Assembly: GCA_026004495.1 (NCBI GenBank)
Contig: BPJG01000001.1
Location: 350,858 to 414,857, forward strand
From: Candidatus Parcubacteria bacterium
Lineage (GTDB): Bacteria > Patescibacteriota > Minisyncoccia > UBA6257 > HR35
Length of the DNA: 64,000 nt
Reading direction: 5' to 3'
The notes under the pieces: model-generated
Seen by the model: only the letters and a program-made list of their open reading frames with translations
Told to the model about the DNA's origin: nothing
Database searches by the model: none
Translations under genes and position numbers: made by a program
In this document: piece by piece, positions 1-64,000 of the stretch
Layout of the letters: each line of letters begins with the position of its first letter
How positions within the stretch are numbered: the first letter of the stretch is position 1

Positions 1-155
1 TTCTGCCCACCAGCCAAACAAGTTTTTTATTTTTTAAAAAGGCTTTAAATTTTTTACGAAATTCTATAATCTCTAAATCTCTTTTTGATTTTTCAGGGTA
101 AAAGTTAATTTTATCTTTCATTTTTTATATTTAATAATTTTAATAAAAATAATTT

Positions 156-1403
156 TTATAAACCACCCCCTGGTCTTTGTTGAAAGCCCTTTTCAATTTG
201 ACTGCTAATTTGTTGATAAATAGGAATAACTATTGAGACAGCTAAAAGACCAACTACCAAACCTACAAAAATTATTAATGCTGGCTCAATTAAGGTAGTT
301 AAATTCTTTACACTGAATTTAAATTCTTCTTCATAATAATTTTGCAAAATTTCCAAAACTTCAATTATCTTACCAGTTTCTGAGGCAATACCTAAAATGC
401 CGACAAAAAACTTAGGAAAAACAATTTCTTGGTTAATACTTTCATTGAAATTATAACCCTGTTCAATTCTTTTATTTACTCTAATTAAGGCTTCTTTAAT
501 TTCTGGATGATTAATAACATAAGTTGTTAATCCGATTGCCTTTGAAAGAGAAATACCACTTTTTAAAAGTGATTCCAAGATAAAACATAAAGTTCTTAAA
601 TTTAATGTTAATAAGATATTTTTAATAATTGGAATTTTAAAACTAATTTTTAGGATGAATTGTCTACCTAATTTAGAAGTAATTAGAAAAAAAAGGAAGA
701 TTATTGATAATAATAAAATTAAAAGTATTAATTTAATATTATTGCCAATAAAAATACCGGCATCTAAAATAATTTTAGAATAAAAAGGCAGTTCGGTTTC
801 CATTTGATTAACTAAATTAGCTAAACGAGGTATAACAAAGGTTGTAATTATTATGATTACTAAAAAAGTTATAATTAAAATAATCATTGGATAAATCAAC
901 ATAGAAATAATTTCTGATTTTATTTGCTTTTCTTTAGTAAGGTCTTCGGATAACTTTTCAAACGAATTAACTAAATTACCAGAAATTTCTCCTATTTTTA
1001 TTATTTCTATTTCAATAGGATTAAAGCTATTTTTATAATATTCGAAGGCTTCATAAATATGACCACCTTTTTCAATATAATAAATTAAAAACATCAAGAA
1101 TTCTTTTAAGCTTGAATATTTTATTGAATGGGTTAAAATTTTCAAACCTTGAATTAAGCTTGCACCAGATTTAAGTATTAAAGCTAAATTTCTATATAAA
1201 AGTATTTTATCTTTGAGGTTTATAACTGTTAAAAATTTAAACAACGAAATAAAAATTTTTATTTCTTTTTTTTCTTTAATTTTGATTAAGCTCAAGTTAT
1301 ATGATTTAAGATAGTTACTAATTTCTATTTCTGATTCACCCAATATTTTACCCTTATGAATTTTACCATTAGGATCAAAAGCTTCAAAATAATAAAATTT
1401 CAT
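156..1403 (-). CDS. pilC: Type IV pilus assembly platform protein PilC (GspF family)
   Basis: 415-aa polytopic membrane protein with the GspF/PilC family layout of two cytoplasmic repeats plus TM segments. It lies immediately downstream of the PilB ATPase gene on the same strand. Confidence 0.75.
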   Translation of the reverse strand: MKFYYFEAFDPNGKIHKGKILGESEIEISNYLKSYNLSLIKIKEKKEIKIFISLFKFLTVINLKDKILLYRNLALILKSGASLIQGLKILTHSIKYSSLKEFLMFLIYYIEKGGHIYEAFEYYKNSFNPIEIEIIKIGEISGNLVNSFEKLSEDLTKEKQIKSEIISMLIYPMIILIITFLVIIIITTFVIPRLANLVNQMETELPFYSKIILDAGIFIGNNIKLILLILLLSIIFLFFLITSKLGRQFILKISFKIPIIKNILLTLNLRTLCFILESLLKSGISLSKAIGLTTYVINHPEIKEALIRVNKRIEQGYNFNESINQEIVFPKFFVGILGIASETGKIIEVLEILQNYYEEEFKFSVKNLTTLIEPALIIFVGLVVGLLAVSIVIPIYQQISSQIEKGFQQRPGGGL

Positions 1404-1411
1404 TTTTATAT

Positions 1412-3121
1412 TTATTCTCTTATAACCCTTAAAATTTCTTCTAAGGTAGTAATACCAACGCTTAATTTATCCAACCCATCTTGAAACATAGTTTTATAAT
1501 TTTTATTTTTAAGTAAATTTTTGAATTCAACAAGATTAAAATCTCTTTTAGATAAATAATCAGCTAAATCATCATCAATAAAAAATAATTCAAATATTCC
1601 CGACCTACCATGATAACCTGAATAATTACATAAATCACAACCTTTGCCCTTAAAAACATAATGAGGAATATCATAATTATTGGCCTCTTCTTCGCTTAGA
1701 CCATCTTTAATTAATTGTTCTTTAATAGTTTCTAATTGATAAGTTTTTAATTCACTAGAATAAATGCAGTTTAGACATATTTTTCTTACCAATCTTTGAG
1801 CAATAACAACACTTAGGGTTGATGCTATTAAATATTTTGGAATATTTAAATCTAATAATCTTGGTATAGAAGAAATAGCATCATTAGTGTGGAGTGTTGA
1901 TAATATTAAATGACCCGTTAATGCAGCTTGAATAGCAATATCTGCCGTTTCATAATCTCTAATTTCTCCTACCATAATTATGTTAGGATCTTGCCTAAGT
2001 AATGATCTTAATCCTTCAGCAAATGTTAAATTTATTTTAGTGTTTACTTGCATTTGATTAATTCTATTAAGTTCATATTCAATTGGATCTTCAATAGTGC
2101 AAATATTTATCTCGGGAGAATTTAATATTTGCAAAATAGTATAAAGAGTAGTTGTTTTACCTGATCCAGTTGGCCCTGTAGAAATTATCATCCCATATGA
2201 TTTTTTAATTGCTTTAATTAATAAATTCTCATGGTATTCATTTAAACCTAAATCACTTAATGATGTTGGCTTAAAGGTAGATGCTAATAGCCTTAGTACG
2301 GCCTTTTCTCCATAGAGAGTTGGGATAATCGATACTCTAACATCGAATTCAAAATCACCTATTTTTGTTTTAAATCTTCCATCTTGAGGTCGAAAATGTT
2401 CATCTATTTGTAAGTTAGATAAAATTTTTATTCGAGCAATTAATGATGAATGAATAATTTTTGGTAATTTCATTATCTCTTTTAAAATTCCATCTACTCG
2501 AAATCTAATCAAGCTATATTCATAAAATATTTCTATATGGATATCGGAAGCATTTAAACCAACTGCATAATTTAAAATATTATTAATTATTTTTATAGCG
2601 GAAACATTTTGGGCTTCTTCGTTTAGGTTAGAAATATTTTCTATTTTAGAAACTTCAATTTTTAATAATTCTTCATATTCCTCTTTATAAATTTTTTGAT
2701 AGAATATTAAACCCAAACGCATTTCATCTTCTAAAATTAAATAAGGTTCTATTTTTTTATGAGTGAGGTTAGCTATTAAACTAATGGTTTCGTAATCAAC
2801 AGGATTAACCATAGCTAAATGTAATATTTCCCCATCATCTTTAAAGGGAATAATCTTTTTATCTAAGGCAATTTTTTCAGGTATAAGTTTTAAAACTTTA
2901 GTTGGGATAGATAGATTCTTTAAATTTATTCTTTTGACACCTAGATAATTACTTAAAATGTTAGCATAATATTCTTTATCAAGAAGTCTTTTATTGAAAA
3001 GAATATCCAAAATATTTAAATTTAATTTTTTTGCCTCTTGATAAACTTCTGTAAATGTATTTTCATCTATGAGATTATTATTTATTAATAATTTTTTTAA
3101 TTCCTCTATTGAGATAATCAT
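1412..3121 (-). CDS. pilB: Type IV pilus assembly ATPase PilB (GspE family)
   Basis: Walker A GPTGSGKTT, the conserved Asp box and His box, and a tetracysteine motif (CLNC...CDLC) typical of GspE/PilB secretion ATPases. Length is 569 aa. Confidence 0.85.
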   Translation of the reverse strand: MIISIEELKKLLINNNLIDENTFTEVYQEAKKLNLNILDILFNKRLLDKEYYANILSNYLGVKRINLKNLSIPTKVLKLIPEKIALDKKIIPFKDDGEILHLAMVNPVDYETISLIANLTHKKIEPYLILEDEMRLGLIFYQKIYKEEYEELLKIEVSKIENISNLNEEAQNVSAIKIINNILNYAVGLNASDIHIEIFYEYSLIRFRVDGILKEIMKLPKIIHSSLIARIKILSNLQIDEHFRPQDGRFKTKIGDFEFDVRVSIIPTLYGEKAVLRLLASTFKPTSLSDLGLNEYHENLLIKAIKKSYGMIISTGPTGSGKTTTLYTILQILNSPEINICTIEDPIEYELNRINQMQVNTKINLTFAEGLRSLLRQDPNIIMVGEIRDYETADIAIQAALTGHLILSTLHTNDAISSIPRLLDLNIPKYLIASTLSVVIAQRLVRKICLNCIYSSELKTYQLETIKEQLIKDGLSEEEANNYDIPHYVFKGKGCDLCNYSGYHGRSGIFELFFIDDDLADYLSKRDFNLVEFKNLLKNKNYKTMFQDGLDKLSVGITTLEEILRVIRE

Positions 3122-3729
3122 GGCATAAAATTAAAAAAATAATCTGTTTTTAAGATAATATTATTAATTGTCATAATATTAATTATTATAAGAAAAAAAC
3201 AAATGAATAACCAATAATCCTTAAGAGATATTTTTTCTGAAGTTGATAATTTTCTAAAAATTAGATTTTTAAGATGAAAAATGATAATAATTAAAAATCC
3301 CAGAGGTAAAATTAAAATATTTAAGGGGAAGGATAATAAAATTGAACTTAAAAATATTATTTTGTATTCTTCTAAATAAAATAATCCTTGTTTAAATATA
3401 AAATTAAGACTAATAACTATTAATAAATTAATCAAACCTGATATTAATCTTAAAAATAAATCTTTAAAATAATGGTAAGAAATATATCCCAAAAAATAAT
3501 TTATCGGCTGATAGGGTGGTAATAAAAATTTACCCAGTGGGTTTTTAAAGGCTAAATATTGCAAGTAAGAAATAATAATTGCTTGGATAAAAAAAATAAA
3601 AAGAATTAAAATTGAAATAATAACGTAATTAATCTTATCTTTTTTAAAAACAAACCTTAAAATTATTAAAAAAGAGCAAATAAAAAAACTAAAATAATAA
3701 TTAAAATTTTTTAATAATTCAATGATCAT
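3118..3729 (-). CDS. Hydrophobic integral membrane protein; a prepilin-peptidase role is possible but not supported by motifs
   Basis: 203 aa with multiple TM helices, co-oriented with pilB/pilC. I could not find the A24-peptidase catalytic Asp motifs, so the call rests on position only. Confidence 0.3.
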   Translation of the reverse strand: MIIELLKNFNYYFSFFICSFLIILRFVFKKDKINYVIISILILFIFFIQAIIISYLQYLAFKNPLGKFLLPPYQPINYFLGYISYHYFKDLFLRLISGLINLLIVISLNFIFKQGLFYLEEYKIIFLSSILLSFPLNILILPLGFLIIIIFHLKNLIFRKLSTSEKISLKDYWLFICFFLIIINIMTINNIILKTDYFFNFMP

Positions 3730-4246
3730 AAATAAAAATTTTAATAAATTTAAATCTAAAATTAATTATAAAAAGAAATTAAAATCAGCATTTACAATTG
3801 TAGAAATTGTAATTGTTCTTTTAATTTTTTTTACTATCGGAATTTTAATCTATTCTAATTTTTTTAAAATTTCATTAGATTATAACTATCTTAAAAATGA
3901 TTCTGAGTTAATAGTTCAAATTTTAAATGAAGCTAAACAAAAGGCAATTCTATTTGAGAACAGCTCTAATTGGTCTGTTTATTTTGAGAATTTAACTTCA
4001 TCTGATAATATTTATTTATTTTCTGGAGATAGTTTTTCTACCTCAGGTTTTTATAAAAAATATACCTTGAATTATTATAATAGATTTATTTATCCACCAG
4101 AAAATAGCACTACCAAAGTTGTTTTTAGTAAATTTTCTGGATATACCAGTACCAATACTCAAATTATCATAAAAAACATTAAAAGCAATAATACTTCTAC
4201 TATTATTATTAATTACTTCGGAAGTATTGACTATTCAATTAAATAA
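3722..4246 (+). CDS. Type IV pilin/pseudopilin-like protein with a prepilin-type N-terminal cleavage/methylation domain
   Basis: The N-terminus KKKLKSAFTIVEIVIVLLIF has a positively charged leader, then F-T-I-V-E with Glu at +5 and a hydrophobic helix (class III signal). It is divergent from and adjacent to the pil genes. Confidence 0.6.
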   Translation: MIINKNFNKFKSKINYKKKLKSAFTIVEIVIVLLIFFTIGILIYSNFFKISLDYNYLKNDSELIVQILNEAKQKAILFENSSNWSVYFENLTSSDNIYLFSGDSFSTSGFYKKYTLNYYNRFIYPPENSTTKVVFSKFSGYTSTNTQIIIKNIKSNNTSTIIINYFGSIDYSIK

Positions 4247-4263
4247 TTTTATAATTTTAATTA

Positions 4264-4992
4264 ATGCATAACAATAGCTCATTTAAAAAAGAGAATTTTT
4301 TTCTTATTATTTTAGGAATAATAGTAATTTTTTTCTTAATTTATTTTTTAGGTAGCTTTAATATAAATAAAGTTAAAATTGGTAATTTTGGTAATAAAGA
4401 AAACCTAGATAGAATAAAAGAAACCAGCGTTGATATAAATACAATCTTAGGCAATTTACCTCCATTGGGCAATCCTAACGCTCCTATAAAAATAGTTGAG
4501 TTTGGTGACTTTCATTGTCCTTACTGCACTCAAGTACCCGAATTAATCTACAAGCCATTACAACAATATATCGATAATAATTTAGTCGCAATTTATTTTA
4601 GAGATTTTCCTCTTGATCAGATACATCCCTTTTCTCGAAATGTTCATTTGGCAAGTAGATGTGCTAATGAGCAAGGAAAATATTGGGATTTTCATAAAAA
4701 AGCCTTTGAAGATTTTAATAATGGCTTAGGCCAAAAAACTGGAGATAAAGATTATTTATTTAATTTAGCAAAAAATCTTAATTTAGATGAAAATAAATTT
4801 AAAGAATGTTATGAAACCAAAAAATATGAAAATGATATAAATAACGATTATATTCAAGGAACTCAATTAGGAATTCAAGGAACTCCAGGGTTTTTTGTTA
4901 ATAATTTATTTATTGCTGGTCTTGATGTAGAATCAATAAATAAGGCTATCAATTTATTATTAGGAAATAATTTAAGTAATAGTAATAATTAA
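4264..4992 (+). CDS. DsbA-like thiol:disulfide oxidoreductase (thioredoxin fold), membrane-anchored
   Basis: N-terminal TM helix and a CPYC active-site motif within FGDFHCPYC, a thioredoxin/DsbA-family signature. It is located next to the pilin gene. Confidence 0.65.
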   Translation: MHNNSSFKKENFFLIILGIIVIFFLIYFLGSFNINKVKIGNFGNKENLDRIKETSVDINTILGNLPPLGNPNAPIKIVEFGDFHCPYCTQVPELIYKPLQQYIDNNLVAIYFRDFPLDQIHPFSRNVHLASRCANEQGKYWDFHKKAFEDFNNGLGQKTGDKDYLFNLAKNLNLDENKFKECYETKKYENDINNDYIQGTQLGIQGTPGFFVNNLFIAGLDVESINKAINLLLGNNLSNSNN

Positions 4993-5040
4993 TAAGAATT
5001 CAATTATAAATTCTAATAAATTAAAAAATTTAAATATAAC

Positions 5041-5277
5041 ATGAAAAAAGTAATAATTTATACAACAAGTTGGTGTCCATTTTGTGAGGCTACAAAAGAG
5101 TATCTTCATCAAAAAGGTATTCCTTATGAAGAAAAAAATGTTGAATTAGATCTTCAAGCTCGAGATGAAATGGTAGAAAAATCAGGCCAATTAGGTGTAC
5201 CAGTTTTAGATATTGATGGCAAAATAATAATTGGTTATTCTCCTGAGGAAATAGATAATGCTTTATTAGAACAATAA
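5041..5277 (+). CDS. Glutaredoxin-like small redox protein (NrdH/YruB-like)
   Basis: 78 aa with a CPFC active site (TSWCPFCEATKEYL) in a glutaredoxin fold. It also has a GVP motif and a C-terminal GYSP motif. Confidence 0.6.
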   Translation: MKKVIIYTTSWCPFCEATKEYLHQKGIPYEEKNVELDLQARDEMVEKSGQLGVPVLDIDGKIIIGYSPEEIDNALLEQ

Positions 5278-5293
5278 AAATTTTTAAAAATAA

Positions 5294-5746
5294 ATGGTGA
5301 ATATTGTTAATCGAGGTATTGATTATCGTTATAAAATATTAGATAAATTTGAAGCCGGTATTAATCTTAAGGGCTTTGAAGTGAAATCCTTAAGAAATAA
5401 TAGGGGCAGTCTAAATGGTAGTTATATTTCCATTAAATATGGTGAAGTTTATCTTATAAATTTTCAATTACCGCCTTATCAACCTAAAAACGTTCCCAAA
5501 GATTATGATCCCAATAGACCTCGAAAGTTATTATTAAAAAAGAATGAAATAATTTATTTAACTACTAAAATAAAAGAGAAAGGATTAACAATAATTCCCT
5601 TAAGAATTTATTCTAAAAATAATTTAATTAAAATAGAAATTGCCTTAGCTAAAGGATTAAAGAAGTTTGAAAAGAGAGAAAAAATAAAAGAAAAAGAATT
5701 TAAAAAAATTAAAAACAAGATTGAAAAAACAAGAATAATTATTTAA
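5294..5746 (+). CDS. smpB: SsrA-binding protein SmpB
   Basis: 150 aa with the SmpB-family N-terminal core and a basic C-terminal tail. It sits directly upstream of a tmRNA gene. Confidence 0.8.
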   Translation: MVNIVNRGIDYRYKILDKFEAGINLKGFEVKSLRNNRGSLNGSYISIKYGEVYLINFQLPPYQPKNVPKDYDPNRPRKLLLKKNEIIYLTTKIKEKGLTIIPLRIYSKNNLIKIEIALAKGLKKFEKREKIKEKEFKKIKNKIEKTRIII

Positions 5747-5774
5747 AATTTAAAATACAAATAAAATAAAATTA

Positions 5775-6112
5775 GGGGATGAATTGGATTTCGAGGCGGA
5801 AAAGAGATAAAGAAGGCTAACGGTAAAAGCCCGCCTTAGTGGTTATAAAAAGTGCAAACCAACCTCTTGCCTACGCTGTTAGTTAAAGTAGGGCTCTGGA
5901 GAAAGTTTGTTGGATTCTTTCTTCAGGGTGATAAATAATCCAACTTGAATTAAAGAAGTTGACTAGCTTCTTTAATTGACACCAATAATAGTCTATCTCC
6001 AATTCATTTTGTAGGTTTTAAAGAATTGGGGTGAAAATTAAAAAAACCTACTATGTTAGTAGAATTCTTTATCAATTTTCCGTCGACGGGGGTTCGATTC
6101 CCCCCATCTCCA
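5775..6112 (+). ncRNA. ssrA: tmRNA (ssrA), standard one-piece form
   Basis: The 5' end GGGGATGAATTGGATTTCGAGGCGG and the 3' end GGGGGTTCGATTCCCCCCATCTCCA give a tRNA-Ala-like acceptor/T-arm with a G3:U70 pair. A candidate tag ORF runs from GCA at 5854 to TAA at 5884-5886 and would encode ANQPLAYAVS. It is adjacent to smpB, and no CCA is encoded. Confidence 0.8.
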
Positions 6113-6144
6113 AATTTATTTTGGAGTTTTAATTTTAAATTATT

Positions 6145-8145
6145 TTATTGAGGAGAATAAAGAATTAAACCAGTAGTTGTACTAATTATAATTTCTATTG
6201 GTCTTTGGCTAACATCATATCTTCTCCCATATTGATCGTTATAGATATCAAAATTATACCCAGGTGGTTCACTATTATTTGATAATATATAAGTAAATGT
6301 TGAGTTTATTGATGTATTGACTAAAACTAATCCATTTTCATAATTTCTTTTATACAAAGCTCCATTATTAAAATTAGAAGTTGAAGCTATTACTAATTCA
6401 TCTATACTATTTACTGGCAAAGGATTTCCCAGGGGTAAATATAAAGATTGGGGATAACATTGAGGCGTATTATAACTAGATTCATCTGAAATACTATAAT
6501 AATTATTTTTATTATTGGTTAGATAAAAAGATGAAACTATATAATTAGTGAGCTTATCATTATTATTACAATTTTGGTTGAAATTAATCTTGGTAATTGA
6601 AATAATAATATCATAAACCTTATTTTCAATTAAGGTTTTAAATTGTTTATGTATACTTTGAGGATTATTGTTAAAATTTAATGAAAGTTTTTCATTCAGA
6701 TATCCATTAGTAAATTTAATTTGAGTATACCAATTTCCCTCGCTATTAGGTTCATCGGCGTTGGCATAGATATGGTAGCCTAAATTTCCAAAATAATTAA
6801 TATAGGATGCCAATGATTTCTTAAGAATATTAAGAAATATTGGTTGATATATTTGTCTAGCTAAAATTGGATTACTGTAACCAGCAACTTCAAATAAATC
6901 AAATCCTAAAAAATCAGTTCTTAACAAAGAATCACCTTGAGATAATTTATAATACCTTAAAAAAGTTTTAGAAATAATATCAGCTGATTGAGAGAACAAT
7001 TTTATTCTTAAATGCCTTAGATGATAAGGCCAGGCATTATTTTGATTATTTGTATTTTCGATTAGTTCGGGATAAAGTGAAGTTGGATGAATTCTTTTTA
7101 TAATATTATTTAAATCTGAGCTACTGGTAGCAATACAAATTCTATCTATATACTCTAAAATATTTCCATCACTCCAGCTACGACAATATAAAGGATCATA
7201 ATCAAAATTATGAACACCTCTTAATAATATTGTCGAAAGAAAATATGTTACCCTTTTAAAATTATTATTTAAATATTTAACAATTAAAGAAATATTGTCT
7301 TCTTCTCCCCACCAAGCATCAGCCTCTAAATATAATTTAATAAAATCGATATTATATCTATTGCAATTGTTATATGAGCAATATTGATTTATTTCAGCAA
7401 ATTTTAGAGAAGAAATAGGTTTACTTGGGATGGTTAGGCAATTATTATTCCTATAAGCATAAAATCTAAAATCGTCTAGCCATATATTTCCTAGATATGG
7501 TTGGGTTGTAGAGTTAAATCTTATATAAATATAATTATCAATTCTTAATATTGAATTTGTTGTTGGTAGAGTAGCTGTTGCTATAATTAATTGCCAATCA
7601 TTATTTAAGTTAAAATCTCTATTTATAATATTTAAAATAGAATTTGTGGTACTAGCATTAACAATTAGATTAACTTTTATATTGTTAGGATTATCAGTTT
7701 TAATCATAAATTTAATTTCTATAACATCACCTGTCTTAGGATAATAATTTTTAGTTTCATTGCTGATATAAGGATAATCGGTATAGAGGCTATTTAACAA
7801 TCTAAAGGCAGTATTGAAATTTTGATTTGCTCTTTTATTAATTTTAGCCCTTAAACTACCTCTACTAAAATTGTTATTATAATAATTATTTCTATCTATA
7901 TCTAATTTAACATAAACTCCGTTTGTTTTAGATAAATGCCAACCTGCTGGTTTGCCTATGAGAGTATCTAAATAAAATTTTTTAGCTTCATTATTATCTA
8001 TTATTTCAAATTCTCCTATGCCTCCAGTGAAATTAAGGCATTGGTTATTATTTTGAGCAAAAATAAAGTAATTGCTGGGAATTAATAATAAGGATAAGAA
8101 AAAATAAAATATAGATAGCTTAAACATATATATTAATTTACTCAA
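6145..8145 (-). CDS. Secreted protein of unknown function (signal peptide; possible N-terminal carbohydrate-binding-like beta-sandwich)
   Basis: 666 aa with an N-terminal hydrophobic signal sequence, Asn-rich composition, and no recognisable catalytic motif. It lies immediately downstream of the giant surface-protein gene, overlapping it by 8 nt. Confidence 0.5.
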   Translation of the reverse strand: MSKLIYMFKLSIFYFFLSLLLIPSNYFIFAQNNNQCLNFTGGIGEFEIIDNNEAKKFYLDTLIGKPAGWHLSKTNGVYVKLDIDRNNYYNNNFSRGSLRAKINKRANQNFNTAFRLLNSLYTDYPYISNETKNYYPKTGDVIEIKFMIKTDNPNNIKVNLIVNASTTNSILNIINRDFNLNNDWQLIIATATLPTTNSILRIDNYIYIRFNSTTQPYLGNIWLDDFRFYAYRNNNCLTIPSKPISSLKFAEINQYCSYNNCNRYNIDFIKLYLEADAWWGEEDNISLIVKYLNNNFKRVTYFLSTILLRGVHNFDYDPLYCRSWSDGNILEYIDRICIATSSSDLNNIIKRIHPTSLYPELIENTNNQNNAWPYHLRHLRIKLFSQSADIISKTFLRYYKLSQGDSLLRTDFLGFDLFEVAGYSNPILARQIYQPIFLNILKKSLASYINYFGNLGYHIYANADEPNSEGNWYTQIKFTNGYLNEKLSLNFNNNPQSIHKQFKTLIENKVYDIIISITKINFNQNCNNNDKLTNYIVSSFYLTNNKNNYYSISDESSYNTPQCYPQSLYLPLGNPLPVNSIDELVIASTSNFNNGALYKRNYENGLVLVNTSINSTFTYILSNNSEPPGYNFDIYNDQYGRRYDVSQRPIEIIISTTTGLILYSPQ

Positions 8146-11100
8146 ATGTACAATCTAATATTTTATTAAATTCTTTAATAGTATTTACTCCCATAATACC
8201 TGTTGGTTTTTTAACTTTAAGGTATAATCTTTGAAACTTCTTTACTGAATTAATTGTTCTAATATTATATTTAGTTATTTCTTTATTTTTTGAACCAGGG
8301 CCAGTTTTAGCGATTAAAGTTTTATTATTTGAATTTAATATAATCTGGAGATATTTAATATTATTATTAGTAATTCCTGGTCTTATCTTTTTAAGGGGAA
8401 ATCTAAAATTACTTGGTATTTTTGATTTAATATAATCAAAATCAAAATCTTTATATTTAATGCATATATTATCCTCTTGAGTTTTTTCAAACTCTTCTGA
8501 ACTGGTAGTTGTTTGTAAATTTTGAGCTAAAAGATTTAATAATAAAAGTAAGTTATTTTGTTCTTGGTTTGCAGTTTCTCCATCTTCACCATCTCCACCA
8601 CTACCTCCACCACCTCCACTACTACCACCTCCACCACCTCCACTACTACTACTATCATTGTCAACAATATTAACATTAACATTACTTATTTGAATATTAT
8701 TATAGTTATTGTCTGTTGAAGAAGCAGAATGGCTAATAACTACACTATGATTACCTTCAGCTATACTATCATTAACTGCAGTTACATTAATAGTTTGATT
8801 AATATTCCAATTAGTTGGAGTAAAGACTAAGGTAGAAGTATTAGTTTGAATTTGAGACGAATTATAGGTTAACCTAATTATTACATTACTTGTTGGAGCT
8901 GAAGTTAACCTAAGATTGTAACTACTACCCTCTCCTCCTTCAGTAACAGTGATACTTGTTGGATTAACACTTACTCCACTACTATCATTATCAACAATAT
9001 TAACATTAACATTACTTATTTGAATATTATTATAGTTATTGTCTGTTGAAGAAGCAGAATGGCTAATAACTACAGTATGATTACCTTCAGCTATACTATC
9101 ATTAACTGCAGTTACATTAATAGTTTGATTAATATTCCAATTAGTTGGAGTAAAGACTAAGGTAGAAGTATTAGTTTGAATTTGAGACGAATTATAGGTT
9201 AACCTAATTATTACATTACTTGTTGGAGCTGAAGTTAACCTAAGATTGTAACTACTACCCTCTCCTCCTTCAGTAACAGTGATACTTGTTGGATTAACAC
9301 TTACTCCATTACTATCATTATCAACAATATTAACATTAACATTACTTATTTGAATATTATTATAGTTATTGTCTGTTGAAGAAGCAGAATGGCTAATAAC
9401 TACAGTATGATTACCTTCAGCTATACTATCATTAACTGCAGTTACATTAATAGTTTGATTAATATTCCAATTAGTTGGAGTAAAGACTAAGGTAGAAGTA
9501 TTAGTTTGAATTTGAGACGAATTATAGGTTAACCTAATTATTACATTACTTGTTGGAGCTGAAGTTAACCTAAGATTGTAACTACTACCCTCTCCTCCTT
9601 CAGTAACAGTGATACTTGTTGGATTAACACTTACTCCATTACTATCATTATCAACAATATTAACATTAACATTACTTATTTGAATATTATTATAGTTATT
9701 GTCTGTTGAAGAAGCAGAATGGCTAATAACTACAGTATGATTACCTTCAGCTATACTATCATTAACTGCAGTTACATTAATAGTTTGATTAATATTCCAA
9801 TTAGTTGGAGTAAAGACTAAGGTAGAAGTATTAGTTTGAATTTGAGACGAATTATAGGTTAACCTAATTATTACATTACTTGTTGGAGCTGAAGTTAACC
9901 TAAGATTGTAACTACTACCCTCTCCTCCTTCAGTAACAGTGATACTTGTTGGATTAACACTTACTCCATTACTATCATTATCAACAATATTAACATTAAC
10001 ATTACTTATTTGAATATTATTATAGTTATTGTCTGTTGAAGAAGCAGAATGGCTAATAACTACAGTATGATTACCTTCAGCTATACTATCATTAACTGCA
10101 GTTACATTAATAGTTTGATTAATATTCCAATTAGTTGGAGTAAAGACTAAGGTAGAAGTATTAGTTTGAATTTGAGACGAATTATAGGTTAACCTAATTA
10201 TTACATTACTTGTTGGAGCTGAAGTTAACCTAAGATTGTAACTACTACCCTCTCCTCCTTCAGTAACAGTGATACTTGTTGGATTAACACTTACTCCAGG
10301 ATTATTACTTATTCCTGTAGGATTATAATCAAAAAAGACCAAGTTCTTATTTGAAAAATCATAGTTATTTATCGAACCGTAGGATATGCTTTCAAAATTT
10401 CCTCCTAAATATAATTTTCTTGAGCTAGTACTAAAAGCTATTGAATAAATATTAAAATCTGGGAAAATTGCATCATAAGTAAAATTTATTTCTGAGGGCG
10501 TGTAGGTGGCAATTAAAAATCCTAATTGACCCCTGGTGTAAAGTTCATCAAAAAATCCTGAAACAAAAAGTATATTATTTTGACTATCATTTTTAATTTT
10601 AATTACAGGTAAATTTGGATATTCCATATAATTTAAATTTACTGGTGAAAGATTATTTTTATTTAAAGTGGCTAAATATTTATTAAATTTACCACCAACG
10701 AACAATAGATTATCTTCTGGATCTATGCTAATCGTATTAACTAAATCATTTATATTGGATTGAGCTAATAATATAGGACTAGAGGTTGCTCCTATAGAAG
10801 CCAAATAAGAAACATTTTGATTTAATACTCTATTAAATCTGCCGCCAATATATAAAACTCCAGTTGATTCATCAATAACACAATCATTAACTACATCATT
10901 AACAATACCGCTATTTCCATTTATAAAATTATTATCTAAAGTACCAGAACTAGCATTTATTTTTGCTACATATTTATATTTATTCTCATTATTTATTTTA
11001 GAAAAATAGCCACATAAAAATAGTTTATTATTAATCTTATCTAACGTTAAGGCTGAGATAAAATCTCCTGTTGTTGTTGAAAAGGTATAGTTGAAATCAT

Positions 11101-12640
11101 TTATTATGGTATTATTAGTGGTATTAATTGCTGCAAAAAATATTCTATCTTGGTTATTAATTTTTGTAAATGGTCCAGCTATGTATAAATAATTATTATT
11201 AGGGTTATAAAGAAGAACATCAACTGGGTTATTTGGTTCAATATTAAAATTAGTAATTAAGTTTAAATTTCTATCAAAGGCAGCCAAATATTTTTTATAA
11301 ACTCCATTATAGGAATAAAATCTCCCACCAATAAATAAATTACCATTATTATCTAATTTCAAAACATTAACTCTATCGCTTAGTTTTAAATCAGAAATAG
11401 AGGTTATTAAATTTCCAGAGGTTGCATTGATAGCTCTGAAATAATACCTATCACTTGCACTTGTGGCATTAAATGATCCACTAACATATAAGATTCCATT
11501 ATTTTTGTTTAAAGCTAAAGATAGAACTGAATCAACATCAGAATTGTCTCGATTTAGCGAAGAAGAAAATGTATTTATCATCGAACCATTTATAGCATTA
11601 AGGGCAGCAACATAAACAGAAGGAGTAGCAAACCTTCCGCCTATATATAAATAATCATCATTAGGGTTATTAGGGGTATTAAAGTCATTATATTCTAAAG
11701 CCAAAACAACATAATCTAATGAATTGCCAGCTGGATTAAAGCCAGTTATTATACTACCATTTGTTGAAGAAACAGCAGCTAAATATCTTTTAGGTGAAGT
11801 AAAATAACCTCCTACATATAATATATTAGAATCAGGAGATAATAAAATAGTCCAAATGACATCATTAAATGAATTATTGGAATTAAAACTTTCATTTACT
11901 GTTGAGGTTGAATTAGTTGAAAAATTTATAGCAGCTAAAAATTTTTTATTGGAAATAATATTGGTTAAATTATTTTTTATCCAGATAAATTGTCCTCCAA
12001 GATATAAAGTATTAGTATTAGGATGAACTGCTAAAGAAAATACGTAGTCCTCTAGTTCAAAATTAAAGGTATTAACTAAGCGGGGATTATTTAAATCAGA
12101 AATATCAATAGCTGATAAATACTTTCTTGTTAAATTATTTACTGACTGGAATGCTCCTCCAATAAAAAGAATATTATTTTTTAAAGCTAAAGCGTAAACA
12201 GTATCATCAATATTTAAGTTAAAATTACAATTTACTCTTCCTGATTGATCTATATAGGCTAATTTTCTTACCTCACAATTACCTACTTTGAAAAAATCAC
12301 CACCAATAAACCAACCATTGTTATATGGTATAGCTGTCCAAACAGAACCTTCTATTTTATCAATTAAATCAAAAGTTGTATTCTGAGATGTTCTTAAAAT
12401 AAATCCATTTCCCCTATAAGGACCTAAATAAGTAAAATTACCTCCTATATAAACTTTATCATTAGCAACTTCAATAGTATTTATTGAACCGTTAGGCACC
12501 CAATTTAAATTAAACTTTTGAGAAGTTAAATTAGCCCAAGTTAAATTAAATAAAAATATATTAAATAAAAAGAAAATAAAAATCATTATAAAAAACTTCG
12601 TTAAATTTTTTAATTTATTTAAAAATTTTTTTAATTTCAT
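8138..12640 (-). CDS. Giant cell-wall-anchored surface protein: signal peptide, beta-propeller (delta-60-like) repeats, 5 x 110-aa tandem Ig-like repeats, Gly/Ser linker, C-terminal peptidoglycan-binding domain
   Basis: 1500 aa. The N-terminal signal is MKLKKFLNKLKNLTKFFIMIFIFFLF. About 12 recurrences of LY[IV]GG[xF]F over residues 60-700 (LYLGGQF, LYVGGYF, LYIGGRF, LFIGGRF and others) indicate beta-propeller blades. Five perfect 110-aa repeats follow (GVSVNPTSITVTEGGEGSSYNLRL...VTAVNDSIAEGNHTVVISHSA...), then a poly-Gly/Ser linker. The C-terminal ~90 aa match the PG_binding_1 pattern (IKYLQIILN...TGPGS...TKYNIRTINSVKKFQ...TGIMGVNTIKEF). Confidence 0.8.
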   Translation of the reverse strand: MKLKKFLNKLKNLTKFFIMIFIFFLFNIFLFNLTWANLTSQKFNLNWVPNGSINTIEVANDKVYIGGNFTYLGPYRGNGFILRTSQNTTFDLIDKIEGSVWTAIPYNNGWFIGGDFFKVGNCEVRKLAYIDQSGRVNCNFNLNIDDTVYALALKNNILFIGGAFQSVNNLTRKYLSAIDISDLNNPRLVNTFNFELEDYVFSLAVHPNTNTLYLGGQFIWIKNNLTNIISNKKFLAAINFSTNSTSTVNESFNSNNSFNDVIWTILLSPDSNILYVGGYFTSPKRYLAAVSSTNGSIITGFNPAGNSLDYVVLALEYNDFNTPNNPNDDYLYIGGRFATPSVYVAALNAINGSMINTFSSSLNRDNSDVDSVLSLALNKNNGILYVSGSFNATSASDRYYFRAINATSGNLITSISDLKLSDRVNVLKLDNNGNLFIGGRFYSYNGVYKKYLAAFDRNLNLITNFNIEPNNPVDVLLYNPNNNYLYIAGPFTKINNQDRIFFAAINTTNNTIINDFNYTFSTTTGDFISALTLDKINNKLFLCGYFSKINNENKYKYVAKINASSGTLDNNFINGNSGIVNDVVNDCVIDESTGVLYIGGRFNRVLNQNVSYLASIGATSSPILLAQSNINDLVNTISIDPEDNLLFVGGKFNKYLATLNKNNLSPVNLNYMEYPNLPVIKIKNDSQNNILFVSGFFDELYTRGQLGFLIATYTPSEINFTYDAIFPDFNIYSIAFSTSSRKLYLGGNFESISYGSINNYDFSNKNLVFFDYNPTGISNNPGVSVNPTSITVTEGGEGSSYNLRLTSAPTSNVIIRLTYNSSQIQTNTSTLVFTPTNWNINQTINVTAVNDSIAEGNHTVVISHSASSTDNNYNNIQISNVNVNIVDNDSNGVSVNPTSITVTEGGEGSSYNLRLTSAPTSNVIIRLTYNSSQIQTNTSTLVFTPTNWNINQTINVTAVNDSIAEGNHTVVISHSASSTDNNYNNIQISNVNVNIVDNDSNGVSVNPTSITVTEGGEGSSYNLRLTSAPTSNVIIRLTYNSSQIQTNTSTLVFTPTNWNINQTINVTAVNDSIAEGNHTVVISHSASSTDNNYNNIQISNVNVNIVDNDSNGVSVNPTSITVTEGGEGSSYNLRLTSAPTSNVIIRLTYNSSQIQTNTSTLVFTPTNWNINQTINVTAVNDSIAEGNHTVVISHSASSTDNNYNNIQISNVNVNIVDNDSSGVSVNPTSITVTEGGEGSSYNLRLTSAPTSNVIIRLTYNSSQIQTNTSTLVFTPTNWNINQTINVTAVNDSIAEGNHSVVISHSASSTDNNYNNIQISNVNVNIVDNDSSSSGGGGGGSSGGGGGSGGDGEDGETANQEQNNLLLLLNLLAQNLQTTTSSEEFEKTQEDNICIKYKDFDFDYIKSKIPSNFRFPLKKIRPGITNNNIKYLQIILNSNNKTLIAKTGPGSKNKEITKYNIRTINSVKKFQRLYLKVKKPTGIMGVNTIKEFNKILDCTFE
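8648..10297 (-). repeat. Five head-to-tail tandem repeats of 330 bp inside the giant surface-protein gene
   Basis: The 10-mer tcaacaatat recurs at 8661, 8991, 9321, 9651 and 9981 within long identical blocks, giving an exact period of 330 bp. Copies differ at only a few positions (for example ccact versus ccatt). Confidence 0.9.
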
Positions 12641-13610
12641 TCCAAATTTCTTTTTTTAATTTATTATCTTGCTTTAATTGTTCTCGAGCTGATTGAAAAC
12701 TGCTACCTAATTTTATATCTCCAAAAAATAAACTTGTGCCAACCCTTTTTATTATTCCACATTTTTCTGCTAAATTCAATAAATCAGCTTCATAAGATAT
12801 ACCCTCGCCATAATATATTTCAATTTCAGCTGTCTTAAATGGTGGTGCCACTTTATTTTTTACTATCCTTGCTTTTACCTTTATACCTATAATTTCATCA
12901 GCTCTTTTAATTTGGCCTATTTTTTTTAATTCAATTCTAACAGAAGAATAAAATTTTAAAGCTTTTCCTCCAGGAGTTGTTTCTTGAGCTCCAATGATTG
13001 CTCCTATTTGAGCTCTAGTTTGATTAAGAAATATTAAAATTGTCTTTGTTTTTGATATTAAGGCAGTTAATTTTCTTAAAGCTTGCGATAATAATCTTGC
13101 CTGTAAACCAATAAAATGATCACCAATTTCTCCCTCTAATTCAGCCTTAGGAGCTAAAGCAGCAACTGAATCAACGACAATTACATCAAATAATCCAGAT
13201 TTTACTAATTTCTCAACTAAATTTAAGGCATCCTCGCCCGAATCAGGTTGAGAAATAACTATTTTTTTGATATCAACGCCAATTCTTTTAGCATATTCAG
13301 GATCCAAAGCATGTTCAACATCAATAAAAGCAACATTACCTCCATTTTTTTGAGCTTCGGCTATTGTTTCTAATGCTAAAGTTGATTTTCCGCTTGATTC
13401 AGGGCCAAAGATTTCTATAATTCTACCTCGAGGTAAACCACCAACTCCTAAAACTAAATCTAACGAAGGAGATCCGGTTGAAATTGTTTCTACATTAACC
13501 TTAGGCACTGATTCTAAGGTCATTACAGTTCCTTCACCAAATTCTTTTTGTAATTCTTGAATTAAATTTTCTAAATTATTAGATTTCGTTTCACTTTTTT
13601 TCTTATTCAT
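12615..13610 (-). CDS. recA: Recombinase RecA
   Basis: 331 aa with Walker A GPESSGKST and the RecA L1/L2 loop regions. A strongly conserved RecA core is present, for example ALDPEYAKRIGVDI. Confidence 0.95.
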   Translation of the reverse strand: MNKKKSETKSNNLENLIQELQKEFGEGTVMTLESVPKVNVETISTGSPSLDLVLGVGGLPRGRIIEIFGPESSGKSTLALETIAEAQKNGGNVAFIDVEHALDPEYAKRIGVDIKKIVISQPDSGEDALNLVEKLVKSGLFDVIVVDSVAALAPKAELEGEIGDHFIGLQARLLSQALRKLTALISKTKTILIFLNQTRAQIGAIIGAQETTPGGKALKFYSSVRIELKKIGQIKRADEIIGIKVKARIVKNKVAPPFKTAEIEIYYGEGISYEADLLNLAEKCGIIKRVGTSLFFGDIKLGSSFQSAREQLKQDNKLKKEIWNEIKKIFK

Positions 13611-13651
13611 TTAAAAAATTTTAAAGTAAATTAATTAAAGTTTCAAAAATT

Positions 13652-14068
13652 TTAAAATTTGATATCCCAAATATCTGTTTCTTGGCTGAATGAATTTTCA
13701 AAATCTGTTAATTCTTCATTAACATATTCATCGTCAGCAATATTTTTAGGGCCAAAAATTATATTTTCAGCAATTATTTCTGTTATCGATTTTTTTTGCC
13801 CATCTGGAGTTAACCAGTTGCGATAATGAATTCTACCTTCAACAAAAATTAATCTTCCTTTATTTAAAAAATTTTTACATGTTTCAGCCAATTTTCCCCA
13901 GACAATAATTCGATGAAATTCTGTTTCTTTTATATTTTGATTATTTTTATCTTTATAAATACGATTAGTGGCGATGTTTAAGATAGCTATTTGAGTTCCA
14001 TTGTTAGTAATTTTAAAATCTATCTCTTGAACTAATCTTCCTATTAAAAATACTTTGTTAAGGTTCAT
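13652..14068 (-). CDS. ssb: Single-stranded DNA-binding protein
   Basis: 138 aa with an OB-fold core (MNLNKVFLIGRL...FHRIIVWGKLAE...GRLIFVEGR) and an acidic C-terminal tail ending DIWDIKF. It is in the conserved rpsF-ssb neighbourhood. Confidence 0.85.
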   Translation of the reverse strand: MNLNKVFLIGRLVQEIDFKITNNGTQIAILNIATNRIYKDKNNQNIKETEFHRIIVWGKLAETCKNFLNKGRLIFVEGRIHYRNWLTPDGQKKSITEIIAENIIFGPKNIADDEYVNEELTDFENSFSQETDIWDIKF

Positions 14069-14095
14069 AAAAAATTTAATTAAATTTAAAATTTT

Positions 14096-14407
14096 TTAAT
14101 TGTTTATCTCGGTTAATTTTTCTTTTAAAGGAACAGATTTTCTTTTGATAATTAAAAATCTTAAAATTCTTGAAATATTTTTTAATTCTTTGTTTATTTT
14201 TTCTAAATTCTCGTTTTTTTCCAATTTAAAAACTAAATAGCCAAAATAGCCTAAGGTTTGTTTTTTAATTGAATAGCTTAAATTTCTTTTTTTGGGACTC
14301 TCTTCTAAAATTATCTCTGCTTCATATTTAGTTAAGATTTTCTTTATTTTTTCTAATTCTTCTTCTAATTTACTTTCAATATTTAACCAATAACCAAGTT
14401 CATACAT
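14096..14407 (-). CDS. rpsF: 30S ribosomal protein S6
   Basis: 103 aa. The S6 family pattern is present (YE...RNLSYSIKKQTLGYFGYLVF corresponds to the R.LAYPI.K...Y segment). It is immediately upstream of ssb, as in most bacteria. Confidence 0.7.
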   Translation of the reverse strand: MYELGYWLNIESKLEEELEKIKKILTKYEAEIILEESPKKRNLSYSIKKQTLGYFGYLVFKLEKNENLEKINKELKNISRILRFLIIKRKSVPLKEKLTEINN

Positions 14408-14454
14408 TTTTTTAAAAAATAGTTATTTAAATAATTGATGTTTTTTTAACAATA

Positions 14455-14570
14455 GCCTTGCGGTACCTACTCTCGCGCCTAAATTGGCACTACCATCGGC
14501 ACTTAGCCGTTTCACTTGCCTGTTCGGAATGGAAAGGAGTGGTTCCAGCTAAGTTATGCAACCACAAGGC
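14455..14570 (-). rRNA. rrf: 5S ribosomal RNA
   Basis: The reverse complement reads GCCTTGTGG...CCGAACAGGCAAGTGAAACGGCTAAGTGCCGATGGTAGTG...GCGAGAGTAGGTACCGCAAGGC. Universal 5S loop motifs (CCGAAC, GTGAAAC, CCGATGGTAGTG, GAGAGTAGG) are present and the helix I termini pair. Length is about 116 nt. Confidence 0.85.
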
Positions 14571-14586
14571 AATATAGATTATATAC

Positions 14587-15009
14587 TTAAAATAATTTTT
14601 TTTCAAATAAAACTGATTTTACTAATTTATCTGCCCGACTATTCTCTTCTCTAGGAATAATTTTTATTTCCAAAAGGGGAAATTCTATTTTTAGGTTCCA
14701 GAAGTTAATAAATAATTTTTGTAGATTTTCTTCTTTGATTTTATATTTTCCTAAAAGCTGATTACCAATTAATTCACTATCTAAATGAATTATAATTTTG
14801 GAATTTTTTATTTTGTTTTTACCTAAAAGATGTTTTATTTTTTTTAAGGCATAAATTACTGCTAAATATTCAGCTTCATTATTAGTTATTTTATCTATCC
14901 TGGCTTTATATGATTTTATTTTACCGTCAATTAGGATTACAATACCAATAGCACCAATATTTTTTTCGTTAATAACCCCACCATCTGTCCAAACTTTTAT
15001 CTCTTCCAT
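14587..15009 (-). CDS. rnhA: Ribonuclease HI
   Basis: 140 aa. The DEDD catalytic residues fall in the expected contexts: TDGG, NNEAEY, HLDSEL and SRADKL. Confidence 0.7.
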   Translation of the reverse strand: MEEIKVWTDGGVINEKNIGAIGIVILIDGKIKSYKARIDKITNNEAEYLAVIYALKKIKHLLGKNKIKNSKIIIHLDSELIGNQLLGKYKIKEENLQKLFINFWNLKIEFPLLEIKIIPREENSRADKLVKSVLFEKKLF

Positions 15010-15011
15010 TT

Positions 15012-15659
15012 TTATTTCTTAATAAATTTTTTTAGAGGACAATTTTTATGTTTACAATTAGCAGGGCAATATTTTCTACCATATTCTATTAATTTATATG
15101 GTAAATCACCCCACCTATTTTTAGGAATTATTTTAATTAAATCCTGTTCAATTTTATCTGGGTTAGAATTTCTAGTTAAGCCAAATAATCTACTTAATCT
15201 TCTGATGTGGGTATCAACTGGAAAGCCTTCTGTTTTTTTATAAACTTGCCATAAGATAATATTTGCACTTTTTCTACCTATTCCAGGTAATTTAGTTAAT
15301 TCATTAATGTCTTCTGGTATTTTGCCATTATATCTTTCATTAATAATTTTAGCTGAGCTTAAAATAAATTTAGCCTTTTGTTTATATAAACCTAAACTGT
15401 TTATATCTTTGGCAAATTCTTTTTCGTTAGCATTAAGGTAATCATCAAATTTTTTATATTTCTTAAATAATTTAGAGGTAACTTGATTAACATTTTCGTC
15501 TTTATTTCTTGCTGATAAAACTACAGCTACAAAAAGCTCCCAAGGATTAGAAAAATTTAAAGCAATTTTTGCTGAAGGAAATAGTTTATCGATAATCTTT
15601 ATTATTTTGTTTACTTTTATTTTTAGATTAGATTTTAGATTAGAATTATTATTTTTCAT
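15012..15659 (-). CDS. nth: HhH-GPD DNA glycosylase (endonuclease III-like)
   Basis: The helix-hairpin-helix plus Gly/Pro-rich loop followed by Asp (LPGIGRKSANIILWQ...VDTHIRRL) is the Nth signature. The C-terminus has only three clustered Cys (CPANCKHKNC), so a complete 4Fe-4S cluster is uncertain. Confidence 0.6.
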   Translation of the reverse strand: MKNNNSNLKSNLKIKVNKIIKIIDKLFPSAKIALNFSNPWELFVAVVLSARNKDENVNQVTSKLFKKYKKFDDYLNANEKEFAKDINSLGLYKQKAKFILSSAKIINERYNGKIPEDINELTKLPGIGRKSANIILWQVYKKTEGFPVDTHIRRLSRLFGLTRNSNPDKIEQDLIKIIPKNRWGDLPYKLIEYGRKYCPANCKHKNCPLKKFIKK

Positions 15660-15661
15660 AG

Positions 15662-16606
15662 TTATACTTTTTTATATTTTGTTTCAACGCCATAAATTCC
15701 ATCTTTATATTCTATTATTTTATAATCATTAAATAAAATTGGTTCAACCAAAGCTAAACATAAAAAGATTCTAAAAAATAATTCCCTAATTTCTGTTTCA
15801 GCATAATTATTTGCTCTCATTTCAATTGTATGTCTCCAGGCACGGATATTTGCGGTTACTACAATTGGAGCTTCAGTTTCATTAGTAAATATTGCTCTAG
15901 CTGTTTGATTTAATTTTTTTCTCAATTCTGTTTTTAGATGGCTCTCATCATCTGAAGATTGACCTAAAATTTTTAATTTTTCTTGTTCTTTTTTTAAGAT
16001 ATTATTTATTTCTTCATATTCTTCTTTGATTCTATCTATTCTTTTTTCAAATAAATTATGAAGGTATTTATTATCTTGAAACTCTTTTCTTTCAACAAAC
16101 CTAATTAAATTACCTGAAACATATCTTTGACTTTGTTGAGAATAAGCAAAGCCAGCGCGATGTCTAATTAATTCGTGTGTTAAACTTCTTGAAACTCCAT
16201 AAATTAAAAATGAATAATAACTATGTTCTAAAACCGAACCATGACCAGATGATTTGATATTTTCAAAATACCTATTAGCATCTTTATTCCAAGTTCTTTT
16301 AGGTCCAAATGACATATAGCATAATTGAGCAGAGAATTTAATTAGTTGAGTACCAGCGGTTAATTTATCAGGATCACTTAAATAATCTTCAAAATTATTT
16401 TGGTATTCACTTAAAAAATTTTTGGTATTTTCTATTTTTATTTCTGGCTTGGCAATCATTATGACCCCTGGTGATTTTAGATATGGAGTTCCTTTTTTGG
16501 TATAATATACTCTGCTATCAATAAATGTAAAACCATCACTTATTTTACCGCCTATCGATTCAAATATTGTTTTTATTTTTTCCTGATTATTTACTAACAT
16601 TAACAT
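15662..16606 (-). CDS. thyX: Flavin-dependent thymidylate synthase ThyX
   Basis: The ThyX motif RHRxxxxxxxSxRY is present as RHRAGFAYSQQSQRY. Length of 314 aa is typical. Confidence 0.8.
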   Translation of the reverse strand: MLMLVNNQEKIKTIFESIGGKISDGFTFIDSRVYYTKKGTPYLKSPGVIMIAKPEIKIENTKNFLSEYQNNFEDYLSDPDKLTAGTQLIKFSAQLCYMSFGPKRTWNKDANRYFENIKSSGHGSVLEHSYYSFLIYGVSRSLTHELIRHRAGFAYSQQSQRYVSGNLIRFVERKEFQDNKYLHNLFEKRIDRIKEEYEEINNILKKEQEKLKILGQSSDDESHLKTELRKKLNQTARAIFTNETEAPIVVTANIRAWRHTIEMRANNYAETEIRELFFRIFLCLALVEPILFNDYKIIEYKDGIYGVETKYKKV

Positions 16607-16629
16607 AAAATTATAAGATTAAAATTAAG

Positions 16630-17190
16630 ATGTCAAACTTAAGAGACAAAGCAATTAAATTAATAAATCAATATATCAAAAATGAAAATTTAAAAAAACA
16701 TCTTTTAGCTACTGAGGCGTTGATGAAAGCTTTAGCTAATAAATTTGGTGAAAATCAAGAAACTTGGGGATTAGCAGGTCTTTTGCACGATTTAGATTGG
16801 GAGATGACAAAAGATAATCCTGAAAAGCATCCTTTAATTGCGGTTGAAATTTTAGAGAAAGAAAAATTTCCCAAAGAAATAATTGAAGCAATTAGAAAAC
16901 ATAATCATCTTCAAGGTTTAAATCCAGAAACATTATTGGAAAAAGCTTTATATTCTTGCGAAGAAATTACTGGCTTAATTGTAGCTATTGCCTTGGTTAT
17001 GCCAAGTAAAAAATTAGCTGAAGTAACAGTTGAAAAAATAATGTCTAAATTTAAAGAACCTTCATTTGCTCGGGGTGTTAATAGAGATATTATTAAAAAA
17101 TGTGAGGAAATGTTAAATATTTCCGTAGAGGAATTAGCTGAAATTTGCTTAAAGGCAATGCAAGAAATTAGCGATCGGTTGGGATTATAA
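16630..17190 (+). CDS. HD-domain metal-dependent phosphohydrolase
   Basis: 186 aa with an H...HD metal-binding signature (KKHLLATEAL...LLHDLDWE). Confidence 0.6.
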   Translation: MSNLRDKAIKLINQYIKNENLKKHLLATEALMKALANKFGENQETWGLAGLLHDLDWEMTKDNPEKHPLIAVEILEKEKFPKEIIEAIRKHNHLQGLNPETLLEKALYSCEEITGLIVAIALVMPSKKLAEVTVEKIMSKFKEPSFARGVNRDIIKKCEEMLNISVEELAEICLKAMQEISDRLGL

Positions 17191-17295
17191 TCTCTTATTA
17201 TAATATATTATTTTATTAATAATTCACATTTTAAATTGACAATATTTTTTTAATTTTTTATAATTTTTTTAATTAATTAAAATTCTTTAATAAAA

Positions 17296-18744
17296 ATGAC
17301 CAAAAATATTTTTATAACAATACTATTTATTTTTCTTTATATTTCTTCTATTTATGCTCAGAATCAAATTCCTATGTGTGCTGCCCCAAATCATCTTATT
17401 ATTTGGCCGAATATGTCGACTTATACCATTCCAATGGCTAAAAATAATATTGGTGAATTAATGGATTCATATTTAACTTATTCAACAGATTCAGTATATT
17501 ATAATGGGCAATTTAAAGAACAAATAGGAATATTTAGTTTTTTTAGGTCGGCAGTTAGAATTTATGGCGGATTAGGGCAAGATAGAAATCGACCTAATCC
17601 TAATAATAACTATAAAACTAATTGGAGTAATGTTGCTGACTTTTATTTAACCCCTATTTATATTAAAGGACCAAGAAGAAATTGGCATTCAGGAGGTTCA
17701 ATTACCTTTATGGATATTTCAACATCAACCGATAAGAAATATCAAACCTTAATTACATTAACTCAATTTCCTAGTCATGTATATTGGAATCCAGTCGGAG
17801 ATGATAATAGTTTAACAACAACTCCTGATTTTGGCAATTTAAGAATTTATTACTCTGAATTTAATCCAACTAATGCTACCCTTACTGGAAGAACAGGAAC
17901 TATTAGTCCTAACTCATCCAATTATAAATTATTAGCAACCTTTAAATATGATAGTCAAAGAGGAAGTATGCTGGGTATCGGAACAGCAAGCCCTCAAGCT
18001 AATTTATATGTTAATGGTAATATTCTTTCTTCAGCAACTATTACTGCTCCAGGATTTTGTTTAGGTAATAATTGTATTAGTCAATGGCCTTCAGGAGGAA
18101 ATATAGGTAGTGGAACTGCAAATTATCTTCCAATTTGGAAAACTTCAACAACCCTAGGAACTTCAACTATTTATCAAGCAGCAAATGGTAATGTTGGTAT
18201 CGGAACAATAACTCCAACTTCTATTCTTCATCTTTATGGTAACTCAGCTTCTAGAGTGATGAGCATAATTATCCAAGATACTAATAACCCATATCAAAAA
18301 ATTTGGAAATTAGGAAATGATGGTCAACCAGGTAAATTTGGACTTATTGATGGAACAAATTATAGATGGATAGTAGATAGCAATGGTAATGTTGGTATCG
18401 GAACAACAAATCCTCAAGCTAAATTACATGTTAATGGTAATATTATTCTTTCTTCAGAAACTTCGCCTTATTTTGAGATTAATAGAATATCAACAAATAA
18501 CGAATCTGGAATAAGATTTAAGTCAAATAATCAGACTGCTTGGGAAATTGAATTGGCTAGTGGCAGTGGTAATTATTTAGTAATTAGTAAAGCAAATAAT
18601 GAACCTGTTATTGCCTTAGATAATATAGGTAGGGTTCATATAGGAAGTTATGTAAGTGGCGATGGAAAGCTTAATGTTTATGGAACCTCTAAATTCTATT
18701 CTTTTGATGGGCAGAGATTAACTTTAGAAATAAGTGAAGAATAA
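17296..18744 (+). CDS. Secreted protein with internal tail-fibre-like repeats (NVGIGTxxPxAxLHVNGNI)
   Basis: 482 aa with an N-terminal signal peptide (ILFIFLYISSIYAQN). The motif recurs at least three times (GIGTASPQANLYVNGNIL, NVGIGTITPTSILHLYGN, NVGIGTTNPQAKLHVNGNII). Confidence 0.55.
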   Translation: MTKNIFITILFIFLYISSIYAQNQIPMCAAPNHLIIWPNMSTYTIPMAKNNIGELMDSYLTYSTDSVYYNGQFKEQIGIFSFFRSAVRIYGGLGQDRNRPNPNNNYKTNWSNVADFYLTPIYIKGPRRNWHSGGSITFMDISTSTDKKYQTLITLTQFPSHVYWNPVGDDNSLTTTPDFGNLRIYYSEFNPTNATLTGRTGTISPNSSNYKLLATFKYDSQRGSMLGIGTASPQANLYVNGNILSSATITAPGFCLGNNCISQWPSGGNIGSGTANYLPIWKTSTTLGTSTIYQAANGNVGIGTITPTSILHLYGNSASRVMSIIIQDTNNPYQKIWKLGNDGQPGKFGLIDGTNYRWIVDSNGNVGIGTTNPQAKLHVNGNIILSSETSPYFEINRISTNNESGIRFKSNNQTAWEIELASGSGNYLVISKANNEPVIALDNIGRVHIGSYVSGDGKLNVYGTSKFYSFDGQRLTLEISEE

Positions 18745-18746
18745 AT

Positions 18747-19454
18747 ATGAATCATAGGTATAAAAATATTTTAAAATTTACATTCATTATTATTTTATTA
18801 AGTTTATTTTTCTTTGTATCAAATTATTTATATTCTCAAGTTCAAAGAGAAGCTACTGTTTTTAGAACTCAAAATAGAGGATTTAATTTTTATACAGGGA
18901 ATGATCCTATACTAAAAATTTCTCGAAATAACTTTATTTTTTATTGGGGCAGAGATTCTCTTCCTTTATTACGATTAAACGATGTTAGATTGTTTTCGCT
19001 TATTGGCTTTGTTTATATACCAACTGTTGGGTTTGAAAATGGAAGATTAACACCTAGATGTCCTTGTGATATAAATGACTTAGTTAGAGATTGTCCTGTG
19101 CCTTATATTTCAAATTATAGAGTCTCAAACACCTGTTTTGATCAATATTATCAAATTTATAATTCTGAATATCGATCAGTAAGGTATAATTTAGAAAGAG
19201 TGGCTGACTGGGATAGATTTCAATTTGCTGTTGATAATGGTGTGGTAAGGATAAATGGTGATCTTGATGTTGAATATAATCAAAATAATAGTTGTGTAAA
19301 TGTACCATCAAATGAATTTAGGGATATTGAAGGTTCTCATAATCAAGGAGAAACCATTTGCCCGGATGGATATTTTATGAAGGGAATTAGATTTCAAAAT
19401 GGAAGAAGACAAGATGCATTAGATCTGTGGCAAATAATATGTTGCAAGCTATAA
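18747..19454 (+). CDS. Cys-rich membrane-anchored or secreted hypothetical protein
   Basis: 235 aa with an N-terminal TM/signal segment and at least 9 Cys including a terminal ICCKL. It immediately follows and is probably co-transcribed with the repeat protein. Confidence 0.45.
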   Translation: MNHRYKNILKFTFIIILLSLFFFVSNYLYSQVQREATVFRTQNRGFNFYTGNDPILKISRNNFIFYWGRDSLPLLRLNDVRLFSLIGFVYIPTVGFENGRLTPRCPCDINDLVRDCPVPYISNYRVSNTCFDQYYQIYNSEYRSVRYNLERVADWDRFQFAVDNGVVRINGDLDVEYNQNNSCVNVPSNEFRDIEGSHNQGETICPDGYFMKGIRFQNGRRQDALDLWQIICCKL

Positions 19455-19532
19455 GAATTGAAATATTAAAAAATTTTTTTTACGACACTGTTAGACCCAC
19501 GTTTAAATAAATTAAAATTAAATAAAGTAAGA

Positions 19533-19976
19533 TTGATTGATGAATATGGTAAACAAATTGGAATTTTAGATTTTAATGAGGCAAAAAAAAATGCTGAAGA
19601 AAAAAATACTGGCCTTATTTTAGTTTCAGAAAAGGCAAATCCCCCGGTTTTAAAGTTAGGTGATTATAATAAGTATATTTATAGATTAAAAAAGAAAGAA
19701 AAAGAAAGGAATATTTCAGAGATAAAAGAGGTTAGAATAAGCTTCCAAGAAGCTTTAGGGGACCTAAAAAGAAAGGTGAAGCAAATTGAGGAATTTTTAA
19801 CTGAAGGTAATCAAGTAAGAATAAGAATGATCTTAAAAGGCAGACAGTTTTTACATTTAGATATAGCCAAAGAAAGATTAAATAATTTCATAGGTTTAAT
19901 TGAAATACCAATAAAAATTATTAATGAAATTAAACAAAGCGGTAGTAATTTAATTATTATAATTAGCAAAAAATGA
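19533..19976 (+). CDS. infC: Translation initiation factor IF-3 (non-ATG, TTG start)
   Basis: The IF-3 N- and C-domain pattern is present (GILDFNEAKKNAEEKNTGLILVS...PPVLKL, and the C-domain KEVRISFQEALGDLKRK). The ORF begins with TTG at 19533, as is common for infC. It is followed by rpmI with an ATGA overlap. Confidence 0.75.
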   Translation: MIDEYGKQIGILDFNEAKKNAEEKNTGLILVSEKANPPVLKLGDYNKYIYRLKKKEKERNISEIKEVRISFQEALGDLKRKVKQIEEFLTEGNQVRIRMILKGRQFLHLDIAKERLNNFIGLIEIPIKIINEIKQSGSNLIIIISKK

Positions 19977-20158
19977 AAATTAGAAAATCTGTCCTAAAAA
20001 GATTTAAAATAACTAAGAATGGTAAGTTTTTAAGAAGAAAAAGTGGTATTTCTCATTTTTTGGCTAAAAAGTCTTCAAAAATCATAAGAAGAAAAAAAAG
20101 ATTAAAAAAAGCAAAAGCAGAAAAAAATTTGATTAAATATTTAAATTATAATATTTAA
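19973..20158 (+). CDS. rpmI: 50S ribosomal protein L35
   Basis: 61-aa highly basic protein (MKIRKSVLKRFKITKNGKF...RRKKRL) matching the L35 family. It is in infC-rpmI gene order. Confidence 0.8.
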   Translation: MKIRKSVLKRFKITKNGKFLRRKSGISHFLAKKSSKIIRRKKRLKKAKAEKNLIKYLNYNI

Positions 20159-20159
20159 A

Positions 20160-20702
20160 ATGGAGCAGAAATTAAAAATTGCTATTTCTGGAGCAGCTGA
20201 AACTGCTCATTGTTCAGAAAATATAAATGAATTAGCCTATGAAGTTGGAAAATATTTGGCCTTGAATAATTGTATTTTAATAACTGGAGCTACAACTGGT
20301 GCTCCCCTTTGGGCAGCAAGAGGTGCATATGAAAATAATGGTTATGTAATTGGTATTTCGCCAGCTATGGATAAAAAAGAACATATAGAAATTTATAATC
20401 TTCCAATTGATTATCATCATTTAATTCTATATACTGGCTTTGGTCATTCTTTGAGAAATTTGGTTTTAATAAGATCTGGCGATGGAGTTATTTTTATTTG
20501 CGGTAGAACCGGAACACTAAATGAATTTACTATTGCCTATGAAGAAAAAAAACCAATGGGCATTTTACTAAATAGTGGCGGAGAAGAAAAATATATGGAT
20601 GATATTATAAATGAATCACATAAGGAACATAAAAAAATAATTTGGGAATCTAAGCCCTCAAAATTAGTTGAAGAGATTATTAAAATAATGAAAAATGATT
20701 GA
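20160..20702 (+). CDS. LOG-family / TIGR00725-type Rossmann-fold protein
   Basis: 180 aa with ISGAA...GATTGA and the CGRTGTLNEF (GGxGTxxE-like) signature of the LOG/SLOG nucleotide-binding family. It occupies the position where rplT would normally follow rpmI. Confidence 0.55.
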   Translation: MEQKLKIAISGAAETAHCSENINELAYEVGKYLALNNCILITGATTGAPLWAARGAYENNGYVIGISPAMDKKEHIEIYNLPIDYHHLILYTGFGHSLRNLVLIRSGDGVIFICGRTGTLNEFTIAYEEKKPMGILLNSGGEEKYMDDIINESHKEHKKIIWESKPSKLVEEIIKIMKND

Positions 20703-21123
20703 ATTGACTACGATTGAAATAATATACAGATTAATTTTAGCAACAATAATTGGAGCAGTTATTGGTGCCGAAAGAAGTTTTTTTCATAAACAAGCTGGCT
20801 TAAGAACGTTTGCTTTAGTATCTTTAGGTGCAACCTTATTTTCAATTATAGCTCTAAACTTTAATTTAGATTCTGCTTCAAGGATATTAGCTAATATTGT
20901 TATTGGTATAGGTTTCTTAGGTGGTGGTTTAATATATTTTTATCAAGAAAAATTACAAGGGGTTACAACAGCAGCTGCCTTATGGGTTACAGCAGCAATT
21001 GGTGCAGCTATTGGTCAAGGATATTATTTAGAAGTTTTTGCCTCTTCTATTTTAGTATTATTAATATTATCCTTTCTACCTTTTATTGAAACAAGAATTA
21101 CTAATGATAGATCAAATAATTAA
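20695..21123 (+). CDS. MgtC/SapB-family membrane protein
   Basis: The MgtC N-terminal domain signature is present: IGAVIGAERSFFHKQAGLRTFALVSLGATLF. Confidence 0.7.
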   Translation: MIELTTIEIIYRLILATIIGAVIGAERSFFHKQAGLRTFALVSLGATLFSIIALNFNLDSASRILANIVIGIGFLGGGLIYFYQEKLQGVTTAAALWVTAAIGAAIGQGYYLEVFASSILVLLILSFLPFIETRITNDRSNN

Positions 21124-22198
21124 GAGTATATTTATCTTAGTTAGTACCGTAATAGGATTAGGAATATTTGTTCTACCATATACCGCCTTAAAATCGGGTA
21201 TATTTTTTTATTTTTGGTTAATAATTATCCCTATTTTGGTTTTAATTTTTCATTTAGTTTATGGCGAAATAATTTTTCAAGTTGAAGAAAAACATAATTT
21301 GCCATCTTTAGTTGCAAGAATAATAAATTCTAAACTTAAGCTTCCAATTTGGTTAATTGATTTTTTAGGTTTAATGATGGTTTTTGTTGTTTATTTGGTA
21401 GTTATCGAAGAAATTATTAACCATTCATTAAATTTAAGTTTTTATTTTAAGCCTTTATTAGCCTTATTTATTTTTTTTATTCTATCTTTTAAAAATAATT
21501 TTTTTAGCAAATTAGATTCATTATTGGCTATATTTTTAATTGTTTTTATTTTAGTTTTAAGTGGTTATTTATTAACTAAAGTAAACATTAAAAATCTCTT
21601 ACCATTTGATGCTAATTTTGTTTTTAGTTACGGTATTATTTTATTTTCCTTTACTGGTTATCATTCTTTACAAATAATTTATGATCTATTAGGCAAGGAT
21701 AAATTTAACTTTATAAGGGTAAATATTTTAAGTTTATTTTTTGTTTTCTTAATTTATCTTTTATATACCTTAACTGTCTTGGGTACAATTGGGCCAGAGA
21801 TTGATGTTTTAAGTTTGTTTTCATTAATAAAATATTTGAACATTAATTACCTTAATTATTTAATACTAATTTTGTTTTTATTAAGCATCTTAACTACATT
21901 TATATCATTAGCTTATTATTTGAAACGCGGTTTGATTGTTGATTTTAGATTTAAAGAAAATATATCTTGGCTAACTATAGGATTGTCTATAATCTTAATA
22001 AGTTTTTTTGATTTTTCTAATGTGATGAAATTAATAAATTTTATAGGTAGCTTATTTATAGGCTTAAATTTAATTCTCATTTTATTTTGTTATCTAAAAC
22101 TTAAAGAGATTAAATATTTTAATATTCCCAAAATTATTGTTTATATAATGATAGTAATTTTTAGTTTAGGATGGCTTATGGGGCTAATTACGGAATAA
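21086..22198 (+). CDS. Polytopic membrane protein, possibly an amino-acid permease-like transporter
   Basis: 370 aa with about 10-11 predicted TM helices. Its general resemblance to the Tyr/Trp permease / APC superfamily is topological only. Confidence 0.4.
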   Translation: MKQELLMIDQIIKSIFILVSTVIGLGIFVLPYTALKSGIFFYFWLIIIPILVLIFHLVYGEIIFQVEEKHNLPSLVARIINSKLKLPIWLIDFLGLMMVFVVYLVVIEEIINHSLNLSFYFKPLLALFIFFILSFKNNFFSKLDSLLAIFLIVFILVLSGYLLTKVNIKNLLPFDANFVFSYGIILFSFTGYHSLQIIYDLLGKDKFNFIRVNILSLFFVFLIYLLYTLTVLGTIGPEIDVLSLFSLIKYLNINYLNYLILILFLLSILTTFISLAYYLKRGLIVDFRFKENISWLTIGLSIILISFFDFSNVMKLINFIGSLFIGLNLILILFCYLKLKEIKYFNIPKIIVYIMIVIFSLGWLMGLITE

Positions 22199-22278
22199 TT
22201 CAAACGAGAATATTGGATTTTTTTATAATATAATTATAAATAAATAAAAAAATATATATAAATAAAATTTTGTATTAG

Positions 22279-22351
22279 GGGCTTGTAGCTCAGTTGGTAG
22301 AGCGCCGCTATGGCATGGCGGAGGTCAGGGGTTCAAATCCCCTCAAGTCCA
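22279..22351 (+). tRNA. tRNA-Ala (anticodon GGC)
   Basis: The manually folded cloverleaf has acceptor GGGCTTG/CAAGTCC with a G3:U70 pair (the Ala identity element). The anticodon loop ATGGCAT carries U33 and A37, and the T-loop is TTCAAAT. No CCA is encoded. Confidence 0.8.
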
Positions 22352-22524
22352 TAATATTCATATTAAAAAATATTTTTTTAAAAAATTAAATACTGATCGC
22401 TTGAGAGATAAATATTTTTTACAATCAAAATAATAAATCAAAGTAAAATTTGATCTAATCCTTTCGTTTTATTTAAAAATAGTTATTTTATAATAAAAGT
22501 ATATTCTATAATAATATATTTTTT

Positions 22525-22597
22525 CGGGATGTGGCCTAACGGCTAAGGCGCTTGGTTTGGGACCAAGAGATTGTGGGTTCGAATCCCACCATCCCGA
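22525..22597 (+). tRNA. tRNA-Pro (anticodon TGG)
   Basis: Acceptor CGGGATG/CATCCCG with the C1:G72 pair typical of bacterial tRNA-Pro, and U8 is present. The anticodon loop is TTTGGGA and the T-loop is TTCGAAT. Confidence 0.8.
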
Positions 22598-22725
22598 ATT
22601 ATAATTTCATTGACCTCTTTATTTTTATTAATAATTTGTTATAATTTAAAAATATATAATTTTTAATTTGCCCTCAAATAATTAAATGAGAAAATTATTT
22701 TTTGTTTTATTTTTAAAAATTAATT

Positions 22726-22932
22726 ATGAAAAAAGAAATTGTTGAAGGTGTAGTTATTGAAAATTTACCAGATACTACATTTAAGGTTAGGCTGTCAACA
22801 GGACAAGAGATTTTTGCTTATTTATCAGGAAAAATGAGGATTAATTATATAAAAATAGTTCCTGGAGATGAAGTTATTATTGAATTATCTCCTTATGATA
22901 AATCTAAGGGAAGAATAATTAAAAGAAAATAA
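22726..22932 (+). CDS. infA: Translation initiation factor IF-1
   Basis: 68-aa S1-like OB-fold protein. GVVIENLPDTTFKVRL...GKMRINYIKIVPGDEV...SPYDKSKGRII matches the IF-1 consensus. Confidence 0.9.
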   Translation: MKKEIVEGVVIENLPDTTFKVRLSTGQEIFAYLSGKMRINYIKIVPGDEVIIELSPYDKSKGRIIKRK

Positions 22933-22947
22933 AATATTCTAAAAAAA

Positions 22948-23061
22948 ATGAAAGTTACAACATCAGTTAAAAAAAGATGTAATAAATGTAAAATTGTTAG
23001 AAGAAATAAAAGAATTTATATTATTTGTGAAAATAAAAAACACAAACAAAGACAAGGATAA
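22948..23061 (+). CDS. rpmJ: 50S ribosomal protein L36
   Basis: This 37-aa ORF, absent from the supplied ORF track, reads [37 protein letters not shown] and matches the L36 zinc-ribbon consensus. It lies in infA-rpmJ-rpsM order. Confidence 0.85.
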
Positions 23062-23063
23062 AA

Positions 23064-23447
23064 ATGGTTAGAATAGCAGGCAAGGAAATTCCAAATAATA
23101 AAAGATTAAAGTATTCATTGCCATATATTTATGGAATAGGAATTTCTTTGGCTGAAAAAATTTGCAATGAATTAAATATTGATTCAACAAAAAAAACTGA
23201 TGAATTAACTCAAGAAGAAATTGGTAAAATTGAAAAATATATTGATAATAATTTAAAAATAGAAAATGAATTAAGAACAGAAATTCAATCTAATATTAAA
23301 AGATTGATAGAAATTAATTGTTATCGAGGTATTAGACATAGAAAGAAATTACCTGTTAGAGCCCAAAGGACTAGAACAAATGCTAGAACAAGAAAAGGTC
23401 CTAAAAAAACAGTCGGATCAGGTAAAAGAAAAATTACTAAAAAATAA
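23064..23447 (+). CDS. rpsM: 30S ribosomal protein S13
   Basis: 127 aa with MVRIAGKEIPNNKRL...YGIG and a C-terminal basic tail ending RKGPKKTVGSGKRK. Confidence 0.9.
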   Translation: MVRIAGKEIPNNKRLKYSLPYIYGIGISLAEKICNELNIDSTKKTDELTQEEIGKIEKYIDNNLKIENELRTEIQSNIKRLIEINCYRGIRHRKKLPVRAQRTRTNARTRKGPKKTVGSGKRKITKK

Positions 23448-23451
23448 ATAA

Positions 23452-23886
23452 ATGGGTAAAACAAGAACAAAACTAGTAGAAGGAAGTGAAGTAAAAGAAA
23501 AAAAGAAAGAAAAAGGTAAGAAAATTAAAAAAAAATATATTGACCTAGGAATTTTTTATATAAATTCTAATATGAATAATACTTTGATTGCCTTTACTGA
23601 TTCCCAAGGTAATGTATTGAAGTGGTCATCATGTGGAGCTGTTGGTTTTAAAAATACTAAAAAATCAACGCCTTATGCTGGTGCTAAGGTTGCTGAAAAT
23701 ATAGTTAATTCAGTAAAAGAAAATTTTGATGTTAATGAAGTTAAAGTCATTGTTAAAGGTATTGGGCCCGGTAGAGAATCATCTTTAAGAGTAATTTTCA
23801 ATTCTGATTTTAATATTATTTCTGTCGAAGATAAAACTCCAATACCCTTCGGCGGACCTACTCCGCCCAGACCAAGAAGTGTATAG
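23452..23886 (+). CDS. rpsK: 30S ribosomal protein S11
   Basis: 144 aa with the S11 core NNTLIAFTDSQGNVLKWSSCGAVGFKNTKKSTPYAG...KVIVKGIGPGRESSLR. Confidence 0.9.
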   Translation: MGKTRTKLVEGSEVKEKKKEKGKKIKKKYIDLGIFYINSNMNNTLIAFTDSQGNVLKWSSCGAVGFKNTKKSTPYAGAKVAENIVNSVKENFDVNEVKVIVKGIGPGRESSLRVIFNSDFNIISVEDKTPIPFGGPTPPRPRSV

Positions 23887-23894
23887 ATTAAAAG

Positions 23895-24512
23895 ATGAAA
23901 ATTGAAGCTAAATGTAAAATTTGCAGAAAATTAGGCCAAAAGTTACTTTGGAATGAAAGATGTATGTCAGGTAAATGTTCTTTAAGTAGAAGAAGAATTA
24001 AACCGGGAATTCATGGTTACAAACCTAGATCTTTATCAGACTTTGCTAAGCAATTAATTGAAAAACAGAAATTGAAAAATTACTATCTTCTTAAAGAAAA
24101 GCAATTAAAAAATTTTATCGATAAGGCTAAAAAAAATAAAGAACCACTTCCTCTATCTTTAATTAAAATTTTAGAAAGTAAATTTGATAATTTTGTTTGG
24201 AGGTCTGGTTATAGCTTATCCAAGCTACAATCTAGACAGCTAATTACTCATGGTCATTTTTTAATAAATGATAAAAAAATAAATTTACCTAATTATTTAC
24301 TTAAGCCAGGTGATATAATAAAAATTCGCGAAGAAAGTAAAAAATTATCCATCTTTAGAGATATTGATAAAAAATTAAAGAATTCCCAAATTCCTTCTTG
24401 GATTAAATTCAATTTTAATGATTTAAGCGCAGAATTTATTCGTTATCCTGAATTAGAGGAAATTAATCTACCATTTAATTTATCAATCGCTCTTCAATTT
24501 TATGGCAAATAA
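23895..24512 (+). CDS. rpsD: 30S ribosomal protein S4
   Basis: 205 aa with an N-terminal Zn-ribbon-like CKICRK...C...C and the S4 RNA-binding domain (LQSRQLITHGHFLINDKKINLPNYLLKPGDII). Confidence 0.85.
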   Translation: MKIEAKCKICRKLGQKLLWNERCMSGKCSLSRRRIKPGIHGYKPRSLSDFAKQLIEKQKLKNYYLLKEKQLKNFIDKAKKNKEPLPLSLIKILESKFDNFVWRSGYSLSKLQSRQLITHGHFLINDKKINLPNYLLKPGDIIKIREESKKLSIFRDIDKKLKNSQIPSWIKFNFNDLSAEFIRYPELEEINLPFNLSIALQFYGK

Positions 24513-24541
24513 GTCGATTAATTAAGATTAAAATTATAATA

Positions 24542-25246
24542 ATGATAAAAGAAATTATTATTCCTGATAACATTAAAATAATCTCTTTAGAAAATAATAA
24601 GGGAATTTTTGAATTATTTCCTCTTTATCCTGGTTATGGAATTACAATTGGTAATGCCTTGCGTAGAGTTTTACTTTCTTCAATTAAGGGATCAGCTATT
24701 ACAATGGTTAAAATTGAGGGTGTACCTCATGAATTTTCAACTGTCCCGGGTGTTTTAGAAGATATAATAGATATAATTTTAAGACTAAAGCATGTAAGGA
24801 TAAAATACGAAGGAGAAACAGCCATTGAATTAGAATTATCCAAAAAAGGTAAGGGTGAGGTATTAACTAAAGATATAAAATGCCCTCCAGGAGTGAAAAT
24901 TATAAATGAAGATTTTTTAATAGCAACACTAACATCTAATGAGACTGAATTAAAAATGAAATTGATTGTCGAAAGAGGTTATGGATATTACGTTGCTGAA
25001 GATAGAGAAAAAAGATTGGAAAGAGTTGATCCAGGTTTTATATTTTTAGATGCTATTTTTTCTCCCATTGTTAATGTAACTTATGAAGTTGAAAATATAG
25101 TTTACAAAGAAAGGACTGATTATAACTTACTAAGATTGATCATAGAAACAGATGGAACAATTGAACCAGTAGATGCCCTTAAACAAGCCTTAGAAGTCTT
25201 AATTAAACATTTTAATTTTATTTATGAAACATTTGGTAAAAACTAA
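24542..25246 (+). CDS. rpoA: DNA-directed RNA polymerase alpha subunit, N-terminal (dimerisation/assembly) domain only
   Basis: The 234-aa protein aligns to the alpha NTD (ITIGNALRRVLLSSIKGSAITMVKIEGVPHEFSTVPGVLEDI). It stops where the E. coli alpha would continue into the linker and CTD, and rplQ begins inside its 3' end. Confidence 0.8.
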   Translation: MIKEIIIPDNIKIISLENNKGIFELFPLYPGYGITIGNALRRVLLSSIKGSAITMVKIEGVPHEFSTVPGVLEDIIDIILRLKHVRIKYEGETAIELELSKKGKGEVLTKDIKCPPGVKIINEDFLIATLTSNETELKMKLIVERGYGYYVAEDREKRLERVDPGFIFLDAIFSPIVNVTYEVENIVYKERTDYNLLRLIIETDGTIEPVDALKQALEVLIKHFNFIYETFGKN

Positions 25247-25574
25247 AAATTTTCATAGAAAAAGAGATCAAAGAAATGCTTTGATGAAAATATTAGCTCA
25301 TAATTTAATTATGAAGGAAAGAATAAAAACAACAACCGCAAGAGCCAAATATTTAAGAAAAATTGTTGAAAAATTAATAACCAAAGCTAAAAAACAAGAT
25401 TTAAGTGTTTTGAGACTATTAATAAAAAAATTACCTAAAAAATCTGCTTATAAACTTTTTTATGAAATAGCTCCTCGTTATAAAGAAAGAAATGGAGGAT
25501 ATTTAAGAGTAATTAAATTGCCATTAAAAAGATTAAAAGATAACGCGGAATTAAGTATTATTGAATTTGTTTAA
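25224..25574 (+). CDS. rplQ: 50S ribosomal protein L17
   Basis: The L17 core is present (HRKR...ALMKILAHNLIMKERIKTTTARAKYLRKIVEKLIT). The true start may lie a few codons inside the 25224 ORF. Confidence 0.8.
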   Translation: MKHLVKTKNFHRKRDQRNALMKILAHNLIMKERIKTTTARAKYLRKIVEKLITKAKKQDLSVLRLLIKKLPKKSAYKLFYEIAPRYKERNGGYLRVIKLPLKRLKDNAELSIIEFV

Positions 25575-25858
25575 TGTTAGTTATTAGATTTCAACCCGTA
25601 GGTAAAAAACATCAAAAAATTTTTAGAATAGTTCTTCAAGATAAGAAAAGTAAGCTATCGGGAAAAATTATTGAAAAACTTGGCTGGTGGGATCCTCGGC
25701 TTAAAAAAGGAGACTTCAAGGCTGATTTGATAAAATTTTATATTTCTAATGGAGCACAAGTTTCTGATAGTGTTTGGAATTTATTAATAAAGAAAGCTAT
25801 TATTAAGGGCAAAAAAAGACCTATATCAATTAAAAATAAAAGAAATGAAAACACCTAA
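25574..25858 (+). CDS. rpsP: 30S ribosomal protein S16
   Basis: 94 aa reading MLVIRFQPVGKKHQKIFRIVLQDKKSKLSGKIIEKLGWWDPR, which matches the S16 family. Confidence 0.85.
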   Translation: MLVIRFQPVGKKHQKIFRIVLQDKKSKLSGKIIEKLGWWDPRLKKGDFKADLIKFYISNGAQVSDSVWNLLIKKAIIKGKKRPISIKNKRNENT

Positions 25859-27134
25859 AATAATTAAATCAACTAACGGTTTAGATTGTCTATTTTATAA
25901 TTCGCCAGAATTAATCACAACTACAGTTCTGGCCTTAGTAAAAACAGGAACTGATTATGAGAGTAAAAATTTAAATGGAATTTCTCATTTTATTGAACAT
26001 TTATTTTTTAAAGGAACAAAAAACTTTGCTACTCCTCAAAGTTTAAGTTGGGAATTAGATAAGATTGGAGCAGATTATAATGCTTTTACTTCTTATGAAT
26101 ATACTGGTTATTATATTAAAACCTTAAATCATTATTTAGATAGAGCCGTTTATTTACTAGCTGAAATGTTAACTAATCCAATTTTTGATCAATCAGAATT
26201 AGAAAAAGAGAGAAGTGTTATTTTAGAGGAAATTAATTATCTCCATGATACACCTATAAGTTTTATTTTCGAAGAAACATTAAAATTAGCCTACGGAGAT
26301 CAGCCTGCTGGATGGTCAATTTTAGGAACTCCGCAAACCTTATTAAGAATTAACCAGGAGGAAATAAAAAATTATTTTTTTAATAATTATTCAAATAAAA
26401 ATACCTTAATTATAATAGTTGGAAATTTTAATCTTAATAAAGCTAAAAGTTATATAAATAAGTATTTTTCTAGTTATAATAAAAATAAGAATATAAGCAA
26501 ACCTAAATTTACAGAAACAACACTAATTCCTAAGATAAATATAATTAAAAGGAAAGAAATTAAGCAATCACATTTAGCTTTACTATTTAAGTTGAAAGGC
26601 TTAAATTTTTTAAAAAATAGAAGATTATCTTTAGGTTTGTTAACTAGTTTTTTAGGCTATGGTTTTAGTTCGAGAATGTTTAGAGTTTTGAGAGAAGAGC
26701 TAGGAATTACTTATTATTTAAAAGTTAGCAATGATCTTTATTCTAATCGTGGTTATTTATATATCCAAACAGGATCAACGATTGATAAAACTTACTTAAC
26801 TGTAGATAAAATTATCGATGAATTGATTAAAATTAAAAAAGAAAAAATTTCTAATGAAGAAATCGAAAAAGCAAAGTCATTATTAGAAACATCTATTTTT
26901 TCCTTAGCTGAATCTTCCCTATCTTTAGCTTTATTTTTTGGATTAGATTATTTGATTTTTAATAAAATTTTTACTACCGATTATTATTTAAAGGAAATTA
27001 AGAAATTAAAAGAAAGTGATATGAAAAAAGAAATCCATAATTGGCTTAAGAAAGAAAACTTAGTTATGGGTATTTTAAGTTCTGAGGATTTTGATAAAAA
27101 TAAGTTTTTTAAATTAATTAAAAATTTAAACTAA
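25845..27134 (+). CDS. M16-family (pitrilysin/insulinase-like) zinc peptidase
   Basis: Inverted zinc-binding motif HxxEH (HFIEHLFFKGT) near the N-terminus. The 429-aa length is typical for the family. Confidence 0.7.
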   Translation: MKTPKIIKSTNGLDCLFYNSPELITTTVLALVKTGTDYESKNLNGISHFIEHLFFKGTKNFATPQSLSWELDKIGADYNAFTSYEYTGYYIKTLNHYLDRAVYLLAEMLTNPIFDQSELEKERSVILEEINYLHDTPISFIFEETLKLAYGDQPAGWSILGTPQTLLRINQEEIKNYFFNNYSNKNTLIIIVGNFNLNKAKSYINKYFSSYNKNKNISKPKFTETTLIPKINIIKRKEIKQSHLALLFKLKGLNFLKNRRLSLGLLTSFLGYGFSSRMFRVLREELGITYYLKVSNDLYSNRGYLYIQTGSTIDKTYLTVDKIIDELIKIKKEKISNEEIEKAKSLLETSIFSLAESSLSLALFFGLDYLIFNKIFTTDYYLKEIKKLKESDMKKEIHNWLKKENLVMGILSSEDFDKNKFFKLIKNLN

Positions 27135-27136
27135 CA

Positions 27137-27415
27137 ATGCCCAAAACTAAATCAGCTAAAAAAGAATTACGAAAAAATATAAAGCGAAGAATAAAAAATT
27201 TAAGAAAAAAAAGATCGATTAAGGAAACAACTAAGAAATTTTTAATAGCTCTAGAAAAAAAGAATAAAGAAGAAGCTTTGCAGTTATTAAAATTAGCTTC
27301 TAAATATCTTGATAAGGCTGCTAAAAGTTTTATTCATAAAAATAAAGCAGCGCGAATTAAATCAAGATTGTCTAAAAAATTTAATAAAGTCTTTTTGGGT
27401 GAAAATATAAATTAA
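27137..27415 (+). CDS. rpsT: 30S ribosomal protein S20
   Basis: 92-aa basic helical protein (MPKTKSAKKELRKNIKRRIKN...) of the S20 family. Confidence 0.8.
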   Translation: MPKTKSAKKELRKNIKRRIKNLRKKRSIKETTKKFLIALEKKNKEEALQLLKLASKYLDKAAKSFIHKNKAARIKSRLSKKFNKVFLGENIN

Positions 27416-27440
27416 ATAAATATAAATTGATTTTTTAATT

Positions 27441-28700
27441 TTAATAAACAAAAATTTTATTAACTATTAAATTATTATCGTCATAAAGTTTTATTTCGTC
27501 ATACCTTTGTTTAGAAAAAGATTCATAAATGGGTATAAAAATTATCCAGTCCTTAAAATAAAAATCATTATCATTTTTTTTATTTTGATAGCAACCTCGA
27601 TAAGTAAAGTTTTCCTCAAAAAATTTATAACATTGCGAATCATAGATAATTTTTTCCCAGTCAGTATTTTTAGGCCCACTACAAGATATTTTAGATAGAA
27701 TATTTAAGCAATTATCACTTAAATTATATTTTGTTTTTAAAGAAAATAAATCAAATTTTGTAAATCTATTACAAGGAAAGTAATATTGCCTTAGATAATC
27801 TTTTAGTTCCCATCTTAATTGAGTTAAGTAATTAAAGCATTTATTAATTTTAAAATTAAAACCCAAAGGAGATTCAAGGGGATAAGGATATTTAAAGTTT
27901 GGGGGAATAAAATTCGCAGTGGTAGCGTATAGGGGATAGATAATTATTCTTTCGTTTGGTTTTAAGATAATATCTTCAAGTTTTTTATCTAAATTAGGAT
28001 TTACATCTTTAACTGCCTGAGTTATAGTAAAATTAACCTTTGAAGATATAAGCTTCCAATTAGTGACATTAATTGAATTCCTACTTTTATTGGTAAGAGT
28101 TATTAAATTTCTAGCACTATTTATTTTAATATCAATATCTTTATAGTAATTGGAAATAGAAACCATAATATAAGCAATAGCTGGAGTTGGATCAATTTCA
28201 TTTTTTTTATTAATAGCCCTAACATAAAGTTTATAAGTGTTTAATCCTTTAGGTAGAAATATCTTTTTATGCTTACCATAAATAATTTGCCAATTTTTAT
28301 TAAGGGGCTCGATTTTATATTGAAAGAAAATTTTTTCCGAAGGATTTTTTTTATCTATACCCGATACCAATAAATCAAATAAATTATCTTCTATAAATGA
28401 AAATATTTTGGGCGAAATTAAAAATGTCTCTATATCGGCATTGTTTTTATAATAATTCTTTTTTTTTGTTTGGGCATAAATATATTTTGTTTTTAAAAAT
28501 GGAATTTTATTTTCTTTTTTTTGTTTAAAAAATGTTCCTTCAGGTAAAATACTCTTTTCAGCTGGAGAAACATCTTTTTTTATTTTTAATTGAGGGATGT
28601 AGTTTAATCTAAATTGAAGATAGTATATTATACCTGATAAAGTTAAAAGAATAATAATTATAGCTTGAATTAAACTTTCTAATTGAGCTTTATTTTTCAT
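27441..28700 (-). CDS. Membrane-anchored hypothetical protein with a probable lamin-tail-domain (LTD)-like segment and a Cys-rich C-terminal region
   Basis: 419 aa with an N-terminal TM helix. The segment IKINSARNLITLTNKSRNSINVTNWKLISSKVNFTI...LKPNERIIIYP resembles the LTD pattern (ExVxLxN...GWxL...pgxxvvv). The C-terminal third has 8 Cys. Confidence 0.4.
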   Translation of the reverse strand: MKNKAQLESLIQAIIIILLTLSGIIYYLQFRLNYIPQLKIKKDVSPAEKSILPEGTFFKQKKENKIPFLKTKYIYAQTKKKNYYKNNADIETFLISPKIFSFIEDNLFDLLVSGIDKKNPSEKIFFQYKIEPLNKNWQIIYGKHKKIFLPKGLNTYKLYVRAINKKNEIDPTPAIAYIMVSISNYYKDIDIKINSARNLITLTNKSRNSINVTNWKLISSKVNFTITQAVKDVNPNLDKKLEDIILKPNERIIIYPLYATTANFIPPNFKYPYPLESPLGFNFKINKCFNYLTQLRWELKDYLRQYYFPCNRFTKFDLFSLKTKYNLSDNCLNILSKISCSGPKNTDWEKIIYDSQCYKFFEENFTYRGCYQNKKNDNDFYFKDWIIFIPIYESFSKQRYDEIKLYDDNNLIVNKIFVY

Positions 28701-28855
28701 TTTATTAGAAATTTCATTTAAAATATTATATAATTTATTTAAATATTTTATAAAATTTAAAGCAGCTCTTAAGGCTTATGTTGATATTTTAAAATAATTT
28801 TAAAATAAAATTAAAATAAAAAATATTTAATAATTTTTTAATTAAAAATATAAAA

Positions 28856-30025
28856 ATGATTAATATTAAACAATTCCAAAATTTCATAGATGAAATAAGC
28901 GAAGAAAAAGATTTAAGCGAAGATGATGTTAAGGAGGCTATTTTAACTGCTTTAGCTGCTGCCTATAAAAAAGATTATTGTAATAAAGAAGAGAAAGTAG
29001 AAAGCAAATTAGATCCAACTGGAAGATGGGTTGAATTTTATTTAGTTAAAACTGTTATTGATGATAATCCCCCTCAGTTTAATAATTATAAAAATATTAA
29101 GATTTCTGAAGCTATTAAAATAAATCCCTCGATTAAAGTTGGTGATGAAATTAGAATTCCTTTAGAGATAAAAGAAAATTTTAGTCGAGTAGCAACTCAA
29201 ACTGCCAAACAAGTTATTATTCAAAAACTAAGAGAAATAAATAAAGAAAAAACCTATGAAGAATTTAAAAATAAAGAAGGAAAAATAGTTTCTGGTGCTA
29301 TTCAAAAAGTAGATCCTAATATTATTTATGTTGATTTAGGCAAGACTATTGGTTATATGTTTAAAAATGAGACTATACCTGGAGAGTTTTATCGAATTGG
29401 TAATAGGATGAGGTTTTATGTTTATGCAGTTGAAAAAACATCAAAGGGCGTAGAAATTTATCTTTCACGTTCTCACCCTCTATTTCTTAACTCACTTTTT
29501 ACCTTCGAAATTTCCGAAATATCTGAAGGCCAGATAGAAATTAAAAATGTTGTAAGGTTACCAGGAATAAGATCAAAAATTGCAGTTAAATCAAAAGTTA
29601 ACAATTTAGACCCAGTAGGAACATGTATTGGCCCTAAGGGTGCTAGAGTTTTAAATATCTCTAATGAACTTAATGGAGAAAAAATTGATATTATTCTTTA
29701 TTCAGATGACCCTGTTCAATATGTCATTAATGCTCTTTCTCCCGCTAAAATTATCAGTTCAGAGATATTACCTCAAAGGACTATTAAAGTTTATGTTAGC
29801 GAAGATCAATTACCAATTGTTTTGGGTCGTAATGGTATTAATATTAAATTAGCATCAAAATTAACAGGCTGGAAAATTGATGTTCGCTTAATCGAAGAAC
29901 CAGAAAGAGAAATTGAAGGTGGAGTTGTTGATGCAGAAAGTGATGAAAATATTAAAACTTTTGATGATGATAATAAAATTGAGGATAACAAATTAGAAAA
30001 TTTAAATGAAAGGGGTCAAAATTAA
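28856..30025 (+). CDS. nusA: Transcription termination/antitermination factor NusA
   Basis: Contains the NusA N-domain, an S1 domain and two KH domains (GPKGARVLNISNELNGEKIDII; VLGRNGINIKLASKLTGWKIDV). Confidence 0.85.
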   Translation: MINIKQFQNFIDEISEEKDLSEDDVKEAILTALAAAYKKDYCNKEEKVESKLDPTGRWVEFYLVKTVIDDNPPQFNNYKNIKISEAIKINPSIKVGDEIRIPLEIKENFSRVATQTAKQVIIQKLREINKEKTYEEFKNKEGKIVSGAIQKVDPNIIYVDLGKTIGYMFKNETIPGEFYRIGNRMRFYVYAVEKTSKGVEIYLSRSHPLFLNSLFTFEISEISEGQIEIKNVVRLPGIRSKIAVKSKVNNLDPVGTCIGPKGARVLNISNELNGEKIDIILYSDDPVQYVINALSPAKIISSEILPQRTIKVYVSEDQLPIVLGRNGINIKLASKLTGWKIDVRLIEEPEREIEGGVVDAESDENIKTFDDDNKIEDNKLENLNERGQN

Positions 30026-30040
30026 TTTTAATTTAAAAAT

Positions 30041-30520
30041 ATGGAGTTAGAAGTTTTTATAGAAATTTCAAAAAATAGTTCCGTTAAATACGAATTTGAT
30101 AAAGAAAAAAATATATTGAAAGTAGATAGATTTTTGTATACTGCAATGTTTTTTCCTTTCAATTATGGTTTTATTGTTGATACCCAGGGAGAAGATGGAG
30201 ACCCTGTTGATGCTTTAATTTTATCTGAATTTTCAATTTTACCCGGAAGTTTAATTAAATGTCAACCAATCGGAGGTTTAGAGATGGAAGATGAGTCAGG
30301 TAATGATGAAAAAATAATTGTTGTCCCCTTAGATAAAATTGATCCATTTTGGTCTAAATATAAAAGTATTAATCAATTAGAAGAAAGTTATAAAAATAAA
30401 ATTAGACATTTCTTTGAAAATTATAAAACTCTTGAACCTAATAAATGGGTAAAGATAAATAATTGGTTTGATTATGATAAAGCTGTTGAAATTATTAAAA
30501 AATCTCTTATTAAAAAATGA
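30041..30520 (+). CDS. ppa: Inorganic pyrophosphatase (family I)
   Basis: 159 aa with the family I signature DGDPVDALIL and conserved acidic residues. Confidence 0.85.
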   Translation: MELEVFIEISKNSSVKYEFDKEKNILKVDRFLYTAMFFPFNYGFIVDTQGEDGDPVDALILSEFSILPGSLIKCQPIGGLEMEDESGNDEKIIVVPLDKIDPFWSKYKSINQLEESYKNKIRHFFENYKTLEPNKWVKINNWFDYDKAVEIIKKSLIKK

Positions 30521-33500
30521 TTAATTTTCATAAAATTGAAGAAAAAATATTGAAATTTTGGAAAGCTCATAATATTTTCGAGAAAAGTGTTGAGGCTAAT
30601 AAAATGAATAAACCATTTGTTTTTTTAGATGGGCCTCCATTTGCTAATAATAAACCTCATATAGGACATTTTTTAACTAGAATTTATAAAGATATAATTT
30701 TGAGGTTTAAAACAATGACTGGTTATTATGTTGAAAGAAGGGCAGGTTGGGATACCCATGGTTTACCAATAGAAATTGCTACTGAAAAATCCTTAGGTTT
30801 TTCTAGTAAAAAAGAAATTTTAAGTTATGGTATTGAAAAATTTAATCAAAAATGTAAAGAATTGGTTATGAAATATAAAGATCAGTGGGAGTATTTTGAT
30901 GAAATAAGTGGTTTTTGGATAGATCATCAAAGAGCTTATATTACTTATGATCCTTATTATATGGAAAGTTGTTGGTGGATAATTAAAAAAATATATGATC
31001 AAGGATTTTTAAAAGAAGAATATAAAGTTTTTCCCTATTGTCCCAGATGTGAAACTGTTCTTTCTCAAGCTGAAGTTGGTCAAGTAGATGCTTATAAAAA
31101 AATTAAAGATCCTGATTTATATGTTAAATTTAAATTAAAAAACAGACAAAATGAATATTTTTTGGTTTGGACCACTACTCCATGGACTTTAATTTCTAAT
31201 TTAGCTTTAGCAATTAATCCAGAATTTGATTATAGTTTATACGAAATCGAAGATAAAAAATATTGGGCAATAGAAGGAATTGAAAAAAAACTTGAATTAA
31301 TGTCTAAAAAAAATATAAGACTAATAACGACCACAAAGGGAGAGAACCTTATTGGCTTAGAATATGAACCACTCTTTAAGTTGGTAAAATTAGAAAATTA
31401 CGATAATTGCTATAAGGTTTATCCAGCTGATTTTATTAGTAAAGAAGAAGGAACAGGAATTGTTCATATAGCCCCAGCATTTGGTGAAGAAGATTTTGAA
31501 TTAGGTAAAAAATATAATTTACCCATATTTAATCCTATTGATACTAATGGACGATTTAACTCAGATGAACCTCAGCCAATTATTGATGATATCAATAATC
31601 TTTTCTTTAAAGAAGCTAACTCATTAATTATTAATTATTTGAATAATCTAAATCTAATTTTTTACTATGATTTAGAAGGATATGAACATGATTATCCTCA
31701 TTGTTGGCGTTGTAAGGAGCCATTAATTTATTATAGTACTAAAAATTGGGTGATTAAAGTATCAAAGTTTAATAAAAGATTAATAGAATTAAATAAAAAA
31801 ATTAATTGGGTATCTCCAGAAATAAGTAATCGTTTTTTTGAATGGTTAAAAGAAGGGAAAGATTGGAATTTATCTCGTAATCGTTTCTGGGGAATACCCT
31901 TGCCTATTTGGAGATGTGAAACTTGCGGTTCTATAGAGGTTATTTCAAGTTTAAAAGAATTGGGAAATAAATTCAAATCTAAAAATAATTATTATTTTTT
32001 AAGGCACGCTGAAGCATATAGTAACCTCAAGGGTATATTATCTTCTTATCCTGAATTATTTTTCAATCCCCTAACTTACAAGGGCATTAAGCAAGTAAAC
32101 TCTCTTGTTAATAAAATAAAAAATTTAAATATTGATTTGATAATAACTTCTCCACTTTTAAGAGCTAAACAAACAGCAGAAATAATTGCTCGAAAATTAA
32201 ATTTGCCTGTTTTGATTAATTTTGACTTAAGAGAAATTGATTTTGGAAATTTTAATGGTAAATCAGAAAAAGAATATCAAAATTTAATTAAAGATCAATT
32301 TCAAGAATATTTTGTTAAACCTACAGATGGAGAAAATTTAATTGAAGTTAAAAGAAGAATGATTAAAGTTATTTTAGATTTAGAAGAAAGATATGATAAT
32401 AAGAATTTTTTGATAATTTCCCATCAAGATCCCCTTTGGACCCTATTTGGAGAAATGCAAGGATTATCTATTGAACAAACTATTAATACTAAAGAATTTA
32501 TTCTTAAATTAGGTGATCTTAAAAAGGTAGAATTTTTAATTTTGCCTCGTGATGAAGAGGGAGAAATAAATATTCATCGACCCTATGTTGATAATTTTAT
32601 TTGGAAATGCAAGTGTGGTGGTTTTAAAAAAAGAGTTGAAGATGTAATTGATATTTGGTTTGATTCTGGCAGTGCGACCTTTTCTTCTGTCCATTATCCC
32701 TTTGAAAATAAAAAAGAAATTGACGAAGGGAAAAAATTCCCAGTAGATTTTATTGTTGAAGGCGTTGATCAAACCCGTGGATGGTTTTATACTCTATTAA
32801 CTGTAGGTTACTTAGTAAAAAAAGAAATATCTTATCGTAATGTAGTTTCATTAGGTTTAGTTTTAGATAAGAATGGAAGGAAAATGTCTAAATCTTTAGG
32901 TAATACTATTGATCCATTTGAGGCAATCGAAAACTGGGGTAGTGATCTTTTAAGATTTTATTTTTGTTATGTTAATGAATCGGCTGATAATAAAAAATTT
33001 GACGAGAAGTCATTATCCAGCTTAAGAAATAATTATTTCAATATAATTTTAAATATCTTAAATTTTTATCGAATGTATAATGATCCAAATAAAATAAGAA
33101 TTACAAAAAGCAATTATTTATTAGATAAATGGTTTGATATAAGGTTTAGGTTAGCTTACTATAATATTTTTAATTATTTAGATAATTATAATCTTAATAA
33201 AGCAAGCAGAGAGCTTGTTGATTTAGTTGATGATTTCTCTCGTTGGTGGCTAAGAAGAAGTAGAAATAGGTTTCAAAGGCCAAAGAATAAACTTGAAAAA
33301 AATATTGCTCTCTCTAAATTAGAAGATTATCTTTTAAATTTAGCAATTATTTCTGCGCCCCTTAATCCTTTTTTTAGTGAATATCTTTATCAAGAAATGA
33401 AAAATGAAATTAAAGATAAAAGAAAGGGTAAATTAAGTGTTCATTTAGAAAAATTAAATCTACCTCAAAAAATTTCAACTAAAGAATATGAAATTTTAGA

Positions 33501-34011
33501 GAAAATGAAAGAAATAAGAGAAATTACTTCAATAATTTTGATGATGAGAAAATCAAATAACCTTAAAATAAGACAACCCCTTAATGATGTTTATATAGCC
33601 AAAAAAATACCTGTAGAATTTTTAGATATTATTAAAGAAGAAGTTAATGTTAAAAATATTTATCTTGGAGAACCACATAATAAAGAAAATTATTTGATAA
33701 CAGATAAACCAGTAAATATTTATTTAAACAAATTAATAACACCTCAACTTAAAGAGGAGGGTATAACTAATGATTTTATTAGATATTTGCAGGATTTAAG
33801 ACAAGACTTAGGATTAATACCAGCTAAAAAAGTGAACGTCCATTTGATTATTAATAACAATAATTTAAAAAAAATAATTTTTCGAAATATCAATAAAATC
33901 CAAAGAGAAACTAACACTAAAATATTTTTTAATAAATCCAAAAAATTTAAATTAGAAAGGGATTTTAATTATGATAATTTTGGTAAGGTAATTATTTTTG
34001 TTGATTTTTGA
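30517..34011 (+). CDS. ileS: Isoleucyl-tRNA synthetase (type 2-like) carrying an inserted histidine-phosphatase domain
   Basis: HIGH motif (PPFANNKPHIGH), an IleS-like N-terminal core (WDTHGLPIE), a CP1/editing region, the WRCETCGS zinc-binding segment, WFDSGS, and KMSKS (GRKMSKSLGN). Between the zinc-binding segment and WFDSGS lies a block of about 190 aa with phosphoglycerate-mutase-family motifs. Confidence 0.85.
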   Translation: MINFHKIEEKILKFWKAHNIFEKSVEANKMNKPFVFLDGPPFANNKPHIGHFLTRIYKDIILRFKTMTGYYVERRAGWDTHGLPIEIATEKSLGFSSKKEILSYGIEKFNQKCKELVMKYKDQWEYFDEISGFWIDHQRAYITYDPYYMESCWWIIKKIYDQGFLKEEYKVFPYCPRCETVLSQAEVGQVDAYKKIKDPDLYVKFKLKNRQNEYFLVWTTTPWTLISNLALAINPEFDYSLYEIEDKKYWAIEGIEKKLELMSKKNIRLITTTKGENLIGLEYEPLFKLVKLENYDNCYKVYPADFISKEEGTGIVHIAPAFGEEDFELGKKYNLPIFNPIDTNGRFNSDEPQPIIDDINNLFFKEANSLIINYLNNLNLIFYYDLEGYEHDYPHCWRCKEPLIYYSTKNWVIKVSKFNKRLIELNKKINWVSPEISNRFFEWLKEGKDWNLSRNRFWGIPLPIWRCETCGSIEVISSLKELGNKFKSKNNYYFLRHAEAYSNLKGILSSYPELFFNPLTYKGIKQVNSLVNKIKNLNIDLIITSPLLRAKQTAEIIARKLNLPVLINFDLREIDFGNFNGKSEKEYQNLIKDQFQEYFVKPTDGENLIEVKRRMIKVILDLEERYDNKNFLIISHQDPLWTLFGEMQGLSIEQTINTKEFILKLGDLKKVEFLILPRDEEGEINIHRPYVDNFIWKCKCGGFKKRVEDVIDIWFDSGSATFSSVHYPFENKKEIDEGKKFPVDFIVEGVDQTRGWFYTLLTVGYLVKKEISYRNVVSLGLVLDKNGRKMSKSLGNTIDPFEAIENWGSDLLRFYFCYVNESADNKKFDEKSLSSLRNNYFNIILNILNFYRMYNDPNKIRITKSNYLLDKWFDIRFRLAYYNIFNYLDNYNLNKASRELVDLVDDFSRWWLRRSRNRFQRPKNKLEKNIALSKLEDYLLNLAIISAPLNPFFSEYLYQEMKNEIKDKRKGKLSVHLEKLNLPQKISTKEYEILEKMKEIREITSIILMMRKSNNLKIRQPLNDVYIAKKIPVEFLDIIKEEVNVKNIYLGEPHNKENYLITDKPVNIYLNKLITPQLKEEGITNDFIRYLQDLRQDLGLIPAKKVNVHLIINNNNLKKIIFRNINKIQRETNTKIFFNKSKKFKLERDFNYDNFGKVIIFVDF
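31975..32545 (+). other. Embedded histidine phosphatase (PGAM/His_Phos_1-like) domain within IleS
   Basis: YFLRHAEA corresponds to the RHG catalytic His motif. LTYKGIKQ, IITSPLLRAKQTAEIIA (the SPLxRAxxTA motif) and LIISHQDPL (the second catalytic His) follow in the canonical order and spacing of branch-1 histidine phosphatases. The IleS sequence resumes in frame after it. Confidence 0.7.
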
Positions 34012-34012
34012 T

Positions 34013-35065
34013 TTAATTAATTAAATAAAACTTACCTTCTTTATTTTTAATAATTTTTTTAATTTCCATATGGGTAAGGATAACTAGTAAATCAGAAATA
34101 CTTAATTTTGTTTCTTTATTTATTTCTTCAATTGATTTAGCTCCTAATTTTAGGCATTCATAAATTAATTCTTCTTGAGGTGACAACTTAATATTAATTA
34201 ATTTATTTTTCAAGTCATAATTAAAATTAAATTCAGATAAAATATCATCTATTGAGGTAACTAATTTAGCTCCTTGTTTTATTAAGTTATGGCTTCCTTC
34301 AAAATTTTTATTTGTTATTTCTCCAGGAATAACAAATATTTCTTTACCAAATTTTAAGGAATAATTGGCAGTTATTAATGAACCTGAATTTATAGGTGCC
34401 TCTATAATTAAAACGCCATCGCTTAAGGCTGCAATAATTCTATTTCTTAGTGGAAAATGATATGGTAGAGCTGTTGTAAAAGGAGAAAACTCTGATATTA
34501 TTAGCCCATTATTTTCTAATATTTTTTTTATTAAATTTCCTTTATCAGATTTCAGAGCTATCCCAATTCCCTCACCTAAAACAGCAATTGTTTTGCCCTC
34601 ATTATTAAAAGTAGATTTGTGAGCAAAAGTATCAATTCCATAAGCTAAACCACTAATAATAGTAATTCCCAATTCAGATAATTGACTAGCAAATTTATTA
34701 GTTATTAATGTGCCATAATTTGATGGTTTTCTTGTTCCAACTATAGCTAATGACAGATTAGGGTTTTTAATTAAATCTATATTACCTAATAAATATAATC
34801 CTAAGGGTGGGTTATCAATATTTTTTAAACTATTAGGATATTCAGCATCTTTGAATTTTAAAATTTTTACTTTTAAATTTTCAAGTTCCCTTCTTTCTAA
34901 ATCTAAATTAATCCCCCCTATATTATTTTTATCTTCTAATAATTTAAAATATAAATCTTTAAAACTTTCCAATTTATGATATAATTTAAATATTCTTGGT
35001 TGGTAAGGTTTAAAATTTTTATTAATAAAATTAAAATATAAATCTTCTAAATTCAAATTTTCCAT
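34013..35065 (-). CDS. dprA: DNA processing protein DprA (Smf)
   Basis: DprA Rossmann-like domain (LAIVGTRKPSNYG...GLAYGIDTFAHKS...GKTIAVLGEGI) plus a C-terminal winged-helix-like tail. Confidence 0.8.
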   Translation of the reverse strand: MENLNLEDLYFNFINKNFKPYQPRIFKLYHKLESFKDLYFKLLEDKNNIGGINLDLERRELENLKVKILKFKDAEYPNSLKNIDNPPLGLYLLGNIDLIKNPNLSLAIVGTRKPSNYGTLITNKFASQLSELGITIISGLAYGIDTFAHKSTFNNEGKTIAVLGEGIGIALKSDKGNLIKKILENNGLIISEFSPFTTALPYHFPLRNRIIAALSDGVLIIEAPINSGSLITANYSLKFGKEIFVIPGEITNKNFEGSHNLIKQGAKLVTSIDDILSEFNFNYDLKNKLINIKLSPQEELIYECLKLGAKSIEEINKETKLSISDLLVILTHMEIKKIIKNKEGKFYLIN

Positions 35066-35129
35066 TAATTATTTTTTTAAATTTTAATTATACTATAAAG
35101 AAATTAAATTTTTATTTACTAATAAAATT

Positions 35130-37040
35130 ATGAGCTATAGGGCAGAAGATATTCAAGTTTTAGAAGGCATCGAAGCTGTCAGAAGAAGACCTGGAATGTA
35201 TATCGGAAGCACCGGTAAGGATGGATTACATCATTTGATTTATGAAATTGTTGCTAATGCTATTGATGAAAGTTTAGCCGGTTTTGCTAAAAATATAGAG
35301 GTTAAAATATTAAAAAATAATAGGGTTTTAGTTTCAGATGATGGTAGAGGTATACCAGTTGATATTCATCCTAAAACAAAAAAATCAGCATTGGAAACAG
35401 TTCTAACTTATTTACACGCAGGTGGAAAATTTTCTCAAAAAATTTATAAAGTCGCAGGTGGGCTTCATGGTGTTGGCTTATCAGTTGTTAATGCTTTAAG
35501 TAAGTATTTAAAAGTTATTGTTTTTCGAGATGGATATGAATGGTCACAAGAATACGAAAGAGGAGTACCAAGGTTTCCTTTAAAAAAAATTAGAGCTTCC
35601 CAAAAAACAGGAACAATAATAATTTTCGAACCTGATTCTAAAATATTTAATGAAATTGATTTCGATCGCCAGATTATTTTAGATTACTTAAGGCATCAAA
35701 ATTATTTAACTGGTGGTTTAAGAATTAATTTTTATGATGAAAGAGACAATTTTAGTTATGGTTTTTATAATGATGGTGGCCTTATAAGTTTTTTAAATCA
35801 TTTAATTAAATTTAAAAAATTAATTAACGAGCATCATATTTATCATAAAATAGTTGATGATAATAAAGAATTAGAGTTTTGTTTTAATTATGTTGAATTG
35901 CCAGAAACTCAAGAGTTAGCTTTTACTAATAATATTCTTAATCCCGAAGGAGGAACTCATATTGTAGGCTTTAGAAATGCTTTAGTTAGAGTCTTTAATG
36001 ATTTAGCTAAAGAAATTAATATTTTTAAGGGTAATAAAAATTTAATTACTGAAGACATCCGTGGGGGTTTATACTTAATTATTTCTATTAAAATACCCGA
36101 ACCTCAATTTGAAGGACAGACAAAATCAAAATTAGGTAATCCTGAAGTAAAAAATTTTGTTGAAAGTAGAGCTTATTCATTTTTAAAAGAATACTTTAGT
36201 AAAAATCCTCAAGAGTTAAAAAATATATTAAATAGATTATTAATTAACATTGAAGCTCGAGAAGCAGAAAAAACAGCTAAAGAAAGTATTTTTAAAAAAA
36301 GAATTTCAATTTCTTTGACTCTTTCTGGCAAATTAGCTGATTGCTCAAATAGAGATTTTTCAAAAAGAGAATTATTTATAGTTGAAGGTGATAGCGCTGG
36401 TGGTAGCGCTAAGCAAGCTCGTGATCGTACCCTTCAAGCAGTTTTACCCTTAAGAGGAAAAATTTTAAATGTTGAAAAATCAAACCTAGCAAAGATTTTA
36501 AAATCAAAAGAAATTAAAGATTTAATAATTGCCTTAGGAACTGGTGTGGGTAAAGATTTTAATCTTGAAAATCTAAGGTATTCAAAAATAATTATTGCAA
36601 CTGATGCTGATTCAGATGGTAATCATATTAGAACATTGTTGCTAACTTTATTTTATAGATTTTTTAAACCCCTTATTAATGGCGGTTATATTTATATAGC
36701 CCAACCACCTCTTTATAAAATTCAGATTGGCAAAGAAAAATTATATGCTTATAATGATAATCAAAAAGATAAAATTATTAGGGAAAAAATTAATAAAAAT
36801 AATTTAAATAATCGCCAGCGTTTAATTGAAGTTCAAAGATATAAAGGATTGGGAGAGATGAATCCCGAAGAATTATGGGAAACCACTCTTGATCCAAATA
36901 AAAGAATTCTAAAAAAAATTACAATCGAAGATGCAGAAAAGGCTGATCAATTTTTTTCTATTTTAATGGGTAACGAAGTCGAGCCAAGAAAAAAATTTAT
37001 CGAAATATATGCTAAAGAAGCTAACAACCTTGATATCTGA
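35130..37040 (+). CDS. gyrB: DNA gyrase subunit B (short form without the large insertion)
   Basis: GHKL ATPase N-terminus (VLEGIEAVRRRPGMYIGST...EIVANAIDE), Toprim domain (EGDSAGGSAKQ, DADSDGNHI) and C-terminal tail. Length is 636 aa. A ParE assignment cannot be excluded from sequence alone. Confidence 0.7.
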   Translation: MSYRAEDIQVLEGIEAVRRRPGMYIGSTGKDGLHHLIYEIVANAIDESLAGFAKNIEVKILKNNRVLVSDDGRGIPVDIHPKTKKSALETVLTYLHAGGKFSQKIYKVAGGLHGVGLSVVNALSKYLKVIVFRDGYEWSQEYERGVPRFPLKKIRASQKTGTIIIFEPDSKIFNEIDFDRQIILDYLRHQNYLTGGLRINFYDERDNFSYGFYNDGGLISFLNHLIKFKKLINEHHIYHKIVDDNKELEFCFNYVELPETQELAFTNNILNPEGGTHIVGFRNALVRVFNDLAKEINIFKGNKNLITEDIRGGLYLIISIKIPEPQFEGQTKSKLGNPEVKNFVESRAYSFLKEYFSKNPQELKNILNRLLINIEAREAEKTAKESIFKKRISISLTLSGKLADCSNRDFSKRELFIVEGDSAGGSAKQARDRTLQAVLPLRGKILNVEKSNLAKILKSKEIKDLIIALGTGVGKDFNLENLRYSKIIIATDADSDGNHIRTLLLTLFYRFFKPLINGGYIYIAQPPLYKIQIGKEKLYAYNDNQKDKIIREKINKNNLNNRQRLIEVQRYKGLGEMNPEELWETTLDPNKRILKKITIEDAEKADQFFSILMGNEVEPRKKFIEIYAKEANNLDI

Positions 37041-37572
37041 AAATCTATTTACATTTTTAGCTCTCTCTCTGACAACTCTATTTTTATATTTGACTTATTT
37101 AAATTATAATTTTTTAATTATTTTCTTATGTTTTTTAATTTTTTTTAATTTTTATTTTCTCAGAGGCTCAGATTTTATTTTTTTTACTTTAATTAGCCCT
37201 CTTGTATTTTATTTTCTATATATTTTATTCAAATTTAATCCACTAATAATTACATTTATTTGGATAGTTTATTATTCGTTTTTATTAAGAAATAATTTTA
37301 ATGCTTCATTAATTTTAACATTTTTAATTATTCTTCTTATTTATGGTTTATTAAATTATTTTAATTTCTTTTTTATTTTTTTAGTTTTTATTATATTTAG
37401 CTTTTTAATTTTCTTTTTTGTTTTTAAACAAAATTTTAATCAAGGTTTAATAAACACTTTAATTATTAGTGAATTTTTTTGGCTAATTTATTTTTTGCCT
37501 TATAATTATTACTTTGGATTAATTAGTTTATTTTTATTATTTTTATTTTTAGCTAAATTTAATTTTAAATAA
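37009..37572 (+). CDS. Phe/Leu-rich hydrophobic membrane protein (hypothetical)
   Basis: 187 aa of extreme low complexity overlapping the gyrB 3' end by 32 nt. It could be a genuine small membrane protein or a composition artefact of the AT-rich DNA. Confidence 0.3.
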   Translation: MLKKLTTLISENLFTFLALSLTTLFLYLTYLNYNFLIIFLCFLIFFNFYFLRGSDFIFFTLISPLVFYFLYILFKFNPLIITFIWIVYYSFLLRNNFNASLILTFLIILLIYGLLNYFNFFFIFLVFIIFSFLIFFFVFKQNFNQGLINTLIISEFFWLIYFLPYNYYFGLISLFLLFLFLAKFNFK

Positions 37573-37594
37573 TTATTTTGTTATAATATTTAAA

Positions 37595-37921
37595 ATGTTA
37601 AATATTTCAGAAATAAAAAATAATCTTTTAAAAGAAAGAGAAGAAATTATCTTTATTTTAGAAAGCTTAGAAAAGGAGATGAAAAATATTAAAGAAAGAC
37701 AAGAATATGAATTTTCTGATACCTCAGAAAGCTTTGAGGAAAAGCAAGATATTCATATAAAAAAAGAATTTTTAGAATCAAGATTAAATTTAATTAATAA
37801 AGCTCTAGAGAGAATTAATAATAATACCTTTGGCTTATGCTTAAAATGTGGTAAACCTATTGAAGAAATTAGATTAAAAATAGATCCCACTTTTGAATAT
37901 TGTCGCGAGCACTCAAATTAA
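37595..37921 (+). CDS. DksA/TraR-family C4 zinc-finger protein
   Basis: 108 aa with an N-terminal coiled-coil-like region and a C-terminal CLKCGKPIEEIRLKIDPTFEYCREH (CxxC-x17-CxxH-like) motif characteristic of TraR/DksA. Confidence 0.6.
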   Translation: MLNISEIKNNLLKEREEIIFILESLEKEMKNIKERQEYEFSDTSESFEEKQDIHIKKEFLESRLNLINKALERINNNTFGLCLKCGKPIEEIRLKIDPTFEYCREHSN

Positions 37922-37925
37922 TTTT

Positions 37926-38363
37926 TTATTTACTAAAATAAATAATTATTTTATCTACTCGGGGAGAAGAAAATTCATTACAACTAGCTAATAATATTTT
38001 ATATTTCAAATATCTTATTCCTTGATGGATTTTATTGTTTAAAGAATAAATTTGATAAGGATTAATATCTATATAATCATTAGAAAAATCAGGACCATAA
38101 AATATCCAAGGTCCACTACTTGAAATTGAACTAGCTATTTGAAAACCAACGAAATGATTGTTATCTCTTTCACCTTGCCAACTTATTTTTGTAAGATTGT
38201 AAGAATTTCCTAAATCAAAAATTGGAGATTCTAAATAACCAGACGAGATAGCATTATTTAAATTACAATTATTTTGAGAATCAACATAATTATAAATAGC
38301 CAAACTAATAACGAAAACTAAAAAAATCTTTAATTTTTTTAAACCAGTCATTTTTACTTTCAT
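37926..38363 (-). CDS. Small secreted hypothetical protein
   Basis: 145 aa with a signal peptide (KIFLVFVISLAIYNYVDSQN). It overlaps the ftsA 3' end. Confidence 0.4.
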   Translation of the reverse strand: MKVKMTGLKKLKIFLVFVISLAIYNYVDSQNNCNLNNAISSGYLESPIFDLGNSYNLTKISWQGERDNNHFVGFQIASSISSSGPWIFYGPDFSNDYIDINPYQIYSLNNKIHQGIRYLKYKILLASCNEFSSPRVDKIIIYFSK

Positions 38364-39447
38364 AATTATTTTCTCTTGTAATTAAAGCACAGCCGGCTGA
38401 AGCTGAATATTTTAAAATATCTTCATCTTTTTCAAAGATTTTTAATTCATCTTTACAAAGCTTTAAATGAATATCAAAAAGATTTTTTAATAAATTATCT
38501 AAATCAATAATCTTGGCAAAACTGCCAGTCAAGATAATTCCTGAAGGTAATTTATAATATGATTTTATTTCTTTTAAATATTGTTTTAAATTATCTCTTT
38601 CGAAATAGTCTTTAATTTTCTTTTCAATAAATTTTTTTATTTTTATATTTTTATTTTTATCTTTAATTAGATGATTATTAAAAAAATCTATTTTTATTTT
38701 TTCAGCTTCTTCAACATCAGCCTTAAGATAAATAGCCAAATCTTGAGTTAAGTTTTCACCTCCAAAATTAAATGATTTATAATGAATTAATTTACCATAT
38801 TGAAAAATAGCTAAAGTTGTAATTTCTGCTCCTAGATCTAAAATTCCAACACCTATTTCCTTATCTTTTTTATTTAAACATATTTTACTAGCAGCATAAA
38901 AAGAAGGACAAAATTTTATATTATTTATTTTTAATTCATTAAATATATGTCTAATTTTATCTAAAATATTTTTTTGACAACTAATAAAAAAAACTTCGAC
39001 ATCTAATCTTCGACCAGCAAAACCTAAAGGATCTCTTATTTCTTGATTATTATCTAAAATAAATTTTATAGATTCTTCTAATAAGATTTCTTGATTATTA
39101 ATTATTAAAGAAGTACGAGCAGTGTTTATTGCTTTAGTAATATCATTTTTGGTTACATTATTTTCAATAAAGGTATATCCTTTCTGGGTATAATTTTGAA
39201 AATTAGGCAAGTTAAGACAAACTGTAAGTTCATTAATTTTATTAATATTAAAACTATTTATCGTATTGTATATAAGGTTTTCAAGTAAATCAACAAGTGA
39301 TTCTATTTCTAAAATTTCTCCCCCCTTTAAGTATTCATTTTTAATGCTTTGATTATGAATGATAAATTTTCCAAAATTATCTTCTTCTAAAACACTTAAT
39401 TTAATTTCATGATGACCTAAATCTAAACCAAAATATAAATCCCTCAT
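38305..39447 (-). CDS. ftsA: Cell division protein FtsA (actin-like ATPase)
   Basis: Phosphate-1 motif FGLDLGHHEIK and a series of FtsA-like blocks (EIRDPLGFAGRRLDVEVFFISC; GVGILDLGAEITTLAIFQYG; FGGENLTQDLA). No ftsZ is adjacent. Confidence 0.6.
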   Translation of the reverse strand: MRDLYFGLDLGHHEIKLSVLEEDNFGKFIIHNQSIKNEYLKGGEILEIESLVDLLENLIYNTINSFNINKINELTVCLNLPNFQNYTQKGYTFIENNVTKNDITKAINTARTSLIINNQEILLEESIKFILDNNQEIRDPLGFAGRRLDVEVFFISCQKNILDKIRHIFNELKINNIKFCPSFYAASKICLNKKDKEIGVGILDLGAEITTLAIFQYGKLIHYKSFNFGGENLTQDLAIYLKADVEEAEKIKIDFFNNHLIKDKNKNIKIKKFIEKKIKDYFERDNLKQYLKEIKSYYKLPSGIILTGSFAKIIDLDNLLKNLFDIHLKLCKDELKIFEKDEDILKYSASAGCALITRENNYESKNDWFKKIKDFFSFRY

Positions 39448-39716
39448 CCTTCATATTTTATCTCTTTAATATAACGTTTAGCCATATCTAGGGCTTTTTC
39501 TAGGTTCCAACCTTCTTTTAATTTCTTTTCAATGAATGATTTAATTTTTAATCGATATAATCTGAATTCATACTTTCTTCTCTCGTTCCATTTTCTTGTT
39601 TTAAACATTCTTTTTTTAACTTCTAATGGTATTCCACTTTTTTGATAACGATTTGTGAATCTTTTTAAAAGTTGAATATTAGATTCACCTTTTATTTTTT
39701 TAGCCTTAACTTTCAT
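39444..39716 (-). CDS. rpsU: 30S ribosomal protein S21 (with C-terminal extension)
   Basis: LKRFTNRYQKSGIPLEVKKRMFKTRKWNERRK parallels the S21 consensus LRRFKR...G...E.RRR.FYEKP...R. Confidence 0.55.
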   Translation of the reverse strand: MKVKAKKIKGESNIQLLKRFTNRYQKSGIPLEVKKRMFKTRKWNERRKYEFRLYRLKIKSFIEKKLKEGWNLEKALDMAKRYIKEIKYEG

Positions 39717-40122
39717 ATTTTTTTATAATTCTATAAATCTCCTCTACTGATTGTGAGGGAGGGTTATAGACAACTGAATGAATTGATCCGCCCTTATCAT
39801 TATTAAAGCGAGGAATAATATGAATATGTAAATGATCAATTAATCTGCCAGCTAATTTACCTTCGTTAATGCCAATAGTAAAGTTATCAGTCTTTAAACT
39901 TTTTGATATTATTAAAATAACATCTTTAATTATTGAAATTAAATTTTCAGCTAAGCTTTCGGGTATTTCCAAAAGGTTAACGTAATGATTTTTAGGTATA
40001 ATTAAAGAATGACCTGGTGCATGAGGCTTAATATCTAAAAAAGCTATAAAATCATCATTTTCTTTTAAAATAAAAGAAGATATATCTTTTTTTGATATTT
40101 GACAAAATATACACTTATCCAT
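39706..40122 (-). CDS. HIT-family (histidine triad) hydrolase
   Basis: Histidine triad HLHIHIIPR near the C-terminus. Length is 138 aa. Confidence 0.8.
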   Translation of the reverse strand: MDKCIFCQISKKDISSFILKENDDFIAFLDIKPHAPGHSLIIPKNHYVNLLEIPESLAENLISIIKDVILIISKSLKTDNFTIGINEGKLAGRLIDHLHIHIIPRFNNDKGGSIHSVVYNPPSQSVEEIYRIIKKYES

Positions 40123-40130
40123 CGCAATAA

Positions 40131-41405
40131 TTATAATTTTAAACGCTTTTTTATTTCTTCAATAATATTATTAATTGAAATTATATCTTGAGATCTTTTA
40201 TGCATATCTTTTAGAATAACGGTTTTATTTCCTATTTCCTGATGACCAACAATCAAACAAAATCTTACTCCTAATTTATTAGCTAACTCTAATTGAGACG
40301 AAAGAGTATTTTTACTAAAATTTTCAAAAACTTGAATACAATTTCTTGAAAGCTCGTCATAAATTTTCAGAGCATAATCTTTAGTTTTTTCTGTTGTATG
40401 AGCTATAAATATCCTCAATTTCTTATTTTCTTTAAACTTAATATTATGAATTTTAAGAATTTCTATTAATCTTTCAATTCCTATGGCTCCACCTGTTGAT
40501 GGCGTATTTTTACCTCCTAAATATTGAGCTAAATTATCATATCTTCCACCACCTCCTATAGCTTTATTGCTTTCGGTAAAAAAAATTTCAAAGACAGTTT
40601 TATTATAATAATCAAAACCTCTTACCAATGAGGAATCTAATTCATATTTTATTTCTAAAATATCTAAATATTCTAATACTTTACTTATATGATTTTCACA
40701 ATCTTTACAAAGATAATTAATAATATTTGGAGCATCTTTTTTATATTTCTCATCTTTTTCTTTTTTACAATCTAATAATCTTAAAGGATTTTTTTTATAT
40801 CTCTTTTGACAATCAGGGCAAATATTTTTTAAATTTTTTCGGTAATATTTTTTTAAATCTTTAAGGTATGATTTTCTATCTTTTTTACAGCCCAAGCTGT
40901 TAATTTTAAAAATATAATCAATAAGTTTAAATTTTTTAAAAAATCTATCGAAAACTTCAATAATTTGAGCATCATAAACAGGATCAGCACTTCCAATAAT
41001 TTCTAATCCCCATTGATAATGCTCTCTAAATCTACCTGCCTGAGGTTTTTCACGACGATACATTTTATCAATATAAAATAGTTTTACTGGCTGAGGAAAT
41101 GAATGCATGCCATTTTGAAGATAGGCTCTAATAATACTAGCTGTTCCCTCAGGTTTTAAGACATATTTATTTCCTCCTTCTTTTTCTTTTATATAAAACA
41201 TTTCTTTTTCAATTACATCAGTAGTATTACCTAGTGAACTAGTAAAAACCCTTTCGTCTTCTAAGGCAGGTGTTTGAATATAATTAAAAGAATATATTAA
41301 ACTATGATCAATAACTTCATTTTTTAAATTAATAAAAAAATCAGCTTCTTCAAATAATAGATCATATGTGCCTCGAGGTCTTTGGATGACAGTTTTAAAT
41401 TTCAT
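40131..41405 (-). CDS. hisS: Histidyl-tRNA synthetase
   Basis: Class II motifs are present, with motif 2 MYRREKPQAGRFREHYQWGLEIIG matching the HisRS signature. A C-terminal anticodon-binding domain is also present. Confidence 0.85.
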   Translation of the reverse strand: MKFKTVIQRPRGTYDLLFEEADFFINLKNEVIDHSLIYSFNYIQTPALEDERVFTSSLGNTTDVIEKEMFYIKEKEGGNKYVLKPEGTASIIRAYLQNGMHSFPQPVKLFYIDKMYRREKPQAGRFREHYQWGLEIIGSADPVYDAQIIEVFDRFFKKFKLIDYIFKINSLGCKKDRKSYLKDLKKYYRKNLKNICPDCQKRYKKNPLRLLDCKKEKDEKYKKDAPNIINYLCKDCENHISKVLEYLDILEIKYELDSSLVRGFDYYNKTVFEIFFTESNKAIGGGGRYDNLAQYLGGKNTPSTGGAIGIERLIEILKIHNIKFKENKKLRIFIAHTTEKTKDYALKIYDELSRNCIQVFENFSKNTLSSQLELANKLGVRFCLIVGHQEIGNKTVILKDMHKRSQDIISINNIIEEIKKRLKL

Positions 41406-41419
41406 ATTAATATATTATT

Positions 41420-41968
41420 TTAAATATTAGTCTGATTTATAATATTGATAAATTTACTTAAAATAGTTAATCTAAAAATAACCTTTCCAATTATTTTATC
41501 TTTTTTTAGTTGACTATTCCATTTTCTTGAATCAAAGCTTTCATCTCTATTATCGCCTAAAACAAAATATTCATCATTATTTAGGGTTATTTCCATATCT
41601 TCCATATGAAAGTTTTCTCTTTTTATATAATTTTCTTCTAGTTTAAAACCTTTATTATATTCCTTATTAAAAATAAAAATCTGATTATCTTTAATAAGTA
41701 TTTTTTCACCAGGTAGCCCAATTATTCTTTTGATATAGTATTTTTTCGTATTAACTGGTGGAATGAAAACTATAACCTCGCCTCTTTGAGGAGAACTAAA
41801 ACGAGTACAAATTTTACAAACAATTAAATAGTCAGCATTGTGAAAATTAGGTTCCATACTTTCGCCAACTACAATAAATGGCTCAAAGATGAATAATCTG
41901 ATTGGCAAAAAAACAAGGATAAAAATTAAAAATAATTCACCTATTTCTATTAAGAGAGATCTAATCAT
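41420..41968 (-). CDS. lepB: Signal peptidase I
   Basis: N-terminal TM helix, catalytic Ser box (VVGESMEPNF) and Lys box (YIKRIIGLPGE). Confidence 0.8.
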   Translation of the reverse strand: MIRSLLIEIGELFLIFILVFLPIRLFIFEPFIVVGESMEPNFHNADYLIVCKICTRFSSPQRGEVIVFIPPVNTKKYYIKRIIGLPGEKILIKDNQIFIFNKEYNKGFKLEENYIKRENFHMEDMEITLNNDEYFVLGDNRDESFDSRKWNSQLKKDKIIGKVIFRLTILSKFINIINQTNI

Positions 41969-42023
41969 TTTGTTAACTTTTAATTTATCAAGAAGAGATT
42001 TTTAATTATAATATTTAATTATA

Positions 42024-42587
42024 ATGGAAAAAATAAATAAAATCAAGATAATTTTTGGATTAGGCAATCCAGGTGATAAATATTTTAATACCCCCCATAA
42101 TTTTGGTAGAGATTTATTATTTAACTTGATCCAAAAAAATTTAATTTTTTGTAATAATAATTATAATCTAGCCTTTTATAAAAATATATACTTAGCAATT
42201 TCTAATAGATTTATGAATGAATCGGGTATAGTTCTAAAAGAGATTATTAAAAAAATTAATATTAAAAATACAGAAGAAATTTTAGTTATTCATGATGAAG
42301 CCGATTTGCCATTTTTATATTTGAAGATAACCTTTAATAAATCTTCATCAATGCATAAAGGAATAGAATCTATTTATAAATATTGCGGAAAAAATATTTG
42401 GCGGTTAAGGATAGGTATTCAAGATAATCTAAGAAAGAAGGCAGAAGAATTAATATTAAAAAAACTAAAAGGTAAAAAATTAAAATTATGGCAAGAAGCT
42501 AAGAAAAAAAATAACAAATTGATAGATCTTTTTTTAGCTAAGCCTATATATAAGATCTCGATAGATAAAACATTTTTATTAAAATAA
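42024..42587 (+). CDS. pth: Peptidyl-tRNA hydrolase
   Basis: N-terminal Pth signature IIFGLGNPGDKY...PHNFG. Confidence 0.75.
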   Translation: MEKINKIKIIFGLGNPGDKYFNTPHNFGRDLLFNLIQKNLIFCNNNYNLAFYKNIYLAISNRFMNESGIVLKEIIKKINIKNTEEILVIHDEADLPFLYLKITFNKSSSMHKGIESIYKYCGKNIWRLRIGIQDNLRKKAEELILKKLKGKKLKLWQEAKKKNNKLIDLFLAKPIYKISIDKTFLLK

Positions 42588-42597
42588 AAACTAGCCC

Positions 42598-43428
42598 TTA
42601 AAGATAACCTAATTCTTTTAATTTATCTCGATATTCCCATTCCCATAATTCCTTACAGGCTAAGAACCCCTTAAAATCTTCTTCAGGATTGTCAAATTCT
42701 TTAAATTCCCAATCATCAATAATTTCTCCAAATTTATGCTGACAACTATTATCTCCTCCTTTTATTTTATCCCCCATTCTTCTAACAATTTTTTTTGCTC
42801 CACATAATTCACAGATCTGTATTTGATTAACTCTAAGAATATATCTTTTTTCAACATTTTTACTTAAAATAATTTTTCTATTTTTATTATCTAATAAAAT
42901 AGGTTCTTCATTTAAGGCATAAAAATAGGCTGATGTTTGAAGTCGGTAGTCATCATAAACTTCCGCAGCAGTTTTAATATCGACTAAAGAAAAAACGCCA
43001 TCAATTTCAGCTAAAATATCAAATGTTCCACTATATCGATAATCACTATGTTTAATTCTTTTTTCAATCCAGTCAGTTTTCGTTATCAAATTATAATTTT
43101 TTAAAAAATTCTCAAATCCCTTTTTAAATCCTATAAATTCGGGTGGTACAATTATTTCTTTTCCCCTAACTATACTTTCTAAAATTTCATGAACTATTGT
43201 ACCTTCATAAGCAGCCTCCCTTTTTTTATTTTGAGCCTCAGTAAAATTTTCTGCTGCGGCATAAAAATAATACAACGCAGGTTTGCTCTTAATATCAACA
43301 ATAGAAGTAACTCGTGGGTACCATATTCCATCTAAAATATATCCATGTCTTTTTTTAAATTCTTCTAAACTAAGATCTTTATAATTAAACATTATATTTT
43401 TTAAATATAAATTATTATAATTATACAT
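42598..43428 (-). CDS. Stand-alone Cas4/RecB-family PD-(D/E)XK nuclease
   Basis: RecB-nuclease motifs in order: GTIVHEILE (motif I), FDILAEIDG (motif II Asp), LVDIKT (motif III D/ExK) and QTSAYFY (QxxxY). A C-terminal Cys cluster (CELCGAKK...C) is compatible with Cas4-like Fe-S ligation. No CRISPR array or cas genes are present in the window. Confidence 0.6.
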   Translation of the reverse strand: MYNYNNLYLKNIMFNYKDLSLEEFKKRHGYILDGIWYPRVTSIVDIKSKPALYYFYAAAENFTEAQNKKREAAYEGTIVHEILESIVRGKEIIVPPEFIGFKKGFENFLKNYNLITKTDWIEKRIKHSDYRYSGTFDILAEIDGVFSLVDIKTAAEVYDDYRLQTSAYFYALNEEPILLDNKNRKIILSKNVEKRYILRVNQIQICELCGAKKIVRRMGDKIKGGDNSCQHKFGEIIDDWEFKEFDNPEEDFKGFLACKELWEWEYRDKLKELGYL

Positions 43429-43480
43429 AGATATTTAAATAAATTAAATTAAGATATTTTTTAAAAATTAAAATTTAATC

Positions 43481-43933
43481 ATGAATTTGATTTATTATCC
43501 TAATAAAATTTTAAAAATTAAAACGAAAAAAGTGGAAGCCTTTGATAAAAATTTAAGCAACATAATTAAAGAGATGAAAGAATTAATGGTTAAAAATAAC
43601 GGAGTTGGATTAGCGGCTAATCAAGTAGATTTAGATTTATCTTTATTTATAGCTAAGCCTAAAGATAAATTTTATATTTTTATTAATCCTGAAATAATGC
43701 TAGCCGAAGAAGAAGAAATTAAAGAAGAGGGTTGTTTAAGTATTCCCAATAAATGGGGCTTAGTTAAGAGATATAAAAAGATAAAAATTCAATATCAAGA
43801 TATTAAAGGTAAAAAAAGAACATTAAAAGCCTCAGGTTTATTAGCTCACATTATTCAACATGAAATTGATCACCTAAGTGGCATTCTTTTTATTGATAAG
43901 GCTATTGAAATTTATAATTTAAAAAATGACTAA
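43481..43933 (+). CDS. def: Peptide deformylase
   Basis: Three PDF motifs are present: GVGLAANQ, EGCLSIP and HEIDHL. Confidence 0.9.
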   Translation: MNLIYYPNKILKIKTKKVEAFDKNLSNIIKEMKELMVKNNGVGLAANQVDLDLSLFIAKPKDKFYIFINPEIMLAEEEEIKEEGCLSIPNKWGLVKRYKKIKIQYQDIKGKKRTLKASGLLAHIIQHEIDHLSGILFIDKAIEIYNLKND

Positions 43934-44864
43934 AAAATTAGATTTTTGTTTTTTAGGTTCAAGTGAATTTTCTATATATTGCTTGAAAGAAATAATTAAA
44001 GAATATATTCCTTCTTTGATTATTACCTTACCTGCGAAAAGAAGGGGTAGAGGTTTAAAACTTCAACCTAATCAGGTCTATACTTTTTGTTTAAAAAATA
44101 AGTTAAATGTTATTGAATTAAATGATTGGCTAGCTTTTAATAATTTATATTTTAAATTTGGCCTTATCGCTGGCTTCGGGAAAGTAATTCCTAAAGAAAT
44201 TTTGAAAAATTTCAATAATCAAATTCTTAATATCCATCCTTCTTTATTACCTAAATATCGTGGCGCTAATCCCATTCGCGAAACAATCTTAAATGGCGAT
44301 AAAGAAACTGGTGTTACTATTATTTTAATTGATGAATTAGTTGATCATGGGCCCATCATTGCTCAAGAAAAAATAATTTTAACTGGCAATGAAACCTATA
44401 TTGAACTACAAGCTATTTTAGGAAAGTTAGGAGGAAAATTATTTAATAAGATTATTTTGGATTATTTTAACAATAAAATAGAATTAAAAACCCAAGATCA
44501 TGGACAAGCTACGTGGACTCGAAAAATAAACAAAAATGATGGTTTACTAAATATAGAAGAATCTTTTGTTATTTGGGACAGGAAAATTAGAGCCTTAAAC
44601 CCTTGGCCAGGTACTTTTATGAAAATTAATTTAAAGCATGAAGAAAAAATATTAAAAATATTTAAAATAGAAAAAATAATTTCAAAAGATAAAGAATTAG
44701 AAAATTTAAAAATCGGAGAATTTTTTAGATACAAAAATGAATTAGGAATAAAAATATTAGATAGCTATATCATAATTAAAGAATTACAACTTCAAGATAG
44801 AAAGAAGATGTCTTCTAAGGAATTTCTTAATGGCTATAGCTTAGAGTGGTTGAAAATTATATAA
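43926..44864 (+). CDS. fmt: Methionyl-tRNA formyltransferase
   Basis: Formyltransferase core with NIHPSLLPKYRG and a C-terminal fmt domain. It follows def, as is usual. Confidence 0.85.
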   Translation: MTKKLDFCFLGSSEFSIYCLKEIIKEYIPSLIITLPAKRRGRGLKLQPNQVYTFCLKNKLNVIELNDWLAFNNLYFKFGLIAGFGKVIPKEILKNFNNQILNIHPSLLPKYRGANPIRETILNGDKETGVTIILIDELVDHGPIIAQEKIILTGNETYIELQAILGKLGGKLFNKIILDYFNNKIELKTQDHGQATWTRKINKNDGLLNIEESFVIWDRKIRALNPWPGTFMKINLKHEEKILKIFKIEKIISKDKELENLKIGEFFRYKNELGIKILDSYIIIKELQLQDRKKMSSKEFLNGYSLEWLKII

Positions 44865-44875
44865 GAAATTTTTTA

Positions 44876-45565
44876 CTATCCTTGAGGATAAAAATTAGTA
44901 CTTGTTGATCCAGGCAAAAGTGTTTTGTCTGGTCCTGATTCATAAATATAGGGATTATTACCTCCATCATTTTGTTCTTCTGTTAATCTACCCTCAAGAT
45001 TAGCATTCAATTCATAACTCATCTCTGGTGATTTGCAGGTAAAAGCATAATAAAAAGATCCTGAAAGATTACTATTTCTTGGATCTAAGGGTAAGCTTGT
45101 TAAATTAATATATGTTGATGTTCCTATTGGAACAGGTAACCAACCTGGCGGATTGTTTGTTGTACTAGTAGCTGTAGTTATTGAATTAGTAGCTCTTGCT
45201 CCTGTAAATGGAGAGGTGGTACCAATAGATCCTGTTTCATTAGCTGAATAAAAAATTGTTGGAGTTGAACCACCAAGACATCCTCCATTAAAACTATTTA
45301 TTGTTCCACCAGTATTTAAAGTTGTACTTGAAGGAACAAATACTATATCTGTTCCTTTTTGGGTTATATCGGCGATATATAAATCAATCGCCCTGCTTAA
45401 ATTATTTAAATCAGCAATACGACGACTATCTCTCATGTTGACAAAAATTTGTTGAGGCTTAATAATAGTTATCAAAATTGCTGCTAGTGTAGCTATTATT
45501 GCTAAAACAATTATTAATTCAATTAAAGTAAATCCTATTTTTTTATCTTTGTAATTAATATGCAT
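44876..45565 (-). CDS. Type IV pilin (prepilin with class III signal), Thr/Ser/Gly-rich C-terminal region
   Basis: The N-terminus is MHINYKDKKIG|FTLIELIIVLAIIATLAAILI. It has a basic leader, Gly at -1, Phe at +1, Glu at +5 and a hydrophobic alpha-1 helix. Confidence 0.8.
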   Translation of the reverse strand: MHINYKDKKIGFTLIELIIVLAIIATLAAILITIIKPQQIFVNMRDSRRIADLNNLSRAIDLYIADITQKGTDIVFVPSSTTLNTGGTINSFNGGCLGGSTPTIFYSANETGSIGTTSPFTGARATNSITTATSTTNNPPGWLPVPIGTSTYINLTSLPLDPRNSNLSGSFYYAFTCKSPEMSYELNANLEGRLTEEQNDGGNNPYIYESGPDKTLLPGSTSTNFYPQG

Positions 45566-45716
45566 TTCTTTAATTTTTATATTTTTTTAATTTTAAATTT
45601 ATTTTTTAATAATACGACCCTAATCTAATAATTTTTTTATAGTTTTTAGTGCTATTAAAAAATTATAAAATATTTTTGAAAATAATTCTATAAAATTGTG
45701 GATATTTATTGATAAA

Positions 45717-46112
45717 CTAAGAGATCCTTAAGTTAGAAAATTCTTTTATCTTAGATACTAATTCATCTAAAGAAAGACCTGCTTTCACAAAGTATTCTTT
45801 AACTCCTAATTTCTTTCCTCTTTGAATATCTTCTGATTGTCCTAAGTTGGAAATTATAAAAACTGGAATATCTTTCAAGTTAACATCCTTATTAATTTCT
45901 TCCAATATATAAAAACCACTTTTTTTAGGTAAAATTATATCTAATAATATTAAATCAGGTTTTTCGATAACTATTTTATTTAATGCTTCCTCTCCGTCGC
46001 TAGCAGTTAGGATATCAAAACCCTCATTTTTTATTTTTTTTTCTAGTAAAGTTCTTAAAAATTTATCATCTTCTACTATTAAAATTTTCATTATTAAACT
46101 TGTCATTATCAT
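45717..46112 (-). CDS. Stand-alone response regulator receiver domain (CheY-like)
   Basis: 131 aa containing KILIVEDDKFLRTLL, LLDIILPKKSGF and a conserved Lys (KAG). There is no output domain, and no histidine kinase gene in the window. Confidence 0.8.
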   Translation of the reverse strand: MIMTSLIMKILIVEDDKFLRTLLEKKIKNEGFDILTASDGEEALNKIVIEKPDLILLDIILPKKSGFYILEEINKDVNLKDIPVFIISNLGQSEDIQRGKKLGVKEYFVKAGLSLDELVSKIKEFSNLRIS

Positions 46113-46261
46113 TAATATTTTCTATTAAATCAAGCAATTAAAATAAAAAATTTTCTAATTAAACATTTAATATTCATTAAAGGTTGTTCATTAAAAGGTT
46201 TTTTATTATCCGGGTTAAGTTCAGCTATTTAAAGAATTATTTTTTCTTATTTTAAATAGAA

Positions 46262-47775
<1,514 letters not shown>

Positions 47776-47954
47776 AGAACTTAACCCGGATAATAAAAAA
47801 TCTTTAATTTAAAATTCTCAATTTATAGAGTACAATAAAATCAATTATCACCTATTTAGATTAAAATTTTTAAGAACAAAAAATAATTCTAGTTATAAAA
47901 ATTATAAGAATATTTTTAAAAAATTCAAGTTAGATTAATTTTTAAATTTAATTT

Positions 47955-48026
47955 TGCCTGAGGAGGGAATCGAACCCCCGACGCCGGGCTCTTCAGGCCC
48001 GCGCTCTACCACTGAGCTACCCAGGC
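47955..48026 (-). tRNA. tRNA-Phe (anticodon GAA)
   Basis: The reverse complement folds as GCCTGGG-TA-GCTC/AGTGGTA/GAGC-G-CGGGC/CTGAAGA/GCCCG-GCGTC-GGGGG/TTCGATT/CCCTC-CTCAGGC-A. The anticodon is GAA with U33 and A37. It lies about 180 nt upstream of the 16S gene and co-oriented with it. Confidence 0.8.
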
Positions 48027-48127
48027 GCTTTATATATTGATACTTTATTTTATTTTTTTATTATGATATAATTTAAATTTCGAAAGTAAGTTTTCTTAAA
48101 TTAATTATAAAACAAAGATATATAAAA

Positions 48128-48727
48128 ATGCAATATTCGCAACTTATTCCCTATGTTATTGAAAAAACTAATCAAGGTGAAAGAGCTTATGATATTTACT
48201 CAAGATTGTTAAAGGATAGAATAATAATTTTAGGTACTCCAATTAATGATCAGATTGCAAACATTATTATAGCTCAAATTTTATTTTTAGAACACGAAGA
48301 TCCTGAAAAGACAATTTATCTTTATATAAATTCCCCAGGAGGTGTGGTAACTTCGGCGCTAGCTATTTATGACACAATTCAATACATTAAAGCAGATGTT
48401 TCTACAATTGGCTTAGGGATGGTAGCTTCTGCTGCCTCTCTGTTATTAGCCTCAGGAACAAAAGGAAAAAGAATGGTTTTACCCAATACTGAAATTTTAT
48501 TACATCAAGTTATGGGACAAGCAGAAGGACAAGCCGTTGATATTGAAATTACAGCTAAGCAGATTTTAAAAATAAAATCAAAAGTCAATCAAATATTAGC
48601 TAAACATACAGGACAACCTTTAGAAAAAATTGAGAGAGATACAGATAGAGATTTTTATTTAACTGCAGAAGAGGCTAAGGATTACGGTTTAATAGATAAA
48701 ATCATAAATTATAGTAATAAAAAATAA
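48128..48727 (+). CDS. clpP: ATP-dependent Clp protease proteolytic subunit
   Basis: Catalytic Ser in [14 protein letters not shown], with His and Asp in the conserved positions. Length is 199 aa. Confidence 0.9.
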
Positions 48728-48769
48728 AAAATAAATAAAATTTAAGTTATAAACATAGCTAAAATAATT

Positions 48770-50308
48770 ATGTATAAACAGAGCAATATTTTAATACTTT
48801 TAGGTGGTATTTTGGTTGGCTCTTTTTTAACTTCATCTTTGTTATTAGGCTATTTAAGATATAATAATCAAAATAATATTAATAAAAATATAGAGTCTTA
48901 TAAGAATAATTATTTTGAAAATAATTTTGATAATTTAAATTTAAAAAAAAGTACTTCCAATATTGATAATAATGAGATTAATAATATTGATTATGATACT
49001 TTAGATGATGAATATAATTTTACTTATGAAGAATTAAAACCTCAAATTGACGATAAAGCTAAAAAAAATTTAGAAAATAAGACTAGCGATAAAAATCAAA
49101 AACTTAAAAATAAAGATAATAACAATAATAACCAACAATTATTAACGAATATTGTCGCTCTACTTAATACTTTTAGAAATAATTCTTCTTATGATTTAAA
49201 TTTAAATAATAATACTTCTTCTAATAATAATAATACTAATAAAAATTATTCTAATAACAATCAGGATAATAACATAAATAACAATAACAATTTAAATAAT
49301 AATTCTAACGATTCTAACAATAATTCTGACTATAATAATAATTCAAGTAATAATTCAAATAATTCAAATAACTCTGATAATTCAAACGAAGAGGTAAATA
49401 TTGATAATAATAATAGCGATAGAAAAATTTTAATATCCGAAATATTAATTGACGGTGGTAATTCTAATGATGAATATATTGAGTTATATAATCCTAATAA
49501 TTTTGAAGTAAATCTTAGTAATTGGAAATTGGTAAAAGTTAATAAAAATGGAAATCAGCAAGTTATTATTGGTTTAAGAACAAGAGAAACATTTGAAAAT
49601 AAAATTATTAGACCATTTTCTTATCTTTTAATTGCTAATGTCGATGGTTTTTACTCTAATATGGCTGACATAAGATATTCTAGTAGTTATAATTTAGCTA
49701 AGGATAATAGCATTATGTTATTAGATAATAATAATAGAATAGTTGATTTAGTAGGTTGGGGTAATGCAAGAAATTATGAGGTTAATTCCTTTTTTTCTAA
49801 TCCATCTCAAGGCTTATCTTTAAATAGAAAAGCTGGTGAAGAATCTACTGGGGAATCTATGAATAATTTAGAAGCTAGCTTCGGTAATTCTTTTGATTCA
49901 AACAATAATAACTCAGATTTTGTTTTAATGAATCCCAATCCTCAAAATAGTAATAGCTCTCAAGAAATACCGCCAAAAGAAATTCAATTAATTAATTTTG
50001 AAGATAACGATAATTTATTGATTTTTGAAATTAAATCTCCTTATCAAGAATTAGATAACAGCAGGTATGTTGTTTTAGGCTTCGAAATCGAAAATGATGA
50101 ACAAAATGTTGATAGTTTTATTAAAAATAATTGGCAAAATTTTGTTATTAATAATATGAATTTACCTTCTGTTATATTTTATGGCAAAAACCAAAGAATA
50201 GAAATCAATATTAATAATAATAATGATGATGATGATGGGAAAATTTATTTACTAGCCTTAATAAGCAATAATCAATTAATTAATTGGGTTCCTGATTTAA
50301 ACGATTGA
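48770..50308 (+). CDS. Membrane-anchored protein with an Asn-rich low-complexity linker and a lamin-tail domain (LTD)
   Basis: N-terminal TM helix, then about 180 aa of poly-Asn/Ser low complexity, then ILISEILIDGGNSNDEYIELYNPNNFEVNLSNWKLVKVNKNGN...YLLIAN, which matches the LTD signature. Confidence 0.55.
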   Translation: MYKQSNILILLGGILVGSFLTSSLLLGYLRYNNQNNINKNIESYKNNYFENNFDNLNLKKSTSNIDNNEINNIDYDTLDDEYNFTYEELKPQIDDKAKKNLENKTSDKNQKLKNKDNNNNNQQLLTNIVALLNTFRNNSSYDLNLNNNTSSNNNNTNKNYSNNNQDNNINNNNNLNNNSNDSNNNSDYNNNSSNNSNNSNNSDNSNEEVNIDNNNSDRKILISEILIDGGNSNDEYIELYNPNNFEVNLSNWKLVKVNKNGNQQVIIGLRTRETFENKIIRPFSYLLIANVDGFYSNMADIRYSSSYNLAKDNSIMLLDNNNRIVDLVGWGNARNYEVNSFFSNPSQGLSLNRKAGEESTGESMNNLEASFGNSFDSNNNNSDFVLMNPNPQNSNSSQEIPPKEIQLINFEDNDNLLIFEIKSPYQELDNSRYVVLGFEIENDEQNVDSFIKNNWQNFVINNMNLPSVIFYGKNQRIEININNNNDDDDGKIYLLALISNNQLINWVPDLND

Positions 50309-50505
50309 TTCTTTTAAATAATAATTTAAAAAAATAACTTTCTTGATTTATTTTTAGAAGTATATTAATTTATTTTTTTATTTATAATAATCATTTATTT
50401 ATTGAGATTATAACTAAAAATATTAGCTTAGAAATAAAAACATAATCAGCAGAGGATTATTTTAATTTTGATATAATTATTTTATAATTTTAAAAATTAA
50501 TTTAA

Positions 50506-50577
50506 GGGCCGGTAGTTCAATGGCAGAACGTCGGTTTTGCACACCGAAGGTTGTGGGTTCGATTCCCACCCGGTCCA
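50506..50577 (+). tRNA. tRNA-Ala (anticodon TGC)
   Basis: Acceptor GGGCCGG/CCGGTCC with G3:U70, and anticodon loop TTTGCAC. The T-arm is GTGGG/TTCGATT/CCCAC. Confidence 0.8.
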
Positions 50578-50593
50578 ATTTTTTTTAATTTAT

Positions 50594-50666
50594 CCCCCGG
50601 TAGCTCAATAGGAAGAGCAGGAGCGTTCTAAGCTCAAGGTTGGGGGTTCGACTCCCTCCCGGGGGA
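50594..50666 (+). tRNA. tRNA-Arg (anticodon TCT)
   Basis: Acceptor CCCCCGG/CCGGGGG, D-arm GCTC/AATAGGAA/GAGC, anticodon stem GGAGC/GCTCA with one G:A mismatch, loop GTTCTAA, and T-arm GGGGG/TTCGACT/CCCTC. Confidence 0.7.
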
Positions 50667-50683
50667 TATCAATAATAAAAAGA

Positions 50684-50710
50684 AAAGCCCTTATTCAGGG
50701 CTTTTTCTTT
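50684..50710 (+). terminator. Rho-independent terminator after the tRNA-Ala/tRNA-Arg pair
   Basis: A GC-containing hairpin, AAGCCC-ttattc-AGGGCTT, is followed by TTTTCTTT. Confidence 0.5.
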
Positions 50711-51048
50711 AGAAAAGATGGAGCCGCTAATAAAACAATTTCAACCTCTTGCACCTTTTATATTATAATTTATAAATGAATTTTTTAAAAATTTTTAAAA
50801 GCAATACAAAGTATATAATTATATTTTTTATAACTTTATTTTTGTTACTTTTTTCTTTTCAATTGGGTTTTATTTATGGATCAAAATTTTATGAATCTTG
50901 CCAAATAAATATTTTTAAAAATGGAAATAATTGATAAAGTAATAAATTTTTTAGGAAATCTAATATTTTTTGGAGTGATGATTTGGTTGATAGTAAATAA
51001 GATTTTTAATTTAATTTTTGAAAAATTATCTTCCTACGGCTTTGGTAA

Positions 51049-52320
51049 ATGAAAACTTATTCTAAGTATCTTAAATATATTTTAATTTTTGGGGATATTT
51101 TATTTTTCTATTTATCTTTATATATAACTATCTATACAAGATATGGTTTTAATATAGAAATATTTAAGCAACATTTTATAGGATTTAGTTTTATTTTACC
51201 CTTTTGGATTATTGCCTTTTATTCTAATAATTTTTATTCTCTAAATATTTTAAAAAATAAATTTTTTTTAAGGTTGATTAAATCTTTCATCATTGGTTTT
51301 GTTTTTTCTATTATATTTTTTTATTTTAGTCCTCAGCTTAAAATTACTCCTAAAACAAACCTTTTTTTATTTTCCTTTATTTATTTAGCAATTTTTATTA
51401 TTTATAGAAATTTATTTGAAAATAAATTTTTAAACAAAAGAAAAATTAAAATTTTAGTTATTATTCCTAAAAATATTTTAGAAAAATTTAAACAAGACTT
51501 TGAAGGTTTAGTTATTTACAATTTTACTTTTTATGATCATAACTCAATGTACGATGATTTTTCAAAATTTGATTTAATTGTCATTAGTCACAAAATTTTT
51601 AATCAAGATCAAAATTTAATAAATCATGTAATAAAAAAAATTAATTACCAAGTGCCTATTATTGAATTAATTGATTTTTACGAAAAAAATTTAGGCAGAA
51701 TTCCACTTGAAGAATTAGACGAATATTGGATTTTAAAAGAAATTATTAATCCTGAATTTAGGTTTCAGTCATTAATTAAAAGAACCCTCGATATTTTATT
51801 AGCTTTAGGGGTAGGAATTATTTGTTTATTTTTATTACCAATAATTGCTTTAGCTATTTATTTAAATTCACCTGGGCCAATTATTTTTAGGCAAAAAAGA
51901 GTTGGTAAAAATAATAAAGAATTCACTATTTATAAATTTAGAACGATGAAAAATATACCTGATTTAGGGATTTGGGAAAAACAAAATGATGAGAGAATAT
52001 TTTTTGTAGGTAAAATTTTAAGAAAATTACATTTAGATGAATTACCTCAAGTAATCAATATCCTAATAGGAGAATTATCATTTGTTGGACCTCGACCTGA
52101 GCAAGCAACCATTGTTAATAAATTAGAAAAACAAATACCCTTTTATAATCTTAGACATTTAATATCGCCAGGAATTACTGGCTGGACTCAAGTTAACTAT
52201 AAGAAGCCTTACAATTTAGAAGAAACCAAAATTAAGATTGAATACGATCTTTATTATTTAAAAAATCGAAATATATTTTTAGATCTTTTGATAATTTTAA
52301 AAACTGTTTTTAATCTTTAA
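51049..52320 (+). CDS. Polyprenyl-phosphate hexose-1-phosphate transferase (WbaP/bacterial sugar transferase family)
   Basis: N-terminal TM bundle and the C-terminal bacterial sugar transferase domain (IIFRQKRVGKNNKEFTIYKFRTM...DELPQVINILIGELSFVGPRP). Confidence 0.8.
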   Translation: MKTYSKYLKYILIFGDILFFYLSLYITIYTRYGFNIEIFKQHFIGFSFILPFWIIAFYSNNFYSLNILKNKFFLRLIKSFIIGFVFSIIFFYFSPQLKITPKTNLFLFSFIYLAIFIIYRNLFENKFLNKRKIKILVIIPKNILEKFKQDFEGLVIYNFTFYDHNSMYDDFSKFDLIVISHKIFNQDQNLINHVIKKINYQVPIIELIDFYEKNLGRIPLEELDEYWILKEIINPEFRFQSLIKRTLDILLALGVGIICLFLLPIIALAIYLNSPGPIIFRQKRVGKNNKEFTIYKFRTMKNIPDLGIWEKQNDERIFFVGKILRKLHLDELPQVINILIGELSFVGPRPEQATIVNKLEKQIPFYNLRHLISPGITGWTQVNYKKPYNLEETKIKIEYDLYYLKNRNIFLDLLIILKTVFNL

Positions 52321-54038
52321 ATATCATAATCATCAAATTCTACTTTTTCAATATATTCTATTCCATTAAGTATTTCTTTTACATTTATTCTTTTTTTTGA
52401 TTTTAATAAAAGATACATTTGATATCTTTTATTAACTTTTAAAAATCTCTCTAAAAAGGGTCCTAATATTTTTATTTCATTATTTTTAATTTTGACCTTT
52501 AATTTTTCTTTGATATTAATTAAACGATAATTTAAGCTTTCTAAATTAGTTAATCTCGAAATTAATTTAATTTGATAACAAAAAGGCGGTAGATAGTTTA
52601 ATTCTCTTTCTTTAATAATATCTTTTATAATTATCCCCTCCTTTATTTTATTTAAAAATTTTTTATCTAATCTGGTATGAACAAAAACTTTTTTCGAAGA
52701 ATTTTCTAATTGTTTTATTATTCTTAAATATTTTTCTTTTAAAAATATGTTCTCTGATAAAAAAGAGACGTCAAAGTTAATAAAGAAGCTGTAATCAGTG
52801 GGGATATCTAAAATCTGCCAATTGCCTATAATAAAATAATCATTATTTTTACTATTTTTAATTTTTTTTAAATCTAATTCGCTTTCTATGTCAAAAAATC
52901 GTAAATTATGATTAGAAAGATATTTTTTTATAAATTCTTTACCTATTTTTTTAATATATAATCTATCACCTTGACAGCGAGGGCATTTTGTAATTGAATA
53001 ATAAATTAAACATTTATTACAAAATAAGCTATCATCTATAATTGTTAAATAATTTTTACATTTTTGACATTCAAATCTATAATGACAATCTAAACAAAAT
53101 AATTTTTGTCCTATGTTTTTCTGGAAAACAAAAACTTTTTTTATGCCATTTATTTTCGTTAGATAACTAATGTCAGCGAAACTAATAAAATTTATTTTGG
53201 GATGACTTAATTTAGGAAACTTAATATAGCTTTTTAATGAATAAAAATTATCTATATAATTTAATGAACATTTTGACAATTTTGCATATGATTCGATTAA
53301 TTCTAAATAATTTATTTTGGGGGTTTTAAAAAATTCATTATAAAAAATGCTCCCTTCATTAAAAACAAATATTTTCTCTATATTAATGAGTGGTAAAAAA
53401 ATTATATTTTTACTTCCTAAAAAAGTATAGTTTTCATTCGAAAATATATAATCTGAATTTTTTGTAATATCATTTAAATATATTAATTTGGGTATTTTAT
53501 TTTTAAAATTAAAATAAAAATTATTTGCTTGATGTTTAACTGGAAAAATAATTAAGGATCGATATTTATTAATTTCATTAATTAAATCAATTGTTAATTC
53601 TTGATAAAAATTAATTTCAAATCTTCTATTAATATTTTCAAATTGACTATAGTTTTTGTTTAATTTCTCTTTAAGATTTATTAAATTACATTTTTTATAA
53701 TATTTAAGAAAAAGATAAAATGAATAAGCTAAAGATAAGTAATAATATCTACTGATTTTAAAGGCTAATTTTTTTTGGTAGTCTAGCAAAATATCTTTTT
53801 CTATTAATATATTTTTAATAGGTTTTATTTGATAATCTAAATTTTTTATTATAAATTTAACCTCAGAAATTTTTCTTGAATCCCAGGTATAGCCTGGAAT
53901 ATTTTTACCTCTAAAATTTATTTCTACTAAGCTACCGTTTTCAACTTTTATTGGCGAGAAATAGAGAAAAAAATCAGGAGAATTTGGTGGCAATGGTTGA
54001 ATAGGAATTATTTTTAATATATAATTTTTCTGCTCCAT
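52317..54038 (-). CDS. priA: PriA-like primosomal protein N' with an intact Cys-rich zinc-ribbon region but degenerate helicase ATPase motifs
   Basis: CLDCHYRFECQKCKNYL...CNKCL...CPRCQGDRL reproduces the PriA four-CxxC Cys-rich region. I could find no G-x-GK-[ST] Walker A upstream, and the DEEH-box position reads NEGS. Confidence 0.45.
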   Translation of the reverse strand: MEQKNYILKIIPIQPLPPNSPDFFLYFSPIKVENGSLVEINFRGKNIPGYTWDSRKISEVKFIIKNLDYQIKPIKNILIEKDILLDYQKKLAFKISRYYYLSLAYSFYLFLKYYKKCNLINLKEKLNKNYSQFENINRRFEINFYQELTIDLINEINKYRSLIIFPVKHQANNFYFNFKNKIPKLIYLNDITKNSDYIFSNENYTFLGSKNIIFLPLINIEKIFVFNEGSIFYNEFFKTPKINYLELIESYAKLSKCSLNYIDNFYSLKSYIKFPKLSHPKINFISFADISYLTKINGIKKVFVFQKNIGQKLFCLDCHYRFECQKCKNYLTIIDDSLFCNKCLIYYSITKCPRCQGDRLYIKKIGKEFIKKYLSNHNLRFFDIESELDLKKIKNSKNNDYFIIGNWQILDIPTDYSFFINFDVSFLSENIFLKEKYLRIIKQLENSSKKVFVHTRLDKKFLNKIKEGIIIKDIIKERELNYLPPFCYQIKLISRLTNLESLNYRLINIKEKLKVKIKNNEIKILGPFLERFLKVNKRYQMYLLLKSKKRINVKEILNGIEYIEKVEFDDYDI

Positions 54039-54133
54039 TTAAATATTTTTAATATCATTTTTAATAATATTATATAATTTATTTTTGGGAGATAGGTTAA
54101 ACCTTAAATCAAAAATTAAAAAATATATTTAAA

Positions 54134-55138
54134 ATGTTTATTAAAATAGGAATAGATTTGGGAACTGCTAATACAACGGTTTATTTACCTCAAAAGGGAA
54201 TTGTTTTAACAGAACCAACAGTAGTAGCAGTAGATGAGTTAACCAAAAAAATCATAGCCGTTGGTCAAGAAGCTAAAGATATGATTGGTAAAACACCAGG
54301 AGATATTAAGATTTACAGACCCTTAAGAGAAGGAGTTATTGCCGATTATAGATCTACTTTGGCTATTCTAAAATATTTTTTAAATAAGACTAAAATTTCA
54401 AAAATTTTTAAACCCTTATTAATAATTTCTGTTCCAGCCGGAATTACCTCAACTGAAAGAAAGGCAGTAATTGATGCTGCCTTAGAGGCAGGAGCAAAAG
54501 AAGTTTATCCAATCAGGGAACCACTTTTGGCTGCCTTAGGCGCAGATTTGTCTATTAATTCACCTTCTGGGCATATGATAGTTAATATCGGTGGAGGAAC
54601 AACTGAAATCGCCGTTATTTCTCTCGGGGGAATAGTTTCTTGGGAATCTATTAGGATAGCTGGAGATAAATTTGATGAATCTATTAAAGAATACTTAAGA
54701 AAAAAATTTAATTTGGCAATTGGTGATAAAACAGCTGAGTTGATAAAAATTCAAGTAGGCGCTGCCTTAATCGATAAAAATACAAATTTATCGATAAATG
54801 TTAATGGAGTTAATATTTTAACTGGGTTACCTATGACTATTAAAATTAATTCATCCCATATCGTTGAAGCTCTTCAGAGGGATTTAAGAGAAATAATTTT
54901 AGGAATCAAAAAAGTTTTATCTCATACGCCACCTGAATTAGTAGCTGATATAATGGAGAAAGGTATTGTTATTTCTGGTGGCGGAGCACTACTAAGAAAC
55001 ATTGATCAATTAATTTATCAACAAACAGGTGTGGCTGCTTTTGTAGCCAATGATCCTCTTTATTGTGTTGCTAGGGGTACCGGCAAAATTATTGAGAAAT
55101 TAGACATTTATAGAAGAGTTTTAATTTCCCATAAATGA
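54134..55138 (+). CDS. mreB: Rod shape-determining protein MreB (actin homologue)
   Basis: Phosphate-1 GIDLGTANTTVY, phosphate-2 VNIGGGTTEIAVIS and adenosine motif ISGGGALLRN. Confidence 0.85.
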   Translation: MFIKIGIDLGTANTTVYLPQKGIVLTEPTVVAVDELTKKIIAVGQEAKDMIGKTPGDIKIYRPLREGVIADYRSTLAILKYFLNKTKISKIFKPLLIISVPAGITSTERKAVIDAALEAGAKEVYPIREPLLAALGADLSINSPSGHMIVNIGGGTTEIAVISLGGIVSWESIRIAGDKFDESIKEYLRKKFNLAIGDKTAELIKIQVGAALIDKNTNLSINVNGVNILTGLPMTIKINSSHIVEALQRDLREIILGIKKVLSHTPPELVADIMEKGIVISGGGALLRNIDQLIYQQTGVAAFVANDPLYCVARGTGKIIEKLDIYRRVLISHK

Positions 55139-55923
55139 TAATTGGCCATTCTGAACAAATTAAATTTATTAATAATATTTTATTAAATTATAGCAAAGGT
55201 ATATTTTTATTATTTGGGCCAGAGTCAATTGGTAAATTCTCTTTAATTAAAAATTTAACTCAACAATATAATCCTTTAATTTTCGATTCTCAAGAAACAA
55301 TTCTAAAAATTAAAACTTCAGATGTTATTCAAAAAATGTTATTATTATCTAATCAGAAAGATAAACAAATAATTATTATTAATAATGCCCACAGACTTAA
55401 TAAAGAAGCACAAAACAAACTTTTAAAAATTTTTGAAGAAATACCTAATAACTCTTTAGTTTTTTTAGTTACCCATAAACTTTTTAAAATCTTACCCACA
55501 ATAAGATCACGAACGCAAAAAATTAAATTTTCCTTACTTGATAATGATTTAATTAAAGAATTATTGATTAAAAAAAAATATTCTTTAGAAGATATAAACT
55601 TTATTTTAAAATTATTCCCTGGTCAAATAGGTAAAGTTGTCAATCTAATTAATGATAAAGAAAAATTAAAAATAATTAAAAATTTATTTTTTAGCAATTT
55701 AGATATAGTTGAAAAATTTATTTCGTTTTATAAAATAGAAAAAGATATTAACTTAGAAGAGTTAATAGCTTACTTTATTATTTGTGAAAGATATAATTTG
55801 TTTAGAAAATATAAAAATTCTATAAAAAAAATTAAATATCTTTTAAATATTTACGAAGATAGTAGTTATTTTCTTAACAAAGAACTTCAATTTTCTAATA
55901 TTATGTTAAACTTAAATGGATAA
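55135..55923 (+). CDS. holB: DNA polymerase III delta' subunit-like clamp-loader AAA+ protein
   Basis: Degenerate Walker A LFGPESIGKFS, Walker B/SRC-like region IIIINNAHRLNKEAQNKLLKIFEE and sensor RSRTQKIKF. Confidence 0.55.
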   Translation: MIIGHSEQIKFINNILLNYSKGIFLLFGPESIGKFSLIKNLTQQYNPLIFDSQETILKIKTSDVIQKMLLLSNQKDKQIIIINNAHRLNKEAQNKLLKIFEEIPNNSLVFLVTHKLFKILPTIRSRTQKIKFSLLDNDLIKELLIKKKYSLEDINFILKLFPGQIGKVVNLINDKEKLKIIKNLFFSNLDIVEKFISFYKIEKDINLEELIAYFIICERYNLFRKYKNSIKKIKYLLNIYEDSSYFLNKELQFSNIMLNLNG

Positions 55924-56070
55924 AGCTTATAATTTTATATTAAAAATTATAATTTTAATGACTATGATATATCTATTAGGTTTCGTTATTTCCGATGATT
56001 TATTAATTAATACAATGAAAGATATTAGTTCTAAATTAACACCTTATACTATTGAAATTTTACATTTAAG

Positions 56071-56613
56071 ATGATCGATAATTTTTTAAAAAATTTAAAC
56101 AATATCGTTAAAGAATTTGAAGAAAAACTAAAATCAATTCGCAGTCATAAATTAACCTTAAGTTGGTTGGAAAATTTTGATATTATGGCCTATGGTAAAA
56201 AACACAATATCAGGTCAATAGCTACTGTAAATCAATTGGACTATTTAAAATTCAAAATAATTCCTTGGGATAGTAATATAATTTCAGATATTGAAAAAGG
56301 CTTAAGAGAAACAAATTTTGGTGGTAGCATTCAAAAAGAAAAAGATTCTTTAATTGTTAATTTTCCGCCAATTACCGAAGAAACTAAAAAAAATTTATTA
56401 AAAAATTTAAATTCTTTAAAAGAAGAATTTAGAATTAAAATAAGGGTTTTAAGAGATGAATTTTTAAGAAATTTAAAAAAGCAAAAGGATGATAAAAAAA
56501 TAAGTGAAGATATTTTCTTTAAGAATAAAGAAAAAATTGATAACGAAGTCGAAAAAATTAATAAAAAAATTGAAGATTTGTTTAAAAATAAAGAAAAAGA
56601 AATTTTAAGCTAA
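56071..56613 (+). CDS. frr: Ribosome recycling factor
   Basis: 180 aa with a three-helix bundle plus RRF head-domain pattern (IRSHKLTLSWLENFDIMAYG...LDYLKFKIIPWD). Confidence 0.8.
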   Translation: MIDNFLKNLNNIVKEFEEKLKSIRSHKLTLSWLENFDIMAYGKKHNIRSIATVNQLDYLKFKIIPWDSNIISDIEKGLRETNFGGSIQKEKDSLIVNFPPITEETKKNLLKNLNSLKEEFRIKIRVLRDEFLRNLKKQKDDKKISEDIFFKNKEKIDNEVEKINKKIEDLFKNKEKEILS

Positions 56614-56614
56614 G

Positions 56615-57670
56615 ATGGAAAGCATTTTAATATTTTTATTTTCTTTAGGTATTTTAATTTTTTTTCATGAATTAGGGCATTTTTTAATTGCTAAGAAGCT
56701 TAAAGTTCCAGTTGAAGAATTTGCTATTGGTTTTCCTCCTAGTCTTTTAAGAAAAAAAATTGGAGAAACTATCTATTCTTTTAATTTAATTTTCTTAGGT
56801 GGATACGTTAGATTAAGGGGAGAAAATAATCTTAATGATCCTGATGGTTTTTTAAATAAACCAGCATGGATAAAAATAGCAATAGTTTTAGGTGGCGTCT
56901 TTTTTAATTTAATTTTGGCTTATTTTTTAATTTCATTTGGATACTTAATTGGTCTACCGGAATATTCGCCTCAATCTCAAAATGTAGTTATTCTGAGAAT
57001 TATGCCTCAAGGCATTGCTGAAAAAGCTAGCTTGAGGATGTTAGATAGATTAGTTTATTTAAAATTTGATAAAGATATGATTTACTTTACTGATCCTACA
57101 AAGGTTAGAGAAATTTTTGAAAACTATCGAGGTAAAGAAGTAATTTTAGGTATCGAAAGAGCAAAAAAAATGATTGAAATTAAGGTAACTCCTGAAATAA
57201 ATAAAAATTTAAGTCCGCTAGGGGTTTACTTAGGTAGCTTGGATTTAATTAAATATAAATTCCCTTCAAATTTTTATTTTGGCCTAATTAAAACCAAGGA
57301 TTTATTTGTTAACATGATAATAGGTATGAAGGATTTTTTTATTAAATTATTCGAGGGCAAAAAAGAAGTTTTAAGTGAAGTTGTTGGACCGTTAGGTATG
57401 TTTGATATTTATAATCAGTTTAGATTATTAGGCTTTAATTATTTAATATATTTTTTAGCTATTGTTTCTGTTAATTTAGTTATTCTTAATCTACTTCCAA
57501 TACCTGCCTTGGATGGCGGAAGATTTATCTTTTATCTTTATGAATTATTAAGTGGTAAAAAGCTACCATTACGGATTGAAAATTTAGTCAATACTATAGG
57601 TTTTATATTCTTATTAATTCTAATGATTTTAATTACAATCAAAGATTTATCTTATAAATTCTTTAAATAA
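56615..57670 (+). CDS. rseP: Site-2 (RIP) zinc metalloprotease RseP
   Basis: HExxH (HELGHFLIAKK) in TM1, a central PDZ-like region, and the C-terminal LDGG motif (ALDGGRFIFYL). Confidence 0.8.
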   Translation: MESILIFLFSLGILIFFHELGHFLIAKKLKVPVEEFAIGFPPSLLRKKIGETIYSFNLIFLGGYVRLRGENNLNDPDGFLNKPAWIKIAIVLGGVFFNLILAYFLISFGYLIGLPEYSPQSQNVVILRIMPQGIAEKASLRMLDRLVYLKFDKDMIYFTDPTKVREIFENYRGKEVILGIERAKKMIEIKVTPEINKNLSPLGVYLGSLDLIKYKFPSNFYFGLIKTKDLFVNMIIGMKDFFIKLFEGKKEVLSEVVGPLGMFDIYNQFRLLGFNYLIYFLAIVSVNLVILNLLPIPALDGGRFIFYLYELLSGKKLPLRIENLVNTIGFIFLLILMILITIKDLSYKFFK

Positions 57671-57681
57671 AAGTAACGATA

Positions 57682-58923
57682 ATGAAGCAATCCAAATTAT
57701 TCTATAAAACTTATAAAGAATCAATACATAGCGAAGATTCTTTAAATGCTCAGTTATTAATTAGAGGTGGTTTCATTGAAAAAGTTGGATCAGGTTTATA
57801 TAATTTTTTACCTTTAGGTTTAAAAGTATTAGAAAAAATTAAAAGAATTATTAGAGAAGAGTTGAATAAAATAGGTTGTCAAGAAATATCATTAATTAAT
57901 CTCCATCCAATAGAATATTGGCAAATAACCAAAAGAATAGATAAATTTGATATTCTTTTTAAAACTAAAAGTCATAATGGAATTGAATATATTTTAGCTC
58001 CTACCCATGAAGAAATTATCTTTCCTTTAGTAAAAAAAATAATTAGTTCATATAAAGATTTACCCTTAGCTCTTTATCAAATTAATTTAAAATACCGAGA
58101 TGAATTAAGAGCTAAGGCTGGACTTTTAAGAAATAGAGAATTTTTAATGAAAGATTTATATAGTTTTCATATTAACGATGAAGATTTAGAGAAATTTAAA
58201 AGTTTAGTAGATAAAACATATTTAAAAATCTTTAAATTATGTGGTTTAAGGGCTATTTTAACTTTAGCAAGTGGTGGAACATTTTCTAAATTTTCAACCG
58301 AATTTCAGGTACCTACATTATCTGGCGAAGATGAGATTTATTATTGCGAAAATTGTAATCAAGCATGGAATAAAGAAATTATTAAAACCAGCAAATGTGA
58401 TCATTGTAAAAAAAAATTAGATATAATCAAAAGTATTGAAGTTGGAAATACCTTTAACTTAGGTACAAAATTTTCCAAAGATTTTGAGTTATTTTATTTA
58501 GATAAATTTAATAAAAAAAAATATGTTTTGGCAGGTTGCTATGGAATAGGTATTAGCCGTCTTTTAGGAGCCATTGTTGAGGTTAATAATGATAAATATG
58601 GTATTGTTTGGCCCTCTAATATTGCTCCCTTCAGGGCCCATTTATTATTATTACAGTATAGTAATAAAAAAATTAATTTAAAATTAATTAAGTTAGCCAA
58701 TAAAATTTACCAATTTTTAACTAATAATAATATCGAAACTTTATTTGATGATAGGACTGATGTTTCTAATGGTCAAAAGTTTGTTGAAAGTGATTTAATT
58801 GGTATCCCCTATAAAGTTATTATAGGTGAAAGTAGCTTGAACGAAGAATTAGAAATTAAGTTACGAAATAATAATAAAATATTTAAGGTTAAAATTAATA
58901 ATTTATTAAAATGCTTAAAATAG
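57682..58923 (+). CDS. proS: Prolyl-tRNA synthetase (compact form without the INS editing domain; small Cys4 ribbon insert)
   Basis: The N-terminus aligns to the ProRS class II core (LLIRGGFIEKVGSGLYNFLPLGLKVLEKIKRIIREE). The 413-aa length cannot accommodate the bacterial INS domain. CENCNQAW...CDHC forms a C-x2-C-x16-C-x2-C ribbon. Confidence 0.65.
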   Translation: MKQSKLFYKTYKESIHSEDSLNAQLLIRGGFIEKVGSGLYNFLPLGLKVLEKIKRIIREELNKIGCQEISLINLHPIEYWQITKRIDKFDILFKTKSHNGIEYILAPTHEEIIFPLVKKIISSYKDLPLALYQINLKYRDELRAKAGLLRNREFLMKDLYSFHINDEDLEKFKSLVDKTYLKIFKLCGLRAILTLASGGTFSKFSTEFQVPTLSGEDEIYYCENCNQAWNKEIIKTSKCDHCKKKLDIIKSIEVGNTFNLGTKFSKDFELFYLDKFNKKKYVLAGCYGIGISRLLGAIVEVNNDKYGIVWPSNIAPFRAHLLLLQYSNKKINLKLIKLANKIYQFLTNNNIETLFDDRTDVSNGQKFVESDLIGIPYKVIIGESSLNEELEIKLRNNNKIFKVKINNLLKCLK

Positions 58924-59939
58924 TAAAACAACTTGAATTAGGAATTGATTTAGGAACATCAAATACATTAGTTTATCTTAAAAATAGAGGTGTAATCTTT
59001 GATGAGCCTTCATATATTGTATTTGATAAGAGAAATCTTAATATTATTGCTATAGGCAAAGAGGCTAAAAAAATGGTAGGTAGAGCCCCACAATATTTAA
59101 ATGTAGTTAAGCCTATAAATTTTGGAATTGTTACTGATTTTGAATCAACCACAAATTATTTAACAAAGATATTAGAAATTATTAATAAAGAATATTTTTC
59201 TCTCTTAAGACCAAAAGCAATTATAGGTATACCTCTTAATTTAACTGAGGTTCAAATAAGAGGAGTTATTGATGCTGGTATATCCGCAGGGTTTAAAGAT
59301 GTTTATACTATTGAACAACCAATAGCTGCAGCCTTAGGTGGTAATTTAGATATAGACGAAGCTAAGGGATTAATGATTGTAGATATCGGTGGAGGTACTA
59401 CCGAAATTTCAGTAATATCCTTGGGTGGTATTGTTACAGGAAAAAGTATTAAAATAGCCGGCGACAGATTTAATAGTAGTTTTTTAAATTATATTAGATT
59501 AAAGCATAATCTTATAGTAGGCGAGAGCCAGATAGAAGAAGCTAAAATAAAAATTGGTTCCATTGTAGGTAAAAATAATTTATTCAATCTTAGGGGTAGA
59601 GATACTCTTACTACTCTACCAAAGGAAATCACAATTTCAAGCCATGATTTAAGAGAAGCAATTAGTCCCTTATTAATCGATTTAATAGATGAAATAAAAG
59701 ATATTCTTAATATTACTCCAGCTGAATTAATTGGAGATATTGTTAGTCGAGGGATCTATTTAACTGGAGGAGGTAGTTTAATTGAGGGACTTTCGGAATT
59801 TATGGAAAATGAATTAAATGTCAAAGTTAATAAATTAGAAAATCCACTTCATTCTGTAGTTTTAGGTTTGGGTAAAATAATTGAAAACTTCGAACATTAT
59901 AAAAAATTTTGTTATTCTAATTCAAAAGTTAATATTTGA
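58911..59939 (+). CDS. Second MreB-family actin homologue (paralog)
   Basis: GIDLGTSNTLVY, IVDIGGGTTEISVIS and LTGGGSLIEG motifs. It sits directly upstream of mreC and mreD. Confidence 0.8.
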   Translation: MLKIVKQLELGIDLGTSNTLVYLKNRGVIFDEPSYIVFDKRNLNIIAIGKEAKKMVGRAPQYLNVVKPINFGIVTDFESTTNYLTKILEIINKEYFSLLRPKAIIGIPLNLTEVQIRGVIDAGISAGFKDVYTIEQPIAAALGGNLDIDEAKGLMIVDIGGGTTEISVISLGGIVTGKSIKIAGDRFNSSFLNYIRLKHNLIVGESQIEEAKIKIGSIVGKNNLFNLRGRDTLTTLPKEITISSHDLREAISPLLIDLIDEIKDILNITPAELIGDIVSRGIYLTGGGSLIEGLSEFMENELNVKVNKLENPLHSVVLGLGKIIENFEHYKKFCYSNSKVNI

Positions 59940-59990
59940 TTTTAAAACAAAAATAATTAAAATATTTTTAAATATTTTTAATTAATAAAA

Positions 59991-60722
59991 ATGAAAAAAA
60001 ATAAAATTTTTTTTATATACTTTTTGGTATTTACTTTAATATATTTGTCTAATTTAAATTATGTTTTAGCTAAAAAATATGAAAATATTTATTCTTATTC
60101 ATTAAATTTTCAATCATTATCCAACGAGCTTAAAGGTTCAATTAAAAATCTCTTATTTTCTGATGACGATAATTATTATAAAGAAAAATATTACAATATT
60201 TTAAAAAATTTAGCTCAACTTAAACTAGCCGAGAAAGAAAAAATTTTCTCTGAATCTTTAGATCTTCTAAAGAAAAGATTCCCTCAAGCTGAAGAAGTAA
60301 AAGTTTTATCTAGTAATTTGGGAATTATTTATACTCAACCTGTTAATGAATTAACACAAAAATCATTTGTTATTGATGAAAATTGGTTATTAGTTGGCAG
60401 AGTTGATGAAATTAATAATAATTACGCAAAAATACTTTCATTAAATTATAGCAATCTCAGATTTAATGTTAGTAATATTAATGGTGAATACTTGGGCTTA
60501 GCAAAATCTACCGGTTTAGGATATTTGATTGTTGATAAAGTTGATTCTAAAATCGAGATTAATAATAAAGATTTAATTATGACTTATGGTGAAGATGATA
60601 TTTTTCCACCTAGTTTTTTGGTTGGAGAAGTGGTTGATGTTGAAATTAAAGGATACTTTAAAAGAGTAAAAATTGCCCCCTTAGCTAATTTTAACAGCGA
60701 AAAATTAATAATTATTAAATGA
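59991..60722 (+). CDS. mreC: Rod shape-determining protein MreC
   Basis: N-terminal TM/signal segment, a coiled-coil region, and a C-terminal beta-domain (GLGYLIVDKVD...FPPSFLVGEVVDV). It occupies the canonical position after mreB. Confidence 0.65.
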   Translation: MKKNKIFFIYFLVFTLIYLSNLNYVLAKKYENIYSYSLNFQSLSNELKGSIKNLLFSDDDNYYKEKYYNILKNLAQLKLAEKEKIFSESLDLLKKRFPQAEEVKVLSSNLGIIYTQPVNELTQKSFVIDENWLLVGRVDEINNNYAKILSLNYSNLRFNVSNINGEYLGLAKSTGLGYLIVDKVDSKIEINNKDLIMTYGEDDIFPPSFLVGEVVDVEIKGYFKRVKIAPLANFNSEKLIIIK

Positions 60723-61132
60723 TTGCCTTGTTATTAATTATTTTTTTAGATGTTTTATTTAAATTACTTTTCAATAAATTAATTTTTTTAGGTGTAAGTT
60801 TTTCCTTAATTTATTTTTTAAATAATAATAAAAATTTCTATTTATCTTATGTTATTTTTTCTTTTTTAAATGATTTAATTTTGCTACTCCCAATAGGTTT
60901 TACTGGATTTTATTTGGGGATAATTCTAATTTTAATAACTATTATTAATAAATTTATATCTTTTGATGAAGAAATAAATTCATATGTAGTTTTAGTGATT
61001 TCCTTGCTAATATTTTTTATTTTTATTTGGTACTATTATCTTGGTTTTAATTTTAATTTTTTATTCTTTAAATTTTTAATAATTAACTTGATAATATTAA
61101 TGATTTTAAACTTTATTATTAAGAACTTTTAA
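60719..61132 (+). CDS. mreD: Rod shape-determining protein MreD-like small membrane protein
   Basis: 137-aa polytopic membrane protein located between mreC and the PBP2 gene. The assignment is by position and topology only. Confidence 0.45.
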   Translation: MIALLLIIFLDVLFKLLFNKLIFLGVSFSLIYFLNNNKNFYLSYVIFSFLNDLILLLPIGFTGFYLGIILILITIINKFISFDEEINSYVVLVISLLIFFIFIWYYYLGFNFNFLFFKFLIINLIILMILNFIIKNF

Positions 61133-61135
61133 TAA

Positions 61136-62929
61136 ATGAAGTGGATAGAAGAAGATTTAATTTTTGACAATAAAGATCAATCATTTAAAAAATTTGCTCT
61201 ACCTAAATATGTTAAATTTTTATTTATTTTTATCTATTTTTTGTATATATTTATGTTTTTGAAAATATTTTTTTTTGAGAAAAAAAATTGGATTACTTTA
61301 GCACAATTAAATAATAGCCTTAAAATTAATATTTCTCCTCCGCGAGGTATAATTTTAGATAGAGAGGGCAAAATTTTAGCTGATAATATTACCTCTTTCG
61401 ATTTAATTGTTGATTTTAACCAGATTGATAATGAAGAAAGATTATATTTTGAAAATTTAATTAATGAAAATAAATTAAATTTTAATTTCAATAACAATCA
61501 ATTAATCATAAAGAAAATACCACAAAAATTAGCTTCTAAAATAATAGCAAAATACAATAATTTACTTAAGGTAAGATTAGTCGACTCTTATAAAAGAATT
61601 TATCCTTACGGTATAGGCTTTGGTAATTTAATTGGTTATTTAGGTTTCCCTTCAAAAGAAGAAATTAAAAACTTTAACTATGATGCCAATTCTTATATTG
61701 GTAAATTAAGTTTAGAAAAATATTATCAAAATTATTTAGCCGGTAAAGAAGGAGAAATAATTTTTGAAAAAGACAATAAATTAAATATTATTAGAACAAT
61801 AGAAAATAAGGATCCTAAGATAGGTTATTCTTTAAAACTTACTATCGATGCCGAATTTCAGAAAAAAGCCTATGAGATTTTTGACAAATATATGAAAGAA
61901 AAAAATTTTCATAAAGGAGGTTTAATAGTTATGAAAGTAGATACTGGTGAAATTATTTCTTTAATTTCTTATCCTGATTTTGATAATAATATTTTTATTG
62001 AAAAATCATTAGAAACAAAAGATATTTTTAATAATCCCTACGATCCTTTATTTAATAAAGTTATTTCTGGATTATATGCCCCTGGTTCAGTTATTAAGCC
62101 AATTATTGCCGTAGCTGCTTTGGAAGAAAAAATTATAGACCCCAATAAGAAAATATATTCTAGTGGAGAATTAAGGATAGCTAATCCGTTTTTTTATGGT
62201 CAATATTCTATTTTTAGAGATTGGAAAGCTCACGGTTGGGTTGATATGAAAGGAGCGATAGCTAATTCTGTAAATGTTTACTTTTATACTATTGGAGGTG
62301 GGTATGGTAATCAAAAGGGATTGGGCGTGAATAGAATAAATAAATATTTAAAACTTTTCGGCTTAGGGAATATTTTAAATATTGACTTCCCAAATGAAAA
62401 TAGTGGTTTTATTCCTGATCCTCAAATAAAAGCAAAAAAAAATTTTGATAAAATATGGCGACTTGGAGATACATATAATTTAAGCATTGGCCAAGGAGAT
62501 TTATTAGTAACTCCTCTACAGATTGCTGTTTTTACTGCTGCTCTAGCAAAAAATAAATTAATTAAGCCTTATTTAGTAAGTGAAATTTTAGATGATAATA
62601 ATAAAGTAGTATTCAAAAATAAACCTCAGATTATTAGAAAAGATTTAGTAGATTATAATAATCTAAAAATAATTCAAGAAGGAATGAGAATGACAGTTAC
62701 TCAAGGAACTGCAAAAATTTTAAATTATGCTAAAGTTGAAATTGCAGGTAAAAGTGGAACACCAGAAATATTAGGCAAGAAGAAACTGAATGCCTTCTTT
62801 ACAGGTTATGCTCCTTATAATAAACCTGAAATTGTTATGACTTTATTTATTGAAGAAGTTCCTATAGGATCTATAGTTACTCTTCCCCTTTATAGGGATT
62901 TAATTAATCTATATTTCGAAAAGAAATAA
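61136..62929 (+). CDS. mrdA: Penicillin-binding protein 2 (class B transpeptidase)
   Basis: N-terminal TM anchor and PBP dimerisation domain. Transpeptidase motifs are SVIKP (SxxK), SVN (SxN) and KSGT (K[ST]G). Confidence 0.8.
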   Translation: MKWIEEDLIFDNKDQSFKKFALPKYVKFLFIFIYFLYIFMFLKIFFFEKKNWITLAQLNNSLKINISPPRGIILDREGKILADNITSFDLIVDFNQIDNEERLYFENLINENKLNFNFNNNQLIIKKIPQKLASKIIAKYNNLLKVRLVDSYKRIYPYGIGFGNLIGYLGFPSKEEIKNFNYDANSYIGKLSLEKYYQNYLAGKEGEIIFEKDNKLNIIRTIENKDPKIGYSLKLTIDAEFQKKAYEIFDKYMKEKNFHKGGLIVMKVDTGEIISLISYPDFDNNIFIEKSLETKDIFNNPYDPLFNKVISGLYAPGSVIKPIIAVAALEEKIIDPNKKIYSSGELRIANPFFYGQYSIFRDWKAHGWVDMKGAIANSVNVYFYTIGGGYGNQKGLGVNRINKYLKLFGLGNILNIDFPNENSGFIPDPQIKAKKNFDKIWRLGDTYNLSIGQGDLLVTPLQIAVFTAALAKNKLIKPYLVSEILDDNNKVVFKNKPQIIRKDLVDYNNLKIIQEGMRMTVTQGTAKILNYAKVEIAGKSGTPEILGKKKLNAFFTGYAPYNKPEIVMTLFIEEVPIGSIVTLPLYRDLINLYFEKK

Positions 62930-62979
62930 AAATTATTTTCTTGACTAATAGTTAAATTTTATTATAATCTTTAAGAAAA

Positions 62980-64000
62980 ATGAAAAAAAAATTATTAAAT
63001 TTTAAAATTATTTTCTATTTGATTATTATCCTTTTAATTTTTAATATTACCTTAGCTCAAGGTTTATTTAATTTTTTTAATTTTTTAGATTATCTAAAAA
63101 ATATAGTTAATAAAAACAACACCTCACAAATTTTAAACAATTCTGAAAATATCGAAAACATCTTCCAATCGGTTAATGATTATAAGCCAATTGCTGAATA
63201 TGAAAATTTAGTTACTCAAACAATAGAAAAAGCATCGCCAGCAGTTGTAAGTATAATTATTAGTAAGGATTTGCCTATTTTTGAAAAGTACTATATTGAT
63301 CCTTTTTATGAAGATATTTTACTTCCTGAATTTAGAGAATTTTTTGAATTTAAAATTCCAGAATATCGCCAGAAAGGAACTCAAAAAAAACAAGTAGGAG
63401 CAGGAACAGGATTCATTATTTCATCAGATGGATTTATTGTAACCAATAAACATGTTGTTAACGATCAACAAGCTGAATATACAATATTTTTGAATGACGG
63501 TAGAAAATTTAATGGTAAAGTAATTGCTGTTCATCCTAAAGATGATTTGGCTTTAGTTAAAATAAATACTAAAAATTTACCAACACTTAAATTAGGTGAT
63601 TCAGATAAAATTAAATTGGGTCAAACTGTAATAGCTATTGGTAATGCCTTGGGAGAGTTTCAAAATACAGTAAGCGTTGGAGTAATTTCTGGCTTAAGAA
63701 GAGCTATTACTGCAGCTGATAATAATGGCAATATAGAGAGATTAGAGAATCTCATTCAGACTGACGCTGCTATTAATCCTGGAAATTCTGGTGGCCCCTT
63801 AATTAACTTGAGAGGAGAGGTTATTGGAGTTAATACTGCTATTGTTAGTGGGGCTCAAAATATTGGTTTTGCTATTCCTGTTAATAGATTAAAAAAAATG
63901 CTTTTTGAAATTAAAAACAAGGGAAAGATAGAAATCCCCTATTTAGGTATAAGATATATCTTAATAACTGAAGAAATGAAAAATAAATTTAATTTACCGG
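62980..64000 (+). CDS. htrA: HtrA/DegP-family serine protease (5' part; the ORF runs off the window end)
   Basis: ATG at 62980 opens a frame with no stop before 64000. It has a signal/TM segment and the trypsin-like triad contexts TNKHVV (His), DLALVKI (Asp) and GNSGGPL (Ser). Confidence 0.75.
   Translation, partial: MKKKLLNFKIIFYLIIILLIFNITLAQGLFNFFNFLDYLKNIVNKNNTSQILNNSENIENIFQSVNDYKPIAEYENLVTQTIEKASPAVVSIIISKDLPIFEKYYIDPFYEDILLPEFREFFEFKIPEYRQKGTQKKQVGAGTGFIISSDGFIVTNKHVVNDQQAEYTIFLNDGRKFNGKVIAVHPKDDLALVKINTKNLPTLKLGDSDKIKLGQTVIAIGNALGEFQNTVSVGVISGLRRAITAADNNGNIERLENLIQTDAAINPGNSGGPLINLRGEVIGVNTAIVSGAQNIGFAIPVNRLKKMLFEIKNKGKIEIPYLGIRYILITEEMKNKFNLP

Follow-up and report, generated by a model that had tools for sequence, protein, structure and literature searches.

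A type IV pilus core with a PilD-derived membrane protein adjoins a DsbA-glutaredoxin operon in a Candidatus Parcubacteria bacterium

In a 64-kb window (the whole stretch of DNA analysed, 64,000 nucleotides) from a Candidatus Parcubacteria bacterium, an ultrasmall member of the Patescibacteria, type IV pilus genes adjoin a disulfide-bond/redoxin operon, and this raises the question of whether the redox proteins serve the pilus. Three genes on the minus strand, encoding a PilC-type platform protein (positions 156..1403, 415 aa), a PilB-type assembly ATPase (1412..3121, 569 aa) and a membrane protein of 203 aa with about six helices (3118..3729), diverge from a plus-strand gene for a prepilin-type protein, a minor pilin or pseudopilin (3722..4246, 174 aa). 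The latter is followed, on the same strand, by genes for a membrane-anchored DsbA/BdbD-like thiol-disulfide oxidoreductase (4264..4992, 242 aa) and a cytoplasmic glutaredoxin-like (Grx-like) redoxin (5041..5277, 78 aa). An earlier note on this DNA had described this layout, including a CPYC thioredoxin-fold protein and a CPFC glutaredoxin behind the pilin, and all of these genes were found where it had placed them; its further proposal, that the two redox proteins are dedicated to the oxidative folding of the pilin, stood only in part. We consider it rather likely that the locus holds two separate functional units side by side, a pilus core and a thiol-redox operon, and that the 203-aa protein, a PilD paralogue, handles prepilins.

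The first unit would be a type IV pilus core of the single-membrane, Parcubacteria type. PilB matched the Pfam model T2SSE (PF00437) at 400.7 bits (E=6e-120) and, in its N-terminal part, MshEN (PF05157) at 49 bits, and its Walker A motif reads GPTGSGKT. The tetracysteine zinc motif, which is typical of assembly ATPases and missing in PilT-type retraction ATPases, is present as one CxxC at residue 449 and another at residue 495. The alignment with the NCBIfam PilB model (TIGR02538) is full-length but divergent, its 524.1 bits lying under the equivalog cut-off of 675.65. PilC is a polytopic membrane protein that matches T2SSF (PF00482) in two stretches (E=1.4e-44) and aligns end to end with the GspF/PilC NCBIfam models, with scores under their equivalog cut-offs. 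The 64-kb window contains no second ATPase of the PilB/PilT type, no PilM/N/O, no canonical PilD or other canonical A24 peptidase, and no class III-signal protein beyond the two pilins.

The second of these pilins lies far from the first. As the earlier note had pointed out, a G/FTLIEL pilin of major type with a Thr/Ser/Gly-rich globular part (44876..45565, minus strand, 229 aa) is encoded beside a stand-alone CheY-like receiver (45717..46112, minus strand; Response_reg E=2.7e-21). The gene order was compared with that at 80 other PilB loci from GTDB genomes and at 87 metagenome loci holding the 203-aa membrane-protein family. Across these loci the canonical order in relatives is CheY, major pilin, PilD-derived membrane protein, PilB, PilC and minor pilin; the CheY-pilin pair lies 5' of the membrane-protein gene in 38 of the 87 metagenome loci, and orthologues of the minor pilin in other Parcubacteria are located downstream of PilC. 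The CheY receiver and major pilin of the window (44876-46112) are the 5' end of this canonical cluster. In the window's lineage the pilus cluster has been rearranged: CheY and the major pilin are now 41 kb away, beside the 16S rRNA gene, and the minor pilin gene has been relocated 5' of the membrane-protein gene, from which it diverges. The window resembles other single-membrane and Patescibacteria type IV pili (Saccharibacteria TM7x, Streptococcus sanguinis) in its MshEN-containing PilB with zinc-binding Cys motifs, its PilC, its pilins with class III signals, the lack of a secretin and the CheY-like receiver that accompanies a pilin. It differs from them in the absence of PilT, PilM/N/O and a canonical PilD, in the splitting of its cluster, and in having a degenerate PilD paralogue between pilin and PilB, an arrangement shared with many Parcubacteria, whereas TM7x encodes a normal PilD (PMC11623550).

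The new result is this PilD paralogue, the 203-aa protein, which belongs to an unannotated, undescribed and PilD-derived family. The direct HMM search against Peptidase_A24 that the earlier note had called for turned out negative: neither the Pfam model nor the NCBIfam models matched the window protein, and no A24 match was obtained in 81 family members. Profile methods identify it as a degenerate PilD relative, one that is homologous to the A24 core and has a FlaK-like fold. The first catalytic Asp (D...IPD after the first core helix) is missing, no column among the N-terminal 60 positions exceeding 14% Asp/Glu, and the position of the GxGD aspartate is taken by a glutamate (Glu121 in the window protein; 76 Glu and one Asp in 77 members) within the motif FYxEE, with a conserved Pro 14 residues past it. 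The zinc-finger/methyltransferase domain A24_N_bact is absent as well, the protein opening with a transmembrane helix and lacking CxxC. Unlike the A24 prepilin peptidases and FlaK, which are GxGD intramembrane aspartyl proteases, the family possesses an extracytoplasmic motif of its own, QYxxW...LLPPY..YF..Y, and is compatible with the presence of a true PilD: on contig L142 a family member occurs together with a complete PilD (both Asp residues and the zinc-finger domain), so that the family is not simply a PilD replacement. It comprises about 355 clusters at 50% identity, and its gene sits between pilin and PilB.

One possible explanation is that the 203-aa protein is nevertheless a working prepilin peptidase with a non-canonical active site made of Glu121, perhaps together with Glu120, or of the two Glu121 residues of a dimer. 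This would suit the location of the gene, at a site beside pilin and PilB that pilD often occupies, the lack of a canonical A24 gene in the window and in nearly all loci carrying the family, the invariably acidic residue at the GxGD position with its conserved Pro, and the perfect cleavage motifs that the pilins at these loci retain. It sits badly, however, with the lack of a second conserved acidic residue, with the complete PilD that accompanies a family member on L142, with a Foldseek search that gave no protease match, and with the essential role of both Asp in TcpJ and PilD; we find it doubtful. The reading that we put forward, tentatively, is broader: the protein may be a core component, so far undescribed, of the Parcubacteria-type pilus, derived from PilD, that has kept just one active-site acidic residue (Glu) and gained the conserved extracytoplasmic LLPPY motif, and that is either a pseudo-peptidase handling pilins at the platform of PilB and PilC or a glutamate-based prepilin peptidase. 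A PilD paralogue stripped of its zinc-finger/methyltransferase domain and of the first catalytic Asp, it would bind or handle prepilins at the PilB-PilC platform and would not act as a canonical two-aspartate peptidase.

The two pilins differ in their signals and in their cysteines. The minor pilin has the leader KKLKSA/FTIVEIVIVLLIF (the slash separates positions -1 and +1), with Ala instead of Gly at -1, Phe at +1 and Glu at +5 (KSA/FTIVE), followed by a hydrophobic helix; with its basic leader and small -1 residue this is a class III signal. The window protein itself scored 13.2 bits against Pfam N_methyl, under the gathering score of 21.2; 12 of 21 members of its family match N_methyl at E<=0.01, and the profile of the family found the alpha-1 helix of pilins in PDB (E=7e-8). 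The major pilin, MHINYKDKKIG/FTLIEL, reaches 30.4 bits against the same cut-off. The earlier note had expected paired C-terminal cysteines in the pilins. In the minor pilin this expectation failed, as no cysteine at all is present in the window protein, in the ten closest orthologues (10/10) or in the L112-type (third) subclade, a C-terminal C-x14-C being found only in subclade B. In the major pilin a pair does exist, C96 and C177; their spacing of 81 residues makes it a long-range pair and not the classical D-region (C-terminal) loop. Major-pilin homologues in relatives, encoded immediately 5' of the membrane-protein gene and PilB, nearly all have an even number of cysteines.

The DsbA-like protein matched Thioredoxin_4 at 88 bits (E=1e-24; cut-off 23.2) and DSBA at 62.9 bits (E=5e-17; cut-off 25.6). 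It has the CPYC motif at residues 85-88 and a second Cys pair, all four cysteines being conserved, and a Thr-Pro loop that reads GTPGFF. Its closest solved structures in PDB are C. diphtheriae DsbA, Wolbachia alpha-DsbA1 and BdbD. A single N-terminal hydrophobic anchor, preceded by Lys, is kept in 11 homologues, and by its predicted topology the protein is exported, with its domain outside the cytoplasm. The opposite holds for the Grx-like protein: its CPFC occupies residues 12-15, and a CxxC that starts at residue 12 leaves no space for a signal peptide, which places the protein in the cytoplasm. On the two points that the earlier note had named as decisive, Cys pairs in the pilins and the compartment of the thioredoxin-fold proteins, the outcome is divided: one pilin has a pair and the other none, and only the DsbA-like protein is predicted to be exported. 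The Grx-like protein scored 101.2 bits with TIGR02196 (YruB family; cut-off 88.55), and its PDB neighbours are Grx and NrdH.

The DsbA and Grx genes form, with or without a thioredoxin reductase (TrxR) gene, an operon of their own in which stop and start codons overlap and Grx is ancestrally paired with TrxR. In relatives the DsbA stop and the Grx start share an ATGA and a TrxR gene comes directly after, in keeping with NrdH/YruB-type redoxins, which are reduced by thioredoxin reductase, and in three other Parcubacteria (L093, L097 and L098) the DsbA-Grx-TrxR genes, with ATGA overlaps, are found away from pilus genes. At the window locus the TrxR gene is missing, unlike in those redoxin systems, and smpB (5294..5746, plus strand; Pfam SmpB E=3.6e-46), which has replaced it, occupies its position. 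The second unit would then be a housekeeping thiol-redox operon with a function separate from that of the pilus unit beside it: the exported, anchored oxidase would introduce disulfides into secreted proteins, while the Grx/NrdH-like redoxin, ancestrally reduced by the thioredoxin reductase encoded beside it, would have no role outside the cell.

A tie between DsbA and the pilus genes was seen in one lineage. With a family HMM, no DsbA-family ORF was detected within 8 kb of PilB at any of the 80 PilB loci. At the metagenome loci, DsbA was absent from the neighbourhood of the membrane-protein-family gene in 78 of 87 and adjoined it in the other nine, all from the window's own lineage. Across both samples and three outgroup genomes, the association was not conserved beyond close relatives. 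Within the lineage, in which PilB is 52–87% identical, the adjacency holds; the block of minor pilin, DsbA and Grx facing membrane protein, PilB and PilC is retained across subclades with PilB 52-67% identical, and the genes past Grx vary among them (SmpB or TrxR-L19). In the L112-type subclade the stop codon of the minor pilin gene and the start codon of DsbA lie in a 4-bp overlap, an arrangement that makes the two genes one operon and implies their co-transcription there.

These observations could be explained by the strong form of the earlier proposal, in which the DsbA-like and Grx-like proteins are a redox pair dedicated to the oxidative folding of the module's pilins: the adjacency and the single operon would follow, the conserved Cys pair of the major pilin and the C-x14-C ending of the subclade-B minor pilins would also fit, and there are precedents, as ComGC of B. 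subtilis needs BdbDC and the toxin-coregulated pilus of V. cholerae needs TcpG. The window DsbA shares with such pilus-linked oxidases (BdbD/BdbC-ComGC, TcpG, Actinomyces MdbA/VKOR and fam000318) the membrane anchor, the thioredoxin fold, the CxxC motif and the Thr-Pro loop, and it has a possible substrate in a pilin with paired cysteines. It differs from them in that the neighbouring pilin has no cysteine and that, in place of a BdbC, DsbB or VKOR nearby, its gene is translationally coupled to those of a Grx-like redoxin of the cytoplasm and of TrxR; no re-oxidising or electron-carrier partner in the membrane (VKOR, DsbB or CcdA) was found in the loci retrieved from relatives or in the window, which has no polytopic CxxC protein. 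A dedicated pair is further contradicted by a Grx that belongs with TrxR, by the DsbA-Grx operons that exist elsewhere without pilus genes, by the pilus clusters that lack DsbA (80/80 and 78/87 loci), and by the several further secreted proteins with 6-8 Cys that are encoded in the window, which has just one DsbA-like gene. What remains of the proposal is the adjacency within the lineage, the Cys pair of the major pilin and the export of DsbA, and a pair dedicated to the pilins is unlikely. The idea of pilin folding by this DsbA-type family in these bacteria, which argues for such a pair, has already been published, as Méheust et al. 2019 proposed this role for an oxidoreductase family enriched in them, fam000318 (PMC6744442).

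An alternative at the other extreme is neutral synteny, with DsbA and Grx transcribed solely from their own promoter and with no special tie to piliation and no shared regulation. A promoter candidate, TTGACT-17-TATAAT (4227..4255, plus strand), lies 9 bp 5' of the DsbA start codon; it is a pattern match, the best sigma-70-like one in bases 1-6300 (11/12 positions), from which we infer a possible promoter function, and both hexamers are kept in five related genomes, the -35 hexamer lying inside coding sequence; such a site suits the two-unit reading as well. AspRS, a gene without pilus function, is conserved to the same degree on the far side of the block from these genes, which leaves room for neutral synteny, and the region from RecA to AspRS is wholly collinear in the closest relatives; the 4-bp overlap in the L112-type subclade, the lack of a terminator between the minor pilin and DsbA genes and the persistence of this junction while the far flank changes all speak against it, and we think it improbable.

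Since the adjacency is stable in one lineage and the genes form one operon in some of its members, a looser link is plausible, in which a general oxidase would be co-expressed with pilus genes. The retention of the block, the 4-bp overlap and the C-x14-C of subclade B favour some selected co-expression of this kind. Weighed against the contrary evidence, the adjacency and the Cys pair of the major pilin suggest that DsbA probably acts as a general oxidase, with the major pilin as one of its substrates. Most likely it oxidises many Cys-containing secreted proteins, including this pilin and the Cys-rich surface proteins encoded nearby, and DsbA would not be dedicated to the adjacent, cysteine-free minor pilin.

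The constant translational coupling of an exported DsbA to a cytoplasmic Grx-TrxR pair, without VKOR or DsbB, is unusual also for NrdH/YruB redoxins, which the window Grx otherwise resembles in its 78 aa, its CPFC motif and its score above the YruB cut-off; it could hint at a novel way of balancing or re-oxidising an extracellular oxidase. Past smpB, the window carries a tmRNA gene (5775..6113, plus strand; found by ARAGORN and by Rfam RF00023 at 109.6 bits), and cysteine-rich surface proteins are encoded at 6145-12640.

In the ultrasmall Patescibacteria, type IV pili are believed to have a central role in host attachment and DNA uptake. The genes that the earlier note had listed are all present where it had placed them. 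On the minus strand lie PilC (156-1403, two T2SSF domains), PilB (1412-3121, T2SSE and MshEN domains) and a polytopic membrane protein of 203 aa (3118-3729). Divergent from the last of these, on the plus strand, are a 174-aa minor pilin (3722-4246) whose class III signal reads KKLKSA|FTIVE, a DsbA-like protein (4264-4992) with an N-terminal anchor and a CPYC motif, and a 78-aa Grx-like protein (5041-5277) with a CPFC motif, which scores above the YruB-family cut-off. A second, major pilin (G|FTLIEL) is encoded at 44876-45565 and a CheY receiver at 45717-46112, both on the minus strand. The nearest matches to PilB were found in Patescibacteria/Parcubacteria genomes; in public databases the nearest relatives are Parcubacteria assembled from metagenomes, with PilB 80-87% identical to that of the window, and several carry hot-spring labels in their bin names. 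Assemblies among the closest relatives are GCA_026004515.1, GCA_041640295.1, GCA_025060085.1, GCA_002898235.1 and GCA_040290225.1.

The DsbA-like and Grx-like proteins had been proposed to serve as a dedicated pair in the oxidative folding of the module's pilin, with paired Cys expected in both pilins. The minor pilin that adjoins the pair contains 0 Cys, as do its 10 closest orthologues, and the expectation therefore fails there; it holds for the distal pilin, which has two (C96 and C177) and whose homologues in Patescibacteria nearly always have Cys in even numbers. As for the suggestion that both redox proteins act outside the cell, it stands for the DsbA-like protein, whose lone N-terminal hydrophobic anchor following lysines is kept in 11 homologues, and falls for the Grx-like protein, which begins MKKVIIYTTSWCPFC, leaving no space for a signal, and is thus cytoplasmic. 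The closest solved structures to the former are the Gram-positive-type DsbA and BdbD, and the closest relatives of the latter are Grx and NrdH.

The association between pilus and redox genes was examined in 80 PilB loci, each from a different GTDB species (PilB 38-55% identical to that of the window). The usual order in these loci was CheY, pilin, (membrane protein), PilB, PilC and minor pilin; homologues of DsbA, Grx and SmpB were found by tblastn within 8 kb of PilB in none of the 80, and a DsbA-family HMM likewise returned 0/80 for DsbA. Neighbourhoods of close homologues show that the subclade of the window (PilB 80-87% identical) retains the arrangement AspRS-PilC-PilB-membrane protein facing minor pilin-DsbA-Grx. 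The block from AspRS to Grx is also retained in a second subclade (PilB ca. 52%, DsbA 43-50%), in which the C-terminus of the minor pilin displays a C-x14-C pattern and a thioredoxin-reductase-like gene follows Grx in place of SmpB. In a third subclade (PilB 67%), recovered from the metagenome scan, overlaps of stop and start, 4 bp each, join minor pilin to DsbA and DsbA to Grx; its minor pilin is also devoid of Cys. In three other Parcubacteria (L093, L097 and L098), DsbA-Grx-TrxR, again joined by ATGA overlaps, is found beside lepA or unrelated genes and away from any pilus gene. Since the gene group occurs there without a pilus locus, and is placed beside one in a single lineage (9 of 87 metagenome loci holding the membrane-protein family, 0 of the 80 PilB loci), the invariant unit is DsbA-Grx(-TrxR). 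The Grx is part of a cytoplasmic TrxR-dependent system.

Taken together, a Cys-free adjacent pilin, a cytoplasmic Grx and a pilus adjacency confined to one lineage leave the dedication of the redox pair to the neighboring pilin unsupported; a weaker version, in which co-expression of DsbA with the pilus has been selected in the window's lineage, is possible. A link between pilus and DsbA has already been published: Méheust et al. 2019 (PMC6744442) proposed that oxidoreductases of the same family fold pilins in these bacteria, often with an adjacent VKOR. What is seen here is a loose association in one lineage only, which amends an attractive but over-specific reading.

The window DsbA is best seen as the general extracytoplasmic oxidase of the cell. 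It is the only DsbA-like gene in the window, in which no VKOR/DsbB-like protein was found, and other secreted proteins encoded there hold 6-8 Cys, including two large surface proteins at 6145-12640. The first of these (8138-12640, minus strand) is a secreted protein of 1500 aa with five near-identical tandem repeats of ca. 104 aa (GVSVNPTSITVTEGG...VNIVDNDS) and a Gly/Ser-rich linker; it is followed by a secreted 666-aa protein with 8 Cys (6145-8145, minus strand). Both are kept in close relatives, and their annotation matches, to Rax2 and DUF5122, are faint only. Both probably serve as surface adhesins and are likely substrates of DsbA, and the major pilin is likely to be among its substrates as well. 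A TTGACT-17-TATAAT site, kept in five genomes of the window's subclade and the best match in 6.3 kb, lies directly upstream of the DsbA start; as sites resembling promoters occur here no more often than expected by chance, it is a lead only. The assignments of substrates, topology and promoter use are all inferences.

Several features of this gene group were observed in addition. In the relatives' loci (L090-L093, L097, L098 and L109-L218) and in the window (4264-5277), the gene of the cytoplasmic Grx-like protein always follows that of the exported DsbA-like protein, the stop and start usually overlapping as ATGA, and no VKOR or DsbB was found near the two genes in any of them. The ancestral third gene is thioredoxin reductase; this slot, which it occupies in relatives, is held by smpB in the window's subclade. 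In the window, smpB is followed at once by the tmRNA gene, with the tag peptide DTNNSLSPIHFVGFKELG; the two genes span 5294-6113.

The analysis yielded a useful by-product: the 203-aa protein belongs to a widespread and unannotated PilD-like family, whose genes in many Parcubacteria are flanked by that of the major pilin on one side and PilB on the other. An exhaustive profile search placed the family at about 355 representative clusters, mostly of 190-210 aa. The direct HMM comparison of the 3118-3729 product with Peptidase_A24 proposed in the earlier note gave no match, nor did any other Pfam or NCBIfam model, and none of 81 scanned family members matched either database; the relation to A24 emerges by profile methods only. 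The family HMM matches three Pfam-verified prepilin peptidases in the fetched loci (E=1e-8 to 1e-11), hhalign aligns the family with five true A24 proteins over the C-terminal half (95.3% probability, E=2e-8), and, reciprocally, the A24 HMM matches one family member. A profile search of PDB sequences returned only a chance match to LptF (E=2.5), and Foldseek found no PDB match for the model of the protein. As judged from these alignments, the 203-aa protein is a PilD-derived paralogue.

The catalytic residues are altered. The GxGD aspartate aligns with an invariant acidic position of the family, E121 (76 Glu and 1 Asp, n=77), and the A24 Pro 14 residues downstream of it aligns with the invariant P135; no conserved acidic residue occupies the expected position of the first catalytic Asp, and the N-terminal zinc-finger domain is not present. 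In the 87 metagenome loci, gathered by a back-translated motif scan, the family gene neighbours a pilin in 72, PilB in 57, PilC in 38 and CheY in 38. No canonical A24 peptidase was detected in the window with an HMM made from the sequences of five true PilD proteins. On co-occurrence with canonical PilD there was one informative contig, the metagenome contig L142, which carries a family member together with a complete PilD; the family therefore does not merely take the place of PilD, and a degenerate paralogue can coexist with the true enzyme. The double pilus locus of this contig (L142:1-12850) reads CheY, pilin, PilD-like family member, PilB, PilC and minor pilin, and continues with three small single-helix ORFs, a second PilB, PilT, a second PilC, pilin and the complete PilD.

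Most likely, the 203-aa protein would handle prepilins at the assembly platform as a peptidase that is non-canonical or inactive. It may alternatively be an active peptidase based on the glutamate. The family is either the first pseudo-enzyme known to derive from a GxGD protease and be linked to pilus assembly, or a prepilin peptidase whose active site is without precedent, and both readings matter for pilin processing in these organisms. A glutamate protease of the CAAX/Rce1 type, suggested by an EE motif and His residues, was rejected, as the homology is to A24 and the His residues are not conserved (H86 in 50/81 members, H152 in close relatives only). VKOR and DsbB were dismissed for the 203-aa protein for want of a CxxC.

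The minor-pilin family matches solved pilins over the alpha-1 helix (E=7e-8); 12 of 21 members match N_methyl, two match GspH weakly, and in other Parcubacteria the gene lies downstream of PilC. In the window, the start codons of the divergent minor pilin and 203-aa protein genes overlap within the palindrome ATGATCAT (3722-3729). With no intergenic region between them, each promoter must sit within the opposite gene. In relatives, the same junction ranges from an overlap of 30 bp to a gap of 22 bp (-30 to +22 bp).

Other observations concern the rest of the window, the G+C content of which is ca. 25% with a sole spike (0.425) due to the 16S rRNA gene (46255-47777). The CheY and major pilin genes come directly after this gene in the same transcription direction. 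The 5S rRNA gene (14455-14569) lies 32 kb away and a 23S gene is absent from the window, so that the rRNA operon is unlinked. A candidate PilM at 38305-39447 was rejected, as it contains the FtsA SHS2 insert. Two secreted proteins, at 48770-50308 and 27441-28700, have lamin-tail (LTD) domains, of which one scores above the cut-off, at 53.5 bits, and the second is weak; that at 48770-50308 also has a long, Asn-rich region of low complexity. Finally, two MreB-like paralogues are encoded 4 kb apart (54134-55138 and 58911-59939), with MreC-like and PBP2-like genes at 59991-62929, all assigned by eye from the translations.

Follow-up and report, generated by a model that had tools for sequence, protein, structure and literature searches.

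A gene adjacent to recA in a hot-spring Parcubacteria genome encodes a candidate Periscope-type surface protein with a five-domain repeat stalk

What kind of protein is encoded by a 1500-aa open reading frame whose start lies inside the end of recA, in a tiny, uncultivated and thermophilic hot-spring Parcubacteria (Patescibacteria)? The window, i.e. the whole 64-kb stretch of DNA (64,000 nucleotides) analysed here, contains the gene and its neighbours as follows.

14096-14407: rpsF, of the rpsF-ssb-recA locus
13652-14068: ssb, of the same locus
12615..13610, minus strand: recA (Pfam RecA, 397 bits), directly upstream of the 1500-aa coding sequence
8138..12640, minus strand: complete coding sequence from the ORF list, ATG start, 1500 aa plus stop, KatS3mg094_347
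12533..12640, minus strand: predicted Sec signal peptide, aa 1-36
10298..12532, minus strand: beta-propeller head, aa 37-781, 14 blades (Pfam, motif count, AF2, Foldseek)
8648..10297, minus strand: stalk, aa 782-1331, five tandem 330-bp/110-aa Calx-beta-type beta-sandwich domains (Tandem Repeats Finder, Pfam, AF2, Foldseek)
9968-10297, 9638-9967, 9308-9637, 8978-9307 and 8648-8977, minus strand: repeat copies 1 to 5, in register
8468..8647, minus strand: flexible linker, aa 1332-1391, with a Gly/Ser-rich tract, an acidic/polar stretch and a conserved Leu-rich short helix (AF2, DNA repeats)
8513-8557, minus strand: the Leu-rich short helix, aa ~1362-1376, a segment present in all orthologues
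8141..8467, minus strand: putative divergent PG_binding_1-type domain, aa 1392-1500 (hhalign, orthologue HMM, AF2)
6145..8127, minus strand: next gene downstream, in the same orientation, coding for a secreted protein of 660 aa, ATG at 8127, identical to deposited KatS3mg094_346

We consider it reasonably probable that this is a Sec-exported, monomeric, wall-tethered fibrillar surface protein of the Parcubacteria cell, of the Periscope type; the protein is a good, though not unusual, case of a bacterial stalk adhesin of variable length. It has in common with Periscope Proteins and fibrillar adhesins (SasG, Aap, Rib/alpha-C, Sgo0707; Whelan et al., PMC8201768, PMC9704523) a single chain with an N-terminal functional head, a stalk of separately folding beta-sandwich domains near-identical in DNA, a C-terminal wall-attachment module and stalk changes in whole-domain steps. 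Those proteins, however, use LPXTG/sortase or type I secretion and carry known adhesive head domains, whereas here a non-covalent PG_binding_1-type domain stands behind a disordered linker and the head is a 14-blade propeller. They are known from elsewhere, the present one from uncultivated thermophilic Parcubacteria, and their class is defined by strain-to-strain variation in repeat number, which we infer here from one sequence.

After signal-peptide cleavage, the tail would hold the protein non-covalently on the producer's own peptidoglycan. The ~60-residue disordered Gly/Ser-rich linker and a rod of five Calx-beta-type domains, roughly 20 nm long if about 4 nm is taken per Ig-like domain, would then push the head off the wall. 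The 14-blade head, probably 2 x 7, would be the ligand-binding part; in this lineage, the obvious candidate ligand would be something exposed on the surface of a host or partner cell. The protein may plausibly take part in host attachment, and the earlier note, which saw in the protein a strong host-attachment adhesin candidate, had put this too firmly.

The open reading frame at 8138-12640, as first described, starts with ATG and is the same as the deposited 1500-aa protein; no alternative TTG or GTG start was found between this ATG and the end of recA. The coordinates also confirm the order rpsF-ssb-recA followed by the gene and the 26-nt overlap, the recA stop falling within the 26 nt at the start of the coding sequence. 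On the other hand, the 666-aa ORF described as overlapping the gene by 8 nt has to be shortened: its start is most likely ATG 8127 and not TTG 8145, which gives a proper signal peptide and 660 aa. This start lies 10 nt past the stop codon of the 1500-aa gene, so the two genes do not overlap. Neighbours of the KatS3mg094_346 type are kept in the orthologous loci L001/L006 and L002 and absent from L004/L005. No terminator-like site was found from rpsF to the end of the 660-aa gene, and the 1500-aa gene and recA apparently belong to one transcription unit.

The head agrees with the propeller region proposed earlier, scoring 54.6 bits with Rax2 and 28.3 bits with DUF5122 (PF12768, PF17164). The LY[IV]GGxF-type motif occurs 14 times between aa 63 and 743, with a spacing of 45-62 aa, so that the first count of about 12 blades was too low. 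A delta-60/SBBP-like label does not apply either: TIGR02608, whose model is present in the library and gives 606 bits on a control protein, matches neither the 1500-aa protein nor its orthologues, the SBBP model PF06739 does not match the 1500-aa protein, and only the related Rax2 and DUF5122 do. The AF2 model of the head has a pLDDT of 83.3 and a pTM of 0.64, four of the five models being at pLDDT 63-68. Its top Foldseek matches are the double 7-bladed propellers 2ymu, 1nr0 and 4a2l, with TM-scores of only 0.37-0.47. The model thus suggests that the head is probably made of two seven-bladed propellers, in a global arrangement that is uncertain. Two Cys pairs of the head, 122/138 and 543/587, co-occur perfectly in 10 orthologues, both present or both absent.

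Homologues of the DUF5122/Rax2 type number in the hundreds at E<1e-40, in Bacteroidota and other phyla, and share with our protein the LYxGGxF blade type and a long multi-blade head. Most of them have a T9SS sorting domain (PF18962) at the C-terminal end, where ours has a PG-binding domain. Among the best 120 hits, the same head is joined to the T9SS domain in 47 (mostly Bacteroidota where the source names the organism) and to PG_binding_1 in 9, three of these being named by the source as Parcubacteria or Patescibacteria. The C-terminus appears thus as an interchangeable surface-retention part.

Could the gene rather encode a housekeeping envelope protein without host contact, such as a wall scaffold, an S-layer spacer or a polysaccharide or nutrient binder, with a neutral amplification of its repeats? 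In genomes of related Parcubacteria that come from other samples, orthologues also lie next to recA, in the conserved core order rpsF-ssb-recA-gene-smpB and apparently within the recA transcription unit. This syntenic core position, which is not a variable region, fits such a role as well as that of a host-specific adhesin. The propeller itself is moderately conserved (37-64% identity), which is untypical of fast-evolving host-specificity determinants, and free-living bacteria from many phyla also have propellers of this class. Nevertheless, we regard this explanation as rather unlikely, given that a head-stalk-anchor layout with a stalk that varies among orthologues is a hallmark of fibrillar adhesins and Periscope Proteins. 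Moreover, a type IV pilus ATPase and a platform gene lie close by in conserved synteny, and the type IV pilus serves host contact in Saccharibacteria. A preprint (bioRxiv 10.1101/2024.11.25.624915) also describes all cultivated Patescibacteria as episymbionts.

Export of our candidate surface protein is predicted from a K-rich n-region, an 18-aa hydrophobic core and a T-W-A then N cleavage motif, in line with the signal peptide and secretion already noted; a small-residue -3/-1 cleavage motif is also readable in P0002, P0004, P0005 and P0006. Besides these features, export is supported by the Cys pairs of the head, by the invariant Cys1393 and Cys1497 of the tail domain and by a nearby DsbA-like gene, whose synteny is kept in related genomes.

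Between stalk and tail, the poly-Gly/Ser hinge was correctly recognized: short repeats in the DNA at 8587-8649, all in frame, code for this tract, and AF2 gives the linker a pLDDT of 37-54 (model residues 116-167) with a single short helix at 143-150. As to the C-terminal PG_binding_1 domain, the assignment failed by direct scan, PF01471 giving no match on the tail even at E<=10, and held by profile comparison. The tail aligns by hhalign with the C-termini of PF01471-positive orthologues (99.1%, E 5e-19), and an HMM made from those orthologues only, with its own subfamily excluded, gives 49 bits on it. A merged profile retrieves the solved PG-binding domains 5tv7, 5nm7, 3bkh and 1lbu (E 5e-8 to 1e-5), and an exhaustive profile search yields 2972 relatives, the 10 nearest non-orthologous hits all passing PF01471 beside unrelated passenger domains. 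The AF2 model of the tail (pLDDT 94-98) has helices in the expected pattern; among the matches listed by Foldseek for the two-domain model, all are beta-sandwiches and none concerns the helical tail.

Most of the domain assignments thus hold, and the tail would be a divergent PG_binding_1-type domain that binds peptidoglycan non-covalently. With PF01471 domains of wall hydrolases (phiKZ gp144, Streptomyces Zn DD-peptidase, SleB, CtpB), whose structures the orthologue profile of the tail retrieves, it shares the pattern G-x(4)-V-x(2)-LQ ... T-x(2)-AV-x(2)-FQ ... G-x(4)-T. Its subfamily differs by a KTGPGSKNKE insertion and two extra N-terminal helices. It also has the conserved Cys pair and no aromatic-Gly 'FG' motif, which probably explains why Pfam misses it. 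Hydrolases also carry a catalytic domain, whereas none is attached to this tail. The 1500-aa protein contains neither LPXTG nor any other signal for covalent sorting, and it has no membrane anchor and no lipobox, so that its attachment would be non-covalent binding instead of the peptidoglycan anchoring that the earlier note had assumed.

In a rival reading, with reversed polarity, the protein would be released or held by something else than its tail, and the tail would grip the host wall as the adhesive end. In Paceibacteria attached to their hosts, genes for secreted proteins with PG-binding domains rank with the most highly expressed ones, and a part in host attachment has been proposed for these proteins (Ca. 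Yanofskyibacterium, Ca. Minisyncoccaceae; Kuroda et al. 2024, PMC10936435); other highly expressed secreted proteins there carry Ig-like domains. Our protein, which comes from the same bacterial class and is likened to those by its domain content, is known from sequence, whereas those were picked by expression. Endolysins and other secreted lytic enzymes that act against foreign walls also commonly carry PG_binding_1, and no other signal would fix our protein to the producer. Yet a protein without any other attachment cannot bridge two cells, no enzymatic domain is present, and placement at the C-terminus behind a long flexible linker is the layout of a wall-retention module. In other phyla the same head is joined to a C-terminal T9SS CTD for retention on the own surface, which points to a self-anchor. 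The producer also has its own peptidoglycan wall, as indicated by two MreB genes, MreC and a PBP2-type transpeptidase in the 64-kb window. We therefore hold the reversed orientation to be improbable.

The wall-tethered reading also relies on the stalk. At 8650-10298, Tandem Repeats Finder detects 5.0 copies with a period of 330 and 99% matches. The five 330-bp copies are as announced, but their full DNA identity holds for copies 1-3 only, copy 4 having one nucleotide change (N->S) and copy 5, at the 3' end and the most diverged, three (T->S, one silent, N->S). Such 99-100% identity, 0 to 3 nt between copies, bears out a very recent amplification or homogenisation. Unequal recombination or slippage may be responsible, and the same process could add 110-aa units to the stalk or remove them without frameshift. 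The exact repeat sequence had no match in JGI metagenome contigs, and a search for a second strain among 5.8 billion proteins gave nothing closer than 62% identity, so that copy-number variation within the population is only inferred.

The source MAG was assembled with metaFlye from >Q20 PacBio HiFi reads (N50 10.5 kb), which makes short-read collapse of the array unlikely and the initial worry about short-read assemblers collapsing or expanding repeats largely moot. It is very unlikely that the array is an artefact of assembly or polishing and that the gene really has fewer, more or more diverged copies. Long identical tandem repeats are well known to cause mis-assembly, and a mixed-population consensus can mask length variants and homogenise copies. 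But the HiFi N50 is several times the array length of 1.65 kb, the repeats stay exactly in frame, identical interior copies with a most diverged 3'-terminal one are the pattern of a real array, and in orthologues the same domain is present at this place once or twice.

The Calx-like fold of the repeats was also well seen. Calx-beta (PF03160) gives 55.7 bits in five stretches on the whole protein, whereas a lone repeat reaches 21.2 bits, under the cutoff of 27, with only the C-terminal half of the model aligned. The AF2 model of a repeat (pLDDT >93) has as top PDB match CALX-CBD1 (3ead, target TM 0.72). The repeat shares this beta-sandwich fold and the C-terminal V-x-I-x-D-N-D motif with Calx-beta domains (Na+/Ca2+ exchanger CBD1/CBD2, bacterial Calx-beta repeat adhesins), but serves here as a stalk module, unlike CBD1/CBD2 of the exchanger. 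Finally, stalk length is indeed the variable feature: orthologues at the rpsF-ssb-recA locus carry no stalk domain, IPT-like domains alone, or IPT-like domains together with one or two Calx-like ones.

The propeller gene of the window, KatS3mg094_347, is best supported as encoding a wall-tethered fibrillar surface protein. According to this reading, a peptidoglycan (PG)-binding tail would sit on the producer's own sacculus and be followed by a flexible linker and then a rod of five domains, with a double-propeller head at the rod tip that would bind a ligand. As the length of an Ig-like domain is typically 4 nm, the rod would measure about 20 nm. The open reading frame read in the earlier note is indeed present, and the public databases contain an identical sequence of 1500 aa, from a contig of 634,165 bp, under the name 'hypothetical protein KatS3mg094_347 [Candidatus Parcubacteria bacterium]'. 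The gene and its surroundings are the following:

8138-12640, minus strand: KatS3mg094_347 coding sequence, 1500 aa
12615-13610, upstream, same orientation as the propeller gene: recA (Pfam RecA, 397 bits)
13652-14068, upstream, same orientation: ssb
14096-14407, upstream, same orientation: rpsF
6145-8127, minus strand: KatS3mg094_346, predicted secreted protein of 660 aa, directly downstream
4264-4992, plus strand: DsbA-like thioredoxin, near the propeller gene, synteny kept in orthologous loci
156-3121, minus strand: type IV pilus/T2SS ATPase (T2SSE, 401 bits) and platform protein T2SSF, near the propeller gene, neighbourhood kept in orthologous loci

With its ATG at 12640, the propeller gene shares its first 26 nt with the 3' end of recA, the same overlap as claimed previously. 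All Leu codons between this ATG and the recA end are TTA and the sole other candidate start is Met19, which was rejected because the Lys-rich, charged n-region of the signal peptide would be lost. On the downstream side, an overlap of 8 nt with a 666-aa ORF had been proposed. This ORF most likely starts at ATG 8127 rather than at TTG 8145, judging from the canonical signal peptide thus obtained (MFKLSIFYFF...) and from the deposited 660-aa KatS3mg094_346, so that the two genes would be 10 nt apart and the overlap would disappear. KatS3mg094_346 has no Pfam or NCBIfam match, its relatives form only six clusters among 5.8 billion proteins, and it may be a functional partner of the propeller protein. 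A promoter scan was uninformative (76 sites found, 60 expected at 26% GC).

The order rpsF-ssb-recA-gene-(gene of about 640-660 aa)-smpB-glutaredoxin-DsbA...T2SSE/T2SSF recurs in related Parcubacteria contigs from other samples (L001-L006), and the start of the propeller gene abuts or overlaps recA in each of L001/L006, L002/L003 and L004/L005. A gene of the KatS3mg094_346 type lies 3' of it in L001/L006 and L002 as well and is absent in L004/L005. Head identity across the orthologues is 37-64%. A housekeeping role of the protein in the envelope would fit such a conserved core locus, and we consider it an unlikely but not negligible explanation. In the L002 locus, that of the relative P0005, two genes of 659 and 636 aa without Pfam match on record lie upstream of rpsF (1695-5840); the gene 3' of the L002 propeller gene has a comparable length (638 aa). 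The two may represent further paralogues within the 660-aa family.

Concerning the head, 14 copies of the blade motif [LIVFWM][YFL][LIVF][GASC][GS]x[FM] follow one another from aa 63 to aa 743 with a spacing of 45-62 aa, instead of the about 12 blades first counted. The isolated head (aa 37-790) matches the Rax2 C-terminal propeller of Pfam (PF12768, 54.6 bits, six stretches) and DUF5122 (PF17164, 28.3 bits), both exceeding the respective gathering scores of 28.8 and 27 bits. Neither is reported in the whole-protein Pfam scan, and homologues carry the same families in precomputed annotation. The propeller nature of the head is thus retained through these two models, but not its supposed delta-60 or SBBP type: TIGR02608 (delta-60, cutoff 76.5 bits) matches neither the whole protein nor the isolated head even at E<=10, and SBBP (PF06739) is absent among the head matches at E<=10. 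TIGR02608 scored 606 bits on the control protein P0117 and had no match in the related P0002, P0009 and P0015. The AlphaFold2 (AF2) head model, built with nine orthologues, reached a mean pLDDT of 83 and a pTM of 0.64, the other four models being much worse. Its best PDB matches are double seven-bladed propellers (2ymu, 1nr0 and 4a2l, i.e. BT4663) aligned over 700-800 columns with TM-scores of 0.37-0.47. Together with the 14 motifs, this makes two propellers likely, in a mutual arrangement that is tentative.

Surface attachment is predicted from the putative signal peptide and from the PG-binding type of the tail. A cleavage motif with small residues at -3/-1 is also readable in the relatives P0002, P0004, P0005 and P0006; this recurrence favours cleavage, and an N-terminal signal-anchor topology was rejected. 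So was a lipoprotein, the first Cys being residue 122. The motif LP.T[GAS] is absent throughout the protein, whose C-terminus reads ...ILDCTFE, and a covalent LPXTG anchor is therefore rejected; the expression 'peptidoglycan-binding' seems justified for this tail, but 'peptidoglycan-anchored' in the sense of covalent anchoring does not. Across the 10 aligned orthologues, the pairs Cys122/Cys138 and Cys543/Cys587 are each either complete or entirely absent, and the tail subfamily invariably has Cys1393 and Cys1497, a pattern expected of putative disulfides. The cleavage motif, this Cys pattern and the DsbA-like gene kept in synteny would all fit a protein located outside the cytoplasm.

The tail, formed by the final 109 residues, was supposed to fit PG_binding_1 (PF01471, gathering score 23 bits). 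The direct Pfam scan did not bear this out, as neither the whole protein at E<=0.1 nor the isolated 150-aa C-terminus at E<=10 gave a match, but homology to tails passing this model did. Four lines of evidence place it as a predicted divergent PG_binding_1 domain. The tails of nine orthologues or paralogues all pass PF01471, and hhalign relates the tail subfamily to them with 99.1% probability (E 5e-19, 87 columns), while an HMM made from these nine tails alone gives 49 bits on aa ~1404-1495 of the propeller protein. The merged profile (A6) retrieves the solved PG-binding domains 5tv7, 5nm7, 3bkh (phiKZ gp144) and 1lbu (Zn DD-peptidase) with E from 5e-8 to 1e-6, the range extending from 5e-8 to 1e-5 when its matches to CtpB and SleB are included; the narrow subfamily profile (A1) retrieved no meaningful PDB sequence. 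An exhaustive search with the tail profile yielded 2972 relatives, and PF01471 was present in 10/10 of the nearest non-orthologous matches tested, accompanied by M23 peptidase, beta-helix, ice-binding-like, Big or laminin-G domains. AF2 models a helical tail (pLDDT 94-98), whose three main helices coincide with the places where the motifs are expected. When a model of repeat plus tail was submitted to Foldseek, beta-sandwich matches filled both the PDB and BFVD lists. Since this tail subfamily escapes Pfam in the AT-rich genomes considered here, wall-tethered proteins may be under-counted there.

Alternatively, the tail could bind the wall of a host cell, which we regard as distinctly improbable. 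The strongest argument for the tail as self-anchor and the head as the displayed part comes from the comparison across phyla, in which the head is joined to differing C-terminal surface-retention modules: a T9SS sorting domain is found in 47 and PG_binding_1 in 9 of the 120 best matches. Moreover, genes for two MreB proteins, MreC and a PBP2-type transpeptidase lie in the window; the producer therefore makes peptidoglycan of its own, to which the tail could bind.

Between stalk and tail, aa 1332-1391 are predicted disordered by AF2 except for one short helix:

8513-8557, minus strand: short Leu-rich helix NNLLLLLNLLAQNLQ, aa ~1362-1376, between the Gly-rich linker and the PG-binding domain

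No orthologue lacks this segment, not even the distant P0009-P0012 (LRLWLLQFVNQLL). Its AF2 confidence is low, and it could serve in oligomerisation or packing.

For the stalk repeats, described as Ig/Calx-like, both profile and structure comparisons go in this direction at the level of the whole protein and of the fold: Calx-beta (PF03160, gathering score 27) matches the whole protein in five stretches with 55.7 bits, and the AF2 model of one repeat is a confident beta-sandwich (pLDDT 93-98). A single repeat, on the other hand, scores 21.2 bits, below the cutoff, and aligns to positions 61-119 only of the 119 of the model. The best PDB match of the repeat model is CALX-CBD1 (3ead, E 6e-6, target TM 0.72, rmsd 2.9), with NCX1 CBD1 and CBD12 also among the structural matches; NCX1 CBD12 is the best match by sequence profile, a weak one (E 0.034). 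The acidic residues E13, D106 and D108, which may correspond to the Ca2+ ligands of CBD1, are conserved with few or no exceptions in 12 related repeats. The junction between domains (…VDNDSN-GVSV…) is short, which, as judged from one modelled repeat, would be compatible with a rod-shaped array. Among viral models (BFVD), the repeat comes closest to one domain of a siphovirus tail protein (A0A8S5TWL1, 29% identity, rmsd 1.4 Å, 108 columns), which hints at a Calx-like module shared with phage.

The composition of the stalk differs among the relatives of the protein:

Stalk domains in the propeller protein and its relatives
P0009-P0012: without domain
P0007, P0008: one IPT-like domain
P0004: two IPT-like domains
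P0002: two 'choice-of-anchor Z' IPT-like domains and one Calx-like domain
P0005, P0006: one IPT-like domain and two mutually diverged Calx-like domains
Propeller protein of the window: five near-identical Calx-like domains

These differences are between species only, the closest relative found being 62% identical. The amplification therefore took place after the split from this nearest known relative. Tandem Repeats Finder gives a unit of 330 bp in 5.0 copies with 99% matches. The five tandem copies described before are thus found, at 8648-10297 of the minus strand, but their identity is limited to copies 1-3: compared in register, copy 4 carries one nucleotide change and copy 5 three, which amounts to one and two residue changes in these last units of 110 aa. 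The feared short-read collapse is unlikely. KatS3mg094 corresponds to the MAG mg094 (Patescibacteria) from Katase hot-spring sediment at 52 °C, a metaFlye assembly of PacBio HiFi reads (>Q20, N50 10.5 kb; PMC9671151), so that typical reads are several-fold longer than the 1.65-kb array. Since, in addition, the pattern of differences, with three identical upstream copies and the most diverged copy at the 3' end, fits that of a probably real array, an assembly artefact is very improbable. An exact 34-nt repeat probe matched no other contig in JGI metagenomes.

What the wall-tethered protein would hold is suggested by the biology of the group. As a preprint states, the Patescibacteria cultivated to date are episymbionts (bioRxiv 10.1101/2024.11.25.624915), and host-attached Paceibacteria express secreted PGBD proteins at a high level (PMC10936435); for these reasons, host attachment is a reasonable guess. 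How Patescibacteria outside Saccharibacteria recognize and hold their hosts is largely unknown and candidate surface proteins are usually left 'hypothetical'. The propeller gene provides a concrete candidate, with its head-stalk-linker-tail layout, its conserved genomic position and a stalk differing among species.

This layout is built on the same principle as that of known fibrillar adhesins and Periscope Proteins and leaves current concepts unchanged; each part belongs to a known family and the protein is already public as a hypothetical protein. The novelty lies in the combination, in a thermophilic member of the Parcubacteria, of a Rax2/DUF5122-type double propeller, a periscope-like Calx-beta stalk and a divergent PG_binding_1 tail, as well as in the conserved recA-adjacent locus and the tail subfamily escaping Pfam. 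As in Periscope Proteins, the repeats are highly identical in DNA (0-3 nt) and individually folding, given the confident beta-sandwich per repeat. Unequal recombination between such 99-100% identical units of 330 bp can add or remove 110-aa modules in frame, as in the published definition of these proteins (PMC9704523). However, Periscope Proteins vary in repeat number between closely related strains or inside one population, whereas the present array is known from one genome, with relatives at most 62% identical. That the array expands and contracts in the population, cells then differing in the reach of the head beyond the wall and so tuning contact with host cells, is a speculative and rather doubtful proposal. 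If true, the Periscope mechanism would also operate in Patescibacteria, a non-covalent PG-binding tail taking the place of sortase anchoring, and the DUF5122/Rax2-type propeller, widespread but so far without assigned function, would acquire its first one, as a head for cell-cell contact.

Elsewhere in the window, the following features were recorded:

14455-14569, minus strand: 5S rRNA gene, alone, adjoining rpsF
46255-47777, minus strand: 16S rRNA gene, 32 kb from the 5S gene
5775-6113, plus strand: tmRNA, directly adjoining smpB (5294-5746)
48770-50308, plus strand: lamin-tail domain protein of 512 aa (LTD, 53.5 bits)

The rRNA genes are thus unlinked, and the LTD protein is possibly another extracellular protein. 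An IleRS-like class I aminoacyl-tRNA synthetase of 1164 aa (30517-34011, plus strand; tRNA-synt_1, Anticodon_1 and DUF5915) has a His_Phos_1 histidine-phosphatase domain (116 bits) within its own sequence, at aa 493-655, which is an unusual case of insertion or fusion.

Follow-up and report, generated by a model that had tools for sequence, protein, structure and literature searches.

The rpoA gene of the window (the whole stretch of DNA that was analysed, 64 kb in length) codes for a genuine bacterial-type RNA polymerase (RNAP) alpha subunit that comprises a complete N-terminal domain (NTD) and nothing else. With a probability that we put at roughly 85%, it is the functional and canonical rpoA of a Parcubacteria lineage (Minisyncoccia, Paceibacter-like), whose enzyme would be assembled on NTD-only alpha subunits, would recognize promoters through sigma alone and would have lost the contacts made by the C-terminal domain (alphaCTD). 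The alphaCTD, on which UP-element promoter strength and class I activation depend, is commonly regarded as universal to bacterial RNAP.

The rpoA Gene and Its Product

The gene starts with ATG and yields an alpha subunit of 234 aa in the ORF listing. It had been predicted from the DNA that this product covers only the NTD, and the Pfam scan bears this out. RNA_pol_L (PF01193, E=3e-21) spans aa 27-224 and profile positions 2-74 of 74, the Rpb3/RpoA insert domain RNA_pol_A_bac (PF01000, E=9.5e-31) spans aa 56-174 and profile positions 1-119 of 119, and RNA_pol_A_CTD (PF03118) is absent from the product even at E<=1. Residues 5-224 match residues 8-228 of Escherichia coli alpha, which is the span of the crystallised alphaNTD fragment 1BDF, with about 37% identity over the aligned NTD, and a sequence search of a structure set matched solved bacterial alphas at E=1e-41 to 6e-51 over residues 5-228. 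In pairwise alignment, the final NTD helix corresponds to about E. coli residue 233 and is followed by five more residues (TFGKN), which places the C-terminus at about E. coli residue 238; taken broadly, the protein stops about 5-10 residues past that helix. The protein ends in ...HFNFIYETFGKN, with no linker and no basic cluster; the tail past the last helix is YETFGKN, with a net charge of 0.

The motif GNALRRVLLSS (GNALRR(V/I)LLSS), which we take to be the beta-binding motif around E. coli R45, is kept, and the equivalents of E. coli R44/R45, L48, and K86 are conserved. The NTD alone reaches the NCBIfam equivalog TIGR02027 for rpoA (232.9 bits vs. a cutoff of 227.8, profile 2-210 of 298) and misses NF003519 (263.7 vs. 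277). The protein is 100% identical to KatS3mg094_367 of the Parcubacteria metagenome-assembled genome (MAG) KatS3mg094, in which it lies on a contig of 634,165 bp and is labelled only "hypothetical protein". The loss of the CTD explains why such genes barely clear annotation thresholds and why the window copy was given that name.

Operon Neighbourhood and the Overlap with rplQ

The gene lies in its canonical slot in rpsM-rpsK-rpsD-rpoA-rplQ, and the gene order is identical across the loci L001-L014. The surrounding features are as follows:

22726-22932 (+): infA (IF-1), an ORF with a syntenic gene (PF01176) in L013 and L014; first of infA-rpmJ-rpsM-rpsK-rpsD-rpoA-rplQ
22948-23061 (+): rpmJ (L36, 37 aa), from its translation; syntenic gene (PF00444) in L013 and L014
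23064-23447 (+): rpsM (S13), an ORF with a syntenic gene (PF00416) in L013 and L014
23452-23886 (+): rpsK (S11), an ORF matching S11 of related loci (PF00411 in syntenic loci)
23895-24512 (+): rpsD (S4; PF00163 and PF01479), directly upstream of rpoA as in the canonical alpha operon
24542-25246 (+): rpoA, NTD-only; dimerisation domain plus Rpb3/RpoA insert domain, 234 aa
25224-25246 (+): rpoA/rplQ overlap of 23 nt, with the rplQ start codon inside the rpoA 3' end
25224-25574 (+): rplQ (L17), full length (PF01196, profile 1-97 of 97, E=1.5e-29)
25574-25858 (+): rpsP (S16; PF00886), right after rplQ

The original prediction had also held that rplQ begins within the 3' end of rpoA and thus leaves no room for a linker and a CTD, and this is what the overlap and the full-length L17 show. 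Since the L17 profile is matched from end to end, the start at 25224 is correct and there is no spare DNA; the N-terminus of the product (MKH...) also aligns with the usual L17 start. A frameshift or a hidden CTD frame at 25200-25260, another point raised at the outset, was ruled out: across 25100-25600, one frame holds the rpoA stop, the +1 frame is intact L17, the third is riddled with stops, and none encodes a CTD. Because full-length rplQ starts 23 nt inside rpoA, no indel could fuse a linker and a CTD to the gene.

L001 and L014 share the 23-nt overlap, and L002-L004 have one of 17 nt. In relatives whose alpha is full length, the start of rplQ lies 9-29 nt past the rpoA stop, and in those in which a basic tail follows the NTD (the tailed class, described below), it lies 2-11 nt past the stop, so that the tailed rpoA genes are also complete. 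The 23-nt overlap marks a clean deletion of the linker, the CTD, and the intergenic spacer.

Conservation among Relatives

Alignment with homologues revealed that related genomes share the truncation. Among the best 120 clusters at 90% identity, 90 are 226-236 aa in length and lack PF03118, down to 53% identity; 17 others are 245-272 aa without PF03118, and 12 are 305-329 aa with it. Four GTDB representative genomes, each from a different study (L001-L004; under the names Candidatus Paceibacter, Pacebacteria, or Patescibacteria), have rpsK-rpsD-rpoA-rplQ with an rpoA of 230-232 aa at 64-76% identity. The sister MAG KatS3mg095 (GCA_026004515.1, BPJH01000001.1; L014) is syntenic over 20.7 kb and its rpoA is likewise 234 aa, while an ENA contig (L013) carries a 93%-identical copy and ends just past it. 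In all, the NTD-only rpoA occurs in six independent assemblies (L001-L004, L013, and L014) and the rplQ overlap in five of them (L001-L004 and L014). The dN/dS ratio of the window rpoA against four relatives is 0.089-0.143 by the Nei-Gojobori method, and the gene is under strong purifying selection.

Search for a CTD Elsewhere

A profile HMM was built from the CTDs of 12 full-length Parcubacteria relatives and E. coli. As a positive control, it detected the CTD in the full-length loci L005-L009 at E=1e-12 to 1e-21. With the --max option, its best match among 876 six-frame fragments of the window had an E-value of only 0.38, and it gave nothing at E<1 in loci of the NTD-only and tailed classes or in the 20.7 kb of KatS3mg095. 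PF03118 is absent from the Pfam-scanned window ORFs of at least 90 aa, and the few unscanned ones are covered by the six-frame search. The sole helix-hairpin-helix match of Pfam in the window is an HhH-GPD base-excision glycosylase. The search covered 64 kb of the 634-kb KatS3mg094 genome and 20.7 kb of its sister; a CTD-like ORF, which had been named as evidence against the prediction, was found in no frame of the former and nowhere in the latter.

Distribution and Phylogeny of CTD-Less Alpha Subunits

A second protein search covered 1.84 billion representatives at 50% identity, and its best 150 matches were considered. The short class is represented among these by a single sequence, P0044 (231 aa), which indicates that the NTD-only form is one fairly tight, Paceibacter-like lineage. 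Of the other 149 matches listed, 105 have a CTD and 44 do not; roughly 8-13 of the latter are fragments, internally deleted proteins, or read-through junk, and about 30 are genuine and tailed. The CTD is missing in about a quarter of the nearest alpha clusters, mostly polybasic-tailed ones. When both searches were pooled and cleaned, the resulting 253 sequences fell into the following classes:

CTD-bearing, full length: 113
NTD only: 90
Tail ending in a K-rich cluster: 30
RGRP[KR] motif: 10
Remaining short tails: 10

In a neighbour-joining tree of the NTD, the short class groups with the short-tailed P0095. The topology agrees with a single origin, yet the bootstrap values from this single 225-column protein alignment are weak (0.26 for the short class alone, 0.37 with P0095), and the tree was not taken to show one; that claim rests on the 50%-identity clustering. 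On the other hand, the tailed P0099 (260 aa) is nested in a full-length clade with bootstrap values of 0.91-1.00, and independent losses of the CTD near the short class are well supported. The window lineage is the extreme end of a recurrent reduction of alpha among Parcubacteria.

The NTD-only loci have a GC content of 25-30%, vs. 39-67% in tailed and full-length loci. AT-richness was considered as a driver of CTD loss and is unsupported: the short class is one lineage and hence one event, a FYMINK/GARP amino-acid proxy fails to separate the classes, and Carsonella is AT-rich yet keeps its CTD (PMC8321222).

Some unusual sequences were also met in these searches. Two clearly bacterial RpoA proteins, P0027 and P0102, are labelled Candidatus Aenigmatarchaeota and Pacearchaeota archaeon in NCBI and are probably from Patescibacteria contigs mis-binned into DPANN archaeal MAGs. 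P0122 (526 aa) is a single polypeptide with two diverged alphaNTDs (NTD-NTD-CTD) and P0153 (664 aa) one with the order NTD-CTD-like-NTD-CTD; each may represent a covalently fused alpha dimer. P0121 (569 aa), with a tandem double NTD, is probably an assembly artefact because its internal duplication is exact.

Polybasic and AT-Hook Tails of Relatives

In the tailed Parcubacteria alphas, the NTD is followed by an acidic or polar linker and then a basic cluster. The class was defined by a net charge of at least +4 over the last 12 aa, or by RGRP[KR], on an acidic linker; neither combination is found in the window RpoA. The last 12 residues of the tails have a median net charge of +6 (IQR +4 to +7), compared with a median of +1 for the most basic stretch of 12 residues in full-length linkers (Mann-Whitney p about 2e-14, for sequences that are phylogenetically non-independent). 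On these medians, the idea that the K-rich tails are leftover linker was ruled out.

At least 10 proteins (17 with close cluster members) carry P/K-K-K/R-R-G-R-P-K/R-K, for example KKRGRPKK, at the C-terminus. They are P0088, P0092, P0093, P0104, P0108, P0116, P0132, P0183, P0190, and P0201 (see also locus L011, 4001-4786), and they belong to five lineages with NTD distances of 0.6-0.8, the motif lying 7-11 residues from the C-terminus. Elsewhere in 283 sequences RGRP occurs 0 times, and about 0.004 occurrences are expected from tail composition. We take K-K/R-R-G-R-P-K/R-K to be the core of a canonical AT-hook, which binds A/T-rich DNA in the minor groove. The Pfam AT_hook model gave no match in the tailed proteins; since the motif is too short for HMM significance, the assignment as an AT-hook rests on the motif itself. 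The target of the alphaCTD in UP elements is also A/T-rich DNA, and the tail may be a minimal replacement for the contact of the alphaCTD with A/T-rich minor-groove DNA. In the literature searched, no paper linking AT-hooks with alpha was found.

Taken further, the CTD may have been lost repeatedly in Parcubacteria, several deep lineages having put a cheaper minor-groove reader, an AT-hook or polybasic tail on the acidic linker that was kept, in its place and the window lineage having taken the final step to an RNAP with no module for upstream DNA or activator docking. We hold this stepwise reading only tentatively and would give it slightly less than an even chance. If the alphas with AT-hook tails are functional, they would amount to a compact natural experiment on the purpose of the DNA contact of the alphaCTD.

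Predicted Consequences for Transcription

Two NTD-only alphas would dimerise and scaffold beta and beta', as in engineered E. coli alpha(1-235), and by this analogy the alpha2-beta-beta' enzyme is inferred to assemble on an NTD-only homodimer. The resulting core enzyme would be without flexibly tethered alphaCTDs, and promoters would be recognized through sigma alone. Since the biochemistry of E. coli alpha(1-235) shows the limits of an NTD-only alpha, UP-element recognition and alphaCTD-dependent activator contacts (class I and part of class II) would be gone in this lineage. The loss, a clean deletion of linker, CTD, and spacer, was fixed in the ancestor of one lineage. The alphaCTD is essential for E. 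coli viability, so its loss would imply a rewired promoter logic.

By Pfam, no DNA-binding transcription factor was found among about 60 window ORFs of at least 90 aa, a result in keeping with sparse regulation and with the minimal regulatory repertoire of the original prediction. In E. coli, the C-terminal acidic repeats of NusA bind the alphaCTD; the NusA of the window (28856-30025, +) consists of NTD-S1-KH-KH only, and these repeats are missing. The only regulatory candidates noted in the window were two: a stand-alone receiver domain at 45717-46112, and a 108-aa DksA/TraR-type zinc-finger protein at 37595-37921 (+) that falls below all NCBIfam cutoffs (DksA_like 56.7 vs. 105). The latter may act on RNAP through the secondary channel, as one of the few regulators aimed at RNAP that the window shows.

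Alternative Explanations

An artefact or decay (a frameshift from sequencing or assembly, a stop called in error, or a pseudogene) has in its favour that the gene comes from a MAG and is annotated only as hypothetical. However, the DNA 3' of rpoA is filled by intact rplQ, the NTD is complete end to end, and the same architecture recurs in six or more independent assemblies that different studies produced; because these assemblies agree and dN/dS is about 0.1, sequencing error, misassembly, and pseudogenisation are excluded for practical purposes, and we leave this explanation hardly any chance. A split or duplicated alpha, with the CTD free-standing or in a second full-length rpoA in the remaining ~570 kb, deserves somewhat more weight, although it too is very unlikely. 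The window is about 10% of the genome, bacteria with two different alphas exist (Francisella; PDB 6wmp), and the fused NTD-NTD-CTD alphas P0122 and P0153 attest to a plastic architecture in metagenomic bacteria. Against this stand the position of the short gene in the canonical operon slot under strong purifying selection, the failure to find a CTD in the 64 kb and the 20.7 kb, and the fact that KatS3mg094, 095, and 096 contribute one protein each to the best 120 clusters, all of them short. Moreover, sister lineages swapped the CTD for a tail in place, with no relocation, and a CTD without a tether would have no way to recruit RNAP.

It is also conceivable that the CTD is gone but its function is not, the upstream A/T-DNA contact or activator docking being provided by an extension of sigma, beta, or beta' or by a separate basic or AT-hook protein. 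In most CTD-less relatives, a tethered basic or AT-hook tail has been retained or gained, a pattern suggestive of selection for some contact with upstream DNA, and rpoB, rpoC, and rpoD lie outside the window. The window alpha itself, however, has no tail beyond the uncharged YETFGKN, and Pfam found nothing AT-hook- or CTD-like in the window ORFs, the helix-hairpin-helix match being the glycosylase. Such a substitution is improbable in our view, if the least so of the three. A functional NTD-only RpoA, in an enzyme that would find promoters through sigma alone, remains the preferred explanation.

Other Features of the Window

Several other features of the window were recorded. The isoleucyl-tRNA synthetase at 30517-34011 (+; TIGR00392, 817 bits in two stretches) has a histidine-phosphatase/phosphoglycerate-mutase-like insert (PF00300, E=2.6e-33, aa 493-655) between the halves of its catalytic domain, and this 1164-aa architecture is kept in KatS3mg095 (L014, 15947-19441). 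The 16S rRNA gene (46255-47777, -) is the source of a GC spike at 46-48 kb. The 5S rRNA gene (14455-14569, -) lies beside rps6-ssb, about 32 kb from the 16S, so that the rRNA genes are unlinked; a 23S rRNA gene was not found in the 64-kb window. The tmRNA (5775-6113) follows smpB.

A 1500-aa protein (8138-12640, -), possibly a surface protein, gave only weak Calx-beta/fn3-like repeat signals. ORFs without a Pfam match are found at 6145-8145 (-, 666 aa), 17296-18744 (+, 482 aa), 18747-19454 (+, 235 aa), and 27441-28700 (-, 419 aa), and KatS3mg095 (L014) has similar-sized Pfam-less ORFs at the positions of the 482-, 235-, and 419-aa ones. Two MreB paralogues, MreC, and a PBP2-type transpeptidase (54134-55138, 58911-59939, 59991-60722, and 61136-62929, all +) make up a full rod-shape module in this ultra-small-genome bacterium. 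In addition, type IV pilus/T2SS E and F genes for the ATPase and platform proteins lie at 156-3121 and a pilin-like N_methyl protein at 44876-45565.

Comparison with Known Systems

Hodgkinia and Tremblaya are proteobacteria that live as endosymbionts inside insect cells, and their genomes measure about 0.14-0.17 Mb. Their alphas "mostly retain the alpha-NTD" (PMC8321222) and are, like the window RpoA, naturally CTD-less alphas of highly reduced genomes, theirs having few or no transcription factors (PMC8321222). In contrast to the window NTD, which is fully intact in a genome of ~0.63 Mb, their NTDs are eroding, and some strains are without rpoA (PMC8321222). Since Carsonella and Nasuia, with more extreme genome reduction, keep the CTD (PMC8321222), CTD loss is no automatic outcome of genome reduction. 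An intact CTD-less alpha under purifying selection in an environmental, non-endosymbiotic lineage would mean that the CTD is dispensable in nature beyond insect endosymbionts, and the core enzyme of this lineage would be a natural minimal system in which to study promoter recognition by sigma alone.

For Parcubacteria, the only published statement found in the literature searched is one sentence of a 2021 paper, according to which CTD loss "is also present in Parcubacteria"; the sentence names microalgal chloroplasts too (PMC8321222). It makes the same claim for the same phylum-level group as the one made here. The reference behind that statement (Nelson & Stegen 2015; PMC4508563) is silent on RNA polymerase and the CTD throughout its text and lists rpoA solely among the core genes of a supplementary table; the claim is thus effectively undocumented in the literature searched. 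In that literature, on the alphaCTD and CPR/Patescibacteria, neither a distribution nor a lineage assignment, an analysis of selection, or a replacement by tails was found; a 2024 overview of Patescibacteria leaves RNA polymerase unmentioned, and a comparative study from 2025 still describes the alphaCTD as ubiquitous in Bacteria. Naturally CTD-less alphas and the phylum-level claim were known, therefore, and the lineage assignment, the evidence of selection, the recurrent losses, and the replacement by tails seem not to have been documented before. With regard to chloroplasts, Euglena rpoA is cited as lacking the alphaCTD (Sheveleva et al. 2002, via PMC8321222) and, as far as that citation goes, shares its absence with the window gene while being an organelle gene.

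The closest counterpart in domain content is E. coli alpha(1-235) (1BDF), with 235 vs. 234 residues. As cited in PMC8321222, it supports assembly and basal transcription and does not support UP-element or CRP class I activation (Igarashi & Ishihama 1991; Hayward et al. 1991). It is a laboratory truncation of a subunit whose CTD is needed in vivo, whereas the window form is natural, lineage-fixed, and under purifying selection. The tailed Parcubacteria alphas have likewise lost the folded CTD and have rplQ immediately 3'; unlike the window RpoA, they bear an acidic linker that ends in either a polybasic cluster or the AT-hook KKRGRPKK.

Archaeal Rpo3 (subunit D) and eukaryotic Rpb3/AC40 share the homologous platform of RNA_pol_L and the insert domain, without an alphaCTD, and the window RpoA gives a weak NCBIfam match to archaeal subunit D. 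It differs from Rpo3 in its TIGR02027 match, its ~37% identity to E. coli alpha, and its bacterial operon, and it presumably forms a homodimer rather than a D/L heterodimer. If the stepwise reading given above is true, the RNAP of this lineage would in its architecture be nearer to the Rpo3/Rpb3 platform than that of any other non-endosymbiotic bacterium.

What the first reader, a model, noticed from the sequence alone, without database searches (positions are those of the whole stretch)
30517..34011. Isoleucyl-tRNA synthetase with an in-frame histidine-phosphatase (phosphoglycerate-mutase-like) domain inserted in its catalytic core
The IleS sequence runs normally through HIGH, the CP1 editing region and the zinc-binding WRCETCGS segment. 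It is then interrupted by about 190 aa (DNA 31975-32545) carrying all ordered hallmarks of branch-1 histidine phosphatases. These are YFLRHAEA (the RHG-type catalytic His/Arg), LTYKGIKQ, IITSPLLRAKQTAEIIA and LIISHQDPL (the second catalytic His). IleS then resumes in frame with HRPYVD...IDIWFDSGS and KMSKS. In canonical IleS this junction is a loop of 30-50 aa. Both catalytic His and the phosphate-binding Arg residues are retained, so the module could be an active phosphatase or phosphomutase built into an essential aaRS. One speculative role is hydrolysis of a nucleotide or aminoacyl-adenylate-related metabolite. I am not aware of such a fusion being described.
Basis: partly seen in the sequence, partly recalled or inferred. 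Interest (0 to 1): 0.85.

Follow-up and report, generated by a model that had tools for sequence, protein, structure and literature searches.

The report
Isoleucyl-tRNA synthetase carrying an inserted phosphatase
The essential enzyme that loads isoleucine onto tRNA here carries a complete, apparently active histidine-phosphatase enzyme spliced into its catalytic core, an arrangement shared by many Patescibacteria species that I could not find described in the literature.

Summary
ORF 30517-34011 (+, 1164 aa) is a type-2 IleRS. Its 11-residue zinc-knuckle linker is replaced by about 201 residues (aa 484-684) that form a branch-1 histidine phosphatase (Pfam E = 2.6e-33; model pLDDT 93; closest fold PhoE/CobC). 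It is not a misassembly. 64 of the 80 best loci from GTDB species genomes, almost all Patescibacteria, have the same in-frame junctions, and an exhaustive HMMER scan found about 140 fused cluster representatives. The catalytic set R496/H497/R549/E573/H636 is intact in 55 of 61 full-length proteins carrying the insert. The insert diverges at the same rate as other IleRS domains. The insert matches, end to end, a stand-alone ~190-aa phosphatase. In all 15 stand-alone loci that gene lies between argS and ileS, so a neighbouring gene most likely relocated into ileS. Variants have the domain at a second IleRS site, in two copies, or beside GNAT or kinase-like modules. The substrate is unknown. Ten full-text literature probes found no description. 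Verdict: a real, widespread, apparently unstudied bifunctional aaRS; a new variant of a known kind.

The parts
30517..34011 (+). ileS ORF, 1164 aa: type-2 isoleucyl-tRNA synthetase with an internal phosphatase domain
   Evidence: ORF. TIGR00392 817 bits against a cut-off of 621. Foldseek best hits are IleRS2 8C9D/8C8V, and 1ILE with TM 0.92 normalised by target.
30517..31965 (+). IleRS N-terminal segment (aa 1-483): first half of the Rossmann fold, the CP1 editing domain, and the start of the second half
   Evidence: Aligns to 1ILE residues 9-477. The editing domain matches 1WK8 at 9e-35.
30658..30669 (+). HIGH signature motif (aa 48-51)
31915..31926 (+). First half of the zinc knuckle, C467-x-x-C470 (WRCETCG)
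   Evidence: Aligns with the 'vcqacg' segment of 1ILE in the printed alignment. Cys is retained in 47 and 42 of 62 family members.
31966..32568 (+). Inserted module (aa 484-684): a short N-linker, a complete histidine-phosphatase domain, and a C-linker of about 12 aa
   Evidence: No counterpart in 1ILE. Stand-alone proteins P0002 and P0004 align end to end with it. pLDDT 88-98 in the full-length model and 93 in the insert-only model.
31993..32481 (+). Pfam His_Phos_1 core (aa 493-655)
   Evidence: PF00300 E = 2.6e-33. Foldseek: PhoE 1H2E, TM 0.76, rmsd 2.5 A.
32002..32007 (+). R496-H497 of the 'RHG' motif (here RHA); H497 is the predicted phospho-accepting nucleophile
   Evidence: Both at least 90% conserved in the 62-sequence alignment A1. 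100% conserved in fused and 98% in stand-alone forms.
32161..32163 (+). R549, the second phosphate-binding Arg (SPLLRA motif)
   Evidence: Conserved in 98% of fused and 100% of stand-alone forms.
32233..32235 (+). E573, the predicted general acid/base
   Evidence: E in 93% of fused forms; D in four members.
32422..32424 (+). H636, the second active-site His (SHQD motif)
   Evidence: 100% conserved in fused and stand-alone forms.
32569..34008 (+). IleRS C-terminal segment (aa 685-1164): the rest of the Rossmann fold, the anticodon-binding domain and the type-2 C-terminal domain
   Evidence: Aligns to 1ILE residues 489-785. Anticodon_1 and DUF5915 Pfam hits.
32608..32616 (+). Second half of the zinc knuckle, C698-x-C700 (WKCKCGG)
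   Evidence: Aligns with the 'acacgg' segment of 1ILE in the printed alignment. Cys is retained in 45 and 43 of 62 members.
32881..32895 (+). KMSKS signature motif (aa 789-793)
   Evidence: K789 in 58 of 62 members and K792 in 61 of 62
30041..30520 (+). Inorganic pyrophosphatase gene directly upstream, overlapping the ileS start by 4 nt (context, probably co-translated)
   Evidence: PF00719 E = 9e-53. The same ppa-ileS arrangement occurs in the four closest relatives, L010, L011, L012 and L015.

Best explanation
This is the organism's housekeeping type-2 isoleucyl-tRNA synthetase, and a whole, catalytically competent branch-1 histidine phosphatase is spliced into it. The phosphatase replaces the short linker inside a surface zinc knuckle (CxxC...CxC) in the second half of the Rossmann fold. 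This leaves HIGH, KMSKS, the CP1 editing domain and the anticodon-binding domains intact. What is shown: the insertion is real and in frame; it recurs in many Patescibacteria species; it folds as an independent PhoE/CobC-like alpha/beta domain; and it keeps the full R-H-R-E-H active-site set under the same constraint as the rest of the enzyme. What is inferred: (1) The protein is bifunctional. It charges tRNA-Ile normally and also hydrolyses a phosphomonoester through a phospho-His497 intermediate, with R496, R549 and H636 holding the phosphate and E573 acting as acid/base. (2) The module came from the stand-alone ~190-aa phosphatase gene that sits between argS and ileS in related lineages, for example through tandem duplication followed by deletions that happened to end in a tolerant surface loop. 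(3) The linkage is selected rather than accidental, so the phosphatase serves the tRNA-charging context. My best guess for the substrate class is a small nucleotide-like or ribose-phosphate monoester, such as AMP or another nucleoside monophosphate released near the synthetase. This guess rests on the nearest characterised relatives (alpha-ribazole-5'-phosphate phosphatase CobC and the broad-specificity PhoE) and on the coupling to pyrophosphatase in this clade. That last step is a low-confidence guess of about 0.2-0.25.
For: Architecture: Pfam and NCBIfam hits; boundaries against 1ILE. Recurrence: about 140 of the best 150 cluster representatives (50% identity clusters) in an exhaustive HMMER scan align across the IleS flanks plus the insert. 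64 of the 80 best GTDB loci are fused with the same junctions. Synthetase integrity: KMSKS and the zinc cysteines are conserved; full-length model pLDDT 92.6, pTM 0.87, TM 0.92 to 1ILE. Housekeeping orthology: argS lies upstream in 33 of 46 fused loci and recO downstream in 23 of 36, the same neighbourhood as the unfused ileS. Phosphatase competence: the catalytic string reads RHREH in 55 of the 61 proteins with the site-1 insert, and RHRDH in 4 more. The same core is conserved in stand-alone forms. Insert identity among close relatives is 57-69%, against 60-73% for CP1 and 59-66% for the anticodon-binding domain. Fold: PhoE 1H2E TM 0.76, followed by CobC and PSP1. Origin: stand-alone P0002 and P0004 align from Met1 to the last residue with the insert. 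All 15 stand-alone GTDB loci have ileS 17-1397 nt downstream on the same strand and argS upstream; the same holds in L002, L005 and L007. Selection for linkage: the same domain family occurs at a second IleRS site in P0189 and at both sites in P0115 and P0201. Stand-alone forms are strongly basic (median net charge +13) while fused ones are neutral (-2), p = 7e-7. This fits a free protein that must dock electrostatically and a tethered one that need not.
Against: No substrate was identified. The domain scores below every NCBIfam equivalog cut-off (dPGM_arch 105 against 225, CobC 77.5 against 162.9, PspA 71 against 350). Conserved gene order among housekeeping genes can be historical, so adjacency plus fusion does not prove functional coupling. 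The second-site copies could come from intragenic duplication rather than independent capture. The neighbour-joining tree does not resolve the direction of change or the number of events. The charge contrast is not corrected for phylogeny. Model coordinates are not exposed, so I could not measure where the phosphatase active site points relative to the tRNA or the synthetic site. Whether a second, plain ileS exists elsewhere in this genome cannot be seen from 64 kb; only one IleS hit occurs in the window.
Confidence: 0.6

Rival explanations
1. Neutral or co-expression fusion. The phosphatase is an ordinary metabolic enzyme (for example a phosphoserine or sugar-phosphate phosphatase, or a short dPGM-type mutase) that happened to neighbour ileS and was captured in a tolerant surface loop. 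It works independently of IleRS, and the fusion only guarantees co-expression in a streamlined genome.
For: It neighbours ileS in the stand-alone state. The same active-site core is found in free and fused forms. One source labels a fused fragment COG0406/K15634. The best NCBIfam hit is dPGM_arch. Other unrelated enzyme modules (GNAT, AAA_18, alpha/beta-hydrolase) also sit in class-I aaRS of these lineages, which suggests these enzymes are generally permissive landing sites.
Against: The insert is retained across lineages that share only about 35% identity. The domain is present at two different IleRS sites and in multiple copies. The basic charge of the free form is lost on fusion. All mutase and phosphatase equivalog cut-offs are missed. 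The nearest folds are the short phosphatases, not the ~250-aa mutases.
Confidence: 0.3
2. Pseudo-enzyme or structural module. The domain no longer catalyses anything and serves as a tRNA-binding, dimerisation or stabilising appendage, like other connective-peptide insertions in class I aaRS.
For: The full-length pTM of 0.87 suggests it is rigidly packed on the body. This site is a natural insertion point within a zinc knuckle. A few members carry substitutions: RHWEH in P0139 and RHRNH in P0239.
Against: 55 of 61 proteins keep all five catalytic residues and 4 more have the conservative E-to-D change. Additional active-site-region residues (G498, T520, G523, S545, T553, A554, E606, R614) are conserved equally in the free and fused forms. 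The fused domain is near neutral rather than basic, which argues against a new RNA-binding role.
Confidence: 0.07
3. The domain acts directly on tRNA or on IleRS-directed toxic molecules. Examples are 3'/2'-phosphate removal from damaged tRNA ends, or inactivation of a phosphorylated IleRS inhibitor, making IleRS a combined charging and repair/defence machine.
For: The free form is strongly basic, pI about 9.8. Co-resident GNAT and P-loop kinase-like modules occur in some family members. 23 of 62 family members carry the GxHH variant of the HIGH motif, which confers mupirocin hyper-resistance in IleRS2 (10.1101/2023.01.31.526100). This hints at inhibitor pressure on this enzyme.
Against: To my knowledge no branch-1 histidine phosphatase acts on RNA ends or on aminoacyl-adenylate mimics. 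The AAA_18 hit is just below the Pfam cut-off (28.9 against 29.4). Nothing here tests the substrate.
Confidence: 0.12
4. Assembly chimera or sequencing artefact that joined a phosphatase gene into ileS.
For: None beyond the prior possibility for metagenome-derived sequence. The window's exact protein is not in the protein collection.
Against: The same in-frame junctions occur in 64 independently assembled GTDB species genomes and in about 140 cluster representatives. There is no compositional break. Both reading frames across the junctions are continuous.
Confidence: 0.01

Closest known systems
Type-2 isoleucyl-tRNA synthetase (IleRS2; T. thermophilus 1ILE, Priestia megaterium 8C8V/8C9D, yeast 8WND)
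   Same: Full domain set: HIGH, KMSKS, the CP1 editing domain, the two zinc knuckles, the anticodon-binding domain and the type-2 C-terminal domain. TM 0.83-0.92 normalised by target. TIGR00392 scores above its cut-off.
   Different: None of the solved IleRS structures has anything at the insertion point beyond a linker of about 11 residues. Here that linker is a 201-residue enzyme domain.
Short branch-1 histidine phosphatases: PhoE (1H2E), alpha-ribazole phosphatase CobC (6NRU, 6E4B), phosphoserine phosphatase PSP1 (4IJ5), riboflavin-pathway HFP (9MMH)
   Same: Same fold (TM 0.68-0.76), a similar size of about 190-210 aa, and the same R-H-R-E-H catalytic set.
   Different: Only 23-27% identity. 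It scores below all equivalog cut-offs, so the substrate cannot be transferred. Those enzymes are free-standing, whereas this one is embedded in another enzyme.
Stand-alone Patescibacteria 'histidine phosphatase family protein' (e.g. P0013, P0004, P0002) encoded between argS and ileS
   Same: 40-48% identical to the insert and collinear over its whole length. The conserved core is the same. It is genomically linked to ileS.
   Different: It is a separate gene product and strongly basic (median net charge +13 to +17), against a near-neutral charge for the fused domain.
NCBIfam NF040702 'ileS_w_GNAT' (isoleucine--tRNA ligase, N-acetyltransferase domain-containing)
   Same: A curated precedent for an IleRS that carries an extra enzyme domain. 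One family member here (P0239) has GNAT plus the phosphatase at the same site.
   Different: The window protein has no GNAT domain and scores 280 bits against a cut-off of 1999. No equivalent curated model for the phosphatase-bearing form appeared among the 25 NCBIfam hits shown out of 29.
Bifunctional RNase H / acid phosphatase (NCBIfam NF005567, PRK07238; Rv2228c-type is my own attribution)
   Same: A branch-1 histidine phosphatase covalently joined to a nucleic-acid enzyme. The insert hits this model at 77-82 bits.
   Different: That is an end-to-end fusion, not a domain nested inside a catalytic fold. The score is below the cut-off of 326, and the partner enzyme is different.

Membership tests
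Isoleucyl-tRNA synthetase (class Ia) | Scores above the curated equivalog cut-off (TIGR00392 ileS) | tested here: met
   817.2 bits against a cut-off of 621.4, in two stretches interrupted by the insert.
Isoleucyl-tRNA synthetase (class Ia) | Class I signature motifs HIGH and KMSKS | tested here: met
   HIGH at aa 48-51 and KMSKS at aa 789-793. The KMSKS lysines are present in 58 and 61 of 62 family members.
Isoleucyl-tRNA synthetase (class Ia) | CP1 editing domain | tested here: met
   aa 192-395 align to the isolated IleRS editing-domain structure 1WK8 at E = 9e-35. The WTTTPWT and GTGIVH motifs are present and nearly invariant in the family.
Isoleucyl-tRNA synthetase (class Ia) | Aminoacylation of tRNA-Ile | not testable with these tools
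   Needs enzymology.
IleRS type 2 (IleRS2) | Type-2 C-terminal domain instead of the type-1 zinc-binding domain; closest to IleRS2 structures | tested here: met
   PF19302 DUF5915 scores 33.2 bits against a cut-off of 27. PDB hits to type-2 enzymes have E = 1e-207 to 1e-152, against 1e-96 or weaker for type 1. Foldseek ranks IleRS2 first.
Histidine phosphatase superfamily, branch 1 | Pfam PF00300 above the gathering score | tested here: met
   115.8 bits in the whole protein and 119.9 bits for the insert alone, against a cut-off of 21.7.
Histidine phosphatase superfamily, branch 1 | Catalytic core: the RHG-motif Arg and His nucleophile, a second Arg, a second His and an acidic proton donor | tested here: met
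   R496, H497, R549, H636 and E573 are present. The string reads RHREH in 55 of 61 fused proteins. The window has RHA rather than RHG; 86% of the family has G at that position.
Histidine phosphatase superfamily, branch 1 | The alpha/beta fold of the superfamily | tested here: met
   Insert-only AlphaFold model pLDDT 93.0. Foldseek against PhoE 1H2E: TM 0.76, rmsd 2.5 A, probability 1.00.
Histidine phosphatase superfamily, branch 1 | Phosphoryl-transfer activity through a phospho-histidine intermediate | not testable with these tools
   Needs an assay with an H497A control.
Cofactor-dependent phosphoglycerate mutase (dPGM) | Scores above the curated dPGM cut-offs; a chain of about 250 aa with the mutase-specific extensions | tested here: not met
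   dPGM_arch 105-110 bits against 225; pgm_1 19 against 81.7; GpmB 46-51 against 261. The domain is about 190 aa, and the ~250-aa mutases rank behind the short phosphatases in Foldseek.
Alpha-ribazole phosphatase CobC | Scores above the TIGR03162 / PRK15004 cut-offs | tested here: not met
   77.5-82.2 bits against 162.9, and 69-74 bits against 250. It is nonetheless the best PDB sequence hit (6NRU, E = 3.5e-15).
NF040702 IleRS with GNAT domain | GNAT domain present; score above 1999 bits | tested here: not met
   280 bits. No Acetyltransf_1 hit in the window protein.
Intein or mobile-element insertion | Splicing or endonuclease motifs, terminal repeats or target-site duplication, and a compositional break | tested here: not met
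   Only His_Phos_1 is found in the insert. Repeats are short, imperfect and AT-rich, and none lies at the junctions. GC content is continuous.

The most novel reading that the evidence does not exclude
The embedded phosphatase works on the aminoacylation system itself. It might heal phosphorylated tRNA 3' ends, clear a nucleotide product, or destroy a phosphorylated IleRS-directed inhibitor. More broadly, class-I aaRS of Patescibacteria would then serve as scaffolds that repeatedly recruit small-molecule-modifying enzymes (phosphatase at two sites and in up to four copies, GNAT, a P-loop kinase-like module, and an alpha/beta-hydrolase in a LeuRS-like enzyme). That would be a previously unrecognised layer of tRNA-charging quality control or defence in ultra-small symbiotic bacteria.
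Probability: 0.15. Interest if true: 0.85.

Novelty: new variant of a known kind. Interest (0 to 1): 0.62.

Why it matters
Aminoacyl-tRNA synthetases are among the most conserved enzymes known. Their accessory domains usually bind tRNA or edit mischarged products. A complete, seemingly active metabolic-type phosphatase nested inside the Rossmann fold of an essential IleRS, and kept across a large bacterial radiation, would be a new kind of bifunctional aaRS. It would also be a clean natural example of domain insertion by capture of a neighbouring gene. The conserved argS-phosphatase-ileS neighbourhood together with the fusion gives a testable functional link for an uncharacterised Patescibacteria phosphatase family. 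It also matters practically: IleS is a phylogenetic marker, and at least one source gives fused fragments a phosphoglycerate-mutase-type label (COG0406/K15634), which could distort metabolic reconstructions of these organisms.

Tried and rejected
1. The word-indexed protein search gave a misleading picture of extreme rarity. With the junction query it found only one fused fragment, P0001. Repeated with an insert profile it found only a few more fragments. The exhaustive HMMER scan showed this to be a sensitivity artefact.
2. The first genome scan, with the 18-sequence alignment A2, failed because no block was conserved enough. It succeeded with the tighter alignment A3.
It was replaced by a local column analysis and a scan of seven unusual members.
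4. My first indexing of the zinc-knuckle cysteines was wrong and was corrected.
5. The neighbour-joining tree of the phosphatase domain did not resolve the number or direction of fusion events, so I make no claim about them.
6. Misassembly, an intein or mobile element, a dPGM, CobC and the GNAT-bearing IleRS were each considered and rejected on the tests listed under membership.
7. Ten literature probes, made of nine full-text searches and term searches within two IleRS-evolution papers, found no description of the fusion. The library lacks most subscription-journal papers, and InterPro or UniProt architecture pages cannot be searched here, so prior mention elsewhere is not excluded.
8. A lookup of the P0189 record for annotation failed because it is not in the annotated collections.
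9. Model coordinates are not exposed, so the orientation of the phosphatase active site relative to the tRNA path could not be measured.

Full report
**Observation.** The window has a single uninterrupted ORF at 30517-34011 on the + strand, 1164 aa. It scores 817 bits on the ileS equivalog model TIGR00392 (cut-off 621), but in two stretches. Pfam tRNA-synt_1 is likewise split. Between the two halves, Pfam His_Phos_1 matches aa 493-655 with E = 2.6e-33, and E = 1.4e-34 when the insert is scanned alone. GC content runs at 0.23-0.28 straight through both junctions. The region has only short, imperfect AT-rich repeats, none of them at the junctions. The opposite strand shows only short TTG-start ORFs of 78-81 aa.

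**Exact anatomy.** In the phmmer alignment to T. thermophilus IleRS (1ILE), query residues 3-483 pair with residues 9-477 and query residues 685-979 pair with residues 489-785. An 11-residue linker in the solved enzyme is therefore replaced by about 201 residues (aa 484-684; DNA 31966-32568). The insertion lies between 'PIWRCETCG' (C467, C470) and 'WKCKCGG' (C698, C700). These align with 'piwvcqacg' and 'acacgg' of 1ILE. From my own recollection of that structure, these four cysteines form a zinc knuckle in the second half of the Rossmann fold. The body is a type-2 IleRS: PDB sequence hits to type-2 enzymes have E = 1e-207 to 1e-152, against 1e-96 or weaker for type 1; the DUF5915 C-terminal domain is present; and a full-length AlphaFold model (pLDDT 92.6, pTM 0.87) matches IleRS2 8C9D/8C8V, yeast 8WND and 1ILE (TM 0.92 normalised by target). 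Immediate neighbours are nusA (28856-30025), an inorganic pyrophosphatase gene (30041-30520) whose end overlaps the ileS start by 4 nt, dprA on the minus strand (34013-35065) and gyrB (35130-37040). The window also carries a complete 16S rRNA, a 5S rRNA, tmRNA and five tRNAs, so it is ordinary chromosomal sequence.

**The insert is a bona fide branch-1 histidine phosphatase.** Modelled alone with 18 homologous inserts it folds with pLDDT 93.0. Its best structural matches are the short phosphatase members of the superfamily, ahead of the ~250-aa mutases: PhoE 1H2E (TM 0.76, rmsd 2.5 A), alpha-ribazole phosphatase CobC (6E4B, 6NRU), a riboflavin-pathway histidine phosphatase (9MMH) and phosphoserine phosphatase PSP1 (4IJ5/4IJ6). 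Sequence search of the PDB gives the same set, led by CobC 6NRU at E = 3.5e-15. All curated equivalog cut-offs are missed (dPGM_arch 105 against 225, CobC 77.5 against 162.9, PspA 71 against 350, GpmB 46 against 261). The fold and chemistry can therefore be assigned, but the substrate cannot.

**It is not unique and not an artefact.** A word-indexed search of 5.8 billion clusters found just one other fused protein, the fragment P0001 at 63% identity. This proved to be a sensitivity problem. An exhaustive HMMER scan of 1.84 billion cluster representatives, using a 280-aa query spanning both junctions, returned 173 proteins at E <= 1e-30. Among the best 150, roughly 140 are long proteins or fragments that align across an IleS flank plus the insert. 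Many align as one stretch covering residues 2-280 inside proteins of 1100-1400 aa, and only five are ~190-aa stand-alone phosphatases. A pattern scan of one genome per GTDB species found at least 525 relatives. The best 80 loci are almost all Patescibacteria: Paceibacterota/Parcubacteria including GW2011 genomes, Nomura-, Yonath-, Taylor-, Nealson-, Colwell-, Uhr- and Staskawiczbacteria, Minisyncoccia, and others. tblastn with the separate IleS-N, insert and IleS-C segments classified 64 loci as fused, with IleS-N ending 4-82 nt before the insert match and IleS-C starting 13-94 nt after it. A further 15 were stand-alone and 1 was truncated. Identical in-frame junctions in 64 independent assemblies exclude a chimeric assembly. 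The closest relatives of the window are L010 (JBEQAR010000002.1), L011 (Patescibacteria SKYB72), L012 (Ca. Paceibacter sp.) and L015, at 60-71% identity in the insert. All four have ppa directly upstream, as in the window.

**Both enzymes look functional.** I aligned the window protein with 61 full-length representatives sharing about 35% identity (A1).

- **Insert presence.** 60 sequences have a 188-232-aa insert at this site. P0239 has 398 aa there, and P0189 has none.
- **Phosphatase active site.** R496, H497, R549, E573 and H636 are each at least 90% conserved. The five-residue string reads RHREH in 55 of the 61 insert-bearing proteins, RHRDH in 4, and RHWEH and RHRNH in one each.
- **Same core in free forms.** The same core, plus G498, T520, G523, S545, T553, A554, E606 and R614, is conserved equally in 44 stand-alone homologues.
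- **Rate of divergence.** Among the four closest relatives the insert is 57-69% identical to the window, against 60-73% for the CP1 editing domain and 59-66% for the anticodon-binding domain. It is therefore under comparable constraint.
- **Synthetase side.** The KMSKS lysines are present in 58 and 61 of 62 members, and the four knuckle cysteines in 42-47 of 62.
- **Synteny.** Fused ileS sits in the same neighbourhood as unfused ileS: argS upstream in 33 of 46 loci with enough flank, and recO downstream in 23 of 36 fused against 9 of 10 stand-alone loci. This indicates that it is the housekeeping orthologue.

**Where the module came from.** The closest free proteins are ~189-aa Patescibacteria 'histidine phosphatase family' proteins, 40-48% identical to the insert. 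P0002 and P0004 align with the insert from their first to their last residue. The IleS fusion then adds a linker of about 12 residues before HRPYVD, so the insert corresponds to a whole gene product. Contigs carrying these free genes show argS-phosphatase-ileS on one strand. In L005 and L006, 12 bp separate the phosphatase gene from ileS. In L002 and L007, small RHH/ParE toxin-antitoxin genes and one other gene lie between them. In the GTDB set, all 15 stand-alone loci have ileS 17-1397 nt downstream on the same strand and argS upstream. The simplest reading is that a gene adjacent to ileS was relocated into it. One possible route is tandem duplication followed by deletions ending in a tolerant surface loop; this is my inference and is not shown. 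A neighbour-joining tree places free and fused domains in one family but does not resolve the direction or number of events.

**Variants that bear on function (Pfam).**

| Protein | Architecture |
|---|---|
| P0189 (GCA_021733565.1, 42% GC) | No site-1 insert; a phosphatase of the same family between the catalytic core and the anticodon-binding domain |
| P0115, P0201 | A phosphatase domain at both sites |
| P0179 (3.9-kb contig; treat with caution) | Four His_Phos_1 stretches |
| P0239 | A GNAT domain next to the phosphatase at site 1 |
| P0210 | An AAA_18 kinase-like match, marginally below the Pfam cut-off |

NCBIfam already curates an 'ileS_w_GNAT' model, so domain-bearing IleRS are known in principle. 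In addition, stand-alone phosphatases are strongly basic (median net charge +13, pI 9.8, n = 19), whereas the same domain inside IleS is near neutral (median -2, pI 6.4, n = 50). The Mann-Whitney p-value is 7e-7, and the contrast also holds within low-GC loci (+13 against +2). This would fit a free protein that docks electrostatically on RNA or on the acidic IleRS body and a tethered protein that no longer needs to. The comparison is not phylogenetically corrected and is a lead, not a test.

**Mechanism.**

- **Shown:** a type-2 IleRS with all its catalytic and editing hallmarks, plus an independently folding PhoE/CobC-like domain with a complete, conserved active site.
- **Inferred with good confidence:** the protein is bifunctional. 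The insert hydrolyses a phosphomonoester through a phospho-His497 intermediate, with R496, R549 and H636 binding the phosphate and E573 acting as acid/base, as established for this superfamily.
- **Inferred with moderate confidence:** the physical link to IleRS is selected. The grounds are the deep retention, the two insertion sites, the multiple copies and the conserved neighbourhood.
- **Low confidence (about 0.2-0.25):** the substrate is a nucleotide-like 5'-phosphomonoester such as AMP, by analogy with CobC and PhoE and given the translationally coupled pyrophosphatase in this clade.
- **Main rival (about 0.3):** an ordinary metabolic phosphatase captured from next door, with no functional coupling beyond co-expression.
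- **Other rivals:** a pseudo-enzyme role is unlikely given the active-site conservation. A role acting directly on tRNA ends or on IleRS inhibitors is speculative but not excluded.

**Novelty.** Nine full-text searches found no paper describing an IleRS-histidine phosphatase fusion. Two recent IleRS-focused studies, including a 2026 preprint that annotates IleRS domain architectures across the tree of life (HUP, ED, CP1, CP2, ARD1-3, INS, ZBD), contain no mention of a phosphatase or of Patescibacteria. The sequences themselves have been public for years. NCBI names at least one fused fragment simply 'histidine phosphatase family protein, partial [Patescibacteria group bacterium]' (P0250), and another source labels a fused fragment COG0406/K15634 (P0257). 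The library searched lacks most subscription-journal papers, so an earlier mention cannot be ruled out. Both component families are well known, and aaRS with extra domains are a known theme. I therefore rate this a new variant of a known kind: real, widespread, apparently unstudied, and directly testable.

Noticed in passing
window 30041-30520 / 30517: The inorganic pyrophosphatase gene ends 4 nt inside the ileS start (ATGA overlap), so a PPi-hydrolysing enzyme is probably co-translated with a PPi-producing one. The same ppa-ileS order is found in the four closest relatives (L010, L011, L012, L015), whereas most other fused lineages have argS upstream.
   Followed up: partly
L009 9550-12585: Downstream of a stand-alone phosphatase gene lies a 1011-aa class-I aaRS (LeuRS-type editing domain, only weak similarity to IleS). 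Its precomputed Pfam hits include alpha/beta-hydrolase families (Abhydrolase_1, Hydrolase_4, Ser_hydrolase) listed between two tRNA-synt_1 hits. This would be another enzyme nested in an aaRS.
   Followed up: no
P0189, P0115, P0201, P0179, P0210, P0239: IleRS variants with the phosphatase at a second site (between the catalytic core and the anticodon-binding domain), at both sites, or in four stretches. Others have an extra GNAT domain (P0239) or an AAA_18 kinase-like domain (P0210, 28.9 bits against a cut-off of 29.4).
   Followed up: partly
alignment A1, column of window aa 48-51: 23 of 62 phosphatase-bearing IleRS read GxHH instead of HxGH at the HIGH motif. This is the variant reported to give IleRS2 hyper-resistance to mupirocin (10.1101/2023.01.31.526100). 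The window protein has the canonical HIGH.
   Followed up: partly
stand-alone vs fused phosphatase domains: Free homologues are strongly basic (median net charge +13 to +17, pI about 9.8), while the inserted domains are near neutral (median -2 to +1). The difference persists within low-GC loci. No phylogenetic correction was applied.
   Followed up: partly
L002 8652-9187; L007 8797-9267: Small RHH/ParE-type toxin-antitoxin pairs have inserted between the stand-alone phosphatase gene and ileS in some lineages.
   Followed up: no
L001 about 1216-1230: The only fused hit of the first search (P0001) ends prematurely because of a frameshift in an A-rich run. IleS continues in another frame, so this is probably an assembly or sequencing error on a 1.7-kb contig.
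   Followed up: yes
window 46255-47777 (-), 14455-14569 (-), 5775-6113 (+): There is a complete 16S rRNA about 32 kb from the 5S rRNA, and no 23S was detected anywhere in the window (an unlinked rRNA arrangement). A tmRNA gene is also present.
   Followed up: no
window 8138-12640 (-): A 1500-aa ORF, the largest in the window. It was not examined.
   Followed up: no
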